This document shows positions 1 through 41,732 of a stretch of 41,732 nucleotides of DNA, one piece after another. Location of the stretch: IMG/VR virus record IMGVR_UViG_3300045988_038035, positions 1 to 41,732 of that record. One strand, given 5' to 3'. The stretch's first letter is position 1. Every line of letters starts with the position of its first letter. Source of the stretch: a virus. The position numbers and the translations under genes were made by a program. The notes below the pieces were generated by a model. The model was not told the origin of the DNA. It searched no databases and worked only from the letters and a program-made list of their open reading frames with translations.

Positions 1-141
1 CTTTTTGAGATCTTCTGTCAAGTTCTCCACGCTGCGCTGCGCCGCATAAAGCTGCGTACTGGGGTCCTGCTGCTTGAGCAGCCGCGTTGCCTGCAACGCC
101 TGTGCCGCATTTCTCTGGCGCTTTACGATGGTGTCGAGCAC
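1..141. repeat. Terminal direct repeat, copy 1 (identical to 41592..41732)
   Basis: Base-by-base comparison of both ends. Identity starts at ctttttgagatc and ends at gtgtcgagcac. Confidence 0.97.
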
Positions 142-3100
142 ATCGATAGCTGTCTCCACATCACCGCTGTTTGCTGCATTGTTGTAGAGCGCCCAGCCAA
201 TCGCCGTGTTTTCCTTGCTAATTCCCTCTTTGGTGGAACTTTTCCACTTGTTCAGGGTCTTTTGCCAGCCTTCGGTTTTGATGCGGCTTTCTGCGTCACT
301 AATGGCCTGCTTGTCCGTATAGCGGTCGTAGGAGAACTCTCCTTTTGCCACCATTCGCTCCAACGTCGGTATCATTTCGTCCGGCGTGGCCTTTGCTTCC
401 AGCACCGTGCGGATCGTGCGGCTGACGTATTTGTCATCCGCCGTCTTCTTCGGTACCTGCACTTCGCGGTATGCACGCTCGCCCGCCGGGATATATCCGT
501 ACTTCTCTTTCAGCGCTTCGTAGTTTGCCTCAGGGATCTCGCGGGAGAATTGCGCGCCATTCACGCCGTTGACATTCCCGCCATTTTGGGGTACACTACC
601 ATTCGAAGCATTGGTGGACACCCCAACAGGGCGATTATTCGCTTTAGCTGTACCGTTTTGGTACTGAAGGGGCGGTGCCGATGCTTTATTTTTATTTTCA
701 TTAAGCTGGATGGAGTAGACAAACTCTCCGTCCGGCTTTTTTCTTACATTCGCCAGCAGGTCATACACCTGTCCGTCGATCTGCACGGTCTTGACGAAAT
801 ACTCCCAGCCGGTTAGGTTTTGATGCGCCTGCGATTTCTTTCCCTGCTCGGTTTTACCTCCGTTGTAGGTCGCGTTTTCTACAAGATCGAAGATGCTGCC
901 ATCCGCGCCGGTATTGATTTTCGCTTTCCAGCCCTTTTGAGAGGATTTTTTATCGCCGTATACGTTCTTGCGAAGGTCTGCTTCGTCAAACTTCGCATAA
1001 TAGGTGTTGTTGCCGTCGCTGAATTTGGCCGTGCGCCCCGCGTACTCGTTGCGCATGATGTCCATAAAGGCTTCCATGCGCTCCTTGTAGGACATCTTCT
1101 TAATGTCCTCGCCGGTCTCGTAGACCTCGATTCCGTCCTTGTTCTTTCCGACAAGCTCATAGCTCTCCCCGCTGTCCGAAAACACCGTGTTCTCGTCGCC
1201 GGTGTCCGGCTTGCGCCCTCTGCGTTCCTCCGCCGTCAGGCCGCGCCGCGCCGCAGCGTCCCGCGCCTCGATCTCTCCCGCCGTGTCGCGGTAGAGATCT
1301 CCCGGCAGTCTGCTGTCCCTCGCGTTTCTGTCAATGCTGTCGCGCAGGCTGAAATAATCCCACACGCGGTCGCCGTATTTTTCTTCCAGCTGGTCGCGTC
1401 TTTCGTCGAAGCGCACCCATTCCGGCGGATCCGGCTCGATCTGCTCCCATGTTTCCATGTCGACTTTCCCGCGCGGCACCGTCGGCGCCATGGCGTTCAG
1501 TTCTTCCATGCTGCGCATAAACTCGGGATCGTTTGCCTTCATCTGCTCATACTGCTCGCGCAGCCGCGCGCCTTCGCGTCTGGTTTCGGCGTCCCTGCCG
1601 TCATATCCCTCCTCGAGTTTTCTGTTCCAGTATTTCAGATTTGCCCCGGGTGTGAAGCCCTCTCTTTGCTGAATGGCGTGCTGTACCTCATGAGTGAGGG
1701 AATTCAGCAACGCCTCCGGTCTGTTTTTCAGGTCGCGGCTCAGTTCAATACTGTCGAACCTGCGGTTATACCCGCCGTTCTGCCCGCGCTCAAGCGTCTG
1801 GAACATTACATCCATATCTCTCATGTCCGGATAGGTGGCGAACAGCGCCGGCGCGTCCACCAGCTCGCCCAGCGTGGTGTAGTTGGGGATGGACTTTGCA
1901 GCCTCTTTCATTGTTTCCAATGTTAGCGCCCACTTCTCAAAATCGTCGCCAAACTCTCCGGTCAGCTTCTCGTATAGCGCCTCGTCGGCCTCTCCGCGCT
2001 CCGTGCTTCTCTGGTAGTCCGCAAGGTCTCTCCTCTGTTCGTCCGTCAGCTCGCGGTTGGTCAGCCTATCCCATGCATGGGTTTTCTCCCGCAGCTCCGT
2101 GTCGTAGTCATATAACCCAGATTCAAAGCGCAGCTTCATGCCGCTGTCGTCGGTTTCCCATCTCCATTTTCCGTCGGCGCCGCGGAACCAGCCCGTTTTC
2201 TGCCGGATCGTCTCAGCATCAGCCCCGTTTTTCTCCATCTCTTTCGCCGTATTAAGCGCTGCTTTGTCTGCATTCTTCGCTTTCTCGCCTGCATAGCTGA
2301 ATTTTTCGCGTACCGGGCCCGTTCCGCTTGGCGGTGCGCGCGAGTTTTCACGCGCAACGGTTTCACTCTCCACCTTGATATGTGCAAGAAGGAATGCTGC
2401 CGCATCGCTGATCTCGCTGTCGGCGAAAATGTTCATATCGCCGAGGCTGTCGCAAACCATCTCTTCCCAAATCTCCTGCGCCGTCATTTCGGTGCCGGCA
2501 TAAGCGTCTGCGTATGCCGTACAGAGGAATCCAACTTCTCCGCTGGTAAAGGTCTTATCGATGCGCGTGCGTACCTCGTCCAGATCAACTTCGCCCTTTG
2601 CGATCATATCATGTCCGGCCTCATGCCGCATGATCTGGTACGACGTAAATTCCGGATGGTCTGCACGGATAAACACGCGGTCGCCCGAAACGTAGCCGCG
2701 CGCCTGGAACGTTTTCCCGTTCTTGCTGCGGAACGTCAGATTATTTCCGGCAAAAAACGTCACGCGCAGGCCGCGCTCTTTGGCGAGGTCCTTCGCCTTG
2801 CGCATTTCCTCCGTCTCGTTCTTCACAAGATAGACGCTGTCATTGACCGCGCCTCTGCCGATGCCGAAGCTCGCAGTGCTTACTTTTTCTCCATAATCGA
2901 GCGCAGCTGCTTCGCTGTCTGCGAAGTGTCTCCCTTTCTTCCGGCTCTGATCTCGTCCTGTGCTTTCTTCCACGCCTCGTACTTCTCCGCGGGGATTCGC
3001 ACCGTTATCCCGTTCGCTGCCGTCGCGTAAATGTACTGCTTCTCCATGTTCGACTCCTTCCTGCTGCGCGTATTCTGCGCGCAACTCGTCCATTGTCACC

Positions 3101-5175
3101 TCTCCTGTCTCGAGGGCAAGGCGGTTGTCAGTTACATACTTGTCAAAGCCGGTCGCCTGCGCCTCTGCGCCTGCGATCTGCTGCTTTGCTGCAATATAAT
3201 CCGTGTTTGGGGCGACCGCCGTTCCATCAGCAGCAGTGTACCCATTCGTTAGCATGTCGTCAAGCACGATCTCGAGTGTTTTTGCCGCTTTGACGTTCTC
3301 CTGCCCATTATTGTTGATAATGCGCTGCGCGGCATCAATGATTTGCGTGCGCGTCAGGCCCTCGTCCATCGCCTTGCGCATGGCAGGTGTCTCGAATATC
3401 TGATTGTTTCTCTGGTATCCGTTTGCCGTCCGCTGCCGCGCGCCCTTCTGCTGCCCGCGCGAAAGGCTTATATCTGCGATACCGGCGATCTGCTCTGCTG
3501 CCGCGCTGTAATAACTGTGCAGCTCTGGGTGGTCGAACTGGAAAGCGTTCACGTTTCTGCCCGATACGTTTTCCTTCGTGCGGCTGTCAATGTGCTCGCC
3601 CGTTCCCGCTGCCGCCTTCGCGTCGTTCTGCCCTGCGACATAGCCTGCATAGGCCGTCTCATTCGTCGGGTTCGGGTTCGCCTTGCCCTCTACGCCCGCG
3701 TTGTAGGCGGGCAGGAAGTCCGCGACGTGCTGCGCCGTGTCCTTGCCCTCCTGGTACGAGCCGCGCATCGCCTTGCGCCCGTTCTCGCCGATCATATCGT
3801 TGTAGCGGGCAAACAGCCGGTCGGAAATGCCGTTCACAACATCTGCATCGCTGCTGCGCGGCCCCTGCGGCAGCTCCGTGCGGCTGTCGTAATAGCCGCG
3901 GTTTGTGAGCGCTTCCACGCCGCCGCCAAGCCCGCCGAGAATGCCGCCGACAAGGAAGTCATTCAGCACTTCCGCCGCTTCCAGCTCGCTGTAGCTCCCG
4001 CCGAGCGTCTTGCCGTTGTAGATCATTTGCAGCGCGGGCTGAACAAGATCCTCAAGCACTTCCTCGCCGCCCTCTTCAAGGAACGAGAGCACGAGCTTTC
4101 CTGCAGCGCTTTTCGTGAGGTTGCCCATCGTGCGTTCAATGACATCATCAAGGAAGCCCTTGCCGAACATCTTGCGGAACGGCCCCGCCGCGTTGCCGAT
4201 CTTCTCGGTCGCCACGCTCAGCGCGCCGCTCGCAAAGCCATAGTTGACCTGCTGCTCGTGCGTTGCGCCCTGTCTGCGCGCTTCCTGCGCGCTTCCGCCC
4301 GTGCTGCGGACAAACATCGCAGGGAGTGCGCTGCCGCCCGTCAGAAGGCCAAGAGCCGCGTCCATGCCCATCTGCGCGCCCGCAACGCCGACGTCGACTG
4401 CAAGCCGCCCCGCGCCGCCAAGATCGCGCTTTGCCTTGCTGATGTCCTTTGCGCCGCTGTCGGCGAGACGGTCGGCGGCCTTGTAGATGTTGCCCGCCGT
4501 GCGCTCCACCTCACCGCCCTCGCCGTATGCCTGCAGGTATGCGGCTTTTTTTGCTTCCAGCGCCGTAATGACGTTGCGCGCCGTGTCGCGCTCAGATGCC
4601 GTGCTGCTCGGGTCTGCCAGCACGGCGCGCTGTGCCTTGATGTCCTGATCCCACAGCGCAATTTCTTTCTCGGCTTCCTCGCGCTGTTGCAATCCAACGC
4701 CTACCTGCTTCATACCCACAGCGTTGACAAATCCCGAACCGTAGGTCTTTACTGCGCCCTTTGCCGCGTTCCCGACGCGCTGCGCGACCGTCTGCGGCTT
4801 CACGTCCCTCACGTGCTGCGCAAGGGCTTCCTTGCTCTGGTACGGCTTTGCGTTTTGCTGCTGCAAAGCGCCGCTATTGAGCCCCTGCATGATGGGGCTT
4901 TGCCACTTGGGCGTCACGACATTCTGCTGCACGGTCGGCTGCTGGCGGAACATCGGAGACGTTGCCTTCTTCTCCTGTGCCGTCATCTTTGGCGTAGAAA
5001 CAGACCGATAATAAGTGTAAATCTGCTCCCGCTTGTCTTGCTTTACTCTCGCAGGCTTTTGCGCGGGTGCGTAGGAAGAGGGAGCGGGGCTGCTGACCGC
5101 AGCAGCCGCCCCACTTTTTTTCTGATACTCACGATATCCCTTGATAGAATCCAGCTTTTCCTTTTTGATCGGCAT
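1..5175 (-). CDS. Giant multidomain virion-associated (polyvalent-type) protein, 5' part (1,725 codons). Continues across the circular junction into 41591..39420, for 2,448 aa in total.
   Basis: My own minus-strand translation. ATG at 5175, GGAGGT at 5181-5186, in-frame TAA just upstream. The frame stays open to nt 1 and is the same frame as track ORF 39420..41732 once the 141-nt overlap is superimposed. It is absent from the track because no stop lies in the window on this side. Motifs: HEAGH (2611-2625), HEVQH (1678-1692), and a Gly-rich hydrophobic stretch (4309-4419). Confidence 0.8.
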   Translation of the reverse strand, partial: MPIKKEKLDSIKGYREYQKKSGAAAAVSSPAPSSYAPAQKPARVKQDKREQIYTYYRSVSTPKMTAQEKKATSPMFRQQPTVQQNVVTPKWQSPIMQGLNSGALQQQNAKPYQSKEALAQHVRDVKPQTVAQRVGNAAKGAVKTYGSGFVNAVGMKQVGVGLQQREEAEKEIALWDQDIKAQRAVLADPSSTASERDTARNVITALEAKKAAYLQAYGEGGEVERTAGNIYKAADRLADSGAKDISKAKRDLGGAGRLAVDVGVAGAQMGMDAALGLLTGGSALPAMFVRSTGGSAQEARRQGATHEQQVNYGFASGALSVATEKIGNAAGPFRKMFGKGFLDDVIERTMGNLTKSAAGKLVLSFLEEGGEEVLEDLVQPALQMIYNGKTLGGSYSELEAAEVLNDFLVGGILGGLGGGVEALTNRGYYDSRTELPQGPRSSDADVVNGISDRLFARYNDMIGENGRKAMRGSYQEGKDTAQHVADFLPAYNAGVEGKANPNPTNETAYAGYVAGQNDAKAAAGTGEHIDSRTKENVSGRNVNAFQFDHPELHSYYSAAAEQIAGIADISLSRGQQKGARQRTANGYQRNNQIFETPAMRKAMDEGLTRTQIIDAAQRIINNNGQENVKAAKTLEIVLDDMLTNGYTAADGTAVAPNTDYIAAKQQIAGAEAQATGFDKYVTDNRLALETGEVTMDELRAEYAQQEGVEHGEAVHLRDGSERDNGANPRGEVRGVEESTGRDQSRKKGRHFADSEAAALDYGEKVSTASFGIGRGAVNDSVYLVKNETEEMRKAKDLAKERGLRVTFFAGNNLTFRSKNGKTFQARGYVSGDRVFIRADHPEFTSYQIMRHEAGHDMIAKGEVDLDEVRTRIDKTFTSGEVGFLCTAYADAYAGTEMTAQEIWEEMVCDSLGDMNIFADSEISDAAAFLLAHIKVESETVARENSRAPPSGTGPVREKFSYAGEKAKNADKAALNTAKEMEKNGADAETIRQKTGWFRGADGKWRWETDDSGMKLRFESGLYDYDTELREKTHAWDRLTNRELTDEQRRDLADYQRSTERGEADEALYEKLTGEFGDDFEKWALTLETMKEAAKSIPNYTTLGELVDAPALFATYPDMRDMDVMFQTLERGQNGGYNRRFDSIELSRDLKNRPEALLNSLTHEVQHAIQQREGFTPGANLKYWNRKLEEGYDGRDAETRREGARLREQYEQMKANDPEFMRSMEELNAMAPTVPRGKVDMETWEQIEPDPPEWVRFDERRDQLEEKYGDRVWDYFSLRDSIDRNARDSRLPGDLYRDTAGEIEARDAAARRGLTAEERRGRKPDTGDENTVFSDSGESYELVGKNKDGIEVYETGEDIKKMSYKERMEAFMDIMRNEYAGRTAKFSDGNNTYYAKFDEADLRKNVYGDKKSSQKGWKAKINTGADGSIFDLVENATYNGGKTEQGKKSQAHQNLTGWEYFVKTVQIDGQVYDLLANVRKKPDGEFVYSIQLNENKNKASAPPLQYQNGTAKANNRPVGVSTNASNGSVPQNGGNVNGVNGAQFSREIPEANYEALKEKYGYIPAGERAYREVQVPKKTADDKYVSRTIRTVLEAKATPDEMIPTLERMVAKGEFSYDRYTDKQAISDAESRIKTEGWQKTLNKWKSSTKEGISKENTAIGWALYNNAANSGDVETAIDVLDTIVKRQRNAAQALQATRLLKQQDPSTQLYAAQRSVENLTEDLKK
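2880..3047 (-). CDS. 55-aa ORF embedded in another frame of the giant ORF (MEKQYIYATAANGITVRIPAEKYEAWKKAQDEIRAGRKGDTSQTAKQLRSIMEKK)
   Basis: AGGAAGGAG lies 6 nt before the ATG. GC3 by hand count is about 75% in this frame versus about 40% in the giant-ORF frame over the same nt. The ORF ends GAG AAA AAG TAA. Confidence 0.35.
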   Translation of the reverse strand: MEKQYIYATAANGITVRIPAEKYEAWKKAQDEIRAGRKGDTSQTAKQLRSIMEKK

Positions 5176-5188
5176 AATTTACCTCCGC

Positions 5189-6442
5189 TTATTCAAGCCA
5201 TTCGTCCGGGTCATAGCCAAAGTGGCTGAACAGATATCGCGCCTCCGCATCCGTCAACTTGCCTTGATCTGCATACACCGCAATCGTGTTTGCAATGCCT
5301 GTATTGCTACCGGTCTGCGTCTTCATCTTCTCTAAGCTCGATAATATTCTTGAAGCGCTACTGCTGAGCCCTCCCCCGTCATTTCCACCGTTCTGACTTT
5401 CCAGCCAGTTTTCATAGTCGGAATAGAGCCCGCTCGACGATGTAAAACCGTACTTCTGGTAGTTCGCCTTCTGTGCAAGCCAGCTCTTGGGGTTTCCGCT
5501 CGCCTGCGCCGCAGCAAACAGGCCTTCATAGTCCATCGTGCCGCCGGAATAGCCTCTCGACCCGCCGGAGCTTCTGCTGCCGCCGCTTGCTTTTTTCGCC
5601 GCCTGCAGTGCGGCCTGCTGCAATTTATACTGCCATTCCGCGTCGTAGCGCGCGTCCTCGATGGCGTCGCGTTCCTTCTGATAGTCGTACTTGAGCTTGT
5701 CCTGCTCCTTCTGATAGGCAAGGCTGTCGGCGTACTGCTGATCGCCCACCTGATCGCGCGCGAGCTGATAAAGATAGTCTCGGTTGCTGAGCCAGCGGCT
5801 GTAGTTGTTGTCCTCAAGGCCGATAAGCGTGTTGAGATTCTGCCGGTCGAGGTTGATGCCGTCCATATACATGCCGTAGGCAAGCTGCTGCAGCTCGGGG
5901 ATCTTGTCGGTCATCTGGCTCATCTGGTAGTCGCTCGCCTGCTGACTTGCCGTGACCGCCGCCGTGGACGGCATGCCGCCGGTCATCACAGCCGCCTTGC
6001 CGAGCACGTCCTCTGCGCTGCGGTCTGCCTCGCGCGTATACTGCTTGCGGTACTGCTGATAGAGCGGGTCGCTTACCGCATCGTAAGAGAACGGCTTGCG
6101 GTTGAGCATCGCGTCCAGCGCCGCGCTGATCTTGCCGTCTGCATCGTAGTTGTAGCTGCTCTCGCCCAGCTTGTCGAGCCAGCTCGTGTCAGCTTTCGGC
6201 GCGCTCGGCTGCCGCAGCGTTTCGCCGCTGTCGAGCTTGATGTAATCGCTGCCGTCAACGCCGCCGCTGTACTGGTATTTCGAGCGGATCCTTTCTGCCG
6301 CGTCGTGCGCAGCCTGCTGCCCCGCCTTGTCGCCCGCAGCGTACGCCCTGTCGTAGTTTTCGGTATACTGTCTGATGAGATCAAGGTCGTTCTGATCGGT
6401 AATCAGGCTCAGGTCGGTGTTTTTATGCTTAAAATCTGCCAT
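5189..6442 (-). CDS. Virion protein, Q/Y/G-rich (possible internal/ejection protein)
   Basis: Track ORF of 417 aa. SD GAGGGGAAG precedes the ATG. Sits in the late structural operon. No motif recognised. Confidence 0.75.
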   Translation of the reverse strand: MADFKHKNTDLSLITDQNDLDLIRQYTENYDRAYAAGDKAGQQAAHDAAERIRSKYQYSGGVDGSDYIKLDSGETLRQPSAPKADTSWLDKLGESSYNYDADGKISAALDAMLNRKPFSYDAVSDPLYQQYRKQYTREADRSAEDVLGKAAVMTGGMPSTAAVTASQQASDYQMSQMTDKIPELQQLAYGMYMDGINLDRQNLNTLIGLEDNNYSRWLSNRDYLYQLARDQVGDQQYADSLAYQKEQDKLKYDYQKERDAIEDARYDAEWQYKLQQAALQAAKKASGGSRSSGGSRGYSGGTMDYEGLFAAAQASGNPKSWLAQKANYQKYGFTSSSGLYSDYENWLESQNGGNDGGGLSSSASRILSSLEKMKTQTGSNTGIANTIAVYADQGKLTDAEARYLFSHFGYDPDEWLE

Positions 6443-6451
6443 TGCTTCCCC

Positions 6452-8038
6452 TCACTTTCTCCCGCCCGTCACATATTCGTATTCGAGCGCATAGAGCCGG
6501 TATTCTCCCTCTGCTTTGATCTTGAGCTTGAAGTGATCGCAGCGGCGAATCGGGCAGTTGAGCGTGAAAACGTCTTTCTCCTGCGCCCCGCAGCGGTCGA
6601 CCTCTTCCCACGCGCCGCCGTCGAACTTGACAAGGAACACGGCCGTTGTGCCCTTCTCGCATTCCAGCCGCGCCCGCACGCGCTGCACGTGCTTCGCGTC
6701 GAACGATCCGCCGTCATAGTCGGCAAATTCGGCAACGCTTGCAACCGCGCCCTCGCGCGTCGCCCCTGTGGGAATGTCTGCGGGGCTTCCAAGCAGCACG
6801 CACCCGCCGTCTACTAAGGCCATGATACCGCCGTGGTAGGCCATTTGCACCACGGGAAGCGCATCTTCCTTGTGCCATGTCCCGTTTTCCGTGCTGTAGC
6901 AGTAGAGCGCCGCCCCTGTGCCGGTCTTGAGGCTTGCGTAGTAGTTGAGCCCGTCGCTGCCGCCCACACCCTGTGTGAATCGCACCTCGTCCCCCAGCAC
7001 GCGCGAAATGCACCGCGGCATGCCGCCGCCGTACGCCATCACGCCCACTTTGGAGAGGTAGTAGAGCGTTTCTCCTGCGATGGCAAGGCTCTTTGCGCTG
7101 CCCTTCTGCACGCCGAGCACCGCGCTTGACATGAGTTGGAAGTTGGTCGGAATCGTGCCATACATCTTGAAGATTTTGTCCTCTTTGAAAAAGCACGGGT
7201 AGCCGAGATAGCTGACGCAGGCCGTGAATGCCCCCGCCGTGCCGCTTTCCACGTTGAACGAGCTTGTGGCCAGATTCTCAAAAACGTTCCAGTTGTAGGG
7301 GTCGCCGAGCTTGCTTGCATAGATGCTGTCACCCTTGCAGCCCCATACGCGGTTTTCGTTCGTGCAGACAAAGTCCATGTCGGGAACCGTCCGCTTGATC
7401 GTCACCGTGCCCGTTTCCGTGATGCTCGTCTGCCCGTCCGGCAGGCGGAATGTGTTCTCATAAAAGCGCAGCGTCTTTTTGTTCGCGCTGATCTCCCGAA
7501 TAACGGGTGTGCGGTTGTTGTACGGCATCTTCGTGCAGCCGGAGATCGTCACCGCGTCGCCCACGTTGAACGGGAACGCCGCGCCGGTCGTCGTAATGCT
7601 GTTCGCCGCCGCCTTTTCGTCGGCATACGTCCCGTCTCCAAAGGTAAGCCCAGCCGCGCTGTAGCTTGCCTCCATCGGCTTGATCGTCCCGTCCTTTTCA
7701 CATACGATCTTGTCCGGGAAGATGAGCACGCGCTCCCCGAGTGCGCAGAAGGTTTTTTCGCTGTCTTGGATGCTGCCCTTCTGCACGCCGCCGATGTAGA
7801 GCTTTGTCCCGTATACCTCATAGAGCTTGCCTGCGCTGAAAATGCCGTTTGCCTTGCCCATGCCGGAGCGTATGGTGTAGCGTCTCGCGCGAGGCGCGAG
7901 CAGCGGGAAAAACCGTGCCGACAGGTTGCTCATGTCGTACAGCTCGCCGCCCGACGCGCCGAACGTGTGGTTGATGCCGCCGAATTTCTCCTGCTGCATG
8001 CGCCGGTTGGCGTAGGCTGCGATCTCAGGCAGTCTCAT
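6452..8038 (-). CDS. Structural protein (tail/adaptor candidate), 528 aa
   Basis: Track ORF, tightly packed in the late operon. Function is inferred from position only. Confidence 0.75.
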   Translation of the reverse strand: MRLPEIAAYANRRMQQEKFGGINHTFGASGGELYDMSNLSARFFPLLAPRARRYTIRSGMGKANGIFSAGKLYEVYGTKLYIGGVQKGSIQDSEKTFCALGERVLIFPDKIVCEKDGTIKPMEASYSAAGLTFGDGTYADEKAAANSITTTGAAFPFNVGDAVTISGCTKMPYNNRTPVIREISANKKTLRFYENTFRLPDGQTSITETGTVTIKRTVPDMDFVCTNENRVWGCKGDSIYASKLGDPYNWNVFENLATSSFNVESGTAGAFTACVSYLGYPCFFKEDKIFKMYGTIPTNFQLMSSAVLGVQKGSAKSLAIAGETLYYLSKVGVMAYGGGMPRCISRVLGDEVRFTQGVGGSDGLNYYASLKTGTGAALYCYSTENGTWHKEDALPVVQMAYHGGIMALVDGGCVLLGSPADIPTGATREGAVASVAEFADYDGGSFDAKHVQRVRARLECEKGTTAVFLVKFDGGAWEEVDRCGAQEKDVFTLNCPIRRCDHFKLKIKAEGEYRLYALEYEYVTGGRK

Positions 8039-8201
8039 TTTTGGCCTCGCTTTCCGTCGGCTCCGTCGCGTCGCAGATGGCCATGATGTTGCGCAGCGCC
8101 TGCCGCGCCGCCGCCACCACGTCCACGCCGTCGCCGCTCACGTTCAGCATGCTGATGAGCCGCATCGCCTGCGCCGCTTCCTGCTTGATCTTTTCGTTCA
8201 T
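8025..8201 (-). CDS. Small late protein, 58 aa (start refined to MNEKIKQ)
   Basis: ATGA overlap with the stop of the fibre gene at 8198-8201. Confidence 0.6.
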   Translation of the reverse strand: MNEKIKQEAAQAMRLISMLNVSGDGVDVVAAARQALRNIMAICDATEPTESEAKNETA

Positions 8202-9559
8202 GCTGTCCCCTCCAATCGTTTTAGCCTCTTCTCCTGCTCGCGTACCTTCGCCCACAGGATCGGAATGAATTCGCTGTACCGCAGGAAATACGTTTCGCTG
8301 CCGTCCTCGCGTTTGGCAGCGGCCCAGCCCGCAAATTCCTGCGAGTCAATGCCGCATTCCTGCATCGCCGCTTCCACCTCCTGCGCGATGAATCCGGTGT
8401 GGAAGCGCCCGCTCGTGCCGCTGTTGAGCTTGTAGCGTTTCGGTTCGATGCGCTCAAACATGCTCACGTACTTCTCCGGCAGCGCCTCGATGCTGTTCTT
8501 GATGTTCCTGTCCGAGCCGTTGAGCGTGTCCGTGCTGCAATAGATCGCGTCCCACACGAAATTCCGGCTGCCGAGGTTATAGAGCGCGTTTGCGTTCGGA
8601 ATGACGTCGCCCTTGATCTGCACCTCCTGCGAGTATCCGTCCACCTCGATAGAGGCATAGTACCCCCTTGTGCTCCGATCCCATCGAGAGCCAATGAACA
8701 CACTGCCGTCGTCGCCGCCGAGCTCGATCGCGTCCGAGTCGATCTCGATCTTCGTGTCTGCCGAGCTTGCGTAGGTTGAATAGATGGTTCCGCATCTGTT
8801 CCCGTCGTCGTCCAGAATGCGGATCGAACCGCCTTGCAGGCGTTCCGCCGTCAGCGTACCGTACACATTGACGGCATCTACGTAGAGGTCGACTGAGCCC
8901 GTGCTTGCCAGCACAGCGCCGTCGTACATGAGCTTGAAGATCGTCCCGCTCTCTCCGCTCGTTGCCGCCAGCGTGATCCCGTTAAGGCTCTGGTCGATGA
9001 GCGTCTGCGCCTCCGAGCTGTTGATTTTCCCGCTTACCTGCGTGCGAATGCCGTTTACGTCCGCCGTCAGGTTCGTGATGCTGCCCTCGTTGCTGCTGAT
9101 GCGCGCGCTCAGGCCGTCCGCCGTCGCGCCCAGCTGCGTGATGTTCCCCTCGGCGCTGCTGATCCGCGCGGCAAGGCCGTCTGCTCTCGCGCCGAGCTGG
9201 GTAATGTCGCCCTTGGCGTTTTTGATCTCGGCCGCGAGCCCGTCTGCCCGCGCGCTGAGCTGTGTGATGTCGCCCTCTGCGTCGCCGATGCGCGCTGCCA
9301 GTCCCTTTGCCGTGATGCTCAGCTCGTTCACGTTTTTGTTCGTGTCCTCGATCTTGGCGTAGATCGGTTCGCGGATATTTTTGATAAAGTCGCTCATCGC
9401 ATTGGGATTGACGTTGCTGTCGTCCAGATTGAAAAGCGTGTAGCGCAGTTGTTCCAGCAGCACGAAGAGGTAGTCATAGATCCCCTCGATCTGCTCCTGT
9501 GTGTTCTTCCCTTCCCCATTTGGGAAGGTGGTCTCCACCAGCTGAAATGTCGTCGGCAC
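8198..9559 (-). CDS. Tail fibre/spike with C-terminal S74-type intramolecular chaperone domain
   Basis: C-terminus reads SDRNIKNSIEAL...FHTGFIAQEVEAAM...YSEFIPILWAKVREQEKRL, typical of the endosialidase-chaperone (Peptidase_S74) domain. GTG start. Confidence 0.8.
   Translation of the reverse strand: MPTTFQLVETTFPNGEGKNTQEQIEGIYDYLFVLLEQLRYTLFNLDDSNVNPNAMSDFIKNIREPIYAKIEDTNKNVNELSITAKGLAARIGDAEGDITQLSARADGLAAEIKNAKGDITQLGARADGLAARISSAEGNITQLGATADGLSARISSNEGSITNLTADVNGIRTQVSGKINSSEAQTLIDQSLNGITLAATSGESGTIFKLMYDGAVLASTGSVDLYVDAVNVYGTLTAERLQGGSIRILDDDGNRCGTIYSTYASSADTKIEIDSDAIELGGDDGSVFIGSRWDRSTRGYYASIEVDGYSQEVQIKGDVIPNANALYNLGSRNFVWDAIYCSTDTLNGSDRNIKNSIEALPEKYVSMFERIEPKRYKLNSGTSGRFHTGFIAQEVEAAMQECGIDSQEFAGWAAAKREDGSETYFLRYSEFIPILWAKVREQEKRLKRLEGTA
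9053..9304 (-). repeat. Four tandem 63-nt (21-aa) coiled-coil repeats inside the fibre gene
   Basis: The four units are GLAARIGDAEGDITQLSARAD, GLAAEIKNAKGDITQLGARAD, GLAARISSAEGNITQLGATAD and GLSARISSNEGSITNLTADVN. Confidence 0.85.
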
Positions 9560-9565
9560 TCGTCA

Positions 9566-9931
9566 TCACACCTTCCAGTTGCCGAGGCTCGCTTTCCGAT
9601 TGTTTCTTCTCCACCATGCCATGGCGTTCTCAACTGCCCGGTTCGCAAGCGCGTAGTCGTTGGCGTAGAGGGTACTGTCTTGATTGTAAGCGTCAAGCGC
9701 TGCCGCCAGATACAGGGCATAGCATTCGCAGTGCCCGTCCGGCATCAGCAGCTCGAAGTCCTCCACACTCGCCGTGTCGTCCTCGGTGTTCACCGAGAGG
9801 GTGTGGGCATCTACCCCCATCATCTCGGCAAAGCGGGTTTCCAGCTCCATGAGCACCTCTGCCTTGCGCGGTGTGCTCATCTTGTTCGGGCGCAGCGCGT
9901 CTGCGTCGCGGATCGCTTTCAGCAGTCTCAT
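9566..9931 (-). CDS. Hypothetical structural protein, 121 aa
   Basis: Track ORF with an ATGA overlap to the upstream gene. Confidence 0.7.
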   Translation of the reverse strand: MRLLKAIRDADALRPNKMSTPRKAEVLMELETRFAEMMGVDAHTLSVNTEDDTASVEDFELLMPDGHCECYALYLAAALDAYNQDSTLYANDYALANRAVENAMAWWRRNNRKASLGNWKV

Positions 9932-10719
9932 GCGCTCACCACCTTGAAATAGCTGCCAGCCAGCTCATGCGGCAAATACTGCAAGACGATCTTCCCACCC
10001 GCGGCCTCGCCGGTGCGCTCGCAGAGGTACGTCTTGCCGTCCTCGCTGTCGAGGTAGTACTTGCCGTATTCGTACTCCATGCCGCGGCTTGCGGGGATTG
10101 GGTCATCTTGAGTGCCCGCGTGAGTAACGTCGATCACGACCCACAGATCGGGCGTTGCGGCAGGATTCCATCTCTCCTGCGAGGTGTGAGCCTTTCGGCA
10201 CTTGTAGAGCTTGCCGCTGTCGCTTACGCGGTTGCCCGCAATGTAGCTGACGGGATATGCCCACGCAGGGAACAGCTCAACGGCCTTTGCCGCTTCGCCG
10301 TCCGACAAACTCATTGCTGCCATCTCGATCATCGGTCGCAGCTCTGCGGCACGCGCCACGGTCACGACCTCGCCCGTGAGGGCGACCACCGCGCCGACGG
10401 CGCTCTCCGCCTCCGTGGGCTTGCCCATCTTGATAGATACTGTGCCGTTGCGGTGGTCGGTGATGTCGCCGCTGAGACTGTACTCGCTCATGTCGCGCTC
10501 GTGGTCGACGGTCTGCCCTGTGGGCATGCCGCTTTCGTCAAGCACGTCCTCGCGCTCGATGAGCGACCACGGCGCATTGTTCGGCAGCAGAGCGGCGATC
10601 TCCGCCGCGCTGCCCTTGATCGTCACCGTGCAGGTGGGGCGTCCCCACGCGCTGTCGCGGTAGTGTTCCGCCGCCTCGCACGGCGTTTCGGTGTTGTTTG
10701 CTTTCAAAATAGTGCTCAT
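9928..10719 (-). CDS. Protein with CBM5/12-type carbohydrate-binding module
   Basis: AWAYPVSYIAGNRVSDSGKLYKCRKAHTSQERWNPAATPDLW matches the chitin-binding pattern W..Y.AG..V...GK.YKC...HTS..W.P...P.LW. Confidence 0.75.
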   Translation of the reverse strand: MSTILKANNTETPCEAAEHYRDSAWGRPTCTVTIKGSAAEIAALLPNNAPWSLIEREDVLDESGMPTGQTVDHERDMSEYSLSGDITDHRNGTVSIKMGKPTEAESAVGAVVALTGEVVTVARAAELRPMIEMAAMSLSDGEAAKAVELFPAWAYPVSYIAGNRVSDSGKLYKCRKAHTSQERWNPAATPDLWVVIDVTHAGTQDDPIPASRGMEYEYGKYYLDSEDGKTYLCERTGEAAGGKIVLQYLPHELAGSYFKVVSA

Positions 10720-10734
10720 ACTCTTCTCCTTTTG

Positions 10735-10998
10735 TTAAGAAAGTGTCACATCGGCACATGGCATCACGAAATTAGAGGTCCTGTTTGTCCCTTTTATGGT
10801 GACCGTATTCCCGGTAGCCGGATCGACGAATGTCATTTTAGGTGAGACAGAGGTCGGGGGCGAAGTCGCTTCAAAGACATACCCCGGCTTTAATTTTGTT
10901 GCGCTCGTGGTGACGCGGTTATTCGCCGTGATCGTATACTCCTTTTCGCTTCCGCCGCGTCTGGGGTTGAAGATCATACTCCTTTCCTCCTTATTCAA
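10735..10998 (-). CDS. Hypothetical late protein, 87 aa
   Basis: Track ORF, in the operon. Confidence 0.6.
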   Translation of the reverse strand: MNKEERSMIFNPRRGGSEKEYTITANNRVTTSATKLKPGYVFEATSPPTSVSPKMTFVDPATGNTVTIKGTNRTSNFVMPCADVTLS

Positions 10999-13222
10999 GA
11001 TAGTTGATGGGGTAGATCGTCACATAGACGTCGATGCTTTCCGTCGGCACGGTGTCGGCGTAAAATGTTACGCTGTTCGCGCCCTGCGCGACCATCTGTA
11101 TGCTCGCCTCGTCGTAGGGATTGCCCGCCGCCGTGTTCACGGGCGTCGGAATCAGCAGCTGCTTTGTCGCGTCCGAGAGCACGCCGCTGCATGTCACCGT
11201 CTGCTGCTTGGTGCTGCTGTTCCAGCCCGATGCGGAGAGCGTCACCTTGCGCGTGGTCGGCCGCAGCGCGTAGTCCGTGCCCGCCGTCGCCGCTGCCAGC
11301 CCGCCCGAGCCGTCGCCCTTGATGAGCGAGGTGGTGATGGGGACGGTCGGCACGTCGATCTGCACCGCGCCCGTCTTGCCGTTGACGCTTGTGACAGGGT
11401 ACGGTGGCGGATTCGCGGAAGAGTACTGCCTCTCGTTTGCGACGTAGGAAAGGCCGACGTCGCTCTTGCTCACGCTTTGCAGCGCGCTGTCCGCCTTGCT
11501 GAGACTTGCCTTGATGCCCGCAGAGACGTCGTTGGTCGTCACGGTATCTTTAAAGGCAAGCCAGCCGAGGTCGTTGAACCACTTGGCGATCTTTCCCATA
11601 AGGATCGCAAGTTTCGTGCCGGATTCCAGCGCCGTGCGCGTGGAAGCAACCGTGAACGTCACCTTGGCATCGCTGCTGTCGACCTTCCCCGCCGCTTCCT
11701 GCGCGATCTCGTTGACGTCCGCCGCCGTGAAGTAGTCCACGCCTTTGACGGGCGTCTTTCCGTCTGCGCCGTCTTTCCCAGGCAGGCCGTCCGCGCCCTT
11801 GGCTCCGTCTTTGCCGGGAGCGCCGTCCGCACCCCTCTCACCGGGATCGCCCTTCTCCCCGGGGTCGCCTTTCGCGCCAGTGTCGCCCTTCGGGCCTTTG
11901 AGATTCACGGTCTCAGGATTCGCCTTGCCGCCGTCGTTCGACCACGAGAGATCGCCCGCCGCGCTCATACTCGGCGTAAACGTCACGCCGTCGCGTCCGT
12001 TTGTCCCGTCCTTACCCGGCGCACCGTCTGCGCCCTTGGCTCCATCTTTGCCGGGCGCGCCCTTCTCGCCGGGGTCTCCCTTCGGGCCCTGAATGCCCTG
12101 CTCGCCGCGCGGGCCGGGGTCTCCCTTCGCGCCTGGATCGCCCTTCGCGCCCTGCAAGGGGCCGTTGTTGATGAACTCGCCGGTAATGCCGTCGAAAATA
12201 TAAATGTCGTAGGGCTCCGCCGTGCCCACACCGTAAGCATCGCCCGCCTTTGCCGTCGCCTTCTGCTCCGCGTCCAGCTCGGCCTTGCTCTCGTAGTAGC
12301 TCAGCACCGTGAGGCCCTTGCCGGTCTCACCGCGCGGGCCCTGCTCGCCTTGAACGCCCTGCTCGCCGCGCGGGCCTTGCGGGCCGATGGGGCCGGTCTC
12401 GCCGGTGTCTCCCTTCTCGCCGCGTGCGCCGGTTGCACCCGTTGCGCCGGTCTCTCCCTTGGGGCCGACGGGGCCTTGTTCGCCGCGCAATCCTTCAAGC
12501 TGCGCAGGCGTGAAGTCCGAATAGGTGAAAGGATCTCCCTTCTCGCCTTTTTCTCCCTTCTCCCCTCGGGGGCCAGCTGCGCCGGTATCGCCCTTGGGGC
12601 CAACCTCGCCGCGCGCACCAGTCGCGCCGGTTGCGCCGACGGGGCCGCGCTCACCCTGCATGCCGCGCTCGCCCTGCTCGCCCTTGTCTCCCTTGGGGCC
12701 GGTGTCGCCCTTCGGACCGGTCGCGGCAACGCCCGTGTCGGTAAAGGCGTTCTGCGCCGCGTCCCACTTGAACCAGTGTCCGGTGGTGCTGTCCACGTAG
12801 GGCATCTTGGAGACCGCCGTCTCCGCGCTCGCCCCGGCCTTGAGCACCTCGTCCACCCAGCTCTGATATGCCGGCGGCGGAGTCTCCGAGCTTTCGCCCA
12901 TCGCCGCGCGCACGCGCGTCTTGTAGATCTGGCTTTTGGCGATTACGTCACCCATCGTATAGCGCAGCTCTGCGCGTCCTTCTCCGGGCGCGTAAGTGTC
13001 CGTATTGCTTACCGTCCAGAAGAGCACGCCGCCCTCTTCGCTGAGCGTTACGGGATACGGCGCCGCGTCGCCCTCTCGCTGCACGATCAGGCCGAATGCG
13101 CCGCCCGCGCCGTAGGTCTCTCGCCATTTGTCTGCAATGTCGAAGCTCACCCTGCGCGCCTTGTTTTCTCCCTGACGCCCGAGGTTGATTTCCTGCATTA
13201 CGTATGCCTTTTCTTCAATCAT
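10991..13222 (-). CDS. Collagen-like repeat fibre/receptor-binding protein (BppU-like N-terminus), 743 aa
   Basis: Start refined to MIEEKAYVMQEINLGRQGEN with SD GAGAGGTGA. Contains four Gly-X-Y blocks. Confidence 0.8.
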   Translation of the reverse strand: MIEEKAYVMQEINLGRQGENKARRVSFDIADKWRETYGAGGAFGLIVQREGDAAPYPVTLSEEGGVLFWTVSNTDTYAPGEGRAELRYTMGDVIAKSQIYKTRVRAAMGESSETPPPAYQSWVDEVLKAGASAETAVSKMPYVDSTTGHWFKWDAAQNAFTDTGVAATGPKGDTGPKGDKGEQGERGMQGERGPVGATGATGARGEVGPKGDTGAAGPRGEKGEKGEKGDPFTYSDFTPAQLEGLRGEQGPVGPKGETGATGATGARGEKGDTGETGPIGPQGPRGEQGVQGEQGPRGETGKGLTVLSYYESKAELDAEQKATAKAGDAYGVGTAEPYDIYIFDGITGEFINNGPLQGAKGDPGAKGDPGPRGEQGIQGPKGDPGEKGAPGKDGAKGADGAPGKDGTNGRDGVTFTPSMSAAGDLSWSNDGGKANPETVNLKGPKGDTGAKGDPGEKGDPGERGADGAPGKDGAKGADGLPGKDGADGKTPVKGVDYFTAADVNEIAQEAAGKVDSSDAKVTFTVASTRTALESGTKLAILMGKIAKWFNDLGWLAFKDTVTTNDVSAGIKASLSKADSALQSVSKSDVGLSYVANERQYSSANPPPYPVTSVNGKTGAVQIDVPTVPITTSLIKGDGSGGLAAATAGTDYALRPTTRKVTLSASGWNSSTKQQTVTCSGVLSDATKQLLIPTPVNTAAGNPYDEASIQMVAQGANSVTFYADTVPTESIDVYVTIYPINYLE
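11750..12718 (-). repeat. Collagen-like G-X-Y triplet repeat region (four blocks)
   Basis: Runs such as GPKGDTGPKGDKGEQGERG are visible in the translation. Confidence 0.9.
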
Positions 13223-13246
13223 CTCGTCACCTCTCTTATGAGAAAC

Positions 13247-13285
13247 GGCGCAGCAAGAGCGACTTTTTTCGTCCCTTGCTGCGCC
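13247..13285 (-). terminator. Hairpin (11-bp perfect stem) with weak U-tract between the 92-aa gene and the fibre gene
   Basis: GGCGCAGCAAG...CTTGCTGCGCC followed by GTTTCTC on the minus strand. Confidence 0.5.
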
Positions 13286-13323
13286 GTGTCGCAACTCATT
13301 TTTGTGTTTCGCGGAGTATTTAC

Positions 13324-13602
13324 TTATACGTTGTGCGCTTTCGCGCTGTCCTCGTAGTCGCTGCTCATCGACTGAATGAGGTTTGCGGTCGAGGCGTCCT
13401 GTTTCATCTGGTTCTGGATCGCCCACAGGAACTTTCTCTTGATCTGCACGGTCACACCGCGTCGGATCAGGCACGATTCACCGTTCACACACACCAGCAA
13501 GTCGTCTTTGTACTTGCCGTTGTCCTTGAACAGGCGGACGCTGACGTATTCCTCGCCTGCGCGGGCGGCATCAGCAGCCGGATTGATCTTTGCTTCGCTC
13601 AT
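13324..13602 (-). CDS. Small protein downstream of the capsid gene, 92 aa
   Basis: Track ORF with SD GGAGGGAAAA. Confidence 0.7.
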   Translation of the reverse strand: MSEAKINPAADAARAGEEYVSVRLFKDNGKYKDDLLVCVNGESCLIRRGVTVQIKRKFLWAIQNQMKQDASTANLIQSMSSDYEDSAKAHNV

Positions 13603-13626
13603 CGGTTTTCCCTCCGTTTCATTGGT

Positions 13627-13651
13627 GGGGGCGGCATCAGCAGCCGCCCCC
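13627..13651 (-). other. 9-bp GC hairpin directly after the capsid stop codon
   Basis: GGGGGCGGC-TGCTGAT-GCCGCCCCC with no U-tract. Confidence 0.6.
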
Positions 13652-13658
13652 TTGGTGG

Positions 13659-14915
13659 TTAGGTCAGCGGGGTCTCGCCAAACGTGGAGGTGGATTCCAC
13701 GCGGATCATATACGCCTCAACCAGACGCTCGGCAACCTTGGTGGCCTTCCAGCCGACGGTTGCGCGCTGGTTCAGCGGGTCAGCAGTGCCGGCAGAGCCG
13801 AGCGGCTTGACGATATGCTCAAGGCCGCCGTCGGTCAGCTCGGTCGTGCCGTAAGCCTCCGCGCCCATGATGAGCGTGGAGTAGACGTTGCGGCCCTTCG
13901 CGCCAGCTTCGCCGGGATAAACGACGGTCGATGCCGCCGGGGAAGTGGCAGGAGCGTCTTTCAGTGTGATCGTCGCGCTGCCCGCAGCCGCAGCCGCGGC
14001 GCTCTCGATCTCAAGGATCTCGCTGCCGATGATAACCATGCGGCCCGCGAGCTTCGCGGCGTCGTCCGCCGTGATGGTCTCATTGACGGTGATGGTCTTG
14101 CCGCTTGCGCTCTTGACCTTGAGCTCGCGTGCGCCCTCGGTGAGGTTTTCGGCATGGAACACCTTCGCCTCAGTGGTCTCCACAAAGCGGACGCCCGCGA
14201 TCTTGCCGATCTCATCGTCATAGATGTTGGCGGTGTCCTTGTACTCGTGGGGGCGCTTCCAGTCGGGGTCGTCCTGAATGTCGTAAGAGCAGTCCGGGTG
14301 AATGATCGCCCAGTAGGAGCCCTCATAGCGCGGCGTGTTCATGGTTTTCAGGAAACGAACCGCCTTGCGGACGGCACGCACCGTGAAATAGTGGTTGCCC
14401 GTGGCCTCGCCGCCGACGAGCAGATGACGGCCCGTCACCTGACCCTCGCCGTACTGGACGTTCGAGCCGCCGTTGATGACCTCGCGGGTGATGGTGTCAA
14501 GCGTGCGGCCGGCCTGAGAGCCGAGCAGCACGGTGGCCTCCTGCAGGTTGTTGTCGATGGCGGTGAGTTCAAGGATATCAGAGATCTCCACGAAATCGCC
14601 GTACTGGTCGACCTGCGCGGTCAGCGTGGTCATGGACAGCTTGCGGCCCTTGGGGGTCACGCCTTCGGTGATGGGCGTGAGCGCCTTGGGCAGCGGGTCA
14701 TACTTGCGGAACTCGATCTCCTTGCCCTTGCCCTTGGGAATGTTGCGCTTCTGCGCGAAGCGGTCATGCACCAGCTCGGGCTCTGCGTTGTCGATCAGGG
14801 TGTCGCAGTAGTAGGTTTTCATCTCGCCGGAAAGACCGGCATCGGTGGTCACGTTCGGCTGACCCTCAAAAAGGTTCAGCACGACCGGCAGAATGTAAAT
14901 GTCGTTCAGCTTCAT
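13659..14915 (-). CDS. Major capsid protein (HK97-fold; resembles the N4 gp56-type family from memory)
   Basis: 418 aa, directly after the scaffold gene. Motifs like KEIEFRKY...GVTPKG...DQYGDFVEISD. Family assignment not verified. Confidence 0.8.
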   Translation of the reverse strand: MKLNDIYILPVVLNLFEGQPNVTTDAGLSGEMKTYYCDTLIDNAEPELVHDRFAQKRNIPKGKGKEIEFRKYDPLPKALTPITEGVTPKGRKLSMTTLTAQVDQYGDFVEISDILELTAIDNNLQEATVLLGSQAGRTLDTITREVINGGSNVQYGEGQVTGRHLLVGGEATGNHYFTVRAVRKAVRFLKTMNTPRYEGSYWAIIHPDCSYDIQDDPDWKRPHEYKDTANIYDDEIGKIAGVRFVETTEAKVFHAENLTEGARELKVKSASGKTITVNETITADDAAKLAGRMVIIGSEILEIESAAAAAAGSATITLKDAPATSPAASTVVYPGEAGAKGRNVYSTLIMGAEAYGTTELTDGGLEHIVKPLGSAGTADPLNQRATVGWKATKVAERLVEAYMIRVESTSTFGETPLT

Positions 14916-14960
14916 AGCTTGTTGTTCTCCCTTCGTTCAGTCGGTATTCTTCGGCGGGCA

Positions 14961-15998
14961 TCAAAGCACGATGCGCTCGCCGCGCCGCACGCGCCTTGCA
15001 ATCTCTGCGCGGTCGGCTTTCGTGAATTTGCTTGGGTCATTCTTGACGATGACCCCCGGCTGGGAGGCTGTTCCGTTCTCGTTCGGGCGCATGCCTTTTG
15101 CACGAATATTGTCCATCACGCGCTTTTCCATCTCAGCCGCAGCTTTCGCTGCGACCTCCGCTTTAATATCAGCGAGATATGTGGATTCATAAGCGTCTTT
15201 GACGGAAAAATGATTCCGAAGCAGTTCCTCAAATCTTGGGCTATGCTCCATTGCGTCCTTAAAACTGAAATTTGGGTATTCTCCTGGATTATCCGGCGTA
15301 CCGACTAACTCTGCGGCCTGCCTTATCCAATCATTGACCCTAAATTCGCTGGCTTCTTTTGCCCGTCGGCTTTCTTCACGCTTTCTGAGCACTTCGGTTT
15401 CCTGCTTCATGCGCGCATACTCGCGGTACTGCTCCACGCTCATGCCCATGCTCTCAGCTTCCGCGCTGTAAAGCACGCTGTTGATCGCCGCATCGCCCTC
15501 AAATGCGGCGCGCAGTTTGCTCATGTCGCCGTCCGTCACGCCGTAGTGGCGCATCAGCGCGTCGATGATCGGCTGTGCGTCCGCGATCTTCTGGTCCTTG
15601 GCCTTTTCCTCGCCGAATCTGCGGTTGATGATGCGCTGCGTCTCTGCGGTATAGACGTCCTTGTACTTGCCGTTTACGAGATCGAGGAACTCCTTTTTGA
15701 GGTCTCCCTCGCCGTCTTTCGCAGCCCCGGCGTCGTGCTGCTGCATCTTCGCGCCCTCGCCCTTCGGCTCACCAGAAGAGAGCCCCGTATCGTCAGGTGT
15801 CTCCTGCTTGCCAAAAACGACGTTGGCGTATTCGCCCGATTTGCCCTTCCGGGTGGGAGAAGAGCTTGCATTTGTGGTATCGCCCTGTGCGCCTGCCGTT
15901 CCCTCTGCGCCGCCCGATGCACCGGCAGCGGCTCCCGCAGCGGCAGCGCCGCCGTCAAAGAGGCTCAGGATAACAGAAAGCATGGTGTTGAGGTTCAT
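14961..15998 (-). CDS. Scaffolding protein, 345 aa (start refined to MNLNTML)
   Basis: SD GGAGGGAA. Charged helical sequence located between portal and capsid. Confidence 0.7.
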   Translation of the reverse strand: MNLNTMLSVILSLFDGGAAAAGAAAGASGGAEGTAGAQGDTTNASSSPTRKGKSGEYANVVFGKQETPDDTGLSSGEPKGEGAKMQQHDAGAAKDGEGDLKKEFLDLVNGKYKDVYTAETQRIINRRFGEEKAKDQKIADAQPIIDALMRHYGVTDGDMSKLRAAFEGDAAINSVLYSAEAESMGMSVEQYREYARMKQETEVLRKREESRRAKEASEFRVNDWIRQAAELVGTPDNPGEYPNFSFKDAMEHSPRFEELLRNHFSVKDAYESTYLADIKAEVAAKAAAEMEKRVMDNIRAKGMRPNENGTASQPGVIVKNDPSKFTKADRAEIARRVRRGERIVL

Positions 15999-16214
15999 CT
16001 CATTCCCTCCTGCATGATCAAATCGCGGGCGTTTGGCTCCCCGTGTAAGCCGAGTAGGGGCTCTCCAATGCGTCCCCGCAGCGCGCGAGTGCGGCGGAAA
16101 GATGAAGAGAACCGCCGCAGCCCCCGCTGCGAGTGAAAGGAGAGAATGCCCCCGCTCGCTCTCAGCGTAGCACAAGCACTCTCCCCTTCTCACCACGGAT
16201 TGAAAAAATATTTT
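15999..16214 (-). promoter_or_regulatory. 216-nt structured non-coding leader upstream of the scaffold gene
   Basis: No credible ORF. Inverted repeat 16133-16149/16176-16193, plus GC hairpins 16116-16131 and 16091-16097/16112-16118. Confidence 0.55.
16164..16198 (-). promoter_or_regulatory. Late promoter-like motif, site B: CCGTGGTGAGAA-N-TGCTACGCT
   Basis: One of four intergenic minus-strand copies of the 9-mer CCGTGGTGA, each followed by an extended -10-like element. Confidence 0.5.
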
Positions 16215-16526
16215 TTATTTTTCTTCCACCTGCACCGAAATCGCGTCCGGCCTCGTGTTTTCCAGCTGTTTGAGCCCGATGCAGGCCGCGAGGAACGCCG
16301 CCTCGATGCGGTCATCTCCCCAGCAGCAGACGGCAAATTGAGGCAATTTCTCGTCGATCTCGAAGCGCTCGACCTTGCACTTTCCTGCCGCCTCCCGGCT
16401 TTTGACATAGCCGCCGAAAGCGTACAGCACGCCCGTGATGTAGTTGCAGCAGGCCGTGTCGGCGGAATGCCCCTCGCAGATGATGCAGTAGTGCCCCGCC
16501 CCGCACTGGATTTTTGCCCGCGTCAT
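16215..16526 (-). CDS. Cys-rich hypothetical protein, 103 aa
   Basis: Track ORF. The ATG lies 3 nt after the portal TAA and in the same frame. No SD. Confidence 0.6.
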   Translation of the reverse strand: MTRAKIQCGAGHYCIICEGHSADTACCNYITGVLYAFGGYVKSREAAGKCKVERFEIDEKLPQFAVCCWGDDRIEAAFLAACIGLKQLENTRPDAISVQVEEK

Positions 16527-16529
16527 GCC

Positions 16530-18533
16530 TTACATACCGGGCATGGCAGCGCTGCTGCCGGTTTCCATGTTTGGCTTGCTGCGCTCAGCGAGCTTCTGCA
16601 TGTAGGGGGTCTTTGCCCCTTGCGCGTCCGCGTTCCTGCTCTCGATGCCGCCGCTGCTGCCCGTCGGCTGCGATGTGCCGCCGCCCGGCGCCGCGCCGGG
16701 AGCGGCAGCGCCAAGGCCCATATCCTGCCCCGTGAGCTGACCGATGACCGCAAGCGCCTTTTGCAGCTGCTCGCTCTGCTGCTGCACCACGTTGTACAGC
16801 GTCGCGCCCTCGTTGACCTGGCTCTTGATCTTGTCGATGCCCTCAAAATCCATCATGTCGAGTGCGATCATGCTCTCCTGCGCCCTGTCGGGGGAGAAGA
16901 ACCCGAGCGAATACAACTCCTTTGCTCGCTCGTTCTGCTCTGCGCGGGAGAACGGATTCTTTTTCTGCGCCTTGATCTTGATGTCAAAGACCGGCCTGCG
17001 GAACAGCTCATTGCCGAGGCTGTCCACGCCCGTCACCTGATCGCCCAGCTCGTTCATGCCGATTTGCGCGTACTCGTAGGGCATCTCGTTCGTAATGCGG
17101 AAAGATCTCGTCGCGTCGTAGAACTGCCGCATGCGCTCAATACACATGCGCACGATCTTTGTCTGCGCGCGGTAGCCGCCAGCAATCATGTCACGGCTCG
17201 CCTTGTTGCCCGCTTCCTGCAATGCGCTGATCGCCGCTGCGGCTGTCGCGCCGGAGGACGTTCCACCGTTGGAAACGTCGCGGTTTGCGCTCGTTTCCTT
17301 CATCTCATCGATCTTCATCTGCACGATGTTGGCATAGATGCCGTCCAGCGGGCGCGTCACCACCTCGCGCAGGCGGTTGTCGTTGATCTCGCCCGACACA
17401 TGGATAATGGGTTTGCGCCAGTCAAGGAACTCCTGCTCGTTGATGTTCAGGCTCTCGCTTGCGAAATACCGGCGCTTGCTGCCCATCATCGACGTTTCGA
17501 GGATATTCCCCCACAGCTTGTCGATGTATAGCTGCGGATCCTTGGCGATGGCCGTATAGCCGAAGCCTGCGGGCGAGCCCCTCTCCGGAAAGAGCGTGTC
17601 GAACACAACCGGATATTCCCCGTCCGCGTAAAAGCCGTCCTCGGCGCATTCCGGGTCATTTTCGCTCGCGTAGATGATGTGCTCCTCATCGATAAACTTG
17701 ACGTAATGCAGCACCATGCGCCCGTTTACGTCCTTTTTGCGGTAGTACCAGTCCACCACGGCAACCTTGCCGCTCGTGTCGATGGAATCGTCATACTCAT
17801 ACTTTGCAAGCGACACGCTGCTGCCGCCGATCTTGCCCGCGAACTGCGGGTATTCCTCCTCGAGGATATCCTCATCGACAAGCGACACGGTAAACACGTT
17901 CCGGCTCTTCTGAATATCCTCAACGCCCGGTTCCCAGAAGATATTCAGCGGGTCGATACGCTCAATGGCAATGTCGCCAAGGCCGTTTTCCTTTTCCTTG
18001 TCCCAGAAAATGCCGTAGATCGCGACGCCGTGCTTGAGCTTTTCCCACCATTCGACGCTGTAGGTGTTGTCAAATTCATTGTATTCCATGATGACCGGCA
18101 GCACCGCCGAGAGCGTCTTTGCGCTTTCCTCGTCGCTCGGCTCGCGCGGCAGGCACACCGGCTCGGGGTAGTTGTCCATTGCGTCCGCGTGCTTGTTGGT
18201 GATGGAATTGAAAAGCCATGCGCTCACAGGCTCGGGCGCTTCTCCTGCGTCCTGCGTGCCGCGCCGAATGTCCTCCCAGTGCCGCAGCTTCCACCATTGC
18301 TCTTCGCTGATGATGCGGTTTTCGAAGTTGCTCTTGCCTCGCCGATACTTCTGCAGCGTCTCTACCGCCTCGCCGACCTCCTTGCTGCCGATGGCCGGGC
18401 CGCTGGTAAGCGTAACGTCGCTGTCCCGGAATGCGCCGACAAGCGGCGCGCCGCCCTTTGCCCCGAGCATTGCCGCCGTGCCCGCCGCATCCGCCTGCTG
18501 CTGCGTCTGCGGGTATCTTCTCATGTTTGCCAT
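16530..18533 (-). CDS. Portal protein
   Basis: 667 aa, immediately downstream of terL. SD AAGGGGGAAGG. Call is based on size and position. Confidence 0.8.
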   Translation of the reverse strand: MANMRRYPQTQQQADAAGTAAMLGAKGGAPLVGAFRDSDVTLTSGPAIGSKEVGEAVETLQKYRRGKSNFENRIISEEQWWKLRHWEDIRRGTQDAGEAPEPVSAWLFNSITNKHADAMDNYPEPVCLPREPSDEESAKTLSAVLPVIMEYNEFDNTYSVEWWEKLKHGVAIYGIFWDKEKENGLGDIAIERIDPLNIFWEPGVEDIQKSRNVFTVSLVDEDILEEEYPQFAGKIGGSSVSLAKYEYDDSIDTSGKVAVVDWYYRKKDVNGRMVLHYVKFIDEEHIIYASENDPECAEDGFYADGEYPVVFDTLFPERGSPAGFGYTAIAKDPQLYIDKLWGNILETSMMGSKRRYFASESLNINEQEFLDWRKPIIHVSGEINDNRLREVVTRPLDGIYANIVQMKIDEMKETSANRDVSNGGTSSGATAAAAISALQEAGNKASRDMIAGGYRAQTKIVRMCIERMRQFYDATRSFRITNEMPYEYAQIGMNELGDQVTGVDSLGNELFRRPVFDIKIKAQKKNPFSRAEQNERAKELYSLGFFSPDRAQESMIALDMMDFEGIDKIKSQVNEGATLYNVVQQQSEQLQKALAVIGQLTGQDMGLGAAAPGAAPGGGTSQPTGSSGGIESRNADAQGAKTPYMQKLAERSKPNMETGSSAAMPGM

Positions 18534-18545
18534 ATCCTTCCCCCT

Positions 18546-19976
18546 TTAGGTGTGTTGGAACCACGCATATCTGTCGTAGCTCTGCTTGTTGATGTCGAGT
18601 GGGTCGTATACGACCGGCTTCGGCGGCGTGTTCTTCCGCGCCGCGATGGGATTCTCCATGCACACATAGCGCGTCATGTCGTAGATGTGATCCTCCTGCT
18701 CGGTGTCCACGTCCTCAACGTGCTTTTCGTCGTAAACGAGGTTCGGCACCGTGCGGATAAAATTTTTGCAGGTGTCAAACACATACAGCATCGGGATCCC
18801 GTTCTCGTCAAATGCAAGCCGGTGGTGCAGCTGCATCTTTCCGTCGATTCGCGCATTGTCTCCGCGCTCGAAATAAACGCGCTCCCGCTCAAAGAGTGAG
18901 CCGATGCTTTCCGTTCCCTGCGTCCCCCAGATGGCGGGGTCGCCCACGCGGTAGATGTGTCTCCCCTTGAGATTCGGATCCTCTGCCTCGATGCGCTTGA
19001 TCTCCCGCGCTACCGCCGTCGGCTCCATTTTCACGCCCTCGTTCGGCGTGCCCGTGCAGCCGTAGTACTCCCCGATGTGATAGAGCCGCCTGTCCCCGTC
19101 AACCGCAAACCAGCCGATGGCAAAAGGCCGCGAATATCCCCAGTCCATCGCACACCAGATCGGCCACTCGCGCGGGATCTGGAACGGCGCGATGACGTGC
19201 GTGTTGATGCGGTCGCGGTAGTGATCGCTGTCGTTGCGCCACTCGGTAAACACCTGCCCCGAGAAAGTATCCCAATCGCCGTATAGCAGCGCGTTTTTTT
19301 CTGCTTCCGGCATGGCGGCAAGGCGTGTCAGATAGTTTTCATCGTTCTGCAGCAGGATTTTGTTGTCAAAAACCGTGCTCGGAACGAAGATCCTGCTCTT
19401 CATGCGGATTTCTTCGTGCCCGTCTGGAAAGCGCACGGTCGCCTCTTCCCGCACCGTCTGCATCGGTCGCGCCGCCGTGATAAAGCGCTCCTTGACCCAG
19501 CCATGCCCGATGCCGCCGGGGTTTGCCGTGCTGCGGATATACACCCGCGTCCCCGGCCCGTTCGGTCGGTTGCGGGAGAAAAGATAGCTGTACTCTTCCC
19601 ATGTAAAGTGCGTCAGCTCGTCGAATGCGATGAAGTCATACGCCTGACCCTGATACTTGATCTTGTCCTTTGCGTACTGCATCGAGCCGAAAATGATCTT
19701 TGCCCCGCTCGGAAATGTCCATGTGTGGTTGCTGCCGTTGTATCGTGCGCCCGGATAGATGCGCGGATAATAGTTGAGTGTCTTGTCGATCAGCTCGGCA
19801 AGCTGCGGGAAGGTCTTTCGTAGGATCAGCGCCTTATAATAGCGCACGTCCACCTGCCGCAGCGCCTCGATGACCAGGGCATCAGATTTTCCCCCGCCTA
19901 ACCTGCAGCACCGCCGTACAGAGCTTCGTCCTCCCAACGGGACATAAACAACGCCTGTTTCGGCTGTGGCGTCCAT
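18546..19976 (-). CDS. terL: Terminase large subunit, main body (frame-disrupted near the 5' end)
   Basis: Motifs GGGKSDAL, YDFIAFDELTHF, DWG, EDHIYD. The track ATG at 19976 has no SD and gives a non-canonical N-terminus. Confidence 0.9.
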   Translation of the reverse strand: MDATAETGVVYVPLGGRSSVRRCCRLGGGKSDALVIEALRQVDVRYYKALILRKTFPQLAELIDKTLNYYPRIYPGARYNGSNHTWTFPSGAKIIFGSMQYAKDKIKYQGQAYDFIAFDELTHFTWEEYSYLFSRNRPNGPGTRVYIRSTANPGGIGHGWVKERFITAARPMQTVREEATVRFPDGHEEIRMKSRIFVPSTVFDNKILLQNDENYLTRLAAMPEAEKNALLYGDWDTFSGQVFTEWRNDSDHYRDRINTHVIAPFQIPREWPIWCAMDWGYSRPFAIGWFAVDGDRRLYHIGEYYGCTGTPNEGVKMEPTAVAREIKRIEAEDPNLKGRHIYRVGDPAIWGTQGTESIGSLFERERVYFERGDNARIDGKMQLHHRLAFDENGIPMLYVFDTCKNFIRTVPNLVYDEKHVEDVDTEQEDHIYDMTRYVCMENPIAARKNTPPKPVVYDPLDINKQSYDRYAWFQHT

Positions 19977-19993
19977 ACGACGCTACGTGCCAC
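19898..19993 (-). CDS. terL: terL N-terminal segment in the neighbouring frame (MARSVVWTPQPKQALFMSRWEDEALYGGAAG-TAG)
   Basis: GTG at 19993 lies 8 nt after GGAGG and overlaps the terS end. The peptide carries the first half of the terminase Walker-A region. Confidence 0.6.
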   Translation of the reverse strand: MARSVVWTPQPKQALFMSRWEDEALYGGAAG

Positions 19994-20462
19994 TGTCATC
20001 ACCTCCCGCGTCCACAGGCTGCGGCAGCACCGCAGGAAGTTCCGCGACGCCGCACACATTTTCTGCCGCCTCTTCCGGTTTTTTCTCTTCCGCCGTCCAC
20101 CGGAAATTGTATTTCAGGCTGAATTCCGCGCCTCGCTGCCCGTCTCGGTCGAAGAGCCGTTCCTCTGCGTAAGCCTCGATGCGGGCCTTCGCGCGCGTAA
20201 CCGTGTCAACAAACCCTTTCTTCGCCTGATAGTTCAGCAGCGCCTGTCTGCTCGTAAATCCCAGTGCAAGCGCCAGCCCCGTCACCGTCGGCGGTCGCTG
20301 GTGAATGATAAACGGCTGCCCGTATTTGTCGAGGATCGGCATGCCGTCATCGCCGATAATCGGCTCGCCCTTGCAATCCTCAAAATATTGGTCAATGACG
20401 GCTTGCATTTCTTCGACCGTCGCATATTTGGGAGGGTGCCCATTTTTTGCCATGACCGTCAC
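19983..20462 (-). CDS. terS: Terminase small subunit
   Basis: KYATVEEMQAVIDQYFEDC...PPTVTGLALALGFTSRQALLNY is typical of a terS HTH. Start is either GTG 20462 or ATG 20453. Confidence 0.8.
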   Translation of the reverse strand: MTVMAKNGHPPKYATVEEMQAVIDQYFEDCKGEPIIGDDGMPILDKYGQPFIIHQRPPTVTGLALALGFTSRQALLNYQAKKGFVDTVTRAKARIEAYAEERLFDRDGQRGAEFSLKYNFRWTAEEKKPEEAAENVCGVAELPAVLPQPVDAGGDDSGT

Positions 20463-20568
20463 GCCCTTTCCCTATCTATTTTTTTGCTGCAGGCCCGCCC
20501 ACCCTCAGCCTATGTCTGACGCAGCATTTTTGCCCCGGCCCGGGAGGAAGCAGGTCGTCCTACCATCG

Positions 20569-20602
20569 ACGGTATCACGCGCTTTCCCACTTCTCACCAC
20601 GG
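20569..20602 (-). promoter_or_regulatory. Late promoter-like motif, site A: CCGTGGTGAGAA-N-TGATACCGT
   Basis: Located in the AT-rich leader upstream of terS. Confidence 0.5.
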
Positions 20603-20738
20603 GCGCATGAATTTTCTGCTTTTCTCTGCCTCTGCTTTGTATAGTTACATACACACAACATAGATACATGCTACGTATAGCACCCTCTCCCGAAAGAAAA
20701 GAAATATAAAAGAAAAGAAAGAGGTTCTCCCTCACTGT

Positions 20739-20775
20739 AAAAAGAGAAGCAGGGCTTTCGCCCTGCCTCTTTCTC
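20739..20775 (-). terminator. Rho-independent terminator ending the early operon
   Basis: GCAGGGC-GAAA-GCCCTGC followed by TTCTCTTTTT on the minus strand. Confidence 0.8.
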
Positions 20776-21120
20776 TTATAGATGCTGTTGCTCGTACTTC
20801 TTTGCCCATTCGCTCTCGACCTTCACGACCTTGCTGTCACCTCCGTATAGCAGTAGCTTCCAACTCACCGTGCCTCCATCTACCAGAAACATATCGTTGT
20901 CGAGCATCGCGCGTTCTACGCATCGCGCTGCCTGCTTCGCCAGCGCCCGCTTGGCCTCCTCCACGTCCTCAACGGAAGAGACGTAACTGCCATACACTTT
21001 ACAGTTTTCAGCACATGCATCAACCAAATCAAGGATCGTGTCCTCAGCAGTCTTTTCCTGCGCGTCCTCCACCATCTTCGCCATCTGGTCTTTGGTGTAC
21101 TTCTTCACATTGATGCTCAT
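20776..21120 (-). CDS. Hypothetical protein, 114 aa
   Basis: Track ORF. Confidence 0.7.
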   Translation of the reverse strand: MSINVKKYTKDQMAKMVEDAQEKTAEDTILDLVDACAENCKVYGSYVSSVEDVEEAKRALAKQAARCVERAMLDNDMFLVDGGTVSWKLLLYGGDSKVVKVESEWAKKYEQQHL

Positions 21121-21281
21121 AATTTGGCTCCTTTCATTCGTAGCTGTTCTTCCCGTCCCCGGTCGCTCACGATGCTCACGACCTTCACGTCGCCGTAGCG
21201 CTCGATGTCCATGGCGATGCGCTCCTTGATGCCCTGCGCGTCAGCGGCTGGGACGTTGGCTTTAATCGTGATCGTCAGCAT
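21117..21281 (-). CDS. Small protein, 54 aa (MLTITIKANVPAADAQGIKERIAMDIERYGDVKVVSIV...)
   Basis: Not in the track (under 60 aa). ATGA overlap with the downstream gene. High GC3. Confidence 0.55.
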   Translation of the reverse strand: MLTITIKANVPAADAQGIKERIAMDIERYGDVKVVSIVSDRGREEQLRMKGAKL

Positions 21282-21495
21282 TGTTGCCGTCCTTTCGTTT
21301 ACCCCTGCTGCAAAAGCCGTAAAATCCCATCACCTCAAGGTTAGTAGCTTCACCGCAGAAACCACAATATTTACAGTCCTTGCACCGCGTCACGACCTCC
21401 GGAAAGGCATTGCTGTCTCTCAGTCTTTTCGCCACGAAGGTTGCCCCGCAATTCTCCGCGAAGGCGGCGGCCGTATCAGCGTCGATTAAGCGCAT
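21262..21495 (-). CDS. Cys-rich small protein, 77 aa (start refined)
   Basis: SD GGAGGTGA precedes ATG 21495. Confidence 0.65.
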   Translation of the reverse strand: MRLIDADTAAAFAENCGATFVAKRLRDSNAFPEVVTRCKDCKYCGFCGEATNLEVMGFYGFCSRGKRKDGNNADDHD

Positions 21496-21778
21496 TGCTG
21501 TCACCTCCGTCCATCTTCTGCCCCTTCGCAAAGCCAAGAACCGTATCTAAAATCGCCTTGTCAATGTAAGATTGCAGCGCAACACGATTCTCAAAAACAA
21601 CCGGCATTTCTATGAGCGATTTGTCGTAAATGGTTGATTTTCTGACTATCCATTCGCCTTCCCAAAAGTCGATAGAATAACCGCTACTTTTTGCCGCCTC
21701 CATCTTTGCTGACTTTGCAGCACCAGTTTTCACAAAATAGCTTTCTCGCGTTACCCACGGGTTTTTGTATATCTTCAT
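21476..21778 (-). CDS. Hypothetical protein, 100 aa (start refined)
   Basis: ATGA overlap with the upstream stop. Confidence 0.6.
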   Translation of the reverse strand: MKIYKNPWVTRESYFVKTGAAKSAKMEAAKSSGYSIDFWEGEWIVRKSTIYDKSLIEMPVVFENRVALQSYIDKAILDTVLGFAKGQKMDGGDSNALNRR

Positions 21779-22035
21779 TCCGCACCGTCCATCTTCGCGC
21801 CGCAATCCTCGCAGTATTTTTTAGTAGGCTTATCCCAACTACCCTCAGTGGTGATGACAAAGCCGCACGCAGAGCAGCCCCACTCGTCCCCGCCAAAATG
21901 TATCCACCGCCCATGCACCACCGGGGCAACGTCAGCTGCGGGAATACTATCCGCAATCATAGCCGCCACGCTGCCCCACATTGGAATATCTTTCACCGCC
22001 TTGATAAACGTCTCCCGCTCAATGTATTCACCCAT
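21775..22035 (-). CDS. Hypothetical Zn-ribbon-like protein, 86 aa
   Basis: Track ORF with CSAC...CEDC pairs. Confidence 0.65.
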   Translation of the reverse strand: MGEYIERETFIKAVKDIPMWGSVAAMIADSIPAADVAPVVHGRWIHFGGDEWGCSACGFVITTEGSWDKPTKKYCEDCGAKMDGAE

Positions 22036-22037
22036 TG

Positions 22038-22334
22038 TCAGCCCTCCTGTTCCACGTATTCAAGCCGGCTCCGCAGCCGCCGGACCTTGTATGCCCTCTG
22101 CTCCTCCACCGCGTCCTCGACCTCAAACTCGATCGCCATCTGGTCGAGCATGATCCCGACGTCGGCGATCTCTTCGGCGATGTTGGCGAGCGTGTTTCCG
22201 TCCACGCGCCCGCGCAGGAATTTGCACAGCACGTCCTGCAACTCGGCCATTTCCTCAAAAACCATCATGATTTGCGCCTGTGCGCCGTAGCGGCTGAGCG
22301 CTGCACAGAATGTTTTGCGTTCCACGTCAGTCAT
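22038..22334 (-). CDS. MazG-like nucleotide pyrophosphohydrolase
   Basis: FEEMAELQDV...AEEIADV helical EExxE-type motifs. 98 aa. Confidence 0.6.
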   Translation of the reverse strand: MTDVERKTFCAALSRYGAQAQIMMVFEEMAELQDVLCKFLRGRVDGNTLANIAEEIADVGIMLDQMAIEFEVEDAVEEQRAYKVRRLRSRLEYVEQEG

Positions 22335-22840
22335 TTCTTCATCGCTTCCAATGCTTTCTTTTGGTGCTCATATTTATTGAGACTTACACGTTCAAAAAGA
22401 GCGCGTTCTGGCGGCCATCCGGCTCTCAGTCTATCATATAACGTATACGGGTTTATACCTAAAAAGTCAGCCCATTCATGCAATGTTTTTTCGGTATCTA
22501 TTACTTTAATTTTCACAGTCACTTCCAAATTGTTCGCCTGAGTTTTCCTGCCAACCCAACGGCAATTTTCTGGGCAATAACCCCCATTATTATCTATCCT
22601 GTCAATGGTAAGACCTTCTTTATACCCGTTCTCATTCGCCCACTTTTTAAACGCTAAAAAACTTTGCCAATCTTCGCATACCGAGATACCTCGGCCCCCG
22701 TATCGCTTATAATGCGTATCAGTCTTAAGGGAGCATCTCTTACGCATAGAACACCAGACGTTGTATAGTTTTGTTCCTTTTCCACCATGCTTATAGTTGC
22801 CATTATGCTCGCCAGCCTGACTTGCGCTACCATGCGGCAT
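22331..22840 (-). CDS. HNH/AP2-like DNA-binding protein (homing-endonuclease-like)
   Basis: LYNVWCSMRKRC...YGGRGISVCEDW...TIDRIDNNGGYCPENCRW. The gene is visibly AT-richer than its flanks. Confidence 0.6.
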   Translation of the reverse strand: MPHGSASQAGEHNGNYKHGGKGTKLYNVWCSMRKRCSLKTDTHYKRYGGRGISVCEDWQSFLAFKKWANENGYKEGLTIDRIDNNGGYCPENCRWVGRKTQANNLEVTVKIKVIDTEKTLHEWADFLGINPYTLYDRLRAGWPPERALFERVSLNKYEHQKKALEAMKK

Positions 22841-22841
22841 A

Positions 22842-23351
22842 TTACCCCTCCTTTGTTTTTAAGGCTTTCTCCGCCTCCTCGCGGGTGAGGAATACGGTCT
22901 TGCCGACATCTGCGCCATCATTACGCAGGCGATACGCGCAGAACCCGTCCGGCTTGCGATTGCACGTTGACATACACAGATTATCCTCATCCGTGCATAC
23001 CGTTCTGATGTCCGGCGCTTCAAGCGCCATTTCTCGTGGCACATTGTCTCGTCCGATTACCCATAGTTTTTCGCCCACCTTGCACGGCAGCACCACCACC
23101 CGCCCGTCCTTGTCGGCCTCGGCCAGGGCCCTTACACGGCTAATGCCACCGCACTCTCCGACGATAGTGCAAAGGTCGCTAAAGTCTTTAATCAGCGTGG
23201 ACACTTCTTCCGGCGTACGCCCCGTGTCCTCGTAGTCTTTCAGCCGCTCCCACACCTCCCGCTGGGAGCACTCGCCGTTATACGGGCACGGAATTTCTTT
23301 GCATTGCGCGATGTCGCAAAAGTTCCCCTCAAATGTCAGTCGTTCCATCAT
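22842..23351 (-). CDS. Hypothetical protein, 169 aa
   Basis: Track ORF. Confidence 0.7.
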   Translation of the reverse strand: MMERLTFEGNFCDIAQCKEIPCPYNGECSQREVWERLKDYEDTGRTPEEVSTLIKDFSDLCTIVGECGGISRVRALAEADKDGRVVVLPCKVGEKLWVIGRDNVPREMALEAPDIRTVCTDEDNLCMSTCNRKPDGFCAYRLRNDGADVGKTVFLTREEAEKALKTKEG

Positions 23352-23479
23352 TCCGCATCCCCTTTCAGTTCGTCATACAGCTCACTGAACCGCTTGTTCC
23401 ACTTCCTCAGTCCGAAGAAACAGTACACGCCCAACACGATCCACATCCCGCTGGCGAAGTTTTGCAAAATGTTTTCCAT
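23348..23479 (-). CDS. Small membrane protein, 43 aa
   Basis: MENILQNFASGMWIVLGVYCFFGL... Overlapping stop/starts on both sides. Confidence 0.5.
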   Translation of the reverse strand: MENILQNFASGMWIVLGVYCFFGLRKWNKRFSELYDELKGDAE

Positions 23480-23826
23480 CACTCCATCTCCTGCATCCAG
23501 AACTCGCGGCGGCAATCAGAGCACAACCGATCTGCACAATTCCCGTATCTGATCCTGCAATCAGCAGAAATGCGTTTTGGGCATACCATCAAGTACCCAT
23601 ATGTGTCAATTTCCGCCTCCGGCCACTGCTCCAGAAACACGCTCTGCCGCGTCTTTCGCGGGTGCTCCTTCGACCACTTCTCAACAGTAGCAATGATTTT
23701 CTCGTACTCTTCATCGGATGCGCTGGTGCCAAGGCCACATCCAGCTCTTTCAAGTGGGCAGCCCTCGCAATGCTTGCATAAGTTGCACATCCTTTTCCGT
23801 TCTCTCAAAAATTCTAACGCGTCCAT
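23479..23826 (-). CDS. Cys-rich hypothetical protein, 115 aa
   Basis: Track ORF. Confidence 0.7.
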   Translation of the reverse strand: MDALEFLRERKRMCNLCKHCEGCPLERAGCGLGTSASDEEYEKIIATVEKWSKEHPRKTRQSVFLEQWPEAEIDTYGYLMVCPKRISADCRIRYGNCADRLCSDCRREFWMQEME

Positions 23827-23836
23827 CTTTTACCTC

Positions 23837-24028
23837 CTAAAATTTAAAGCTCTCTCTGAGCTTATTCCCATTGATATCCGCCTCCGCCGTAAAGTAGCGG
23901 TGCGCCTCGTTGATGTAGACGACGCGCCCGTGCGCAGTCGTCTCTTTCGTGGTCACGCTCTTAATCCCGTTGCTGCCCTCAAATGCGGCAGGCTTCCAGC
24001 TAAATGGTTCGCCGATGTCCATGGTCAT
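23837..24028 (-). CDS. Hypothetical protein, 63 aa
   Basis: Track ORF. Confidence 0.6.
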   Translation of the reverse strand: MTMDIGEPFSWKPAAFEGSNGIKSVTTKETTAHGRVVYINEAHRYFTAEADINGNKLRESFKF

Positions 24029-24693
24029 TCCTCCCTAATGTCTCCGCCCCATTGCTCCGCCATAGCTTTGGCGATGCCGGGGAAGGTCTTTGCGCGGTTT
24101 TTCGCCCTATCCGTGGTAAACATGCCTTTATGCTGTTCCCCATGCTTATGGCTGTAGCTGCCGCTCGGGCACCATGTTGCTGTCGGCTCAACAATATTGG
24201 TCGGTTCCAACGGTTGGACACCACGTTCCCACAGCAAGGTTTTTTTGCTAAACGGGTGCCCATATTAATAGGGGTGTATGGCTTGGGTTGGCTCTGGATA
24301 CTCAAAGACTTTACTCGGCGTTGGATTCTCAATCACGACTTTTTCGCAGTCTGCTGCCCAAATAGCCAAAAACAGTGCTTTGCCGCATAGTCCCTCATAA
24401 TACCGCTTAATATTGAGTTTGCCGCCTTTGTATAAGTGCCGCGCTCCTGCGTTGCTTGTCTTAGTGCAGGGAGGGAAAGCAATAACCAAATCCCACTTGC
24501 CAACATCATGTGTCTGTCCGTCCATAGTGGTCACTTGCCCTCCCTCGATGGCCTTGAGCGCATCGCCTAAGATGTGCCACTCCGGATGCCCGCCAGACGG
24601 CTCCTGTAGGTCACAGGAATATGCCTCATGTCCCAATGCGCGGAACGCCTTGCAGCATTCCTGGGATTCCTCGCAGGCAAATAAAACATTCAT
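24025..24693 (-). pseudogene. DNA cytosine-C5 methyltransferase-like gene interrupted by an in-frame TAA (24265-24267)
   Basis: Track ORFs 24265..25146 (real start ATG 24693, MNVLFACEES) and 24025..24237 are in the same frame, separated only by TAA. Sequence reads ...IAFPPCTKTSNAG...ENP...QAIHPY*YGHPFSKKTLLWERGVQPLEPT... Confidence 0.55.
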
Positions 24694-24935
24694 CTTCTCC
24701 CCTCGCATTCCCCGAACATCTCCCGGAACGGCTTCCCCGTGATCTCTTCCAGCTTGAGCAGAAATTTCACGGTGCATTCGCAGTCGCCGAACGTCCACCG
24801 AATGATGGTCGACTGCGCAACGCCGCACTCTTTTGCCAACTGGATCTGCGACAAGTCCGTCTTTTCCAGCGCTTCTTTTAGCGCCGGATAGACGCAGCGC
24901 TCGAACGGTGTCTTTGCCCGATGCACTCTCAGCAT
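24690..24935 (-). CDS. HTH DNA-binding protein, 81 aa (start refined)
   Basis: SD GGGGAGGTG. Motif LSQIQLAKECGVAQSTIIRW. Confidence 0.65.
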   Translation of the reverse strand: MLRVHRAKTPFERCVYPALKEALEKTDLSQIQLAKECGVAQSTIIRWTFGDCECTVKFLLKLEEITGKPFREMFGECEGRR

Positions 24936-25165
24936 GTCGGCACCTCCCCGAAGTATTTCGCGTATTCCCTGTCGCTCCACGCCGTCCAGACACTCGCGAA
25001 TCTGCGCTTTTTCTGTGGATTCTGCCGCATGGCAGAAACAGAGTGCGATACCGCGCTGAGGTCAACGCCGCACTTTTTGGCAAGCTCTGTCGGCGAGTCT
25101 GCCACGCAGGTAACCACGCCTGCATGCTTGTGGTCAAGCGCCACATACAGCTGTCTGTATTTCAT
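24929..25165 (-). CDS. Hypothetical protein, 78 aa
   Basis: Track ORF. Confidence 0.6.
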   Translation of the reverse strand: MKYRQLYVALDHKHAGVVTCVADSPTELAKKCGVDLSAVSHSVSAMRQNPQKKRRFASVWTAWSDREYAKYFGEVPTC

Positions 25166-25185
25166 CTTTTCGCTCCCTCATTTCG

Positions 25186-25380
25186 TCATTTCAGATTTTG
25201 CAGCCGCTTTTGCTTGAATCTGCGCGCCACACGAAAATCATCAATGGCGTGGTATTCTTCCTCTTTCGCCCTGCGGCTTGCGTCGCTTTTTTCTTTGTCC
25301 GCCGCGTAGTGCGGGCAGTGATCCTGACAGCCGGGATACCGCGTCGGCGGCTTGCAGCTGTGGCAGTGCTCAAAGCTCAT
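25186..25380 (-). CDS. Cys/His-rich small protein, 64 aa
   Basis: SD GAGGTG precedes ATG 25380. Confidence 0.55.
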   Translation of the reverse strand: MSFEHCHSCKPPTRYPGCQDHCPHYAADKEKSDASRRAKEEEYHAIDDFRVARRFKQKRLQNLK

Positions 25381-25381
25381 C

Positions 25382-25828
25382 TCACACCTCACGGATCGTG
25401 ATGCCGTACTTGTCCTGCATCAGCTTCTTTTTCAGCATATAGTCTTTCGTTTTCATACCCTTCGCGTCCTCGACCTCTCGAAGCCAGTACACCGTTCCGT
25501 TGCAGTCCGGCTCGGTCGCCCGCTCGTAAACAAAATCCGCGCGATAGACCATCGGCTTGATGCGTTTGCCCTCGATGGTCTTGTAGCCCTCAACGAGCGT
25601 GAAATTGGCTTGCAGCCGCAGGTCACGAATCTTTCCCATCGCTCGCAGCACTTTCAGCTCGGTGAATCGCGCCGCCTCGCGCTCGGAATCGAACTTGATG
25701 CCGTCGCGCACGACCTTGCGGTTGCCGTATTTGCTTTTCTTCGGCTTTTGCGTGCCTGCCAGTTTGTCAAGCACCTGCTTCTGCGCCGCAGGGCCCAGCC
25801 GTGCAAGGTCAGCTGATGTCAGCGCCAT
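25382..25828 (-). CDS. DUF1064-type phage nuclease-like protein
   Basis: KYGNRKV...FDSEREAARFTEL...YRADFVY...EDAKG pattern. Confidence 0.65.
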   Translation of the reverse strand: MALTSADLARLGPAAQKQVLDKLAGTQKPKKSKYGNRKVVRDGIKFDSEREAARFTELKVLRAMGKIRDLRLQANFTLVEGYKTIEGKRIKPMVYRADFVYERATEPDCNGTVYWLREVEDAKGMKTKDYMLKKKLMQDKYGITIREV

Positions 25829-26297
25829 CGTGCGCCTCCCATAAATCGCCCTGAGACGCGCTCTGCGCGTTTTTATCCTCCGATGGTGTCATTTCACGTT
25901 TTTCGTATTCCGAGCGTTCCTGCGCGCTCTCAGGGGCATTCCCGGCAGCTTCCCGCTTTCCGTCCGCAGGATCGTCACACAAACCGACGCCGATGATGTA
26001 ATTTTCGCCGTCGCTGCGTGCATGCACTTCGTGCTTGCGGTAGGTCTCCCGCGCGTCGAACTTCGGCAGCGTCAGGCGCTTGCCGATGACCGCCCCCGTA
26101 TCGGGGTCTACTGCGTCCTCGCCGTAGGCAATTGCCACCTGCGCAAGCAGCGCGTCGGTTGCAATGCTGATCTCGGCAACGCCGGCGGCTCGCCGGGAAA
26201 GCTGCGCGTTCAGCTTCATCAGGTCGCCGCAGCGCTTTTCGTAGCGGCCAAGCTCGTGCTCGAGCTGCTTGATCTTGTCTCTGTTTCTTGTACTCAT
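25809..26297 (-). CDS. Hypothetical protein, 162 aa (start refined)
   Basis: SD AGGGGAG precedes ATG 26297. Confidence 0.65.
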   Translation of the reverse strand: MSTRNRDKIKQLEHELGRYEKRCGDLMKLNAQLSRRAAGVAEISIATDALLAQVAIAYGEDAVDPDTGAVIGKRLTLPKFDARETYRKHEVHARSDGENYIIGVGLCDDPADGKREAAGNAPESAQERSEYEKREMTPSEDKNAQSASQGDLWEAHDGADIS

Positions 26298-26500
26298 GGT
26301 TTTGCTCCCCTTTCGTAGTGCAGCAGCAGCGCCCGAGCGATCGGGCAGCGCCGCCATTCTTCGTTGGCGCAGTAGCGCCGCGTATATTCGTCCAGCTCTT
26401 CTTTCGGCAGTTTGACTTGGGCGCCCTCGCAGTTGAGATAGTCGCGGTAGTCCCGCGAGTAAAACGGGCACTTGAAAATGCCCCCGCGATACCCGCTCAC
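26294..26500 (-). CDS. Hypothetical protein, 68 aa (GTG start in GTGA overlap)
   Basis: Overlaps the DnaC-like stop. Confidence 0.5.
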   Translation of the reverse strand: MSGYRGGIFKCPFYSRDYRDYLNCEGAQVKLPKEELDEYTRRYCANEEWRRCPIARALLLHYERGAKP

Positions 26501-27321
26501 GGCGCACCGCCTGCCAGCACCGATTTGACGTGCCGCATGCGCTGATTCGCCTTGTCTCGTCTCAGGCTGCCGCTCTTGAACACCAGTGGCGTGCACATCT
26601 CGAGAATGCGGTCATAGATGCGCTGATAGGTCATGTCTTTCGGCCTGCACAGCTCGTCCAGCGTCAGGTTCGTGGTGACGATCAGCGGCTTTTTTGCCTT
26701 GTATCGCTCATCGATGACCGTGTAGACCGTCTCCATCGCGTACTCGCTGCTGCGTTCCGCGCCGAGATCGTCGATCACCAGCAGCGGATAGTAATGCACC
26801 TGCTCGATGATCTCCTGCTTGTCATATCCAGCGTTGAGAATGCGCGGGAAGCTCGTAATCATCGCTGGAATGCCGCGATCAATCAGCTCGTTGGCGATGC
26901 ACGCCGCCGCGAAGGTCTTCCCGTTGCCGGTGTTGCCCCACAGCAGGAGTCCGTTGTTCTCTCTCCGCATATCGTCCCACGCATCGGCATAGCGCTTGCA
27001 TTTGACGATTTCCTCGCTCATCGTTGCCTTGTCGAACCGGCACGCCGTCAGGCTCTTGTCGCGGATTCCGTCAGCACGCAGCGTTTCGATGCGCAGTCGC
27101 TTTTCGCGGTCAGCGCGTGCTTTTTTTTCGGCCTCGTATTCTCGCGCCGCGCAAGCACACTGACACCCGACAAGGCGGACGCTCCCGCCGATGGGGATCC
27201 GGCACTGCTTCGGCGTGTTGCAATGGCCGCAGTACAGCAGCCCGTCTTTCTCGTAGTCGACCAGATCGCGCACAGGCTCGGCCTTTTTCGCGATGCTGTC
27301 GATCAATACGTCAACGTTCAT
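26497..27321 (-). CDS. DnaC/IstB-like AAA+ helicase loader
   Basis: Walker A WGNTGNGKT and Walker B LLVIDDLGAE. Confidence 0.85.
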   Translation of the reverse strand: MNVDVLIDSIAKKAEPVRDLVDYEKDGLLYCGHCNTPKQCRIPIGGSVRLVGCQCACAAREYEAEKKARADREKRLRIETLRADGIRDKSLTACRFDKATMSEEIVKCKRYADAWDDMRRENNGLLLWGNTGNGKTFAAACIANELIDRGIPAMITSFPRILNAGYDKQEIIEQVHYYPLLVIDDLGAERSSEYAMETVYTVIDERYKAKKPLIVTTNLTLDELCRPKDMTYQRIYDRILEMCTPLVFKSGSLRRDKANQRMRHVKSVLAGGAP

Positions 27322-28121
27322 AGGCTTCCCTCCGTGTTGCCGTAGTCGTAGACAAACGGCTTATTTTTCGGTGCTTTGCCGCCCTTGTTCTGCTCTTCGG
27401 CGAGCCAATTAGTAATGAAACGCTTAACCCCTCCGCGCGTCTTTCGCTTGGTAGGGTTTGCATCGCACCACCCTGCCATGTTTCTAAGTTGTTGCTTAAC
27501 ATCGACATTGGGGTATAGCGCTTCCCATTTCGATACGTCGGGAGATAAGACATCGAAAAAAGACCCATCGTTAAGCACGAGAGAGACGATTGGCGGCGTG
27601 TGAGCCGCTTGCGGCTCCGCGCATCCATACTCTTCTTTACTCTCCTCTTCTCTACTTTCCTCTACTTTACTTTGTCTCTCGATGTCAGCATTTTTCGAAA
27701 GAATGTTTACATTTTTTGCTTGAATGTCAACATTAGGCAAAATTCGGGCAACATCGACCAGAAGGATGTTGTAATCGACTTCGAGAGTTTTACGGCGGCT
27801 GACTGCCTCAAAGTACCTTTCCTGTATGCCTTTAGAGGTCAATACGTGGTACTTGTCATACTTCTCTTTGTCGAACATCCCTCGTCTGATAGAAGCCTCT
27901 ATTATTTCGGAAACGACGCTCCCACCCAACCCGACCTTGCGGGCGAACAAAAGCGCAACCTCCTCTGTCCATTCAATGTAGTAACCCGCCTTGCCGTAAA
28001 TCTCTTGCAGCAAGTGAACGACTACACCAAATCCTGTCAAGCCAAATTCTGCTTCTATCAGTTCAAACTTTGCGTTCAATGTGACATCAAGCGGAAAGTA
28101 ATCAATCCCGCTTTTTGCCAT
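27318..28121 (-). CDS. DnaD-like replisome organiser (DUF4373/Lin1244-type N-terminus)
   Basis: IDYFPLDV...GFGVVVHLLQEIYGKAGYYIEW...LTSKGIQERY. Confidence 0.8.
   Translation of the reverse strand: MAKSGIDYFPLDVTLNAKFELIEAEFGLTGFGVVVHLLQEIYGKAGYYIEWTEEVALLFARKVGLGGSVVSEIIEASIRRGMFDKEKYDKYHVLTSKGIQERYFEAVSRRKTLEVDYNILLVDVARILPNVDIQAKNVNILSKNADIERQSKVEESREEESKEEYGCAEPQAAHTPPIVSLVLNDGSFFDVLSPDVSKWEALYPNVDVKQQLRNMAGWCDANPTKRKTRGGVKRFITNWLAEEQNKGGKAPKNKPFVYDYGNTEGSL
27680..27734. repeat. Three palindromic iterons AATGTnnACATT at exact 21-bp spacing (putative ori)
   Basis: cgATGTcagCATT at 27680, gAATGTttACATT at 27701, gAATGTcaACATT at 27722, all inside the AT-rich part of the DnaD-like gene. Degenerate copies continue to about 27780. 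Confidence 0.6.
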
Positions 28122-28124
28122 CGG

Positions 28125-28274
28125 CTATTCCCCCTTGTGAGGAATGATGCATAAGTCTACTCCGTACTTGCAAAGCATTGATGCGCCTTTCACTGAAATC
28201 AGCGAAACGCCCGGTTCCGTGAGGGCGGCAGACAAATTGCCGCCCTCATAAATCAAAACATCATACTTAATCAT
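28125..28274 (-). CDS. Possible small ORF, 49 aa, containing a perfect 10-bp hairpin
   Basis: SD ACGGAGGGAC plus ATG. However, GAGGGCGGCA-N7-TGCCGCCCTC (28221-28247) sits inside it. Confidence 0.35.
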   Translation of the reverse strand: MIKYDVLIYEGGNLSAALTEPGVSLISVKGASMLCKYGVDLCIIPHKGE

Positions 28275-28286
28275 CGTGTCCCTCCG

Positions 28287-28934
28287 TTAAAACGGGAGCT
28301 GGCCTTCGCCGTATACATCCTCGTCAGCCAGTTCGGTGAACTCTCCCGGCGCAGGGTCGCTCGGCGCGCCACCCTCCGCTTCTAACTTCTGCTGATAGCT
28401 CTCGCTGCCCTTGATGGCGTTTGCGATCCACTCCGGCAGTTTGTCCACGTCAGAAAGCGGGCTTTCGTCGATGTCATAAATAACCTTGTCCAGCGTGAGC
28501 GTCGGCGCAGGCATACCTTTCGGCAGACGCATAATGCTTGCGAGATTCGCATACGTCTTACCGTTTCCGCCATCCTTGTGAATGACTTGAATCAAACACG
28601 GCGCGCCGACAATACTGCGCAAATCAAACGCTTTCAGCTCATCCTCAGTAAAATCTCGACCACGCCATGCGGCAAGATCCCGACGGAGAATTGCTTTCTC
28701 GTTTAAACTTGCGGTGTATCTTGCAGAAAAAACGCGAGGCTTCTTCTCACCATCAACCTCGACAAACTCGTCCGCGATTTCCCATCCGATGATGACCTTT
28801 CTCGAGCTATTGCCGTAGCGCTCGTTCTTCTGCAAGCCGATGTCGACAAGCATATAGCAGACTGCCGCATAGCTGCCCTCTGCAAGGATAGGGATGCCGG
28901 CACCGCCGCCGTTTTCGGTTACTGTTAAGCTCAT
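28287..28934 (-). CDS. Phage SSB-like protein (DUF669-like) with acidic ...GEGQLPF tail
   Basis: C-terminal acidic tail ends in LPF, as in SSB tips. Located in the replication module. Confidence 0.5.
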   Translation of the reverse strand: MSLTVTENGGGAGIPILAEGSYAAVCYMLVDIGLQKNERYGNSSRKVIIGWEIADEFVEVDGEKKPRVFSARYTASLNEKAILRRDLAAWRGRDFTEDELKAFDLRSIVGAPCLIQVIHKDGGNGKTYANLASIMRLPKGMPAPTLTLDKVIYDIDESPLSDVDKLPEWIANAIKGSESYQQKLEAEGGAPSDPAPGEFTELADEDVYGEGQLPF

Positions 28935-28937
28935 TGT

Positions 28938-29162
28938 TTAGTCCTCCTCAACATCTTTTTCTAACGGGCAATTTCGCCCAACATATTTATCCGCCCACGG
29001 AATGATTTCGCCGTTCAGCCCGCACACTTTCGCCGTCCTGCGGTAAAATTTGCAAACATCGCAGACGCAAAGCGCATTACCCTTAAAATCAATAGGGAAA
29101 TAGTTAGTCACAACCGCGCTTGCTTTGATATAGCCGCTCACGCCGGTTTCAAAATCAGCCAT
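28938..29162 (-). CDS. Hypothetical protein, 74 aa
   Basis: Track ORF. Confidence 0.6.
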   Translation of the reverse strand: MADFETGVSGYIKASAVVTNYFPIDFKGNALCVCDVCKFYRRTAKVCGLNGEIIPWADKYVGRNCPLEKDVEED

Positions 29163-29313
29163 TGTCTTTCACCTCTTCAATCCATTCCTCCCCGCAGAAG
29201 GGGCATACCAGCGTTTCGTGCCAGGAATACCCGCGTTCTCCGTCAAGGTTTTCTCGTTCGCGGTAAATAGCCGGGTGCTCAAAATCCGCGCCGCATGATT
29301 CGCAGTGCATCAT
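29155..29313 (-). CDS. Zn-ribbon protein, 52 aa (start refined)
   Basis: MMHCESCG...CPFCG. ATGA overlap. Confidence 0.55.
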   Translation of the reverse strand: MMHCESCGADFEHPAIYRERENLDGERGYSWHETLVCPFCGEEWIEEVKDNG

Positions 29314-29843
29314 TCCTCCGCCTCCAAATACACCATCGCGCTCTGCACGCCAAATACGCGCGCCGCCTGATGATCGTTGAAAAACACGTCGATGTGGTTG
29401 CCGTTCACGCCGCCGCCGCAGTCCTCCGAGATGTAGCTGTGCTGCGTGCCGTCCGGCCAGATCAGCAGCACGCGCGTCCCGTAAGGGATCACCTTCGGGT
29501 CGACCGCGATCGTGCGTCCTTCGGTCGCCAGCGTGCCGGTCGCAGTGTAGCCGCTTGCCCACTTGCCGCAGCAGCAGCGTCCGGGACAATAGGCCGTGAG
29601 CGTAAACTCGCCAAGAAAAACGTCATTGCACACGGCGCTTTCGGTCGCGGGGATATCCCACGCGGGGTCATACTCCTCCGAGACTACCGAGGATTCCTCG
29701 GGGCTTGCTTCGACCGCCTGCGCGCTGGTGGCGAGGATTGAGATCGCGATCAAGATGACCGCCGCGCCCAGGCACGCCGCCGCAATCAGTGCCGATTCAT
29801 CGGCCTTGCGCTGCTCTCTCGTGCGCTTGTCGTGCCGTCTCAT
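29310..29843 (-). CDS. Membrane-anchored 3D-domain (MltA/RlpA-like) cell-wall protein
   Basis: N-terminal TM segment, then FTLTAYC...GTLATEGRTIAVDPKVIPYGT...DCGGGV. Confidence 0.65.
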   Translation of the reverse strand: MRRHDKRTREQRKADESALIAAACLGAAVILIAISILATSAQAVEASPEESSVVSEEYDPAWDIPATESAVCNDVFLGEFTLTAYCPGRCCCGKWASGYTATGTLATEGRTIAVDPKVIPYGTRVLLIWPDGTQHSYISEDCGGGVNGNHIDVFFNDHQAARVFGVQSAMVYLEAEE

Positions 29844-30658
29844 CGTGTCACCTCTTCCATCGTGATTTGTGCGGGCTTCTCAAACAGCGGGGCGAGCATT
29901 TCCTCTTGCGCCGCCTTGTAAAAATTCCTGTCGATTTCAAACCCGTAAGCATTTCGCCCCAGTTCATACGCCGCGCGGAGGGTGGCCGCGCTTCCCGCGC
30001 ATGGGTCGATTACAACGTCGCCGGGATCCGTGAAAACTTCAATCAGACGCTTCAGCACGTTCACCGGCTTCTGCGTTGGGTGAATCTTGGGAATGTCCTT
30101 GCCGTCGCGTTCCCACTTCTGCCAGTCGAAAACCATCTTTCCCGTGCCGCGAATCGGTTTCCCATCTTCGCCGATCTCACGCCCGTTGTTAAATTTCGGA
30201 AGCTTGTCACGGTAAAGCACTACCGCAAACTCCGTCGCGCCTACCACTCGCATGTTGGCTTTAAGTACCTGCGCGGAATAGTTCTTGCAGAAAAACATCG
30301 GGTAGCTGTTCTTGAATCCGTACTGCTTCCCGTACTCCATGACGGTCTGCATCTGGTCAAACGCGCAGAAAACAAGCATTGCCGGGGCTTGCCCTTTCTC
30401 CTTCGGCTCTTTCTTCAAAAGCCGGTTGCAGAAGTGCATATATTCAGCGATCTTGAAATAACCATCGGAGTTGAAAAAACTGCTCTTTGCTTTTTTGCTC
30501 TCGCCGTTTTTGTTGTCGCCGCCGATGTACCACGTCGGATTGCTCCCGTAAGCGTCAGCGCCAATGTTGTAGGGAATGTCCGCGATCACGAGCTGCGCCT
30601 TTGGGATTCCGTATTTCTTGAAATTCTGGAAATTGTCATGGTACAGCTCGCATTTCAC
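29840..30658 (-). CDS. N6-adenine/N4-cytosine DNA methyltransferase
   Basis: DIPYNIG (DPPY motif) upstream of VIDPCAGSAATLRAA. GTG start in a GTGA overlap. Confidence 0.85.
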   Translation of the reverse strand: MKCELYHDNFQNFKKYGIPKAQLVIADIPYNIGADAYGSNPTWYIGGDNKNGESKKAKSSFFNSDGYFKIAEYMHFCNRLLKKEPKEKGQAPAMLVFCAFDQMQTVMEYGKQYGFKNSYPMFFCKNYSAQVLKANMRVVGATEFAVVLYRDKLPKFNNGREIGEDGKPIRGTGKMVFDWQKWERDGKDIPKIHPTQKPVNVLKRLIEVFTDPGDVVIDPCAGSAATLRAAYELGRNAYGFEIDRNFYKAAQEEMLAPLFEKPAQITMEEVTR

Positions 30659-30810
30659 CGTCTGCACCCCCTGTCGATGTAGGGCAGCAGATCGTACAGC
30701 ACCTTGCACACCGCGCACGCGCCGATGACGGCAAGGCTCGTCGTGAAGTCGCAGCCGTTGAGCGCGATCACCGCCGCAGCGATGCCGCCGAAAAACAGCG
30801 TATCAATCAT
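30655..30810 (-). CDS. Small membrane protein, 51 aa
   Basis: SD GAGGTGGAGG. Sequence MIDTLFFGGIAAAVIAL. Confidence 0.55.
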   Translation of the reverse strand: MIDTLFFGGIAAAVIALNGCDFTTSLAVIGACAVCKVLYDLLPYIDRGCRR

Positions 30811-31016
30811 GCCTCCACCTCGCGTTCCGCGATCCACTCATTCACAAGGCGAGTGTAGATTTGGAAGATTCTGCGCTTGCCGCCGCAGATGCACACGCCG
30901 AAGGGGTAAACCCGCTGCTCGAGGCCGGCTGCCAGCGATTCGTTCGAAATGCTCAGTCCGTGTTCTCTCAGATACGCCGCGCACTCGTTTAAGTCCATTG
31001 TCTGAATCGTCTTCAT
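30807..31016 (-). CDS. HTH_17/excisionase-like small DNA-binding protein
   Basis: LNECAAYLREHGLSIS...IFQIYTRLVNEWI. Confidence 0.4.
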   Translation of the reverse strand: MKTIQTMDLNECAAYLREHGLSISNESLAAGLEQRVYPFGVCICGGKRRIFQIYTRLVNEWIAEREVEA

Positions 31017-31037
31017 CTTTTCTCCTCCTTACTCCGT

Positions 31038-31229
31038 TCAGCGGTTCAGCTCTGCCACCGTCACGCCATAATGCTTGGCAATTCTCTGCTGGTGGCGCGG
31101 GTGCGGGCGGCATGCGCCCTCCTTCCAGCTCTTGATCGACGTCTGCGAGACATCGATCTCTTTCGCAAGACGATAATTCGTCTCGCCGCGCTCGGCTTGC
31201 AGTCGAGCAAGATTCTCCGGTAAGCTCAC
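31038..31229 (-). CDS. Cro-like XRE-family HTH regulator
   Basis: GTG start after GGAGGTATAAAAAA. The HTH is paralogous to the divergent cI-like gene. Confidence 0.8.
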   Translation of the reverse strand: MSLPENLARLQAERGETNYRLAKEIDVSQTSIKSWKEGACRPHPRHQQRIAKHYGVTVAELNR

Positions 31230-31441
31230 TTTTTTATACCTCCAACTTTGATTGAGTTCTTGACAAATTGGAGCGTTGGTGATACTCTAAGTTTGCGACA
31301 ACTATATGTTTCTCACCAGCCCGATTTGCCGGGGTGGTCAGGTCTCTTATTGCCTATCCACGAAAAAGATTATACTTTAAGTTGAAGCATAAGTCAATAT
31401 ATGTTGAAGTATTATTTTGACGAAGTTGAAGGGATATTTTT
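31230..31441. promoter_or_regulatory. Divergent immunity promoter/operator region
   Basis: TTGACA (31260-65), 17 nt, TGaTACTCT (-10 at 31283-88) on the plus strand. GTTGAAG at 31381, 31403 and 31425. Inverted AAGTTG at 31243-48. Confidence 0.65.
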
Positions 31442-32023
31442 ATGAGCTTTGCACAAAACTTGAAGTATATAAAAGAAAAAGAGAATCTAACCAACTACCG
31501 ACTTGCAAAACTTTTCGGTTGCAGTCAATCGTCTCTTATTAACTGGCTTGATAACGGTGTTGTTCCTCACCCAAAGACCCGCCAGAAGATCGCCGACCAT
31601 TTCGGCATCACGCTTGCCGAGCTGGACGGCGACGAGCTTCCCACTCTGCCGGAAAAAGGCGCAAAAAAAGCGCCCGCCCCCAAAAAGGACGAGCGCCTTG
31701 CGTTCGACGAGGCAAATATGCGTGTGCGATCCGCGCACCCGGTTTCTGTGCTGGCGGCAAAGTATAATGTTCCGTCTGCCGTGATGCAGCAGATCATCGG
31801 CTGTGACCTCGACACCGCGAATGGCATCATTCTCGGCCTTGCCGATCCGACCGACGAGCAGCTGCGCCGCGTCGCCGCCACGTTCTGCGTTCCCTACGCC
31901 GACCTTATTGATGGCTGGGTGGCAATGGCCGCCAATCCCAATGTTCTTTCCGACATATCTCGCCGAGTGTCAGATCGCTTCCCTCTACAGGGAGGTCATC
32001 GAGCTTCGGACGACGAGCCTTGA
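31442..32023 (+). CDS. cI-like XRE-family repressor (no S24 peptidase motifs seen)
   Basis: N-terminal HTH TNYRLAKLFGCSQSSLINW. The 3' end overlaps a convergent ORF. Confidence 0.75.
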   Translation: MSFAQNLKYIKEKENLTNYRLAKLFGCSQSSLINWLDNGVVPHPKTRQKIADHFGITLAELDGDELPTLPEKGAKKAPAPKKDERLAFDEANMRVRSAHPVSVLAAKYNVPSAVMQQIIGCDLDTANGIILGLADPTDEQLRRVAATFCVPYADLIDGWVAMAANPNVLSDISRRVSDRFPLQGGHRASDDEP

Positions 32024-32153
32024 TGCTCGGCCATGTTGGGTCAAGGATCGTGTTCCACTTGTCTTGAAACCTTTCGTAGGCGTCGCGCTGCTGTTCTTCC
32101 GGCAGAGCCCGCACTTCGTCAAGTTCTTTCAGGTACTCTTCCCTCGTATGCAT
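31905..32153 (-). CDS. Small protein, 82 aa, convergent with the cI-like gene
   Basis: SD GGAGGA 9 nt before ATG 32153. GC3 about 69% in its non-overlapping part. Confidence 0.55.
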   Translation of the reverse strand: MHTREEYLKELDEVRALPEEQQRDAYERFQDKWNTILDPTWPSIKARRPKLDDLPVEGSDLTLGEICRKEHWDWRPLPPSHQ

Positions 32154-32186
32154 TTTCGCGTCCTCCATATTTAAACAGTTTCACTT

Positions 32187-32220
32187 ATCATATACCGCGC
32201 CGCGGTTCATTTCACCACGG
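32187..32220 (-). promoter_or_regulatory. Late promoter-like motif, site D: CCGTGGTGAAAT-N-TATGAT
   Basis: Upstream of the 82-aa minus-strand gene. Confidence 0.45.
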
Positions 32221-32234
32221 CCACCGATAAAGAA

Positions 32235-33353
32235 ATGGGAATATACAACGACCCGCAGTATTTTGAAAAGAGAATAAAATATCAGAGAAAGAGGCGTTCA
32301 GCTGTGATTTCTGCAATTCGGGCGCACTTCATACGCCCGTGCTATCTTCGCGAATCAGAAACTCCAATGAAGTTTTATAAACTGATTGCTCGAATCGGGC
32401 TCCCACTTGGCTTTATCCTGAACCTCTTCCGCGCAATGCAGGCAACGACTGCGATTGGAACCGCAACCGAAGCTGCAAAGCCGTACTTTATCATAGATGC
32501 TGTATATATGTGGGTCGGCATTGTCCTTGTTCTTGGGGCCGTCATCGGGCTAAATAAAATGGAGTGGTATGGTGTTAAATGCTACGCGTCCCTTTTCTCG
32601 TGGTCGATTGCTTTTAATGCTTTCCTCGCCATTTATAGCGCAGGTTTGGGGTTATACGAGTTTGAATATTTCGGGCGTAGCATATTTTCTATAGTATACT
32701 TGTCTGTTTGGCTGTACTTCTGCATGGTCTATTTTGGAAAGCGTCGTCTTTTATTTTCTCCGGGAGCATTTGAAACCCCTTGCGTTTCCGATGAAACCCA
32801 AAACGAACCAGAAAAGGCCGATCCTGTGCAGCCAGAGCCTACCCATGTTTTGCAGGAAGCGCCGCCGGAACCGGCAGTAGAGCTGCCGCCCACCGTGCAG
32901 GAATCTCCGCCCGCTGATCTCGTAGCGGTCAAAAAGCCAAAGCGCAAGCCGAACATTCCGGTGATTGTTCTTTGCATTGCCCTCGCCTTGAGCCTTGCCG
33001 GGAACGTTTGGCAGGGTGTTTCTTGGGCGAGTGATTCGGCGGAATCTGCCGAGGAAATCCGCGTGCTCAATAATAAGCTTACTCAAAAAGAAGAAGCTAT
33101 TAAAGAATACAGAACAAAAGTCGGAGACTTGAATACCGAGCTTGCCCGCGTCAAGACTCAGAAAGATGGCCTATATGACCATCTGGACGCAGCTATTTTC
33201 TTGTACAACAACATTGGATTTATCGTCAACGGGTCATCGTACTATCACAATTACGAATGCCCGGTGTTTCAAGCAGCAAGCGAATATTGGGCTCACAATA
33301 TCGAATACTGTCAATCTATCGGATATCGTGCTTGCCCGGTGTGCTGGGATTAA
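32235..33353 (+). CDS. Low-GC multi-pass membrane protein with Pro-rich linker, coiled coil and C-terminal Cys/His motif (moron)
   Basis: 372 aa. Start uncertain (32235 or 32367). C-terminus reads YYHNYECP...GYRACPVCWD. Confidence 0.7.
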   Translation: MGIYNDPQYFEKRIKYQRKRRSAVISAIRAHFIRPCYLRESETPMKFYKLIARIGLPLGFILNLFRAMQATTAIGTATEAAKPYFIIDAVYMWVGIVLVLGAVIGLNKMEWYGVKCYASLFSWSIAFNAFLAIYSAGLGLYEFEYFGRSIFSIVYLSVWLYFCMVYFGKRRLLFSPGAFETPCVSDETQNEPEKADPVQPEPTHVLQEAPPEPAVELPPTVQESPPADLVAVKKPKRKPNIPVIVLCIALALSLAGNVWQGVSWASDSAESAEEIRVLNNKLTQKEEAIKEYRTKVGDLNTELARVKTQKDGLYDHLDAAIFLYNNIGFIVNGSSYYHNYECPVFQAASEYWAHNIEYCQSIGYRACPVCWD

Positions 33354-33360
33354 GTTTTGT

Positions 33361-33435
33361 AAAAGCCCTCACCGCCTCTGCAACAACGGCGAGGGCTTTT
33401 TAGCAGCAGCGGGGAGCGGTCGCCGCTGCTTGCTT
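33361..33435 (+). terminator. Two tandem hairpin terminators
   Basis: AAAAGCCCTCACCG...CGGCGAGGGCTTTT, then GCAGCAGCGG...CCGCTGCTTGC followed by TTT. Confidence 0.75.
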
Positions 33436-33565
33436 TGACCTTATCGCGCTTTACCTTACCACTTCAATACCAAGACCTTGCAACATGACGGCATTCGACC
33501 GCGTTCGACAGGCCCACTTTTGACACCCCAAACAGGCGGAAACCGGAAAAGTTAAGGTGATGTAA

Positions 33566-33979
33566 ATGAACATTCAAGAGCTGTGCAGAATCCGTAAAGA
33601 AGAACTGAAACTGACCTATCAGGACATTTCCGACGCTTCCGGTGTGCCGCTGTCCACCGTCCAGAACTTCTTTTCCAAACTGTCGAAAGCTCCGTCCATT
33701 TACACCGTCGCGCCGATCTGCAAAGAGCTCGGCATATCCCTTGATGAAGTGTTCGAAATTACCGAACACTTGACACCAACCGAAGAAACTTTGCAAGCGC
33801 GGAATGATGAGCTGGAACGCCATGTGGACGCGAAGGCCGATACCATCGAGATCATGCGGCGCGGCGTCCGTATCCGAAACAGCGTAATTGCCCTCATGTT
33901 CCTCATCATCGCTTTTCTCACTGTGTGGTGCGTGTACATTGATTTTCATTGTATAGATTACGGATTTTGGAGGGGCTGA
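33566..33979 (+). CDS. XRE-family HTH protein with C-terminal transmembrane anchor
   Basis: SD AAGGTGA. HTH LTYQDISDASGVPLSTVQNF. TM segment VIALMFLIIAFLTVWCVYI. Confidence 0.75.
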   Translation: MNIQELCRIRKEELKLTYQDISDASGVPLSTVQNFFSKLSKAPSIYTVAPICKELGISLDEVFEITEHLTPTEETLQARNDELERHVDAKADTIEIMRRGVRIRNSVIALMFLIIAFLTVWCVYIDFHCIDYGFWRG

Positions 33980-33980
33980 C

Positions 33981-35096
33981 ATGGCGAATTGCATCAAATG
34001 TAAAGCAGCGCTGCCGGAAGGCGCGCTGTTTTGTCCTTTCTGCGGCAAAAAACAGGTCGCCGAAAAGCGCAAGGCGCTCAAGCGTGCCAACGGAACCGGC
34101 ACGGTATATAAGCTCTCAGGGCGCAGGTCGCGCCCGTGGGTCGCCGCAAAGAATCGGGTCATCATCGGATACTACCCCCGCAAGACCGACGCCGCAGATG
34201 CCTTAGAACGGCTTACGGGCCGTCCGCTGGACGAGCGATACAATATGACCTTTTCCGAAGTGTATGAAGATTGGAAGGCCGAGCATTTCCGTGAGATCGG
34301 CCCCTCCGGCGTAGAATCCTACGAAAACGCCTACAAGGTGTTCAAGCCCCTCTACGATAAGAAATTCCGCGACCTGCGCGCTTCAGACTTCCAGTCCGTT
34401 GTGGATCTCCACATGGGAAAATCTCACTCCACCGTGTCGAAGTACAAGCAGCTCATCACGCAAATGTCGAATTGGGCGATCCGCGAGGAAATCTGCTCCA
34501 CCAACTTTGCGAAATTTGTGAAACTCCCCGAGAACGTCAAGAAAGAAAAGGAAGTATTCACCGCGGAAGAGATCGAGAAGATCGAGGCAGACGGAAGCGA
34601 CGCCGCGAAGATCGTCCTCATGCTCCTTGCCACCGGCATGCGCATCGGTGAGTTGTTCTCCCTGCCGCTCGCGGATTATCATGAAACCTATGTAGTCGGC
34701 GGCGAGAAAACAAAAGCCGGACGGGATCGCGTCATTCCGATCCGCCCGGAGGGGAAACCGTATTTTGCCTACTTCGCCGCAAAAGCGACCGGGAAGCTGC
34801 TGCTCTCCGGATACGAGGGGCAGAAGATCCCCGCCAACTTCCGCCGCCGCGACTACTATCCCATGCTGGATCGCCTCGGGATAAAAAGAAAGACCCCCCA
34901 TGCCACGCGCCACACTTACGCCACGCGCGCGGTCAAGGAAGGTCTGCCCCCGGAATTTCTTCAAAAAATCATCGGTCACGCGGATTATTCCACCACTGCG
35001 AACATTTATACGCACCTCGATCCCGATACACTTGTTGCCGCTGTTACTAACACGCTACAAACAGTGTCTGAAAAAAGCAAAAAGAAAAAGCCCTGA
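33981..35096 (+). CDS. int: Tyrosine integrase with N-terminal Zn-ribbon
   Basis: CIKC...CPFCG, then HATRHTYATRA...GHADYSTTANIYTHL. Confidence 0.93.
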   Translation: MANCIKCKAALPEGALFCPFCGKKQVAEKRKALKRANGTGTVYKLSGRRSRPWVAAKNRVIIGYYPRKTDAADALERLTGRPLDERYNMTFSEVYEDWKAEHFREIGPSGVESYENAYKVFKPLYDKKFRDLRASDFQSVVDLHMGKSHSTVSKYKQLITQMSNWAIREEICSTNFAKFVKLPENVKKEKEVFTAEEIEKIEADGSDAAKIVLMLLATGMRIGELFSLPLADYHETYVVGGEKTKAGRDRVIPIRPEGKPYFAYFAAKATGKLLLSGYEGQKIPANFRRRDYYPMLDRLGIKRKTPHATRHTYATRAVKEGLPPEFLQKIIGHADYSTTANIYTHLDPDTLVAAVTNTLQTVSEKSKKKKP

Positions 35097-35122
35097 AACC
35101 GTTGAGTTTCAAGGCTTTTTTC
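35090..35122 (+). terminator. Terminator after int
   Basis: GCCCTGAAAC-N6-GTTTCAAGGC followed by TTTTTT. Confidence 0.75.
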
Positions 35123-35167
35123 TGGTGCGCGGTACAGGACTCGAACCTGTGACCCCATGCACGTCAA
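35123..35167 (-). other. attP core: 3' half of a tRNA gene (anticodon loop to CCA)
   Basis: Minus strand reads TTGACGT-GCATG-GGGTC-ACAGG-TTCGAGT-CCTGT-ACCGCGC-A-CCA. There is no matching 5' half (no acceptor or anticodon-stem partners upstream). Confidence 0.7.
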
Positions 35168-35303
35168 ATAGCTATGAACGCGCGATTTGAGGAATTGTGT
35201 TGCAATAACACGGAATTAAGCAGAATAAATGCAACAAAGTGAGGTTAAATGTCTCGCTATTCTGCTTCATTCCTTCGCGGTTGCTAACAAATCCCTAACA
35301 GGT

Positions 35304-35612
35304 CTACTCCCGGTACATTTCCTGCAAGCGCTTCACTTCTGCCGCTTTCTTGATCTGCTTCTCGTGCAGATAGTCATAGATGGCCTTCATCTCTGCGGGC
35401 GGCTCGCCGTGCTCCTGCCGGTATTTCTGGATCGCGCCGGTCACCTCGCCGTGCAGCAGCATCATGTGACGCAGCTCGTCAGTCGAAAGGTCGTAGAACG
35501 TCTTGGAAAGCGCGGGGTTATCCGCCTTGTACTTCAATGCGCATTTGGCGTACTTCTCCGCGTCCTCGATCTCTTCATCGACCATTTCGCAAAGCATTTC
35601 AATCAGTTTCAT
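35304..35612 (-). CDS. Helical hypothetical protein, 102 aa
   Basis: SD GAGGAAG. Track ORF with start refined. Confidence 0.65.
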   Translation of the reverse strand: MKLIEMLCEMVDEEIEDAEKYAKCALKYKADNPALSKTFYDLSTDELRHMMLLHGEVTGAIQKYRQEHGEPPAEMKAIYDYLHEKQIKKAAEVKRLQEMYRE

Positions 35613-35757
35613 TTTCTTCCTCACTTTCTGCGTCCGACTTCGGCATCACCTTTTTAATCTCAGCGATTGCCGCGTCGCCAATCTGGTTGCCGATGCTGCG
35701 CCCTGTGGGTGTGGCCACCATCGCGCCAAGCAGCATACCAATTAAGAGCTGCACCAT
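35599..35757 (-). CDS. Small membrane protein, 52 aa
   Basis: SD GAGAGGTG. Sequence MVQLLIGMLLGAMVA. Confidence 0.55.
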   Translation of the reverse strand: MVQLLIGMLLGAMVATPTGRSIGNQIGDAAIAEIKKVMPKSDAESEEENETD

Positions 35758-35767
35758 CGCGCACCTC

Positions 35768-36172
35768 TCAGATCCGCTGCACGCGCAGCGCCACATTATT
35801 GACCGTAGCAGCGGCACCGGTGAGCACCAGCGTCAAGGCGGACCCTGCCGCGCAGCAAACCTGACGCACGAGAGCCGTAATGTTGAGATCAAGCGCATCG
35901 TTTGCAGCGGCGGCGGTCGCCGAGGCGGTCGCGCCGGGGACGGCCACGCCGTCCTTAAAGAGCGTGACGGTGACGGTGCCGACTGCGGCGGGCGCGACGG
36001 TGACCGAAGCGTCGACATCGTAGTAACCGGCGCCGGCGATGTTGACAGCGTTGCCGTTGAGCGCCACATCACAGCCGTAGCGGCGGATAAGGCTGCCAAG
36101 AGGGATGACGCCGTCGACCGAGACCGCGGTTGGCGTCTGCATGGCAGCATAAAGAGCAGATTTACAAGACAT
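35768..36172 (-). CDS. A/V/T-rich beta-type hypothetical protein, 134 aa
   Basis: SD TGGAGGA. Preceded by a terminator. Confidence 0.65.
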   Translation of the reverse strand: MSCKSALYAAMQTPTAVSVDGVIPLGSLIRRYGCDVALNGNAVNIAGAGYYDVDASVTVAPAAVGTVTVTLFKDGVAVPGATASATAAAANDALDLNITALVRQVCCAAGSALTLVLTGAAATVNNVALRVQRI

Positions 36173-36189
36173 TGTTTTGTCCTCCATTC

Positions 36190-36218
36190 AAAAAAATTGG
36201 CGGGGCTATTGCCCCGCC
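36190..36218 (-). terminator. Rho-independent terminator
   Basis: GGCGGGGC-AATA-GCCCCGCC followed by AATTTTTTT. A 12-bp hairpin at 36241-36268 lies just upstream. Confidence 0.8.
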
Positions 36219-36270
36219 TGTTACCCGGCCAGTAGGGGCCTACCATATTCCCCGTGCGGGGAACATGGTC

Positions 36271-36813
36271 TCAGAGGTTGGTATTACCGGTGCAGCCGCA
36301 GGACGCGGGAATGATCTGGCCTGCGCAGGTCGAAGCCACGCCGTACAGTGCGGGCTTGGTCAGCATGCGGCCTTCGATCGCGTCCAGGCGGCGGTTAAAG
36401 CCGCAGCAGCAGTCGGAGATCTTCGCCGCCAAAGCGTCCGTCTGCTCCTTGGTAAAGATGCCGTTTTTGAGACCCTGATTTTCCATCTTGAGGTCGAAGA
36501 TGGTTTCCTGCAGGCGCTGCTCGTAGATGCGGCTGGCCTGACTGGTGATCGCCTCGGTGCTGGCGTTGATTGCCATGCGCGTGTCGTTGCTCTGCTGCTC
36601 GATGAGATACTGCGTGCGGGACGTGTCGATGATCCCCTGCTTTTCGACCTCGCAGTTGCTCACGCGGTTGCAGCCGGTGTCATTGACGGGATACGGCATA
36701 TTGCCGCGGCCAAAGCCAAAGCCGTTGCCGAAACCGCCAAACAGCGCCGCGATGACGATGATGATAAACAGTACCGCGAGCCAGCTCATGCCGGTGCTCT
36801 GATCGTTGTTCAT
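36271..36813 (-). CDS. Membrane-anchored Cys-rich hypothetical protein, 180 aa
   Basis: SD AGGAAAGGAG. N-terminal TM segment. Confidence 0.7.
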   Translation of the reverse strand: MNNDQSTGMSWLAVLFIIIVIAALFGGFGNGFGFGRGNMPYPVNDTGCNRVSNCEVEKQGIIDTSRTQYLIEQQSNDTRMAINASTEAITSQASRIYEQRLQETIFDLKMENQGLKNGIFTKEQTDALAAKISDCCCGFNRRLDAIEGRMLTKPALYGVASTCAGQIIPASCGCTGNTNL

Positions 36814-36849
36814 GGTGCATTCTCCTTTCCTCAAAAATTATTCCAACGG

Positions 36850-37194
36850 CTATTTCAGCCGGGGGAATTTGGTTGAGCGCCCCGCTTTGCCCTTTTGCGG
36901 GGCCTGTGAGACGTTTTGTGTGCCGCCGAGTATCTTGTTGGCGTCGGAACGCAAAGCCTCTGGGGTCGTGCCGAGAAGCCCGCACAGGGCCTTCGCCTGC
37001 ATCGTGCGCCCGTAGCGCGAATATAGGCTGTCGGCGATACCAGGATCAATGCCGAGCCTGCGCGCCGTGCTCTGCACGCCCTCCAGCGTGTCAGCCGTCC
37101 CGCTGATCGCCTGCTCCGCTTTCGTTGCCGCGCCTTGCAGGTCTGCGGAGGGGAACATTTTCGACGCTGCCGCTATGATCTGCTTGAGGTCCAT
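36850..37194 (-). CDS. Hypothetical protein, 114 aa
   Basis: SD AAAGGAG 10 nt before the ATG. High GC3. Confidence 0.65.
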   Translation of the reverse strand: MDLKQIIAAASKMFPSADLQGAATKAEQAISGTADTLEGVQSTARRLGIDPGIADSLYSRYGRTMQAKALCGLLGTTPEALRSDANKILGGTQNVSQAPQKGKAGRSTKFPRLK

Positions 37195-37495
37195 TCTCTT
37201 TCAGCTCCTTTACCTGATCGGTCAGATTCTTGATGACCGCAGCCATGTCGCTCATTGCCGACTGCATCTCGCCCATTAGCTCTTCCTGCGTCTTTGGGGG
37301 TGTGATGACGCCCAGCTCGACGAGCTTGTCGTAATACTGCTGTGTTGTGCCTTCCAGCTCTGCGTAGGCGGCAGCCGTCTTCCCGATAAGCTGCTGGCGG
37401 TTGCCGAAATAGTCGGTCTGGAAAATATCACCGTTGTCGATAACACACATCATGCAGTTTCCGCCGCTGTATCCGGCGATTGCAAACTGGTCCAT
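37091..37495 (-). CDS. Hypothetical protein, 134 aa (last ~34 codons overlap the next gene)
   Basis: SD GGAGGTG precedes ATG 37495. Confidence 0.6.
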   Translation of the reverse strand: MDQFAIAGYSGGNCMMCVIDNGDIFQTDYFGNRQQLIGKTAAAYAELEGTTQQYYDKLVELGVITPPKTQEELMGEMQSAMSDMAAVIKNLTDQVKELKENGPQADHSGSVENVPLRRPARRGNESGAGDQRDG

Positions 37496-37525
37496 GCGCA
37501 CACCTCCTTTGTCATGTCTATCGTA

Positions 37526-37552
37526 CAAAAAAACGGGCGCTCGAAAGCGTCC
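37526..37552 (-). terminator. Short UUCG-loop hairpin plus U7 in the leader of the 37495 gene (attenuator-like)
   Basis: GGACGCTTTCGAGCGCCCG followed by TTTTTTT, about 30 nt upstream of the SD. Confidence 0.4.
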
Positions 37553-37654
37553 ATAAAGTGTATGAAAAGTGCGTCGAAGCCCGTCGAACGATTCCCCTTG
37601 CCTTTTCACGTGAAACATGATATTTTAATTTTGCAGGTCATTCCCGGCCTGTTT

Positions 37655-37703
37655 TTACACAAGAGAAATGGCCTCACCGTTCGGTGGGGCCGTTTCTCTT
37701 TTC
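37655..37703. terminator. Bidirectional hairpin terminator
   Basis: GGCCTCACC-GTTC-GGTGGGGCC with T-rich flanks on both strands. Confidence 0.65.
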
Positions 37704-37934
37704 GTATACTTCTGATGCCATTTTGCGGTATGCGCGCCGGCGGTATTTCTTCACTGCATCAACAGATAGGCTTCGTTCCATTGCCACCTGCACGCAGCTT
37801 TTCTGCCGCACATCACACTCAATGATGCACGCCGCCTCGTCCTGCGGAAGCTCGAAGGATAAAACGTATGCCACGGCTCGACGTGGAGCCATCGCGGATA
37901 GTTCCGCGCGGATCTGCTTGTGCTGACTGTCCAT
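37674..37934 (-). CDS. Sigma-70 region-4-like HTH protein, 86 aa (candidate late regulator)
   Basis: SD AGAAAGGGG. Motif VAMERSLSVDAVKKYRRRAYRKM. Confidence 0.55.
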   Translation of the reverse strand: MDSQHKQIRAELSAMAPRRAVAYVLSFELPQDEAACIIECDVRQKSCVQVAMERSLSVDAVKKYRRRAYRKMASEVYEKRNGPTER

Positions 37935-37993
37935 GCCCCTTTCTGGGACGTTGCAGAGCGCTTGCGCGTGGCTTTCGCCGTCCGCTCCCCCTT

Positions 37994-38611
37994 TTATTTT
38001 TTCGACCGCTCCAACATGGCAATAACTTCCTGCCGCGTGATGAATCTCTGCGGCGCGCTGCCGTCCGTAATGCCCGCAGCCTTGGCCGCCGCCCAGTCCT
38101 TCGCCGCCCACGAAGAAACGGTCTTGGTGCCGAGCTGCGCCAAATAGGTATCCATCATCTTGTTGAACGTTGCCTGATCCATGTACTCCTCCATTTCCGG
38201 CGGGTAGTGTCCCACCAAGATAGAACTGCCTCCGTATCTCCCGTGATCGTCCCACTGGAAGTGGGGCTTGTCCGGGAATTTCTTCCAGTCCCCGCCCCAC
38301 GAAAAGCCGACCTGCTTGCCGATCTGCCCGCAGCGGGCGAAGAACAACGGATCGTCGTACTCATGCCCCTTGACGTTTTTGCAGATGTCGAACGCAAGAC
38401 CAGCCTTGACAGAGTGGAACGTCGGGCGCGTTGCGTTTTTCGCCGCGTAGCCCATGCGCGCAAGATAGCGCTGGTACTCGTCGTCCCGTACCGTCTCCGT
38501 CACCAGAACCGGAAGCCCCGCCTCCTTGCAGAGGTCGAGGAAGATGACGCAGTTTCGCCGCACGTCCGCCCGCAGGTCGGCAATGTCCCTACTGTGATAC
38601 ATTTTCGTCAC
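37994..38611 (-). CDS. Endolysin, M15 (VanY-like) peptidase with SLH-like C-terminal wall-binding segment
   Basis: H...D...FSWGGDWKKFPDKPHFQ, then WAAAKAAGITDG...ITRQEVIAML. Confidence 0.8.
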   Translation of the reverse strand: MTKMYHSRDIADLRADVRRNCVIFLDLCKEAGLPVLVTETVRDDEYQRYLARMGYAAKNATRPTFHSVKAGLAFDICKNVKGHEYDDPLFFARCGQIGKQVGFSWGGDWKKFPDKPHFQWDDHGRYGGSSILVGHYPPEMEEYMDQATFNKMMDTYLAQLGTKTVSSWAAKDWAAAKAAGITDGSAPQRFITRQEVIAMLERSKK

Positions 38612-38810
38612 CCTTGCCGTCGATCACGTCCTGCGCCTTCTGCGACTGCGTGCCGAAATAGAACGCGATGATGACGGCGTAAATGGTCATAAAGTCCTGC
38701 GAGATGTTGCCCGTCACTGCCATATAGGCGAATACAGCGGTCAGTACCAGCGTCACAATGCTCTTGACGCTCATCAGGTTTGCGATTCTCTTGATGATTC
38801 TTTCGTTCAT
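38589..38810 (-). CDS. Holin (two TM segments)
   Basis: 73 aa, overlaps the endolysin start. Confidence 0.7.
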   Translation of the reverse strand: MNERIIKRIANLMSVKSIVTLVLTAVFAYMAVTGNISQDFMTIYAVIIAFYFGTQSQKAQDVIDGKGDENVSQ

Positions 38811-38811
38811 G

Positions 38812-39006
38812 TTATTCGTCCTTTCCTTTAATTTTGATTCCCGCCAGCAGCCCCAGTTCTGCCGTCCACGCGGCGAACCACGCGACGGTCAGGCTGTCCG
38901 GCACTACCTTGTCATGCGCGGTCAATACGAGCACCGCAATGCAGTACCAGCAGAGGTTGAGCACTGCCGAGATGACGTACTTGTCCCGCTTTCTCAGCTT
39001 TTTCAT
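38812..39006 (-). CDS. Small membrane protein, 64 aa (holin partner candidate)
   Basis: ATGA overlap. Two hydrophobic segments. Confidence 0.55.
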   Translation of the reverse strand: MKKLRKRDKYVISAVLNLCWYCIAVLVLTAHDKVVPDSLTVAWFAAWTAELGLLAGIKIKGKDE

Positions 39007-39341
39007 GCCATGCCCCCCGAGATCAGCCACGCGAGGAACGCCCCCGCGAGCACGGCGAGCAGCTTGTCCACGATGCTGTCCCACCGCTTCCCCGCCTTGC
39101 CCGTGATGGCTTTCACGTCCTCTTTGATCTCCTTGACATCGCCCTCGACCGTCTCCTGCTTGGTCGCCAGCACTTCGACCGAAGTCGCCAGCCTGTCAAG
39201 CGCCGTTTGATGTTCCTGTAACTCGTTGATTCGGTGGGTATTGCTCTTGCACCGCGCGTCAATCAGCGCAATCGACGCATCGTCATAGTGCTTGGAATCG
39301 TCCATTGGTTCGCCCCCGCTTCCCTTAGTATGTTCTTCCAT
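39003..39341 (-). CDS. XhlA-like lysis-associated protein (coiled coil plus C-terminal TM)
   Basis: Heads the lysis cassette. Start is either 39341 or 39305. Confidence 0.5.
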   Translation of the reverse strand: MEEHTKGSGGEPMDDSKHYDDASIALIDARCKSNTHRINELQEHQTALDRLATSVEVLATKQETVEGDVKEIKEDVKAITGKAGKRWDSIVDKLLAVLAGAFLAWLISGGMA

Positions 39342-39377
39342 GAGCGTATCACGTCTCCTGTATGAATTTCACCACGG
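39342..39377 (-). promoter_or_regulatory. Late promoter-like motif, site C: CCGTGGTGAAAT-N-TGATACGCT
   Basis: Lies between the giant-ORF stop and the lysis cassette. Confidence 0.5.
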
Positions 39378-39419
39378 GAAAAGGGAACTGCCAAGAAATT
39401 ATCAGCAGTCCCCTTCCAT

Positions 39420-41732
39420 TTACGTCGCCTTTCTGCGCGCGATCTTGAGCTGTTCGTCCACTCTTGCGCGGTTCCAGTGTCGAATGCTCTTCCCTACGCC
39501 GAAGTCCTCAAATAGGGCCGCGCGCTGTTTATCGGAAAGCCCCTTCTGCTGATAAACAAGCTCCATGATCTGTAAGCCTTCGCTGTTGCTGATGGTTTCA
39601 CCGTTTTTGTCCTTCAGGCTTTTGATCCCGCCTTTCGCCAGATAGAGCACAATATACTGGGCTTCTGAAACGCCCGTTTTTTTGACGGTATCTATGGCCT
39701 TTGCCGCCCACCCGTCCGTTTGGTAATTGCTCACGCTCATTTTCCCAACGATGTTGGCATATTCGTAGGCTTTCGCAACGGCATCTGCCTTATCGCCGTC
39801 GCTCATGGACTTATAGCTCGCAAGTCCCGTGAGCTCGCTGACGATCTTATAGGAAGTCTGCCCGCGCTTTGTGGCGTACTTGACGTATTCCTCGCCGGTC
39901 AACTGTTTGTTTTCCTTATTCACGGTAAAAGATTTTGGCGCGCGCTGCGGCAGGACTTTGGACTCACCGGTCGCCTCATACAGGCGGCTCAATTCATCTT
40001 CCATTTTGCTGCCGCTTACCTTCGAGGTATACGCGGGATTCGCAAAATTGTTAAATGCCCGCGCGGCCACGCCTCCGGAGTTTTCCGTGCGCCCCCATGC
40101 GTCGATAAAGGGAATCTGCCCGTAGTCAACGCCCGGAATACGCGCGCTGGCCTTGCCGAGCGCATATTGCATATCCGGCGTCAGGAATTTGTTCTTATCC
40201 GTATAGGTCGTCATGCGCGTGCTTTCGCCCGTGCGCTCCGCCTGCCCGAAGACCGTCGGGATACCCTGCGTCAAATAACTCGTCGCCGCGCTTGCTACCG
40301 CACTGGTTAGTGCGTTTGTGTCCCCGGAGGACGCATACCCCACCGCGTCAAAAACGTCGTTCAGGCTTTGCAGACAGCTCATGGAAAGAAGCGGGTCCGT
40401 CACGTTGCTTGCTGCCTGAAGCATATCACTCATAGTGAGATACCCGTTGTTCGCCTGCATCTGCTCGTAAAGGTTTGCCCCGACGAAAAACGGAAGCGCT
40501 TCCGGCGCAAGCCAATCCAGCGTAATACTCGTGCCATTTGGCAGCTCCAGTGCGTATTCCTGATGCCCTTGCAGCTCGTCGAACTTTTTCTTCTTCTCGT
40601 CATCACCGCCGCTGCCGCGAAGAATGCCCTCTTTCGCCATATAAAGACCGAGCATCATCAGCCCCGTGCCGGTCAGTCCGGCGGCGGCCCGGTCGATCAT
40701 TTCGGTCGCCTGCATATTCCCTTTCTGCACCTGCACAAGGTCATAGCTTATGCTTTTGAGGAAACCAATAGGGCTGTATTCCACGCCGCGCACCAGAATG
40801 TTGGCTGGTGTCTTGCGGAACGGCAGGATTCCTTCGGTGAGGGTGCTTCCGAGGCGTTTCATCTTGTTATCCCCGCGGTATCTGCCGAGATCGGAGATCA
40901 TCTGTGAAAACGCATTGGTGTCTCGATAGGTCGCTTTCTGCGCCTCTCTGATCGCGTATTCGCGTGCCGCTTCAATGCCTTTCCCGCCAGATACCTGCTC
41001 CGCGGTAATGCCATTTGCTTTGCAGAATTGCGCCAGCGCCGCCGCGTAATGCGGCTTGGAGAACCATGCGTCTTCCGCATCCAGCGCCGTGCTGTTGAAT
41101 TTGCGCATCGCTTCCAGCAGCTTCGGTTTGAAGATCGTGCGTCCTTCCTCGATTTCCTGTCGCACATTGACATTATCATTGTACTTGCCGCTGCCGAGAG
41201 CCTGCTCGCGAATGTTGGCATAGTCACTCCATGCGGCCTTGATAAGCCCTGCGTCCTTCGTCGTCAGGATTGCCTTCGTGCGTCCGACTTTGCCGCCGCT
41301 CACCGCGTTCGCAGCGCTCTCAATGCCTGCGCCGATGACGTTCTTTACCGTGACAGCAGGAACAAATCCTACGTTTCCAACGATGTTGCGCACATGCGTG
41401 CGTGGATTACCAAGCATCGAAAAGTAGCGCCAAGCGTTCCATTTGTCAATGAAGCGGCTCGGCATCTGTCTGCCGATATCGCGATAGATTTCCTTCATCG
41501 CCTCGGTGCGCGCATCGTCGTCCTTCGCGTTCAGGAACTTCTCAGCGAGGTCGCGGTCAATCTTCAGATCAGGGGCCTTTTCCCCGTACTGCTTTTTGAG
41601 ATCTTCTGTCAAGTTCTCCACGCTGCGCTGCGCCGCATAAAGCTGCGTACTGGGGTCCTGCTGCTTGAGCAGCCGCGTTGCCTGCAACGCCTGTGCCGCA
41701 TTTCTCTGGCGCTTTACGATGGTGTCGAGCAC
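39420..41732 (-). CDS. Giant protein, 3' part (724 unique codons including TAA stop, plus 47 codons duplicated by the terminal overlap)
   Basis: Track ORF runs to the window edge. Its apparent GTG start is only the window boundary. The upstream continuation is nt 5175..142 of the circle. Confidence 0.8.
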   Translation of the reverse strand: MLDTIVKRQRNAAQALQATRLLKQQDPSTQLYAAQRSVENLTEDLKKQYGEKAPDLKIDRDLAEKFLNAKDDDARTEAMKEIYRDIGRQMPSRFIDKWNAWRYFSMLGNPRTHVRNIVGNVGFVPAVTVKNVIGAGIESAANAVSGGKVGRTKAILTTKDAGLIKAAWSDYANIREQALGSGKYNDNVNVRQEIEEGRTIFKPKLLEAMRKFNSTALDAEDAWFSKPHYAAALAQFCKANGITAEQVSGGKGIEAAREYAIREAQKATYRDTNAFSQMISDLGRYRGDNKMKRLGSTLTEGILPFRKTPANILVRGVEYSPIGFLKSISYDLVQVQKGNMQATEMIDRAAAGLTGTGLMMLGLYMAKEGILRGSGGDDEKKKKFDELQGHQEYALELPNGTSITLDWLAPEALPFFVGANLYEQMQANNGYLTMSDMLQAASNVTDPLLSMSCLQSLNDVFDAVGYASSGDTNALTSAVASAATSYLTQGIPTVFGQAERTGESTRMTTYTDKNKFLTPDMQYALGKASARIPGVDYGQIPFIDAWGRTENSGGVAARAFNNFANPAYTSKVSGSKMEDELSRLYEATGESKVLPQRAPKSFTVNKENKQLTGEEYVKYATKRGQTSYKIVSELTGLASYKSMSDGDKADAVAKAYEYANIVGKMSVSNYQTDGWAAKAIDTVKKTGVSEAQYIVLYLAKGGIKSLKDKNGETISNSEGLQIMELVYQQKGLSDKQRAALFEDFGVGKSIRHWNRARVDEQLKIARRKAT
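41592..41732. repeat. Terminal direct repeat, copy 2 (identical to 1..141)
   Basis: Same comparison. The length of 141 matches a k-mer overlap left by a de Bruijn assembler on a circular contig. Confidence 0.97.

Follow-up and report, generated by a model that had tools for sequence, protein, structure and literature searches.

A giant polyvalent protein gene across the ends of a circular gut-phage genome, with a C-terminal module related to internal virion proteins

Polyvalent proteins are giant multi-domain chains that carry LPD domains and HExxH zincin-like modules; the words internal virion, gp16, ejection and internal core do not occur in the account of them by Iyer, Burroughs, Anand, de Souza and Aravind (2017; PMC5512222). 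The same authors assign an HExxH MPTase to the virion RNA polymerase gp50 of coliphage N4, a protein that is described as expelled together with two other ejection proteins (PMC13434306). The giant protein gp47 of Stx phage phi24B, which has LPD domains and a MuF-C domain, was found in virions by mass spectrometry/proteomics and has been proposed to be an ejection protein. Pseudomonas phage H66/F116 (Hollowayvirus), a temperate podovirus, encodes the 3,787-aa 'PLxRFG domain-containing protein' gp60, a virion component verified by mass spectrometry (GenBank record note). According to a review, ejection-protein genes occur in podoviruses of Gram-negative hosts and are absent from phi29-like phages of Gram-positive hosts.

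Here we analyse a gut-phage genome contained in a 41,732-nucleotide window, which is the whole of IMG/VR record IMGVR_UViG_3300045988_038035. Giant proteins of the kind that it encodes are already known; the new point is the link of the C-terminal module to gp16-position internal virion proteins.

A gene across the ends of a circular genome

Nucleotides 1–141 of the window are an exact copy of nucleotides 41592–41732, a terminal duplicate; without it the unit genome has 41,591 bp, the length also of a public ENA scaffold of the same genome. The largest k-mer used by the assembler MEGAHIT is 141, and a circular-assembly overlap of that length would explain the duplication. On the minus strand, the frame that opens at ATG 5175–5173 contains no stop down to nucleotide 1, and 5175 is divisible by 3. 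With the duplicate removed, the frame runs on into 41591–39423 and ends at a stop at 39420–39422, giving a product of 2,448 aa, of which aa 1–1725 are encoded by the 5′ part (1–5175, minus strand) and aa 1726–2448 by the 3′ part, stop included (39420–41591, minus strand). A Shine–Dalgarno sequence, GGAGGT (5186–5181), overlaps an in-frame TAA (5181–5179) directly upstream of the start (together 5179–5186, minus strand); because of this stop, ATG 5175 is the first possible start.

The 2,448-residue gene across the artificial ends of this circular genome is real. The 41,591-bp ENA scaffold is identical to the window over 10,854 bp, with 0 mismatches, and is broken at window coordinate 38913; the window junction is therefore internal in that scaffold, where the gene is called whole and encodes an identical protein (P0001). 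A 97%-identical protein of 2,449 aa is likewise uninterrupted, with the same neighbours, in a 42,353-bp contig and in a 136,590-bp scaffold. The frame has a GC3 of 0.69 and a codon-position GC like that of real genes. By contrast, the mechanical ORF list gives only plus-strand ORFs over 1–5175, with the high GC1 and lower GC3 of antisense shadows, and a truncated piece at 39420–41732. The preliminary description of this DNA, made from the window alone, had proposed a junction-spanning ORF of this length, preceded by GGAGGT and an in-frame TAA and missing from the ORF list, and had named an in-frame stop on re-translation as one point on which it could fail; each of these observations was confirmed, and re-translation found no stop between ATG 5175 and 39420–39422.

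The ORF becomes visible only once the window ends are joined through the 141-nt overlap, as would also be the case if an assembler had joined halves of different molecules or if the frame were open by chance. We regard such an artefact as extremely improbable and, as far as sequence data allow, already refuted: the public scaffold of the same genome breaks elsewhere with no mismatches, more than 100 full-length relatives (2,300–2,450 aa) come from independent contigs and in several cases are enclosed within long ones, the codon-position GC fits real genes, and the encoded domains match curated families. Linear ORF calling on this circular contig lost about 18% of the coding capacity of the phage and gave antisense shadows instead; the remedy is to call genes on circular contigs only after these have been rotated or doubled.

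Genomic position and the constant C-terminal module

The giant gene is the last of a late operon, after the terminase, portal, capsid and fibre genes and a PHROG-511 internal virion protein gene, and directly before the lysis genes (37994–39341, minus strand), which comprise an XhlA-like gene (39003–39341), two small ORFs and a Peptidase_M15_4 endolysin gene (37994–38611). No terminator above chance level was found between the giant gene and the lysis genes. A scan of ten structural genes detected no tail tube, sheath, chaperone, terminator or tape-measure families, and we did not identify tail adaptor or nozzle genes in the genome. Its placement between tail genes and the lysis cassette of a phage with no tape measure, as described earlier, is thus borne out, and we rejected the giant protein itself as a tape measure, since no tail tube, chaperone or tape-measure families accompany it and its gene follows the fibre genes. 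The phage is a temperate, tail-tube-less phage of gut Clostridia/Oscillospiraceae, with Clostridia as the likely hosts.

Two upstream products are candidate partners. The 528-aa protein encoded two genes upstream (6452–8038, minus strand) matches PHROG 511 'internal virion protein' with an E value of 4.9e-51, and a scan of 71 related genome loci (L005–L075) showed its gene ahead of the giant gene in 16 of them, with 25–36% identity. The 417-aa protein encoded directly upstream (5189–6442, minus strand) is syntenic in 21 related loci and has no Pfam or PDB match. No similarity of either protein to gp14 or gp15 was found.

The C-terminal portion of the giant protein (aa 1545–2448, about 900 aa; hereafter the C-module) begins where coverage by family representatives rises from 24 to 141 of 149, near aa 1550. 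Its start (aa 1545–1725) is encoded by 1–543 and the rest (aa 1726–2448), which is all-alpha and internal-virion-protein-like, by 39423–41591, both on the minus strand. We found this module in 7,375 representatives (clusters at 50% identity), always at the C terminus of proteins that range from 671 to 3,973 aa; the best 150 of these representatives are 51–69% identical to it (99% for its own cluster). The whole giant protein is matched by 2,250 clusters at 90% identity, and the family is abundant in gut metagenomes. The invariant columns of the C-module include the motifs NPRTHVRN, AEDAWF, ILPFRKTPANI, TLDWLAPEALPFF and IDAWGR.

Neither Pfam nor NCBIfam matches the C-module, and a first PHROG scan of the whole protein did not pick it up. 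When searched alone, it matched PHROG 6651 'internal virion protein' (E 8.5e-10, 38 bits), a family that includes P-SSP7 gp16 (1,317 bits) and pelagiphage IVP-D and that was matched by 4 of 12 diverse members; the match is partial (about 90–330 residues). An HMM built from 219 C-modules found only the IVP-D ORF in HTVC011P (46.2 bits) and in Eyrgjafa (41.9 bits), aligning the motifs NPxTHxxN, AEDxFF and PFxxTPxN with IVP-D. The same HMM did not directly match T7 gp16 or P-SSP7 gp16; it is PHROG 6651, together with the proteins of pelagiphages, that provides the link to gp16. In a tblastn search of 50,697 phage records, six of seven sub-significant matches (E 0.8–9) fell in internal virion protein/IVP-D genes, five of them in pelagiphage records. 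An AF2 model of the C-module of moderate confidence (pLDDT 62.9, pTM 0.42) gave no Foldseek match in the PDB; against BFVD, where both sides are predictions, it retrieved pelagiphage and cyanophage internal virion proteins (E 1e-9 to 1e-7, probability 1.0) with low TM-scores of 0.3–0.4. From these comparisons, we conclude that the C-module and the gp16-position internal virion protein of marine T7-like phages are homologues, over just 300–500 or so of the 900 residues. For PHROG 6651 proteins, the name gp16 is itself based on synteny and size (P-SSP7 record note). A short form of the protein (P0170, 1,257 aa) is located before the fibre genes, as gp16 is in T7.

The N-terminal region and an exchangeable cassette

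The giant protein is composed of at least seven separable modules. Near the N terminus, a Gly-rich, weakly hydrophobic module (aa 250–450; 3826–4428, minus strand) occurs in 27–71 of 149 family representatives, mostly near the N terminus, and gave only non-significant local BLAST matches to the N terminus of H66 gp60 (E 0.5–0.6). The Gly-rich segments noted earlier are present, but their hydrophobicity is weak: the best windows of the module score 1.2–1.3 and the segments 1.2–1.4 on the Kyte–Doolittle scale, below the typical transmembrane threshold of about 1.6.

Two HExxH modules follow, both on the minus strand. The first (aa 749–945; 2341–2931) carries HEAGH from aa 851 (nt 2625–2611) and a conserved Glu at 905. 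The second (aa ~1090–1330; 1186–1908), a predicted gluzincin with an insert of about 100 aa, carries HEVQH from aa 1162 (nt 1692–1678) and AGEIEAR at 1299–1305, and is colinear with HELQH...AGEVEAR of H66 gp60. Both motifs are invariant in 120 relatives, and in 30 diverse sequences module 1 keeps E113, H116 and E166 with hardly an exception. AF2 models module 1 (pLDDT 85–98) in the order helix, beta-sheet, HExxH-helix, Glu-helix, which is that of zincins as described by Iyer et al. (PMC5512222); for module 2, pLDDT is 80–92 near HEVQH. Homologues of the HExxH modules match DUF6782, Peptidase_M78, SprT-like and eCIS_core families; the first three are matched by homologues of module 1, and the eCIS_core match of module 2, on the HExxH helix, is weak. 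The two motifs and the other peptides quoted in the preliminary description are all present in the translation. The evidence on its reading of the modules as metallopeptidases is divided: the invariant motifs, the modelled order and the homologue matches make it plausible that both are zincin-like, whereas the giant protein has no match to Pfam MPTase-PolyVal and Foldseek found nothing in the PDB for either module.

Between the two HExxH modules lies an LPD23 domain (aa 959–1015; 2131–2301, minus strand; Pfam PF18838, E 1.9e-22), 46% identical to residues 2136–2204 of H66 gp60. An LPD3 region (aa ~1340–1490; 706–1158, minus strand), which AF2 predicts at low confidence to be mainly beta, matches Pfam PF18798 at aa 1426–1487 (E 3e-6; at 27.8 bits, only just over the threshold of 27). 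LPD23, the second HExxH module and LPD3 make up a middle cassette (aa ~950–1535) that is swapped among phages whose C-modules are 94–98% identical. Relatives that share the C terminus carry PBECR5, MuF_C and eCIS_core domains; among allelic relatives, P0276 carries PBECR5 and P0283 MuF_C. A split allele of 1,577 and 936 aa also exists. Judged by these domain matches, in the protein and in relatives with the same C terminus, the giant protein is a polyvalent protein, as had been suggested. MuF and PBECR, families proposed earlier for an HMM search, were not found in the giant protein itself (no Pfam MuF, MuF_C or PBECR match at E < 0.1), and a fusion to either was rejected.

Proposed role and comparison with known systems

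The homology of the C-module to PHROG 6651 and, by analogy, the presence of H66 gp60 and phi24B gp47 in virions lend support to the earlier idea of an ejected effector or ejectosome protein. We consider it likely that the product of the giant gene is an ejection protein inside the virion which also serves to deliver effector domains; its packaging, ejection, protease activity and targets are inferred. The C-module (aa 1545–2448) would be the structural chassis, assembled with the 528-aa and 417-aa upstream products in the capsid core, close to the portal; at infection it would leave through the short tail and help to form a DNA conduit. All parts upstream of the chassis would enter the cell along with it as cargo, consisting of the family-conserved N-terminal region, with the first zincin-like module, and of the exchangeable cassette with LPD23, the second zincin-like module and LPD3. 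The likeliest substrates of the predicted HExxH modules would be the polyprotein itself, cleaved into its functional pieces, or defence proteins of the host. Replacement of the middle cassette by nucleases and other domains in close relatives would be as expected of an arms race with host defences. We take the gut Clostridia hosts to be single-membrane. Because the review places ejection genes in podoviruses of Gram-negative hosts and not in phi29-like phages, and the hosts here are likely Clostridia, a T7-like trans-envelope role is not simply transferable.

It is unlikely that the protein is instead an external tail component, such as a tail protein that degrades the wall, a central needle or knob, or a counterpart of a tape measure. 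The gene adjoins tail-fibre genes, but it is the last of the operon, behind them; the protein is long and largely helical, like tape measures, but the structural genes scanned included none for a tail tube, sheath, chaperone or terminator, and the C-module matches an internal-virion-protein family rather than tail families. Since no tail adaptor or nozzle genes were identified, some neighbours are unassigned; for phi24B, peptidoglycan has been suggested as the target of the peptidase in the giant protein. In the giant protein, however, no receptor-binding, beta-helix, cell-wall hydrolase or transglycosylase families were detected, and the variable RNase-like cargo of relatives fits the cell interior, not a tail. 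Marginally less probable again is a late cytoplasmic polyprotein, acting in anti-defence, as a toxin or in superinfection exclusion, that is never packaged and whose C-module resembles internal virion proteins through common descent only. Packaging of family members is something that we infer, polyvalent proteins also exist without a virion context (Iyer et al., PMC5512222), and the split allele implies that the parts may work separately. Yet the C-module is always C-terminal and is 51–69% identical among the best 150 representatives, as against 25–45% for neighbouring structural genes in most related loci, as would suit a structural part under strong constraint; the internal-virion-protein gene is kept in strict synteny, and analogues have been detected in virions.

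Beyond the ejection-protein reading that we prefer, we tentatively propose that short-tailed temperate phages of gut Clostridia, forming a very large group not yet described, could have the C-module as their ejection chassis and use it as a modular platform for injecting proteins, in which fixed N- and C-terminal parts frame a swappable anti-defence or takeover cassette. If so, such a polyvalent protein would be an ejection protein with inserted cargo, a general answer to how these proteins enter the capsid and the cell. The link of the C-module to gp16-position proteins offers a testable route for the packaging and delivery of polyvalent effector arrays, and the sharply bounded cassette a natural catalogue of candidate anti-defence cargo in Clostridia phages, which could guide engineered protein delivery by phages.

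With T7 gp16 (PHROG 342), the giant protein shares a gene that is the last of the internal-protein genes (of three in T7) and would share an enzymatic domain N-terminal of a helical ejection or channel part. We found no sequence similarity to T7 gp16: the C-module HMM does not match it, it belongs to another PHROG, and the giant protein has no lytic transglycosylase. The gp16-position proteins of marine T7-like podoviruses (Prochlorococcus phage P-SSP7 gp16; IVP-D of Pelagibacter phages HTVC011P and Eyrgjafa) share the core of the C-module with its three aligned motifs and are likewise encoded late in the structural operon, behind other internal-protein genes. Homology to these proteins covers part of the module, the phages that encode them infect Gram-negative marine bacteria rather than gut Clostridia, and PHROG 6651 proteins, at about 1,230–1,250 aa, lack a polyvalent array, whereas the giant protein has about 1,540 aa of cargo ahead of its module. 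N4 gp50 and phi24B gp47 are, like the giant protein, very large, and both are packaged in podovirus capsids, but the giant protein contains no RNA polymerase like that of gp50, and a whole-protein tblastn gave no match to N4-like or Stx phages.

H66 gp60 shares with the giant protein a colinear LPD23–HExxH–AGExEAR block, and its gene, too, is followed directly by lysis genes (holin and endolysin). It also has a methyltransferase-like region and is anchored at the C terminus by the NCBIfam 'tail-700' PLxRFG domain, which is dissimilar to the C-module and falls in other PHROGs. A PLxRFG 'tail-700' (NF032893) assignment for the giant protein was rejected (no NCBIfam match at E < 0.1 and an hhalign probability of 0.1, compared with 796 bits for gp60 itself). 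As in the polyvalent proteins of Iyer et al. (PMC5512222), a portal–terminase phage has, among its virion genes, one for a giant multi-domain chain that combines LPD domains with predicted zincin-like HExxH modules, and its architecture is mosaic among orthologues. The Pfam MPTase-PolyVal, MuF and PBECR models find no match here, and, unlike the MuF and portal fusion partners described for phages in that study, the constant partner at this locus is an internal-virion-protein-like module.

A gene across the junction of a temperate phage genome

The preliminary description placed a 2,448-residue ORF across the junction of this circular genome, and we found that it holds. Positions 1–141 are identical to 41592–41732, an exact direct repeat of 141 nt at the window ends that leaves a unit genome of 41,591 bp. 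The largest k-mer of MEGAHIT is also 141, and the terminal repeat is therefore probably an assembly overlap. From ATG 5175, the minus strand is open to nucleotide 1 (1,725 residues, zero stops; 5175 is a multiple of three). With the ends joined and the duplicate removed, re-translation of the rotated genome carried the same frame, free of in-frame stops, to a stop codon at 39420–39422, yielding the 2,448-aa product. The start of this giant gene is unambiguous, since a Shine–Dalgarno-like GGAGGT lies five bases 5′ of the ATG and shares its last base with an in-frame TAA, both as claimed earlier. Translation also placed the HExxH motifs, like the other peptides quoted from this frame, at the positions assigned to them. 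Over 1–5175, the mechanical ORF list holds plus-strand ORFs only, together with a truncated 770-aa piece at 39420..41732; codon-position GC identifies the minus frame as coding, in agreement with the view that the plus-strand ORFs are antisense shadows.

An ENA scaffold of 41,591 bp (LIUW16-1_SAMN05414911_METAG-scaffold_270) is identical to the window across 10,854 bp. It begins at window coordinate 38913, in the lysis region, with the junction internal and the 2,448-aa gene called whole. A 2,449-aa protein that is 97% identical lies unbroken, with the same neighbours, within a 42,353-bp contig and a 136,590-bp scaffold, and more than 100 relatives of 2,300–2,450 aa are found on independent contigs.

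The late genes all lie on the minus strand. They run from the large terminase (18546–19976) through the portal (16530–18533), a 411-aa protein, the major capsid protein (13659–14915), an 827-aa fibre with collagen-like repeats that matches about 50 tail-fibre PHROGs (10991–13474), two small proteins, a second fibre with a Peptidase_S74 chaperone domain (8198–9559), a 528-aa protein with a match to PHROG 511 'internal virion protein' (6452–8038) and a 417-aa protein with no assigned function (5189–6442), directly upstream of the giant gene. Downstream, also on the minus strand, follow an XhlA-like protein, small ORFs and a Peptidase_M15_4 endolysin. The structural genes scanned contained no tail tube, sheath, chaperone or tape-measure families, and gene order and family scan thus agree with the earlier placement of the giant gene between tail genes and lysis cassette in a phage without a tape measure. 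Neither a terminator-like signal between the giant gene and the lysis genes nor a promoter-like signal near its 3′ end rose above chance, and the window yielded no tRNA genes. The phage is temperate, as it encodes a tyrosine integrase on the plus strand (33981–35096; PHROG 1, 6.5e-49); a DNA methyltransferase gene lies on the minus strand (29840–30718; PHROG 67, 1.6e-50). Related prophages are almost confined to gut Clostridia, chiefly Oscillospiraceae, and their cultured hosts include Lawsonibacter, Pseudoflavonifractor, Intestinimonas and Massiliimalia; the exact host of the phage in the window was not found. Among cultured lysogens with a member of the giant-protein family are Lawsonibacter hominis NSJ-51 (L024), whose copy is 57% identical in the constant C-terminal part, Pseudoflavonifractor sp. 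Marseille-P3106 (L019) and Intestinimonas aquisgranensis (L074).

The giant gene is preceded by the 528-aa gene in 16 related loci and by the 417-aa gene in 21. Homologues of these two proteins are mostly only 25–45% identical, as against 55–61% for the constant C-terminal part of the giant protein (the C-module) in many of the same loci. Neither protein matched the PDB, and profiles built from 18–24 homologues found nothing among T7-like gp14 and gp15. In the three 97%-related phages (L001–L003), a 529-aa gene and a DUF6273 gene of 372 aa occupy the position of the 10991–13474 fibre; the fibre region is therefore another part exchanged among close relatives. One of them, L003, has a different integrase (401 aa, with Phage_int_SAM_3), followed by other mobile-element genes. 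In Massiliimalia timonensis (L027) and a Clostridiaceae MAG (L034), homologues of the 411-aa and major capsid proteins lie downstream of the giant gene instead of upstream; gene order around this family is therefore not fixed.

Modules of the giant protein and exchange in its middle

We delimited the modules against 149 representatives of the family and 200 closer relatives. A variable, low-complexity N terminus (aa 1–250) leads into a Gly-rich, weakly hydrophobic module (aa 250–450; window 3826–4428), a module without assignment (aa 450–740) and a first HExxH module (aa 749–945). These are followed by LPD23 (aa 959–1015; Pfam, 1.9e-22), a second HExxH module (aa ~1090–1330), an LPD3 region (aa ~1340–1490; Pfam match at aa 1426–1487, 3e-6), a low-complexity linker (aa 1490–1545) and the C-module (aa 1545–2448). 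The Gly-rich segments were considered as transmembrane and dropped, their hydrophobicity being too low, and lipocalin-like Foldseek matches of the LPD3 region in the PDB were set aside at probabilities below 0.3. As a whole, the protein found no match by phmmer among all PDB sequences or in NCBIfam, and a PHROG scan returned only PHROG 13543, which contains LPD23. Megablast of the 5′ part of the gene against 50,697 GenBank phages gave no match.

Both HExxH motifs are invariant in 120 relatives. Across 30 diverse aligned sequences, hardly any variation is seen at the Glu and second His of motif 1 or at a Glu 50 residues further downstream. In an AF2 model of aa 740–1500, module 1 is confident (pLDDT 85–98) and predicted to run from a helix through a small β-sheet and the HExxH helix to a later helix bearing the conserved Glu, the same order of elements as described for the zincin core by Iyer et al. 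(PMC5512222). Module 2 is colinear with gp60, the giant protein of Pseudomonas phage H66 (HEVQH...AGEIEAR here, HELQH...AGEVEAR there), with an insert of about 100 aa. Homologues of the modules match DUF6782 'putative metallopeptidase' (1.3e-7), Peptidase_M78 (3.9e-5), SprT-like and eCIS_core. These data suggest that the HExxH modules are likely to have a zincin-like fold, with protease activity as a prediction. The metallopeptidase modules of the preliminary description stand to this extent; the protein has no match to Pfam MPTase-PolyVal, and Foldseek of the same model against the PDB gave nothing informative.

Phages whose C-modules are 94–98% identical encode proteins that range from 1,448 to 2,518 aa and retain aa 1–950 and 1535–2448 around a replaced middle. 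The same break points are found repeatedly, near aa 950–960, 1016/1056, 1290, 1341–1370 and 1510–1539. Across relatives such as P0276, P0283, P0287, P0310 and P0334, the middle of the protein (aa ~950–1535; window 543–2325) is a recombination hot spot. Alternative cargo includes PBECR5 (P0276) and LPD23 with MuF_C (P0283), and in more distant members of the family eCIS_core or, at the C terminus, a KTSC domain is present. A short form of 1,257 aa (P0170) is encoded ahead of the fibre genes, as T7 gp16 is. The 936-aa P0349 was rejected as a protein consisting of the C-module only: it is the 3′ half of a split allele (1,577 + 936 aa) and no proof that the C-module stands alone, and P0170 is the better short form. 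At a related locus (L081 4149–11811), the giant gene is divided into a 1,577-aa ORF with PBECR5 and a 936-aa ORF with the C-module, 118 nt apart; the split may be genuine, may mark a pseudogene or may stem from a sequencing error.

The C-module and internal virion proteins

A search of 1.84 billion representatives with aa 1726–2448 (E < 1e-3) matched 7,375 proteins of 671 to 3,973 aa, in which the C-module is always C-terminal. The best 150 of these are 51–69% identical over the whole 720 residues (99% in the phage's own cluster); homology begins at about aa 1545, and many columns are invariant, among them EGILPFRKTPANILVRG, TLDWLAPEALPFF, MSCLQSL and IDAWGR. The C-module matched nothing in Pfam, NCBIfam or the PDB, by sequence or by fold; its AF2 model is all-α and of moderate quality (pLDDT 62.9), and Foldseek of this model against the PDB was uninformative.

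Scanned alone against PHROGs, the C-module matched PHROG 6651 'internal virion protein' (E 8.5e-10), as did 4 of 12 diverse members. This match was missed at E < 0.01 when the full 2,448-aa protein was scanned with hmmscan; giant multi-domain proteins scanned whole can hide domain matches. PHROG 6651 contains P-SSP7 gp16 (1,317 bits) and IVP-D, the internal virion protein of pelagiphages HTVC011P and Eyrgjafa. These genes lie in the position of gp16, preceded by tail tube A/B and by two or three genes for internal proteins. Our own HMM, built from 219 C-modules, matched the IVP-D ORF and no other in the loci of HTVC011P (46.2 bits) and Eyrgjafa (41.9 bits), and the hallmark motifs fell into register. 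Tblastn of the motif region against 50,697 phage records gave seven weak matches, six of them in genes with the annotation internal virion protein or IVP-D. Among predicted viral structures, Foldseek ranked C-terminal pieces of gut-virome polyvalent proteins first, followed by internal virion proteins from phages of Pelagibacter and Synechococcus (E 1e-9 to 1e-7, TM 0.3–0.4). The PHROG profile, the membership of that PHROG, our HMM and the fold search together connect the C-module with internal virion proteins.

Our HMM has no direct similarity to gp15 or gp16 of T7 or P-SSP7. T7 gp16 belongs to a PHROG other than 6651, and membership of the T7 gp16 family was rejected. The gp16 label of the marine proteins is one of synteny and size. 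The Gly-rich N-terminal module was also compared with the Eyrgjafa internal virion protein (L079 6694–10395), giving a non-significant profile likeness to residues 179–253 (E 0.084 in a tiny database); were the likeness real, cargo would have been inserted into the middle of an internal virion protein to give the giant protein.

The peptide ILPFRKTPANI was considered as the 'PLxRFG' motif of Hollowayvirus giant proteins and ruled out by hhalign, NCBIfam and our HMM; membership of the PLxRFG group was rejected on the negative hhalign and NCBIfam results. The PLxRFG 'tail-700' domain, the C terminus of H66 gp60 (L004 11908–13956), also closes other families of giant phage proteins with profiles of 1,664–4,647 positions, PHROG 10089 'DarB-like antirestriction' among them. 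In phages of Proteobacteria, this domain appears to provide giant virion proteins with another constant anchor at the C terminus, one unrelated to the C-module.

Likely role and known analogues

By the features tested, the giant protein belongs to the polyvalent-protein class, as read in the preliminary description: Pfam finds LPD23 and LPD3, and the middle cassette is mosaic. In nr, one close relative already bears the label 'Large polyvalent protein associated domain 23', and comparable terminal ORFs of 8 kb, with similarity to LPD3, have been noted in prophages of Clostridium clostridioforme. We found no description of an internal-virion-protein homologue as the constant C-terminal partner of such a family, and the terms internal virion, gp16 and ejection are absent from Iyer et al. 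(PMC5512222).

The C-module is most likely an ejection-protein chassis. We infer that the capsid would take it up along with the 528-aa and 417-aa proteins, that it would leave by way of the short tail, and that the upstream array would enter the cell as its cargo, where the zincin-like modules may process the polyprotein or attack host proteins. The same roles have been proposed for such modules of polyvalent proteins generally (Iyer et al., PMC5512222). A review describes ejection-protein genes as a typical feature of podoviruses that infect Gram-negative bacteria and as missing from phi29-like phages, so a T7-like role across the envelope may not carry over to the C-module in a single-membrane host. 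Among analogues, H66 gp60 has been detected in virions and has in common with the giant protein the LPD23–HExxH block and the position before the lysis genes. Proteomics likewise detected phi24B gp47 in virions, and N4 gp50 is an established case of a virion-packaged analogue.

Follow-up and report, generated by a model that had tools for sequence, protein, structure and literature searches.

In a phage common in human-gut metagenomes, we describe a small gene lying entirely inside a much larger one, on the same strand and in a different reading frame. Having weighed the alternatives, we think it probable, with considerable confidence, that this is a genuine, long-lived nested gene, i.e. a case of true dual coding rather than the product of a frameshift or an error. 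The window considered here is the whole 41,732-nt stretch of DNA that was analysed (IMG/VR record IMGVR_UViG_3300045988_038035). At the level of comparative sequence analysis, the window and its relatives display a two-frame anatomy, its conservation, purifying selection specific to one frame, selection that keeps stops out of the giant frame, and conserved SD and ATG signals, with promoter motifs at about half of the loci.

The nested ORF runs on the minus strand from ATG 3047 to TAA 2882..2880 and encodes a peptide of 55 aa, MEKQYIYATAANGITVRIPAEKYEAWKKAQDEIRAGRKGDTSQTAKQLRSIMEKK (MEKQYIY...IMEKK*). At 3047..2880 it falls wholly within the giant ORF 5178..1, on the same strand and in the +1 frame relative to it; the giant ORF, with its first ATG at 5175, spans 1726 codons inside the window and runs off the window start. 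A first-pass annotation of the sequence had placed the nested ATG and TAA, the ribosome-binding site AGGAAGGAG 6 nt before the ATG and the terminal GAG AAA AAG exactly where we find them, whereas the 1,690-aa remainder that it assigned to the giant ORF after the nested TAA amounts to 960 giant-frame codons inside the window. In the relative L098, whose giant ORF exceeds 2417 aa, the corresponding part extends over 1,828 codons to the stop. The features of the locus are as follows.

1..5178, minus strand: giant ORF, a stop-free stretch with Pfam LPD23 and LPD3, at the end of the structural module
3072..3119, minus strand: weak candidate internal promoter(s), TTGCCC-N16-GACAAT at 3119..3092 and GTGACA-N16-CAGAAT at 3099..3072
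3054..3062, minus strand: AGGAAGGAG as Shine-Dalgarno sequence of the nested gene, 6 nt ahead of its ATG
2880..3047, minus strand: nested small gene in the +1 frame, with family matches and codon-position evidence
2881..3048, minus strand: giant-frame reading of the overlap, HGEAVHLRDGSERDNGANPRGEVRGVEESTGRDQSRKKGRHFADSEAAALDYGEKV, a G/E/D/R-rich linker without stops, GC3 0.41
2971..2973, minus strand: giant-frame GTG over the invariant Trp26 codon (TGG 2972..2970), a hypothetical internal start
2880..2891, minus strand: last codons of the nested gene, GAG AAA AAG TAA, at the proposed -1 slip site
2401..2879, minus strand: HExxH domain in the giant frame, after the nested gene, with HEAGH at 2625..2611

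Read in the nested frame, the overlap contains the peptide segments QYIYATAANGITVR, IPAEK and YEAWK; read in the giant frame, as a linker, it contains DGSER, GEVR, GVEESTGR and HFADSEAAALDYGEK. The GC3 values across the overlap are 0.41 for the giant frame (3048..2881), 0.745 for the small frame and 0.49 for the third frame, in agreement with the initial estimates of about 40% and 75% for the first two. Elsewhere, the giant-frame GC3 is 0.61 in the upstream flank, 0.72 in the downstream flank (both lower than the 80% or so originally claimed for the flanks) and 0.71 over the whole ORF. Among all 56-codon windows of the giant ORF, the overlap sits at the 0.6th percentile of giant-frame GC3, and the same stretch exhibits the largest frame contrast in the ORF.

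Its domains and neighbourhood identify the giant ORF as a phage polyvalent protein gene, located where the structural module ends. Its Pfam matches, LPD23 (E 1.3e-22) and LPD3 (E 2.2e-6), both exceed the Pfam cut-off, and terminase, P22-like portal, capsid and fibre genes lie upstream of it; very large size, multiple domains, the presence of LPD domains and a phage structural neighbourhood are found here as in polyvalent proteins. Directly after the nested gene, 21 of the 25 aligned copies continue in the giant frame with S.ASLGI...FF.G..L...VRADHP.FTADQLMRHE.GHD, the remaining ones having variant domain openings (three copies) or an insertion first (one copy). In the alignment of this HExxH domain R-H-E-x-G-H is nearly invariant, and AF2 models the domain with a pLDDT of 85-97. 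Its best Foldseek matches are the zinc proteases IrrE/PprI, at a non-significant E of 0.23, while a PDB profile search gave nothing relevant and no Pfam match was obtained. On the basis of the HExxH motif and the literature description, the domain at 2401..2879 fits a zincin-like MPTase of polyvalent proteins. The 56 giant-frame residues encoded by the overlap are predicted to form a mostly disordered linker: the pLDDT is below 50 at residues 48-91 of the modelled segment, which make up most of the overlap, and the last ~15 giant-frame residues of the overlap are ordered in the model.

The small protein belongs to a family with the core YIYATAANGxxVRIPxxxYxxWKxAQDxIRAG, in which AANG, VRIP, W and Q are invariant and which the window peptide matches. 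We retrieved 18 clusters of 55-75 aa proteins (E 1e-10 to 1e-27), one of which (P0024) is identical to the 55-aa peptide of the window, and a profile search returned 128 representatives, 39 of them with E up to 1e-10. About half of these representatives measure 31-76 aa, and the others are larger domain carriers, mostly of 170-480 aa; the 17 larger members that we inspected are other proteins, mostly of membrane or zinc-ribbon types. AF2 predicts for the small protein a beta-hairpin plus two helices (mean pLDDT 73.5). It has no match in Pfam or NCBIfam, none in the PDB by Foldseek, and a weak one in PHROG (E 1.4e-3).

At the DNA level we found 84 distinct versions of the small ORF. In 76 of them it is nested in the same +1 frame, the giant polyvalent ORF is open, and the same HExxH metallopeptidase-like domain follows immediately. 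The other eight comprise one stand-alone gene (L005, at a locus with the conjugation genes MobL, Toprim and coupling protein), five in-frame domains of other proteins (L012, L019, L023, L024 and L032) and two indel variants. The nested layout is kept in phages as well as conjugative elements, with small proteins down to ~45% identity, and alignment to homologous giant genes, the check suggested at the outset, found both frames arranged in the same way in homologues as distant as 44% protein identity. The phage itself has more than 100 matches across viral and metagenome collections (some contigs being common to both); neither blastn/tblastn against GenBank phages nor tblastn against PLSDB plasmids detected annotated relatives, and no cultured representative was found in these two collections. 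Standard gene callers do not call a same-strand gene located wholly inside another. In the contigs that we looked up, the small protein is called by annotation only if the giant ORF is cut by the contig end, if the giant start is placed downstream of the small gene, or if the small gene stands alone.

That purifying selection acts in the small frame is strongly supported, at two depths of divergence, by the substitution patterns. Among 62 close relatives, polymorphic sites at giant codon positions 1/2/3 number 17/8/44 upstream and 10/6/32 downstream of the overlap, compared with 14/5/7 within it (Fisher p = 7e-4, a statistic which, the loci being mutually related, overstates the number of independent observations); the frame switch first noticed by eye is thereby upheld as more than chance. 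When the whole giant ORF was scanned, a robust loss of third-position dominance appeared only at 3078..2854. Read in the small frame, 17 of the substitutions among the close relatives are synonymous and 9 are non-synonymous; read in the giant frame, the numbers are 6 and 20. The flanks of the overlap follow a normal giant-frame pattern. In the deep comparison, the pairwise differences at small-ORF positions 1/2/3 are 0.27/0.23/0.48 in the conserved half, and the second half of the overlap lacks single-frame periodicity (0.56/0.50/0.55). The distant homologue L001, whose proteins are 44% identical overall, retains 79% DNA identity across the overlap segment only.

The giant frame, in turn, is open in 26 of 26 non-redundant nested copies versus 1.4 expected from synonymous resampling (mean P of an open frame 0.054 per copy, 0.20 for the window), an excess that is inflated by the relatedness of the loci and by the fact that the nested set was partly defined by openness, so that the fair count is 26 open copies, drawn from the first two locus sets, against 6 closed ones, all in other contexts. 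These six are the stand-alone or in-frame copies, in each of which the corresponding frame is closed; in the control third frame, resampling expected 2.0 open copies and 2 were observed. Taken together, these patterns indicate that both reading frames are maintained by selection. Homologues do seem to keep the giant-frame reading EHGEAVHLRDGSERDNG... at the protein level, an outcome that the first-pass annotation had regarded as speaking against a nested gene. The apparent conservation is there, yet it does not refute the nested gene, because it is the other frame that holds the DNA constant.

The nested ORF also appears to be equipped with its own translation-initiation signals. It starts with ATG in 25 of the 26 nested copies, and an SD match of at least 5 nt is present in 22 of the 26, as opposed to 8% of the out-of-frame ATGs in the same giant ORFs. 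Several loci carry a stop in the small frame only 1-2 codons before the nested ATG, which excludes entry from upstream by frameshifting in those loci; on this ground we rejected +1 entry from the upstream giant frame into the small frame for many loci. Inside the giant ORF, TTGnnn-N17-TATAAT sites exceed the 99th percentile of background windows in 13 of 25 loci, and many relatives possess a strong TTGCAA-N17-TGnTATAAT at the place equivalent to 3072..3119; L026 and L031 are among the relatives with a strong promoter. The -10 hexamer falls in one giant-frame phase at 8 loci and in another at 7, and so represents a DNA-level signal and not a protein motif. The candidate of the window itself is weak (score 7.9, background fraction 0.044), and in this phage the small gene may rely on internal initiation on the giant mRNA, in competition with elongating ribosomes.

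Further candidate signals around the end of the small gene were examined and set aside. For termination-reinitiation at the TAA, a start codon in contact with the stop is missing (the sequence is AAG TAA G, and GTA does not serve as a start), and the next giant-frame ATG, at 2805, has GGAGG only 2 nt away and is kept in about half of the loci. A weak hairpin plus T-run follows the small gene at 2776..2762, but shuffles contain terminator-like sites at least as often as this region does, and an internal terminator was dismissed. A conserved FF motif is encoded by the T-run of 2776..2762.

We propose that ribosomes coming from the start of the giant gene would read through the overlap, producing the 56-residue, mostly disordered linker, and that the small protein would be made separately, by initiation at its own Shine-Dalgarno sequence and ATG; both products are probably made. 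In many relatives, the small-gene transcript probably originates from a sigma-70-type promoter that the giant ORF contains 17-49 nt ahead of the ATG, and this internal promoter presumably fires. Frameshifting would not be required. Of the two readings, that of the small gene seems to be the older, since its domain also stands alone and in frame in other proteins; the giant ORF would then have arisen as an overprint, probably after an upstream gene had lost its stop and become fused to the peptidase gene. An unfused three-gene version exists in L025, and the idea, raised initially, that loss of an ancestral stop fused three genes is accordingly plausible as an origin, although not as an account of how the locus is expressed. 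With low confidence, we suggest that the small protein might act jointly with the peptidase module next to it, for instance as a partner or regulator.

The probability that the pattern stems from compensating indels or sequencing errors, or from a chance +1 ORF in a linker whose composition mimics high GC3, is vanishingly small. A Gly/Glu/Asp/Arg-rich linker does have G-rich first positions, which push up GC3 in the +1 frame, the resampled chance of an open giant frame in the window alone is the 0.20 given above, and indels occur nearby in two low-quality assemblies, L003 (Logan) and L004; these two were discounted as error-prone, with several broken genes in L003 and 2.3x coverage in L004. 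However, none of the 62 related viral contigs, which are 93.9-97.7% identical, has a gap within 3500..2580, and the layout persists to 44% protein identity, which disposes of the pair of compensating indels that had been envisaged. A chance ORF is ruled out by the family, selection and SD evidence: the peptides exist also outside any giant ORF, substitutions are synonymous in the small frame, and the SD and ATG are conserved. A programmed -1 frameshift, in which ribosomes from ATG 3047 would slip on G AAA AAG before the TAA and join the small domain to the peptidase-containing remainder, we regard as very improbable. The arithmetic is correct, the passage from the small to the giant frame being a -1 shift, most copies have AAG as their last sense codon, and roughly 40% have A AAG just before the stop. 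Moreover, in short versions of the L026 type the sole strong promoter lies downstream of the annotated ATG of the large ORF, so that translating the large frame from the small-gene transcript would require some route there, and in the contig L170 a deletion fuses the two frames. Against this, the heptamer varies (many copies have G AAG TAA, others GAG TAA, AGG TAG, CTG TAA, GAT TAG or CAG TAA), and that of the window is G AAA AAG rather than the dnaX-type A AAA AAG claimed for it. RNAalifold on 19 loci predicted 0 pairs after the stop, the downstream fold of the window itself has z = -0.8 relative to shuffles, and there is no correctly spaced internal SD for the slip site. None of the 17 larger members inspected among the 128 representatives combines the small domain in frame with the peptidase, the only frame fusions being the L170 deletion and an indel in the error-prone assembly L003, and a frameshift would leave the open giant frame across the first half of the small gene without explanation. 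Of the original suggestion of an embedded small gene plus a slip joining ...IMEKK to VSTASF..., the embedded gene is strongly supported by its protein family, in-frame purifying selection and conserved SD and ATG, whereas the slip finds neither a conserved site, nor a conserved RNA structure, nor fusion homologues among the larger members inspected.

Another explanation keeps the small gene and adds a third product, so that the locus would yield the giant protein, the small protein and a shorter peptidase-containing protein initiated at GTG 2973..2971 on the internal-promoter transcript, this GTG being the ancestral start of the peptidase. We consider it quite unlikely, even though the unfused and short relatives lend it some appeal. 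In L025, the upstream gene has a stop followed by a 127-nt hairpin-rich spacer, and ATG 861 of the large ORF, at the Trp position, is its only start-capable giant-frame codon before the domain; in L026, the annotated ATG 5841 lacks an SD and is located upstream of a strong promoter (5946..5974), and GTG 6075 has AAGGAG 11 nt upstream. Both the missing single-frame periodicity of the second half of the overlap and the ordered last ~15 giant-frame residues would be expected if both frames had been coding before the fusion. At the giant-frame codon overlapping the Trp, most copies have GTG or ATG; the CTG of 8 of the 74 nested versions counts against this explanation. Since the codon before the Trp mostly ends in A or G, GTG or ATG arises without selection for a start and the count does not discriminate; the SD-like GGAG, for its part, is dictated by the IPAE/IPAD residues that the small protein conserves. 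An elaboration of this three-product scheme, also unlikely, is that the small protein, besides the shorter peptidase protein and the full-length injected protein, is expressed from its own promoter with a timing that differs from theirs, and acts in trans on the adjacent metallopeptidase, perhaps as an inhibitor or 'immunity' factor that curbs autoprocessing of the effector in the producing cell. It is similarly doubtful that the cassette of promoter, SD and small gene would then act as an expression boundary inside polyvalent genes.

A nested, independently initiated gene, the interpretation that we prefer, implies that a common gut phage carries an unannotated, strongly conserved gene. It constitutes an unusually clean case, with many replicates, of same-strand dual coding kept through deep divergence. 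The stand-alone, in-frame and unfused versions serve as natural controls and make the locus a good system for studying how an overlap originates by fusion and how frames share constraints. The small gene accompanies one clade of a hub peptidase domain of polyvalent proteins, for which a processing role is predicted, and would add a component to the biology of injected effectors. The case also carries a warning, as the apparent conservation of the host-frame linker among homologues is a by-product of selection in the other frame.

The giant protein resembles the polyvalent proteins of phages and conjugative elements described by Iyer et al. 2017 (PMC5512222) in its size, its combination of LPD23, LPD3 and a HExxH domain that may be zincin-like, and its position adjoining virion structural genes. 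A word search of PMC5512222 found no occurrence of frameshift, overlapping or internal promoter, which places a nested gene before one MPTase clade outside that description, as far as the search shows. Our literature search on overlap or frameshifting in polyvalent proteins found nothing relevant.

The -1 frameshift site of dnaX and of IS elements is A AAA AAG. The present locus is reminiscent of this type, with an A-rich Lys-Lys stretch by a stop at the frame junction and the downstream frame at -1. Unlike there, the small gene is itself complete in the 0-frame and independently initiated, the heptamer reads G AAA AAG and is not conserved, and neither a conserved stimulatory structure nor a correctly spaced internal SD accompanies it.

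In classical overprinting, a new small protein arises within an old gene, which is usually ascribed to genome compression. Overprinted genes such as phiX174 E within D and B within A exemplify same-strand dual coding (PMC8227390, PMC3494269). As in overprinted phage genes, one frame of our locus bears a normal codon-usage and substitution signature and the other is atypical in composition. The direction, however, appears reversed, with the large ORF overprinting an old small gene, and in a ~43-kb dsDNA phage and conjugative elements compression is not an obvious pressure.

The products of Rz and Rz1 act together. In these spanin genes of phage lambda, a small gene lies inside a larger one on the same strand, in the +1 frame and with its own start, and both products are functional (PMC6139136, PMC5295617). 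Our nested ORF shares the strand, the +1 frame and the presence of its own start signals, and a joint action of the two products is here a working guess. In contrast to Rz/Rz1, the small gene bears no sequence relationship to spanins, and its host gene encodes a virion-delivered polyvalent protein of 2,400+ aa instead of a lysis protein; of the two readings, the nested one is apparently the older, with the host frame superimposed on it as a low-complexity linker, and many copies keep a full promoter-SD-ATG cassette within the host ORF.

The out-of-phase segment within the giant polyvalent-protein ORF is, as judged from its sequence and that of its relatives, a long-lived nested gene. Its elements in the window are arranged as follows.

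Elements of the overlap
5178 to the window start, minus strand: giant ORF, a stop-free frame of 1726 codons
3062..3054, minus strand: Shine-Dalgarno (SD) sequence AGGAAGGAG, 6 nt ahead of the small-ORF ATG
ATG at 3047 to TAA at 2882..2880, minus strand: small ORF, one base out of phase inside the giant ORF

The small ORF encodes MEKQYIYATAANGITVRIPAEKYEAWKKAQDEIRAGRKGDTSQTAKQLRSIMEKK and ends in GAG AAA AAG TAA. Over 3048..2881 the giant frame has a GC3 of 0.41 and the small frame one of 0.745. For the giant frame, the 100 codons to either side give 0.61 and 0.72, and the ORF as a whole gives 0.71. The overlap lies at the 0.6th percentile of giant-frame GC3, and the contrast between frames is the largest in the giant ORF. 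The frame switch reported in the first-pass annotation is thereby confirmed, as is the overall layout that it described, with three corrections: flanking GC3 is 0.6-0.7 rather than 0.8, the heptamer at the end of the small ORF reads G AAA AAG, and 960 codons follow the TAA in the window.

The small frame encodes a real, conserved protein. Searching with the 55-aa peptide retrieved a protein of identical sequence and another 17 clusters, 55-75 aa in length, with the consensus M..K.YIYATAANGLxVRIPADxYPxWKKAQDEIRAG...QT.EQLRSLMEKK, and a profile search of 1.84 billion representatives yielded 128 family members, bearing out the embedded small gene that had been proposed. About half of these members are small, while the others are larger, domain-bearing proteins, mostly membrane or zinc-ribbon proteins among those inspected. 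The AF2 model of the small protein is a beta-hairpin followed by two helices (pLDDT 73.5); no relative was found in Pfam, NCBIfam or among PDB folds, and searches of GenBank phages and PLSDB plasmids returned no annotated record containing the nested gene. Three MAG contigs carry paralogue pairs of the small domain 15-30 kb apart (L018/L019, L016/L023 and L024/L031), each pair consisting of a copy nested in a giant ORF and a copy that forms an in-frame domain of another protein; the host proteins of the in-frame copies L023 and L024 have predicted transmembrane segments.

The nested layout itself is widely conserved. Among the 84 distinct small-ORF DNA versions collected from genomes, viral contigs and metagenomes, 76, from many loci, are nested, in the +1 frame, within a large ORF of 600 to >3000 aa whose own frame stays open across the small ORF. 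The remainder comprise five in-frame domains of other proteins (L012, L019, L023, L024 and L032), two indel variants (L003 and L170) and one stand-alone gene (L005). The last lies on a conjugative-element-like contig (Logan SRR24639048, 1..14470) with MobL, DUF3991-Toprim, T4SS coupling protein, ADP-ribosylglycohydrolase and DUF6508 genes, and none of its neighbours is homologous to the peptidase. In 21 of the 25 aligned nested copies, the giant frame runs directly past the small stop into one and the same domain (S.ASLGI.GGS...GL.V.FF.GGNL...VRADHP.FTADQLMRHE.GHD.IAKGEID); three others have a variant opening (VY.G...) and one has an insertion ahead of the domain. The giant-frame sequence upstream of the small gene varies from locus to locus. 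The distant homologue L001 has 44% protein identity overall, and only across the small ORF does its DNA match the window at 79% identity; ATG, peptide and TAA all stay in register. The first-pass annotation had taken conservation of the giant-frame reading among homologues as grounds for rejecting its proposal. That reading does recur, as 'VHLRDGGERD.G....GQVS.VE..GRDQS', but it is a by-product of the conserved small frame, and such a check therefore gives a false signal.

Both frames carry marks of selection. Pairwise comparison of 26 non-redundant nested copies gives nucleotide differences of 0.27/0.23/0.48 at codon positions 1/2/3 of the small ORF over its conserved first half, and of 0.56/0.50/0.55 over its last third. 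Across the 62 close relatives in IMG/VR, polymorphic sites at giant-frame positions 1/2/3 number 17/8/44 in the upstream flank and 10/6/32 in the downstream flank, compared with 14/5/7 in the overlap (Fisher p = 7e-4), where changes are 17 synonymous and 9 non-synonymous in the small frame and 6 and 20, respectively, in the giant frame. A scan along the whole giant ORF found third-position dominance robustly lost only at the overlap. The giant frame is also maintained. With the small protein fixed and codons redrawn from the host ORF's codon usage, it would be stop-free with a mean probability of 0.054 (0.20 for the window); it is open in 26/26 copies against 1.4/26 expected, the loci being related to one another and the nested set being partly recognised by its openness. 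The third frame is open in 2 copies (2.0 expected), the corresponding frame is closed in 6/6 stand-alone or in-frame copies, and the contrast with these controls stays large despite both caveats. In the AF2 model of the giant-frame segment 3198..2401, pLDDT is <50 at residues 48-91, most of the overlap, whereas order sets in at the final ~15 residues of the overlap and pLDDT reaches 85-97 in the HExxH domain, suggesting that the giant frame reads the small gene as a disordered linker into the start of a peptidase-like domain.

Sequence signals for separate expression of the small gene are also present. In 22 of the 26 nested copies, an SD match of 5 nt or more lies 3-18 nt ahead of the start; the background frequency, at out-of-frame ATGs of those giant ORFs, is 8%. 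ATG is the start codon in 25/26. At several loci a small-frame stop lies 1-2 codons ahead of the ATG, so ribosomes cannot enter the small frame from upstream there. At position 3053, in the spacer between SD and nested ATG, the window has T and 62/62 relatives have C, a giant-frame difference of GTC (Val) to GCC (Ala), the latter as in the homologous proteins P0001 and P0004. Inside the giant ORF, roughly half of the loci have a strong sigma-70-type promoter motif, typically TTGCAA-N17-TGnTATAAT, whose end is 17-49 nt upstream of the ATG; scored with approximate weights, 13 of 25 loci lie above the 99th percentile for background windows. The -10 hexamer occurs in two giant-frame phases, read as Y-N at eight loci and G-I-I at seven, which points to a DNA-level signal. 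The window phage itself offers only a weak match, TTGCCC-N16-GACAAT or GTGACA-N16-CAGAAT. A terminator-like hairpin (GCGCGGCCTGCGCGT plus a T-run that encodes a conserved FF motif) lies at 2776..2762 (-), ~100 nt past the nested stop within the peptidase coding region; sites of this kind show no excess over shuffled sequence, and a function is therefore improbable.

Two other explanations had been offered for the frame switch. A -1 slip at the end of the small ORF would indeed, by frame arithmetic, link the small frame to the giant one, but it is unlikely: the slip site lacks conservation (G AAG TAA in many copies; GAG, AGG, CTG, GAT or CAG at the end of others), no conserved structure was found after the small-ORF stop, the local RNA fold of the window is ordinary, and the defining features of dnaX/IS-type frameshift sites are lacking. 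Nor, among the relatives inspected, does any have the small domain fused in frame to the peptidase, except one deletion contig (L170) and one error-prone assembly (L003). Compensating indels are rejected, because 62/62 IMG/VR relatives are gap-free over 3500..2580 at 93.9-97.7% identity, and the A5 run and the 3045-3050 junction therefore stand as assembled; the two relatives with indels are low-quality assemblies (the Logan contig L003, in which several genes are broken, and L004, at 2.3x coverage). In the deletion contig L170 (OHGQ01003841.1, 3.4 kb), a close relative, the 3' end of the small gene is missing up to and including the stop, as are the ~15 giant-frame codons that follow, so that the small ORF is fused in frame to the peptidase ORF (...LRSIM|DSVYLVKNE...) and the giant frame is broken; this single contig could be a real variant or a misassembly.

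The third suggestion, fusion through loss of a stop, is plausible as history for the nested gene. An Oscillospiraceae MAG contig (L025, WRJA01000123.1, 1..1000) holds an unfused three-gene version, in which the upstream ORF shares the frame of the large ORF downstream and stops at 659; a 127-nt spacer with two small hairpins, an SD and the small gene (787..954) follow in that order. The sole possible start of the large ORF, ATG 861, overlaps the small gene's invariant Trp codon; its window equivalent is GTG 2973..2971. This layout fits an ancestral pair of partly overlapping genes, the small gene and the large ORF, which would later have been fused to upstream modules by reading through the small gene's first ~26 codons. 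Such a history would explain the two-frame constraint in the second half of the overlap. At another locus (L026), the annotated ATG of the large ORF lacks an SD and lies upstream of the only strong promoter, suggesting that an internal start of the large frame may still be used and may yield a third product.

The window derives from a podovirus-like phage, since terminase, P22-like portal and capsid genes, together with genes for a collagen-like fibre and an endosialidase-chaperone fibre protein, lie upstream of the giant ORF on the same strand. It is a common phage of human-gut metagenomes: close relatives number 62 in IMG/VR and >50 in the metagenome collection, the latter partly the same contigs. 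The giant gene, which contains Pfam LPD23 and LPD3 ('large polyvalent protein associated domains'), encodes a polyvalent protein in the sense of Iyer et al. 2017 (PMC5512222), a key paper that makes no mention of overlap or frameshift. Only ~9/62 close relatives align at 2330..680 (-), against 45-62 on most of the flanks, so the middle of the giant protein, including LPD23 and LPD3, is a module swapped between otherwise near-identical phages. The homologues P0005 and P0002 diverge from the window directly after ...VESETVA.E. In P0021 (454 aa, 26-kb Logan contig), the IIDAA..LTNGY module, found just upstream of the nested gene in the window (~3370..3200), is joined directly to the far-end module (..AFSYRSESD..LLNNAANSGD.., window ~500..1), and the intervening block of nested gene, peptidase and ~850 aa thus behaves as an insertable cassette. 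Recurrent indels occur in the upstream giant ORF of close relatives at ~3853..3858, 3894..3895 and 4320..4351 (-), with gap counts up to 67.

In its architecture, the nested gene matches embedded genes, for example lambda Rz/Rz1 (PMC6139136, PMC5295617), and overprinted viral genes (PMC8227390). It differs in that the small gene is probably the older of the two and is overprinted by the large frame, that the host gene is a polyvalent effector, that a promoter cassette is retained, and in the depth and breadth of its conservation.

Follow-up and report, generated by a model that had tools for sequence, protein, structure and literature searches.

The large terminase gene (terL) of a widespread human-gut prophage family is very probably decoded by translational bypassing in a minimal form, a programmed +5 stop-hop in which five nucleotides around an in-frame TAG would be skipped; we base this reading on comparison of sequences. 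The DNA analysed (hereafter the window) is the IMG/VR virus record IMGVR_UViG_3300045988_038035 (41,732 nt), a complete genome whose ends overlap, and terL lies on its minus strand. The phage is temperate and P22-like, and its family has Oscillospiraceae hosts. To our knowledge, bypassing occurs in nature in only a handful of cases, namely T4 gene 60 with its homologues, the mitochondria of Magnusiomyces and, as candidates, sites in phiHau3 terL. No earlier report of a conserved 5-nt stop-hop in terL was found in the literature searched, and what is known of short stop-hops comes essentially from synthetic constructs in E. coli (PMC5009743).

The features of the terL locus are collected in Table 1. 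The initial annotation had held that a Shine-Dalgarno sequence at 20007-19999 serves GTG 19993 and that the frame thus opened runs to TAG 19900-19898; its coordinates and translations were all correct on the minus strand, and re-reading gave the same 31 codons before the stop. The motif GGGAGGTGA stands upstream of an ATG or GTG start in all listed sequences of the clades of the studied genome and of lineage L002, in which the equivalent terL start is ATG. The program-called frame from ATG 19976 had been described as lacking a Shine-Dalgarno sequence and as having a non-canonical N-terminus, and both observations stood: the annotated ORF has MDATAETGVVYVPLGGRSSVRRCCRL ahead of GGGKSDALV, and its frame-B peptide is not conserved. 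This ATG is not a real start, since it has no Shine-Dalgarno sequence and arises because the conserved Val-Trp codons of frame A read GTA TGG. The terS gene ends with TAG (19983-19985), so that TAG is an ordinary stop in the studied genome.

Table 1 Features of the terL locus in the window.
Feature	Position	Strand	Sequence or codon	Remarks
terS	19983..20462	-		GP3_package family; 11-nt overlap with terL start; Pfam PF16677 (E = 1e-15), phrog_606
Shine-Dalgarno sequence	19999..20007	-	GGGAGGTGA	Serves the true terL start; read directly
True terL start	19991..19993	-	GTG	Within the overlap with the end of terS
terL segment 1	19901..19993	-	MARSVVWTPQPKQALFMSRWEDEALYGGAAG	Frame A, codons 1-31; matches the N-terminus of continuous relatives
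Start of annotated 476-aa ORF	19974..19976	-	ATG	ORF extends to 18546; without Shine-Dalgarno sequence; not a real start
Take-off codon	19901..19903	-	GGT	Gly31
Five nucleotides missing from uninterrupted relatives	19897..19901	-	GG[TTAGG]C	Placement ambiguous by 1-2 nt
In-frame stop	19898..19900	-	TAG	Directly 3' of the take-off GGT; shares its last G with the first position of the landing codon
Landing codon	19896..19898	-	GGC	Proposed re-pairing site for the same tRNA-Gly; no amino acid added
terL segment 2	18546..19895	-	GGKSDALVIEAL...	Frame B (-1/+2), 449 codons, through the nuclease domain
Resume codon	19895-19893	-	GGG	
Stop of segment 2	18548-18546	-	TAA	

The two pieces had been taken for the N-terminus and the P-loop portion of one large terminase, and the HMM check bore this out. 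The joined protein (31 + 449 = 480 aa, the length of continuous relatives) matched Pfam PF03237 (Terminase_6N; E = 6.5e-11) with residues 26-248 on profile positions 2-209, and phrog_979 (E = 1.4e-59) from residue 4 onwards, whereas the annotated ORF aligned to PF03237 only from profile position 9. The gene product is the large terminase subunit (Terminase_6N ATPase and nuclease), with an HMM match that includes the Walker A P-loop. When the continuous relative P0003 was used as tblastn query, its residues 4-26 were found in one frame (19984-19916) and its residues 31-478 in the other (19898-18555); the same query revealed no second terL in the studied genome. Searches of PDB sequences (phmmer and profile search) gave no match to TerL, and an AlphaFold2 model of the protein had a mean pLDDT of 50.6, with residues 1-34 below 50, and was not confident enough for use.

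The junction is shared far beyond the window. GGT-TAG-GY was found in ~200 contig stretches from IMG/VR, metagenomes and bacterial genomes, originating from many studies and assemblers and including an integrated prophage; the same recoded gene lies in a prophage on a 310-kb bacterial contig, and the recoded contigs are ~43 kb long with coverage up to 114x. In scans that permitted any 5 nt at the P-loop position, GGT-TAG-GY accounted for 98/98 matches in IMG/VR and for 94/96 in genomes and metagenomes, with the two exceptions each one base off. The TAG after the take-off codon was invariant across recoded sequences. By itself the octamer GGTTAGGC is not improbable in the studied genome (1 observed vs 0.65 expected), so that its significance comes from its position and conservation and not from its rarity. 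A looser scan of IMG/VR (GGTTAGGC plus a Gly-Gly-Lys anchor) gave 107 matches, all but one in the same TerL family; the lone other match, L484, was considered as the same device outside this family and set aside as a chance hit.

Recoded lineages extend down to 62% TerL identity, where synonymous sites are saturated and the octamer is retained. Continuous relatives (<=80% identity, ~480 aa) have EDEALYGGAAGGGKSDALVIEAL and read GCN GGC GGN GGN AAA at the junction. The +5 re-pairing product predicted for the studied terL would match them residue for residue and also in length, with the shared consensus LYGGAAGGGKSDAL; a P-loop of exactly GG[AS]AGGGK[ST] was seen in all 116 family members with a readable N-terminus. 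With regard to a healed form, no continuous protein of >80% identity was present among 5.8 billion clustered proteins, no member of 480 aa occurred in protein cluster P0002 (1,757 member sequences), and the 5-nt-less sequence of the two best-sampled lineages had no match. The recoded state is patchy in the TerL tree, with 4-8 gain or loss events across 60 bootstrap trees, and a simple single origin does not explain this spread.

Strong purifying selection acts on each terL piece in its own frame (omega ~0.06). Between the studied genome and L002, segment 1 read in frame A gave a dN of 0.064 and a dS of 1.16 (omega ~0.055), the same region read in frame B gave a dN of 0.276 and a dS of 0.07 (omega ~4), and segment 2 had an omega of 0.061 across 449 codons. 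Among the 82 sequences aligned upstream of the junction, 19 of 24 variable columns were third positions of frame A; downstream, variable columns were distributed 74/49/346 over the three codon positions (346/469 at the third). The signs of a pseudogene, namely omega near 1 and sporadic lineage-specific lesions, were not seen, and the same junction occurs in close and distant lineages.

We compared codons at the junction in 81 unique contexts, in 19 lineages at least 5% apart and 10 lineages at least 10% apart, and in 51 continuous relatives. The take-off codon was GGT in 80/81 unique contexts and in all lineages at both cut-offs (19/19 and 10/10). At the landing codon, unique contexts had GGC (77), GGT (3) or GGA (1); GGY was found there in 19/19 and 10/10 divergent lineages, and the next two Gly codons vary freely. 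The base 5' of GGT was A, C or T, and G in 0/81 unique contexts. If lineages are treated as independent, which holds only approximately, GGT at the take-off position (19/19 recoded lineages vs the homologous codon in 1/51 continuous relatives; Fisher p = 3e-16), GGY at the +8 Gly codon (4/19 vs 39/51; p = 5e-5) and G before the take-off codon (0/19 vs 14/51; p = 0.008) all separate the two groups. These codon statistics favour P-site re-pairing. As expected of bypassing, take-off and landing codons would be cognate for one tRNA (tRNA-Gly(GCC), from wobble rules), a slow A-site codon follows the take-off codon, and one conserved protein is encoded in two ORF pieces separated by the nucleotides to be skipped.

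A GGT-to-GGC hop over the TAG had already been put forward in the initial annotation, and among the readings considered it fits the comparative data best, its predicted product being the family consensus. Translation would start at GTG 19993 and proceed through 31 codons, after which the ribosome would pause, its peptidyl-tRNA-Gly paired with GGU in the P site while UAG occupies the A site. In a fraction of ribosomes, before RF1 acts, the anticodon would detach from the wobble-paired GGU, the mRNA would slip 5 nt, and the same tRNA would re-pair with the fully complementary GGC that overlaps the stop. Decoding would restart at GGG and yield a TerL of 480 aa that contains the junction peptide WEDEALYGGAAGGGK and in which the Walker A loop (LYGGAAGGGKS) is intact, while terminating ribosomes would release only a 31-aa peptide. 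We infer the translation event, the tRNA-Gly involved (anticodon GCC, by wobble rules) and the efficiency of the hop.

Two recoding events of other kinds would also bring ribosomes from frame A to frame B. In a -1 frameshift at GCN-GGU-UAG, the tRNA-Gly would slip back one base and UUA (Leu) would be read next, giving ...GGAAG-L-GGGKS and the junction peptide WEDEALYGGAAGLGGGK; shifting is known to be stimulated by an A-site stop codon (PMC5009743). We regard this as very unlikely: the site reads GCN GGT TAG and holds no X XXY YYZ slippery heptamer, and since G never stands 5' of GGU (0/81 unique contexts), re-pairing of the tRNA-Gly would have to take place on NGG and involve two mismatches. 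The resulting P-loop would be two residues longer, a Walker A insertion seen in 0/116 family members, and the restriction of the landing codon to GGY would be left unexplained, neighbouring Gly codons being free. A +2 shift without P-site re-pairing, in which the A site would skip UA and read GGC as a new Gly (...GGAAGGGGKS, junction peptide WEDEALYGGAAGGGGK), would restore the correct frame, and +2 events in E. coli are described according to the title of Weiss et al. 1987, cited in PMC5009743. Its product would carry one extra Gly and be one residue longer than every continuous relative; the restriction to GGT at take-off would have no explanation, and neither would the GGY limit at landing, because an incoming Gly-tRNA could read any GGN. 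We therefore give this shift a similarly slim chance.

Explanations without recoding at the ribosome, or with the 5 nt removed or neutralised in some other way, appear less probable still. That the gene is broken by a recent inactivating insertion, or that the junction is an assembly or sequencing error, had been raised as alternatives in the initial annotation, which also proposed comparison with related terL genes at the nucleotide level; this comparison showed GGTTAGGY in 82/82 close relatives. The existence of the annotated 476-aa ORF and of other terL disruptions in a few related contigs would suit a broken gene, or an independent TerL start in frame B. Nonetheless, fresh lesion and assembly error are refuted by the identical junction in many independent assemblies and studies, by its persistence under strong purifying selection over synonymous divergence at or beyond saturation (omega ~0.06 on both pieces since the insertion), and by the lack of a healed close relative; the genomes are complete and of high coverage, and the studied genome has no other terL that could stand in. 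A frame-B start is opposed by 25/79 unique contexts in which a frame-B stop, in many cases TGA, is followed by no ATG, GTG or TTG before the landing codon, that is, by no possible start codon upstream of the P-loop. Taken together, we consider a broken gene, an artefact or an independent start to be extremely improbable. TAG-recoded gut phages exist, and a G/A run lies 3' of the site, which would agree with TAG reassignment or suppression and with transcriptional slippage, respectively; RNA editing, splicing and DNA phase variation belong to the same set of explanations, to which we attach next to no likelihood. Readthrough of TAG would keep frame A, which is non-conserved and non-homologous beyond this point and soon meets TGA; terS stops with TAG, and the studied genome has no gene for a suppressor tRNA. 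The G and A runs differ between lineages (GGGGGAAAA, GGTGGAAAA, GGCGGCAAG) and are thus not slippage tracts. There was no match to an Rfam intron or other RNA family, and 5-nt-less variants were unseen in every collection examined.

Searches for stimulators of the proposed +5 hop and for linked elements were largely negative. An alignment of 14 divergent recoded contexts (-60 to +80; MAFFT and RNAalifold) gave no conserved RNA structure, with only 12 weak pairs, a consensus energy of -5.6 kcal/mol and a covariation term of -0.5 kcal/mol (no meaningful covariation). Rfam had no match on 18400-20600 at E <= 1, ARAGORN detected no phage tRNA (special tRNA-Gly, expanded anticodon or suppressor) in the studied genome, and no SD-like element was present within 15 nt upstream of the site in divergent lineages. 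The N-terminal peptide is conserved equally in uninterrupted relatives. Cis stimulators of the T4 gene 60 type (stem-loop, nascent-peptide signal, SD-like element) were thus not found; such stimulators are not required for short stop-hops. Linkage to a homing endonuclease was considered and rejected: an HNH gene (22331-22840) lies upstream of terL in 1/47 dereplicated recoded loci and 0/52 continuous loci, and therefore does not explain the insert. Avoidance of a restriction site was likewise discarded as a general explanation, because the insert breaks GCCGGC only in the L002 lineage and the studied lineage has GCAGG at that place.

The bypassing of T4 gene 60 covers a 50-nt coding gap and depends on a signal in the nascent peptide, on stem-loops at the take-off site and 5' of it, and on a mini-SD. 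The terL case resembles it in the Gly take-off codon followed by UAG, the matched Gly landing codon, the peptidyl-tRNA that would be kept in the P site, and a single phage protein made from two out-of-frame ORFs; it differs in a gap of just 5 nt, in the lack of a detected conserved structure and in a nascent chain of only 31 residues. The prfB gene (RF2) shifts by +1 on CUU U, where an SD stands 3 nt upstream and the new codon overlaps the old one. Both genes have an early in-frame stop (codon 26 in prfB, codon 32 in terL) at which P-site re-pairing competes, or in terL would compete, with a release factor, and it is plausible by analogy that terL expression is release-factor sensitive. Unlike in prfB, the terL move would be +5 to a non-overlapping codon with no SD at the right distance, and there is no evident autoregulatory logic since the product is not a release factor. 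A prfB-type +1 frameshift was rejected for the site itself: the required frame change is +2/-1, reached as +5, and an SD-like element is lacking. In Magnusiomyces capitatus mitochondria, byps of 27-55 nt are mobile, structured and found in many genes. They share with terL a natural insert that is translationally skipped (in terL, would be) between matching take-off and landing codons, whereas the terL insert is one 5-nt site in a single gene family.

For E. coli, PMC5009743 documents constructs in which stop-hops occur between matched codons on either side of a stop; hops of +5/+6 in this species were reported by Weiss, Dunn, Atkins and Gesteland 1987 and by O'Connor et al. 1989, according to the summaries in PMC5009743 and bioRxiv 10.1101/2024.12.09.627546. 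As in those constructs, the peptidyl-tRNA in terL would quit a stop-adjacent codon and re-pair with a matched codon a few nt downstream, with the slow A-site stop giving the pause and no elaborate stimulator. The E. coli cases are engineered and low-level, whereas the terL site is natural, belongs to an essential gene and has been conserved across deeply divergent lineages; moreover, its landing codon overlaps the stop (GGU UAG GC), and a wobble pair would be exchanged for a Watson-Crick pair. Because short hops without stimulators are low-level in known systems (PMC5009743), the yield of TerL might be small.

A parallel in the same gene is terL of the Streptomyces phage phiHau3/StrepC.1, which has candidate bypassed inserts (Smith et al. 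2013; Antonov et al. 2023, PMC10732093). Those inserts are 10 nt long and start with the rare sense codon UUA, a hungry-codon trigger tied to the bldA tRNA; strong predicted structures and an SD lie on either side of them, and they were found in only 3/100 genes examined (PMC10732093). Here, too, the frame of a phage terL is disrupted by a short insert, the two sides of which adjoin directly in relatives; the junction comes after a Gly codon (KGWG|KD motif in phiHau3), and its invariance in the family favours a hop over a 1-nt shift. The present site differs in its trigger (a UAG stop), its 5-nt insert and the lack of evident structure, as well as in its occurrence in hundreds of contigs, in divergent lineages and in another TerL family (Terminase_6N, P22-like, Oscillospiraceae hosts). 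A phiHau3-type UUA-triggered bypass was therefore rejected: the zero-frame A-site codon is UAG, and TTA occurs only in the other frame.

It is possible, by analogy with prfB/RF2, that the hop serves to limit or time TerL synthesis or to couple it to RF1 activity. That the 5-nt stop-hop is an actively maintained regulatory or defensive device, as opposed to a tolerated scar, seems to us rather doubtful. TerL is a nuclease-ATPase and a known trigger of Avs-type immunity, and one option would be that competition with RF1 acts as a valve and holds TerL at low levels in lysogens or early infection. Alternatively, the conserved sequence that encodes the P-loop may be cut by a homing or restriction nuclease whose target the insert destroys; a target-destroying insert has been proposed for the T4 gene 60 insert and MobA. 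Were such a device maintained, the 4-8 places in the TerL tree would represent repeated selection, either for gain or for retention against easy loss, and the site would be the first natural, widespread, stimulator-free short hop in gene control.

If confirmed, the proposed +5 hop would define a minimal hop signal of eight nt (GGU-UAG-GC), conserved within an essential gene in hundreds of genomes of abundant phages from the human gut, and would mean that Clostridia ribosomes reliably hop without elaborate signals. It would also offer a compact natural model in which to study the rules of take-off and landing, wobble vs Watson-Crick pairing and RF1 competition. Gene callers mis-annotate recoded terL as ORFs of 476 aa or shorter with a false N-terminus and an incomplete Walker A, with consequences for phage taxonomy based on TerL and for calls of completeness or of a "defective prophage". 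Terminase genes disrupted in other ways were also encountered, in the related contigs L179 and L140, the latter with no Rfam match at gathering thresholds.

The terL gene of this phage lies in two frames on the minus strand, and the SD, the GTG start, the upstream frame closed by TAG (frame A) and the long downstream ORF (frame B) were all found where the initial annotation had placed them (see table). The first 26 residues of the annotated ORF read MDATAETGVVYVPLGGRSSVRRCCRL, followed by GGGKSDALV, and its ATG is incidental, created by the conserved Val-Trp codons (GTATGG). Profile matches also back the earlier assignment of a terminase N-terminal motif to frame A: phrog_979 (terminase large subunit) matches the joined product from residue 4 (E = 1e-59), and the Pfam Terminase_6N match begins at profile position 2 in the joined product versus position 9 in the annotated ORF. 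Searched by tblastn with a continuous (uninterrupted) relative, the window aligned in two frames, one covering residues 4-26 and the other residues 31-478, and no second terL was found in the window genome. The putative recoding signal sits early in the ORF, at codon 32. Its octamer, GGTTAGGC, was found once against 0.65 expected, which is not improbable by itself; its significance is one of location and conservation.

Features of the terL region, other genes of the window and the terL insertion of a related locus
Feature	Position	Strand	Remarks
SD GGGAGGTGA	20007-19999	minus	sequence read directly
terL start GTG	19993	minus	sequence read directly
terL frame A, 31 codons	ends GGT 19903-19901, TAG 19900-19898	minus	translation MARSVVWTPQPKQALFMSRWEDEALYGGAAG
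terL ORF, frame B	annotated start ATG 19976	minus	frame differs from that of GTG 19993
terS (GP3_package)	19983-20462	minus	overlaps terL GTG start
Free-standing HNH endonuclease gene	22331-22840	minus	phrog_3377, E = 4e-52; ~2.3 kb upstream of terL
DNA methyltransferase, DnaC-like helicase loader, replication initiator	24265-25146; 26497-28121	minus	upstream of packaging module
Tyrosine integrase	33981-35096	plus	phrog_1
terL insertion, 855-861 nt	L140 (related locus) 5947-6807	minus	between TANPGGI and GHGWVKERF

Our protein search with terL returned ~8,000 homologues. At ≤80% identity every match was uninterrupted, ~480 aa long and read EDEALYGGAAGGGKSDALVIEAL, with GCN GGC GGN GGN AAA at the junction in the DNA; the window is thus 5 nucleotides longer at this point, GG[TTAGG]C. 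The sole closer homologues, P0001 (98%) and the cluster P0002 (91%; 1,757 member sequences), were 476 aa long and shared the out-of-frame N-terminus of the annotated ORF. GGTTAGGY was present at the same place in 80/80 IMG/VR loci fetched with P0002 and in the ENA contig encoding P0001. When IMG/VR was scanned with the flanking P-loop codons fixed and any five nucleotides allowed at the insertion position, all 98 matches read GGT TAGG[CT]. A looser pattern matched 5 bacterial-genome contigs, whose labels included Oscillibacter sp. ER4, Ca. Flemingiibacterium, an Oscillospiraceae MAG and a 'Rikenellaceae' MAG, and 91 metagenome stretches; all had GGT TAG GY except two single-base variants, which may reflect errors, decay of the gene copy or tolerated variation (GGC TAGGC in the 1,328-nt contig L264; GGT TAGGA, with a GGA landing codon, in L266). 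The octamer plus Gly-Gly-Lys alone gave 107 IMG/VR matches, all in this TerL family save one chance match.

An assembly error, one of the earlier alternatives, is refuted, and a sequencing error with it, by the recurrence of the junction across many projects and assemblers, in many contigs of ~43 kb and at coverage up to 114x. A fresh inactivating lesion fares no better. The junction is widespread, and its healed form was not found: no continuous protein of >80% identity occurred in a 5.8-billion-protein collection, no 480-aa member in the two protein clusters, and the sequence of the two best-sampled lineages lacking the 5 nt gave 0 IMG/VR matches versus ~90 recoded. Selection also acts on each piece in its own frame. 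Among 82 close sequences, frame-A third positions made up 19/24 variable columns upstream of the TAG, and frame-B third positions 346/469 downstream. Between the window and the related locus L002 (Nei-Gojobori), the upstream piece had dN 0.064 and dS 1.16 in frame A, versus dN 0.276 and dS 0.07 when read in frame B, while omega downstream was 0.061 over 449 codons. More distant recoded lineages kept the octamer despite saturated synonymous sites. These substitution patterns are those of a living gene whose two pieces are each read in frame. Independent initiation cannot supply the Walker A motif, since 25/79 unique contexts have an in-frame frame-B stop followed by no ATG, GTG or TTG before the P-loop.

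The hop proposed initially, from GGT to GGC over the TAG, gains strong comparative support from product fit, conservation and codon usage, and we consider programmed recoding of terL by a +5 P-site hop probable, with the remaining probability split between other shift geometries and non-translational fixes. Peptidyl-tRNA-Gly in the P site would re-pair from GGU to GGC, 5 nt downstream; the tRNA would give up the weaker G:U wobble pair at take-off and gain a full Watson-Crick pair where it lands, at the first cognate triplet. The product, ...AAGGGKS, equals the family consensus in sequence and length (31 + 449 = 480 aa). A -1 slip (...AAG-L-GGGKS) or a +2 shift in which a new tRNA reads GGC (...AAGGGGKS) would also join the frames, and both share in the remainder; however, their products are two residues and one residue longer, respectively, whereas the P-loop is exactly GG[AS]AGGGK[ST] in 116/116 family members with a readable N-terminus. 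Nor does either predict the codon patterns. Among lineages ≥5% apart in 250-nt context (19 recoded, 51 continuous; not fully independent for the Fisher tests), the take-off codon was GGT in 19/19 recoded and the homologous codon in 1/51 continuous lineages (p = 3e-16), the landing codon was GGY in 19/19 recoded, the next Gly codon (+8) was GGY in 4/19 versus 39/51 (p = 5e-5), and G preceded the take-off codon in 0/19 versus 14/51 (p = 0.008). A, G and C were used freely in the next two Gly codons of recoded lineages. Landing in error on a GGY at +8 would shorten the P-loop, and a preceding G would let the tRNA slip by -1 onto GGG; a scanning, re-pairing tRNA-Gly(GCC), its identity assigned from wobble rules, predicts these patterns.

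Transcriptional slippage is unlikely, because the G and A runs 3' of the junction differ among lineages. TAG readthrough was rejected: frame A past the TAG is non-homologous and runs into TGA, and TAG also serves as the terS stop. We found no conserved RNA structure around the recoded junction, no Rfam match to the terL region, no phage-encoded tRNA in the window and no SD-like element at a useful distance from take-off. The signal for the putative hop appears to be just GGU-UAG-GC. Its candidate purposes include dosage or timing control, RF1 sensing, and nuclease or defence evasion.

The window appears to be a viable phage. Its first ~141 nt recur at 41591-41732, and this overlap indicates a complete genome of ~41.6 kb (56.9% GC). 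It is a temperate, P22-like phage, judging from its integrase, P22-type portal and internal virion proteins, and its genes are arranged as in an ordinary temperate phage. A prophage (L476) lying at the end of a bacterial contig (309,907 nt, 112x coverage) has the same recoded terL. Three recoded copies on contig CDZB01072142.1 (102,583 nt; L286, L298, L341) suggest a concatemeric assembly of a ~43-kb phage genome or tandem prophages.

Recoded TerLs share as little as 62% identity with one another, and each has a continuous relative at ~70-82% identity. NJ trees scatter the recoded lineages (L261, L262, L168/L331, L269/L303/L310/L271, L138 and the window/L002 clade) among uninterrupted relatives and require 6 gains or losses of the recoded state (4-8 across 60 bootstrap replicates). 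Differences at flanking synonymous sites reach as far as the edges of the octamer, evidence against a recent transfer by recombination. The insert is either ancient and repeatedly lost, precise loss between GG repeats being possible, or repeatedly gained.

The arrangement works like the engineered 'stop-hops' of E. coli and resembles a miniature of T4 gene 60, as both have a Gly take-off codon, UAG and a matched Gly landing codon. The terL of Streptomyces phage phiHau3 offers a parallel, with candidate bypassing of 10-nt UUA inserts (PMC10732093); bypass of that type was proposed in 3/100 genes, with strong flanking structures and hungry sense codons as triggers (PMC10732093). In contrast to these systems, our site occurs naturally, spans a minimal 5 nt, is widely conserved and apparently needs no stimulators; its landing codon overlaps the stop, and it belongs to a different TerL family in gut Oscillospiraceae phages. 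As natural bypassing cases, a 2016 recoding review (PMC5009743) and a preprint of December 2024 in this field (bioRxiv 10.1101/2024.12.09.627546) list none beyond gene 60, the phiHau3 terminase and Magnusiomyces mitochondria, and no report of this site was found in the full-text literature searched.

Since protection from the homing endonuclease MobA has been proposed for the gene 60 insert (PMC5009743), the HNH gene near terL was tested for linkage to our insert. Among loci with sufficient upstream sequence, it occurred in 1/47 recoded and 0/52 continuous ones. A protective, HNH-linked insert received no support from this sporadic gene, which is probably a mobile homing-type element. Other irregularities of terL were an additional disruption of the frame within the C-terminal nuclease region in L179 and, in L263, a frame that continues to 519 aa and closes with an unrelated tail (...LLTSGEWKRLDELKEGDDLWSM), which could stem from a contig end or from a further, possibly intein-like, insertion. 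In this group terL is nonetheless a target of HNH elements: the insertion in L140 and L352, also seen in the 160-aa cluster members P0130 and P0139, encodes an ORF of ~200 aa resembling the window endonuclease. It matched no Rfam intron model and is not an intein, because it contains stops, although its flanks are in frame; it may be an intron or a HEG cassette.

Follow-up and report, generated by a model that had tools for sequence, protein, structure and literature searches.

A box in place of the -35 hexamer at putative late promoters of an Oscillospiraceae phage lineage, with a small four-cysteine protein as candidate reader

The phage genome and its four box-bearing sites

The window analysed here, 41,732 nucleotides in length, covers positions 1 to 41,732 of virus record IMGVR_UViG_3300045988_038035. 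A direct terminal repeat of 141 bp (1-141 and 41592-41732) indicates that it is a circularly assembled complete genome of ~41.6 kb; its GC content is ~57%, and nearly all of its genes lie on the minus strand. The gene order starts with a cro-like gene and continues through DNA methylase, Lin1244/DnaD-like, DnaC/IstB-like, DUF1064, HNH endonuclease and MazG-like genes. The MazG-like gene is followed by a strong terminator (20770-20745), the first copy of the motif described below and terS (Pfam GP3_package); then come TerL, portal, a small Prp-like gene, the second motif copy, scaffold, capsid and the tail genes; then a 2,449-aa ORF, a terminator-like hairpin and the third motif copy; and after this copy XhlA-like and holin-like genes, an M15 endolysin and an 86-aa protein. 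We take the phage to be a temperate siphovirus of gut Oscillospiraceae. The closest prophage TerL (91% identity) belongs to an Oscillibacter sp. ER4 assembly, a series of further prophage TerL proteins in MAGs of Oscillospiraceae and other Clostridia extends down to ~60% identity, and the nucleotide relatives come from human faecal viromes.

Two further features of the genome were recorded. The 2,449-aa ORF (minus) wraps the contig ends, running from ~5186 to 1 and then from 41591 to 39420, and over its C-terminal 723 aa the identity is 95-99% in nearly all of 68 viral loci and ~57% in a second group. We considered this giant protein as a phage RNA polymerase and dropped the idea on inspection of the sequence, because the bipartite, sigma-type spacing of the sites favours the host holoenzyme. 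After an integrase-like ORF (33981-35096), positions 35121-35170 (plus) contain the reverse complement of a tRNA 3′ half with the T-arm GGTTCGAGTCC. ARAGORN found no complete tRNA, a stretch overlapping this segment matches several otherwise unrelated faecal phage contigs, and the segment is probably the attP core.

The box-bearing sites, which we regard as putative promoters, and the elements close to them are:

20569-20602, minus: putative terS promoter; box CCGTGGTGA at 20602-20594, GTGAGA at 20597-20592, 17-nt spacer, TGaTACCGT at 20577-20569
16164-16198, minus: putative scaffold/capsid promoter; box CCGTGGTGA at 16198-16190, 18-nt spacer, TGcTACGCT at 16172-16164
39343-39377, minus: putative lysis promoter; box CCGTGGTGA at 39377-39369, 18-nt spacer, TGaTACGCT at 39351-39343
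32187-32220, minus: fourth putative promoter; CCGTGGTGA with GTGAAA-17-TATGAT, a canonical -10 element without TG
20745-20770, minus: intrinsic terminator at the end of the early operon; 11-bp stem with 7 GC pairs, T-run
39379-39413, minus: terminator-like hairpin and T-run at the end of the giant-protein gene, directly before the box of the lysis promoter
16123-16199, minus: long inverted repeat (hairpin) enclosing the box, spacer and -10 element of the scaffold/capsid promoter, at this site only

The preliminary description of this DNA had reported four intergenic, minus-strand copies of the 9-mer, and these were borne out: the window contains exactly four exact copies of CCGTGGTGA (16190-16198, 20594-20602, 32212-32220 and 39369-39377), all on the minus strand and all intergenic, compared with a mean of 0.13 in 100 dinucleotide-preserving shuffles of the window, none of which gave four. 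Their reported positions upstream of terS, of scaffold/capsid, of the lysis genes and of an 82-aa gene agree with the gene map, and the -10-like element that had been placed 17-19 nt after GTGA(A/G)A lies at 17-18 nt, with spacers between GTGARA and TAnnnT of 17, 18, 18 and 17 nt when read directly from the sequence. The pattern GTGGTGA-N(14-20)-TGNTAC was found at three of the sites (expected 0), and the fourth, at 32220, has GTGAAA-17-TATGAT. The -10 hexamers are TACCGT, TACGCT, TACGCT and TATGAT, so that T1, A2 and T6 are kept at all four, and they form part of an extended -10 element, TGnTA(C/G)(C/G)(G/C)T, at every site except 32220, where TG is missing. Relative to TTGACA, GTGAGA and GTGAAA match at 4/6 positions at a distance of 17-18 nt. 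Only the 32220 site passed a consensus scan, scoring 9/12 as a plain sigma-70-type promoter; with this score and a good canonical -10 element, it may be active even when no factor is present. The early promoter of the window itself, before the cro-like gene, reads TTGACT-17-TATAAT, indicating that host sigma-A uses canonical signals.

Degenerate extra copies of the box were looked for and rejected. With up to two mismatches, the 11-mer gave 18 matches in the window against 17.9 expected, showing that the signal is restricted to the four exact copies. A one-mismatch copy, CCGTGGTGCAA, lies at 6845-6855 (minus) inside a 528-aa tail gene (6452-8038) with TATCAT 17-18 nt further on, and is probably there by chance, since counts at that stringency equal expectation.

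The terminator at 20745-20770 ends ~145 nt upstream of the terS promoter, and an A/T-rich tract precedes the scaffold/capsid promoter. The fourth copy sits in an 81-nt gap ahead of the 82-aa ORF (31905-32153, minus), which is convergent with the cI-like gene. This 82-aa gene is antisense to the 3′ end of the cI-like gene (31442-32023, plus), and late transcription from the fourth promoter would run into cI. Some relatives keep the fourth-site promoter with TATGAT or GATAAT at the same spacing; the box promoter is kept at this cI-side position, and the small genes there differ.

The inverted repeat at the scaffold/capsid promoter gave a folding energy of -63 kcal/mol (z = -6.2) when folded as RNA, and its arms read GGGGAGAGTGC/GCATTCTCTCC in the window versus GGAGGAAGCC/GGCTTCCTCC in relatives with complementarity kept. 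At the other three copies structure was not significant (z = +0.5, -1.3 and -2.1), and Rfam covariance models run over the whole window gave no matches at the gathering threshold. The upstream arm would be transcribed only in read-through RNA from the terS promoter, on which ground the hairpin could be where such RNA is processed, or could act as a switch through its CCTCC anti-Shine-Dalgarno-like 3′ arm. Further downstream, at ~16012-16040 (minus) and just before the ribosome-binding site of the scaffold gene, lies a leader element, CACGGGG(G/A)GC..AAAC(A/G)CCCGCGAT, which is kept across box classes (L239, L247, L268, L269, L271 and L273; L numbers denote individual loci). Many relatives also carry GTCCTCC directly after the -10 element.

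The box in close and distant relatives

Conservation was assessed in 80 loci that were picked by TerL (88-100% amino-acid identity) and hence independently of the motif. The preliminary description had named conservation in relatives as a check, and here the box was invariant in 76/76 covered regions upstream of terS and in 77/77 scaffold sites downstream of the portal gene. CCGTGGTGAR and TGnTA(C/G)(C/G)(G/C)T are constant and the spacers and flanks have diverged; the spacer at terS can differ wholly, being ATAAAAGATGGCG in some relatives and GTGGGAAAGCGCG in others. Sequence upstream of the box showed no conservation in relatives and no conserved dyad. GCAGAG-like repeats in the terS leader region of the window were considered as Ltr-like direct repeats, but they are not kept in relatives and were discarded. 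Across 160 related viral loci (2.2 Mb), the gene strand has 184 copies of CCGTGGTGA and the opposite strand 10. The motif is confirmed and extends well beyond the window; a search of the literature on the 9-mer and on Oscillospiraceae late promoters found nothing relevant.

The copy at the lysis genes was followed in relatives sampled via the giant protein encoded just upstream, and was present in 53/53 close ones. Two architectures occur at this position. In the first, the box promoter comes straight after a terminator hairpin and T-run; in the second, there is neither an intergenic gap nor a motif, the upstream operon and the lysis genes being fused. The lysis copy is found only where a terminator and a gap part the lysis genes from the upstream operon, and thus behaves as a promoter would.

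In distant prophages the architecture is retained at both sites, the one before terS and the one in the gap between the Prp-like and scaffold genes, with other boxes. CCGTGGTGA is replaced by GGGGTGAA, by GGGGCGNAA, GTGGCGCAA or TGGGCGAAA, by GGGGAGAAA or by AAGTGGAAAAA, and in every class the box is followed after 17-18 nt by (TGn)TAnnnT. The classes are:

Class I: CCGTGGTGA; the window, L236-L238, L265
Class II: (A/C)(C/G)GGGGTGAA; L240, L241, L245, L261, L269, L271
Class II in L167: GCGTGGGGTGAA; TerL identity only 41%
Class III: TCGGGGCG(A/C/T)AA or TCGTGGCGC(A/G); L239, L243, L246, L268, L273, L275
Class III′: TTTGGGCGA(A/G)A; L242
Class IV: AAGTGGAAAAA; L247
Class V: (G/T)GGGGAGAAA; L264, L266, L267

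Two relatives, L249 and L250, share the head module and lack the gene for a 68-aa four-Cys protein that is introduced below; their terS position reads TTGACA-17-TGcTACGAT. The presence of a canonical TTGACA at this position indicates that the box takes the functional place of the -35 hexamer, and we therefore interpret the box as being recognised by a factor that stands in for the contact between sigma-A and the -35 hexamer. Repeated palindromes, AACTTGACAAGTTAAAA, flank the terS promoter in L249 (8734-8947) and L250 (1524-1708), which suggests that the late genes of these two phages would be controlled by a repressor rather than an activator.

The islands of conserved box sequence, the dependence of the lysis copy on a gap and the TTGACA of relatives without the candidate reader all point to late promoters in which the box replaces the -35 hexamer. 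As judged from these comparisons of sequence, it is highly likely that the four CCGTGGTGA sites are promoters. Replacement of the -35 region by a specific box implies dependence on an extra factor, and it is likely, with a little less confidence, that the promoters need a specific one.

Candidate readers of the box

Three genes outside the promoter regions bear on what might read the box:

26294-26500, minus: 68-aa four-Cys orphan protein; GTG start overlaps the stop of the DnaC/IstB-like gene
25809-26300, minus: coiled-coil protein, ~163 aa; adjoins the Cys gene
37674-37934, minus: 86-aa sigma-region-4-like protein; after the endolysin gene, in the late operon

The early regions of these phages are mosaic, and none of the window's early proteins is common, within 6 kb of terL, to the 80 TerL loci. 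When ORFs upstream of terS were clustered and promoter-bearing prophages were compared with promoter-less ones, three families were singled out: the four-Cys protein, the adjacent coiled-coil protein and DUF1064. The four-Cys protein, with four invariant or near-invariant cysteines, was present in 7/7 loci with a GGTGA-type box and in 4/13 others, and these four apparently negative loci turned out to have class III boxes. It is the early gene family most consistently common to promoter-bearing loci. An HMM detected it in all promoter-bearing prophage loci whose upstream sequence was long enough, with the exception of L247, which has a box-type promoter (AAGTGGAAAAA) yet no Cys gene within 10 kb, and gave no matches in L249-L263. 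The Cys gene lies directly upstream of the box preceding terS in L167, L264, L266 and L267, with a hairpin between gene and box in L167, L266 and L267.

The association was then used as a prediction, with genomic contexts picked by homology to the Cys protein alone. Seven contexts were informative (L266-L269, L271, L273 and L275); L270, L272, L274 and L276 were left out as uninformative, being truncated before the late genes or having a frameshifted gene. All seven contained the same head module with box promoters, and in all seven the N-terminal signature of the Cys protein correctly predicted the class of the box, where SGYRGG stands for class I, DYWHK for II, GYSNK for III and AGNT for V. 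The box cores GTGGTGA, GGGGTGA, GGGGCGA and GGGGAGA co-vary with these signatures in the same order. Over 17 loci, the box class was that of the nearest Cys protein in 16 and that of the nearest TerL in 14, and at the three loci discordant with TerL (L239, L167 and L268) the box follows the Cys protein.

The Cys protein matched nothing in Pfam, PHROG or NCBIfam (the last searched via an overlapping 232-aa ORF), and its homologues are all unnamed. The family is large, a profile search collecting 2,123 representative clusters (50% identity) at E <= 1e-3 and 343 at E <= 1e-10. An AlphaFold2 model (pLDDT 82, pTM 0.69) has three short strands followed by three helices; it matched no solved structure in the PDB (best E about 6) and only uncharacterised relatives in a library of viral structures, and no recognisable DNA-binding domain was found in the protein. 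The coiled-coil protein is a frequent partner of the Cys protein and is missing in class V phages. In the AT-rich relative L165, a single ORF (1286-1909) contains both the Cys domain and the coiled-coil protein, a fusion that suggests that the two adjacent genes act together.

Several genes just upstream of terS (114, 54, 91 and 109 aa, and a zinc-ribbon-like one of 86 aa) were considered as RinA-like activators and rejected; they gave no family match and are not conserved among motif-bearing relatives. In the window's clade the Cys gene lies within the replication module, 6 kb from terS, and from this position the protein might be a replication accessory. Because the Cys gene always occurs with one head module, shared descent could also explain much of its co-variation with the box. 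With these points set against the class-by-class agreement, we regard the four-Cys protein as the best candidate for the reader of the box and stop a little short of even odds on its identity.

Two other readers have to be weighed against the four-Cys protein. The preliminary description had proposed that the promoters depend on a phage factor and had put forward the 86-aa protein; the comparison of relatives backs the box-replaced -35 region on which the general idea relied and speaks against this particular protein. As an LtrA/RinA-type activator or as part of a split sigma, the 86-aa protein would bring an HTH resembling sigma-70 region 4 (Pfam 22.4 bits, with a weak NCBIfam match), the type of domain found in the Ltr late activators of Gram-positive phages (Quiles-Puchalt et al, 2013; PMC3753634), and in the sample taken via the giant protein all class I loci long enough to include this position have a homologue after the lysis genes. 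However, the Pfam score lies below the gathering score of 25.7, and co-occurrence with the class I box is confounded, the gene being physically linked to the lysis module. The gap between the endolysin gene and the 86-aa gene is 59 nt and has no visible promoter or terminator, so that the latter looks like a late gene itself. Phages with identical boxes differ in the recognition helix of the 86-aa protein (VDAVKKY, PEYVKTR, PEAVNRC; the distinct types are VDAVKKYRRRAY, PEYVKTRRRRAY and PEAVNRCRRRAY), and the PEAVNRC type is common to the motif-bearing L213 and to L161, where the promoter type is missing. Both L161 (complete genome MT835513.1) and L162 (MT835537.1, 37.7 kb) encode a homologue without having the promoter type: the sole CCGTGGTGA of L161 is the end of an ORF (Pro-Trp-stop), and the generalised box pattern gave matches in the two only at chance level. 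Conversely, the family is missing from four independent promoter-bearing contexts (L266-L269), among which L269 covers the post-endolysin position. Considering the helix variation, L161 and L162, L269 and the late-operon position, we rejected the 86-aa protein as the box reader, a role that is now very improbable for it. Unlikely, though to a lesser degree, is a factor of the host, be it an alternative sigma or an activator encoded by Oscillospiraceae, with the box classes reflecting host lineages. It would account for the box of L247 in the absence of a Cys gene, for the fact that no phage protein of known DNA-binding fold tracks the motif and for the difference in box class between phages of different MAG taxa. 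Against it, MAGs labelled Oscillibacter contain both class I and class III (L236 and L239), the box is unlike the AAC/CGT elements of ECF sigma factors and the SigE/K/F/G/H consensus sequences, relatives in the same bacterial group use TTGACA, and the tight link to one phage gene family would be left unexplained.

A reader would be superfluous if the sites were ordinary sigma-A promoters, with GTGARA as a weak -35 hexamer offset by the TG extension and the extra bases of the box a matter of history. The 9/12 score of the fourth site fits such promoters, and extended -10 promoters can function without a -35 element. Yet 9-11 nt including CCGTG are invariant over >150 sites while the adjacent bases vary, the box varies in discrete forms specific to each class, the TAsssT cores are poor, and late promoters without regulation would kill a lysogen; we consider this explanation improbable. 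Less probable still, and by our estimate barely credible, is that the box acts in RNA, through processing, antitermination or attenuation of read-through transcripts, and is not part of a promoter. The stable hairpin around the scaffold copy, with arms that co-vary between the window and relatives, is what such an element would predict, but only one of four sites is structured, the box has no conserved pairing partner and no Rfam match, terminators precede the terS and lysis copies, and the fixed distance of 17-18 nt to TAnnnT is a feature of DNA and RNA polymerase. On the structure and Rfam results the RNA-level explanation was rejected.

Apart from its relation to the box, the 86-aa family combines an N-terminal half that is highly conserved, MDSQHK.IRA.LSSMAPKRAVAYILSFELP.DEA.CIIECDVR.KS, with an HTH half that is modular and variable. 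In >130 related loci its gene almost always follows directly on that for the endolysin or the giant protein.

Proposed mechanism and comparison with known systems

According to the model that we favour, each promoter would be served by host RNA polymerase through a sigma-A-type -10 element, three of them being TGnTAsssT with a G+C-rich, presumably weak core and one a canonical TATGAT. The asymmetric 9-11-bp box CCGTGGTGAR would take the place of the -35 hexamer, at roughly -40 to -31. With the early operon ending at its terminator, a phage protein made from this operon would recognise the box and, once bound, recruit or stabilise the host enzyme, thereby switching on four units: packaging and portal; scaffold, capsid and tail; lysis; and the small gene next to cI. 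Rather than the 86-aa protein, the reader would be the 68-aa four-Cys protein (26294-26500), which may act jointly with the coiled-coil protein encoded next to it. To this reading as a whole, late promoters with a box that replaces the -35 hexamer and is most likely read by the four-Cys protein, we assign a probability of about 0.5 on the strength of the genome comparisons. Whether the four-Cys family represents a new class of late-transcription activators, unrelated to sigma region 4 and working by -35 substitution through a short box, is a more tentative proposal that we would hold with somewhat less than even confidence.

Oscillospiraceae are abundant, mostly uncultured Clostridia of the human gut. 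For the timing of late genes in their phages, the comparisons provide a promoter grammar (box, 17-18 nt, extended -10 element) that a broad phage lineage keeps at unchanged gene positions. They also distinguish at least four discrete classes of box and single out a specific candidate regulator, which belongs to a large family of uncharacterised proteins. Should it be confirmed, this regulator would define a late-activator family unrelated to the Ltr superfamily, and late operons and prophage activity could be annotated in gut metagenomes. If the four-Cys activator reading is true, phages of gut Clostridia would also contain natural orthogonal activator/promoter pairs, which could supply genetic tools for gut anaerobes that are hard to engineer.

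Among known late activators, the closest setting is that of the Ltr superfamily, which comprises RinA, ArpU, LtrA/Sigma70_r4, LtrB/DUF1492 and LtrC. These are basic proteins of ~130 aa whose C-terminal domain resembles sigma region 4; their binding site, three direct repeats of 7 nt, lies upstream of a single late promoter, and late-activator genes of Firmicute phages typically lie directly upstream of terS (Quiles-Puchalt et al, 2013; PMC3753634). The phages described here are likewise temperate Firmicute siphoviruses in which an activator of the early operon, here a candidate, would act on a promoter upstream of terS, and in divergent members the candidate Cys gene lies directly upstream of terS. 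Unlike the Ltr site, however, the box is a single asymmetric element of 9-11 bp at the -35 position, repeated at four promoters of separate units, and the candidate protein has 68 aa, four Cys and no similarity to Ltr families. No Ltr-type activator (~130 aa with a sigma-region-4-like C-terminus) was found among the genes upstream of terS, the only sigma-region-4-like protein being the one of 86 aa located after the endolysin gene.

In size and cysteine content the candidate recalls Ogr and Delta of phages P2 and P4, zinc-finger late activators of ~70 aa with four Cys; P2 also has four late promoters sharing one conserved element. The site of Ogr has dyad symmetry (TGT-N12-ACA) and its centre is near -55, whereas the box described here is asymmetric and overlaps the -35 position, and the host is Gram-positive. 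Searches of Pfam, PHROG, NCBIfam and the PDB detected no similarity of sequence or fold between the Cys protein and Ogr/Delta. ECF sigma promoters combine a -35 element containing AAC with a -10 element containing CGT(C) and are used by a cognate sigma with regions 2 and 4; the box contains no AAC, CGTC occurs only at the terS site, and no protein with region 2 was found among the phage genes scanned. The promoters and their candidate reader belong to none of the Ltr, Ogr and ECF sigma systems, whose defining features they lack.

The logic of the promoters is closer to that of other systems. At the middle promoters of T4, a MotA box is combined with a sigma-70 -10 element, with sigma appropriation by AsiA. 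As in these promoters and those activated by lambda cII, the box would stand in for the -35 element while the sigma-A-type -10 element is kept, a class II or -35-substitution arrangement; the proteins, in contrast, are unrelated, and no AsiA-like or MotA-like gene was recognised here. Extended -10 promoters of sigma-A resemble the three sites with TGnTAnnnT, in which T-12, A-11 and T-7 are kept, and differ from them in that here the core of the hexamer is rich in G+C and is accompanied by a long conserved box upstream.
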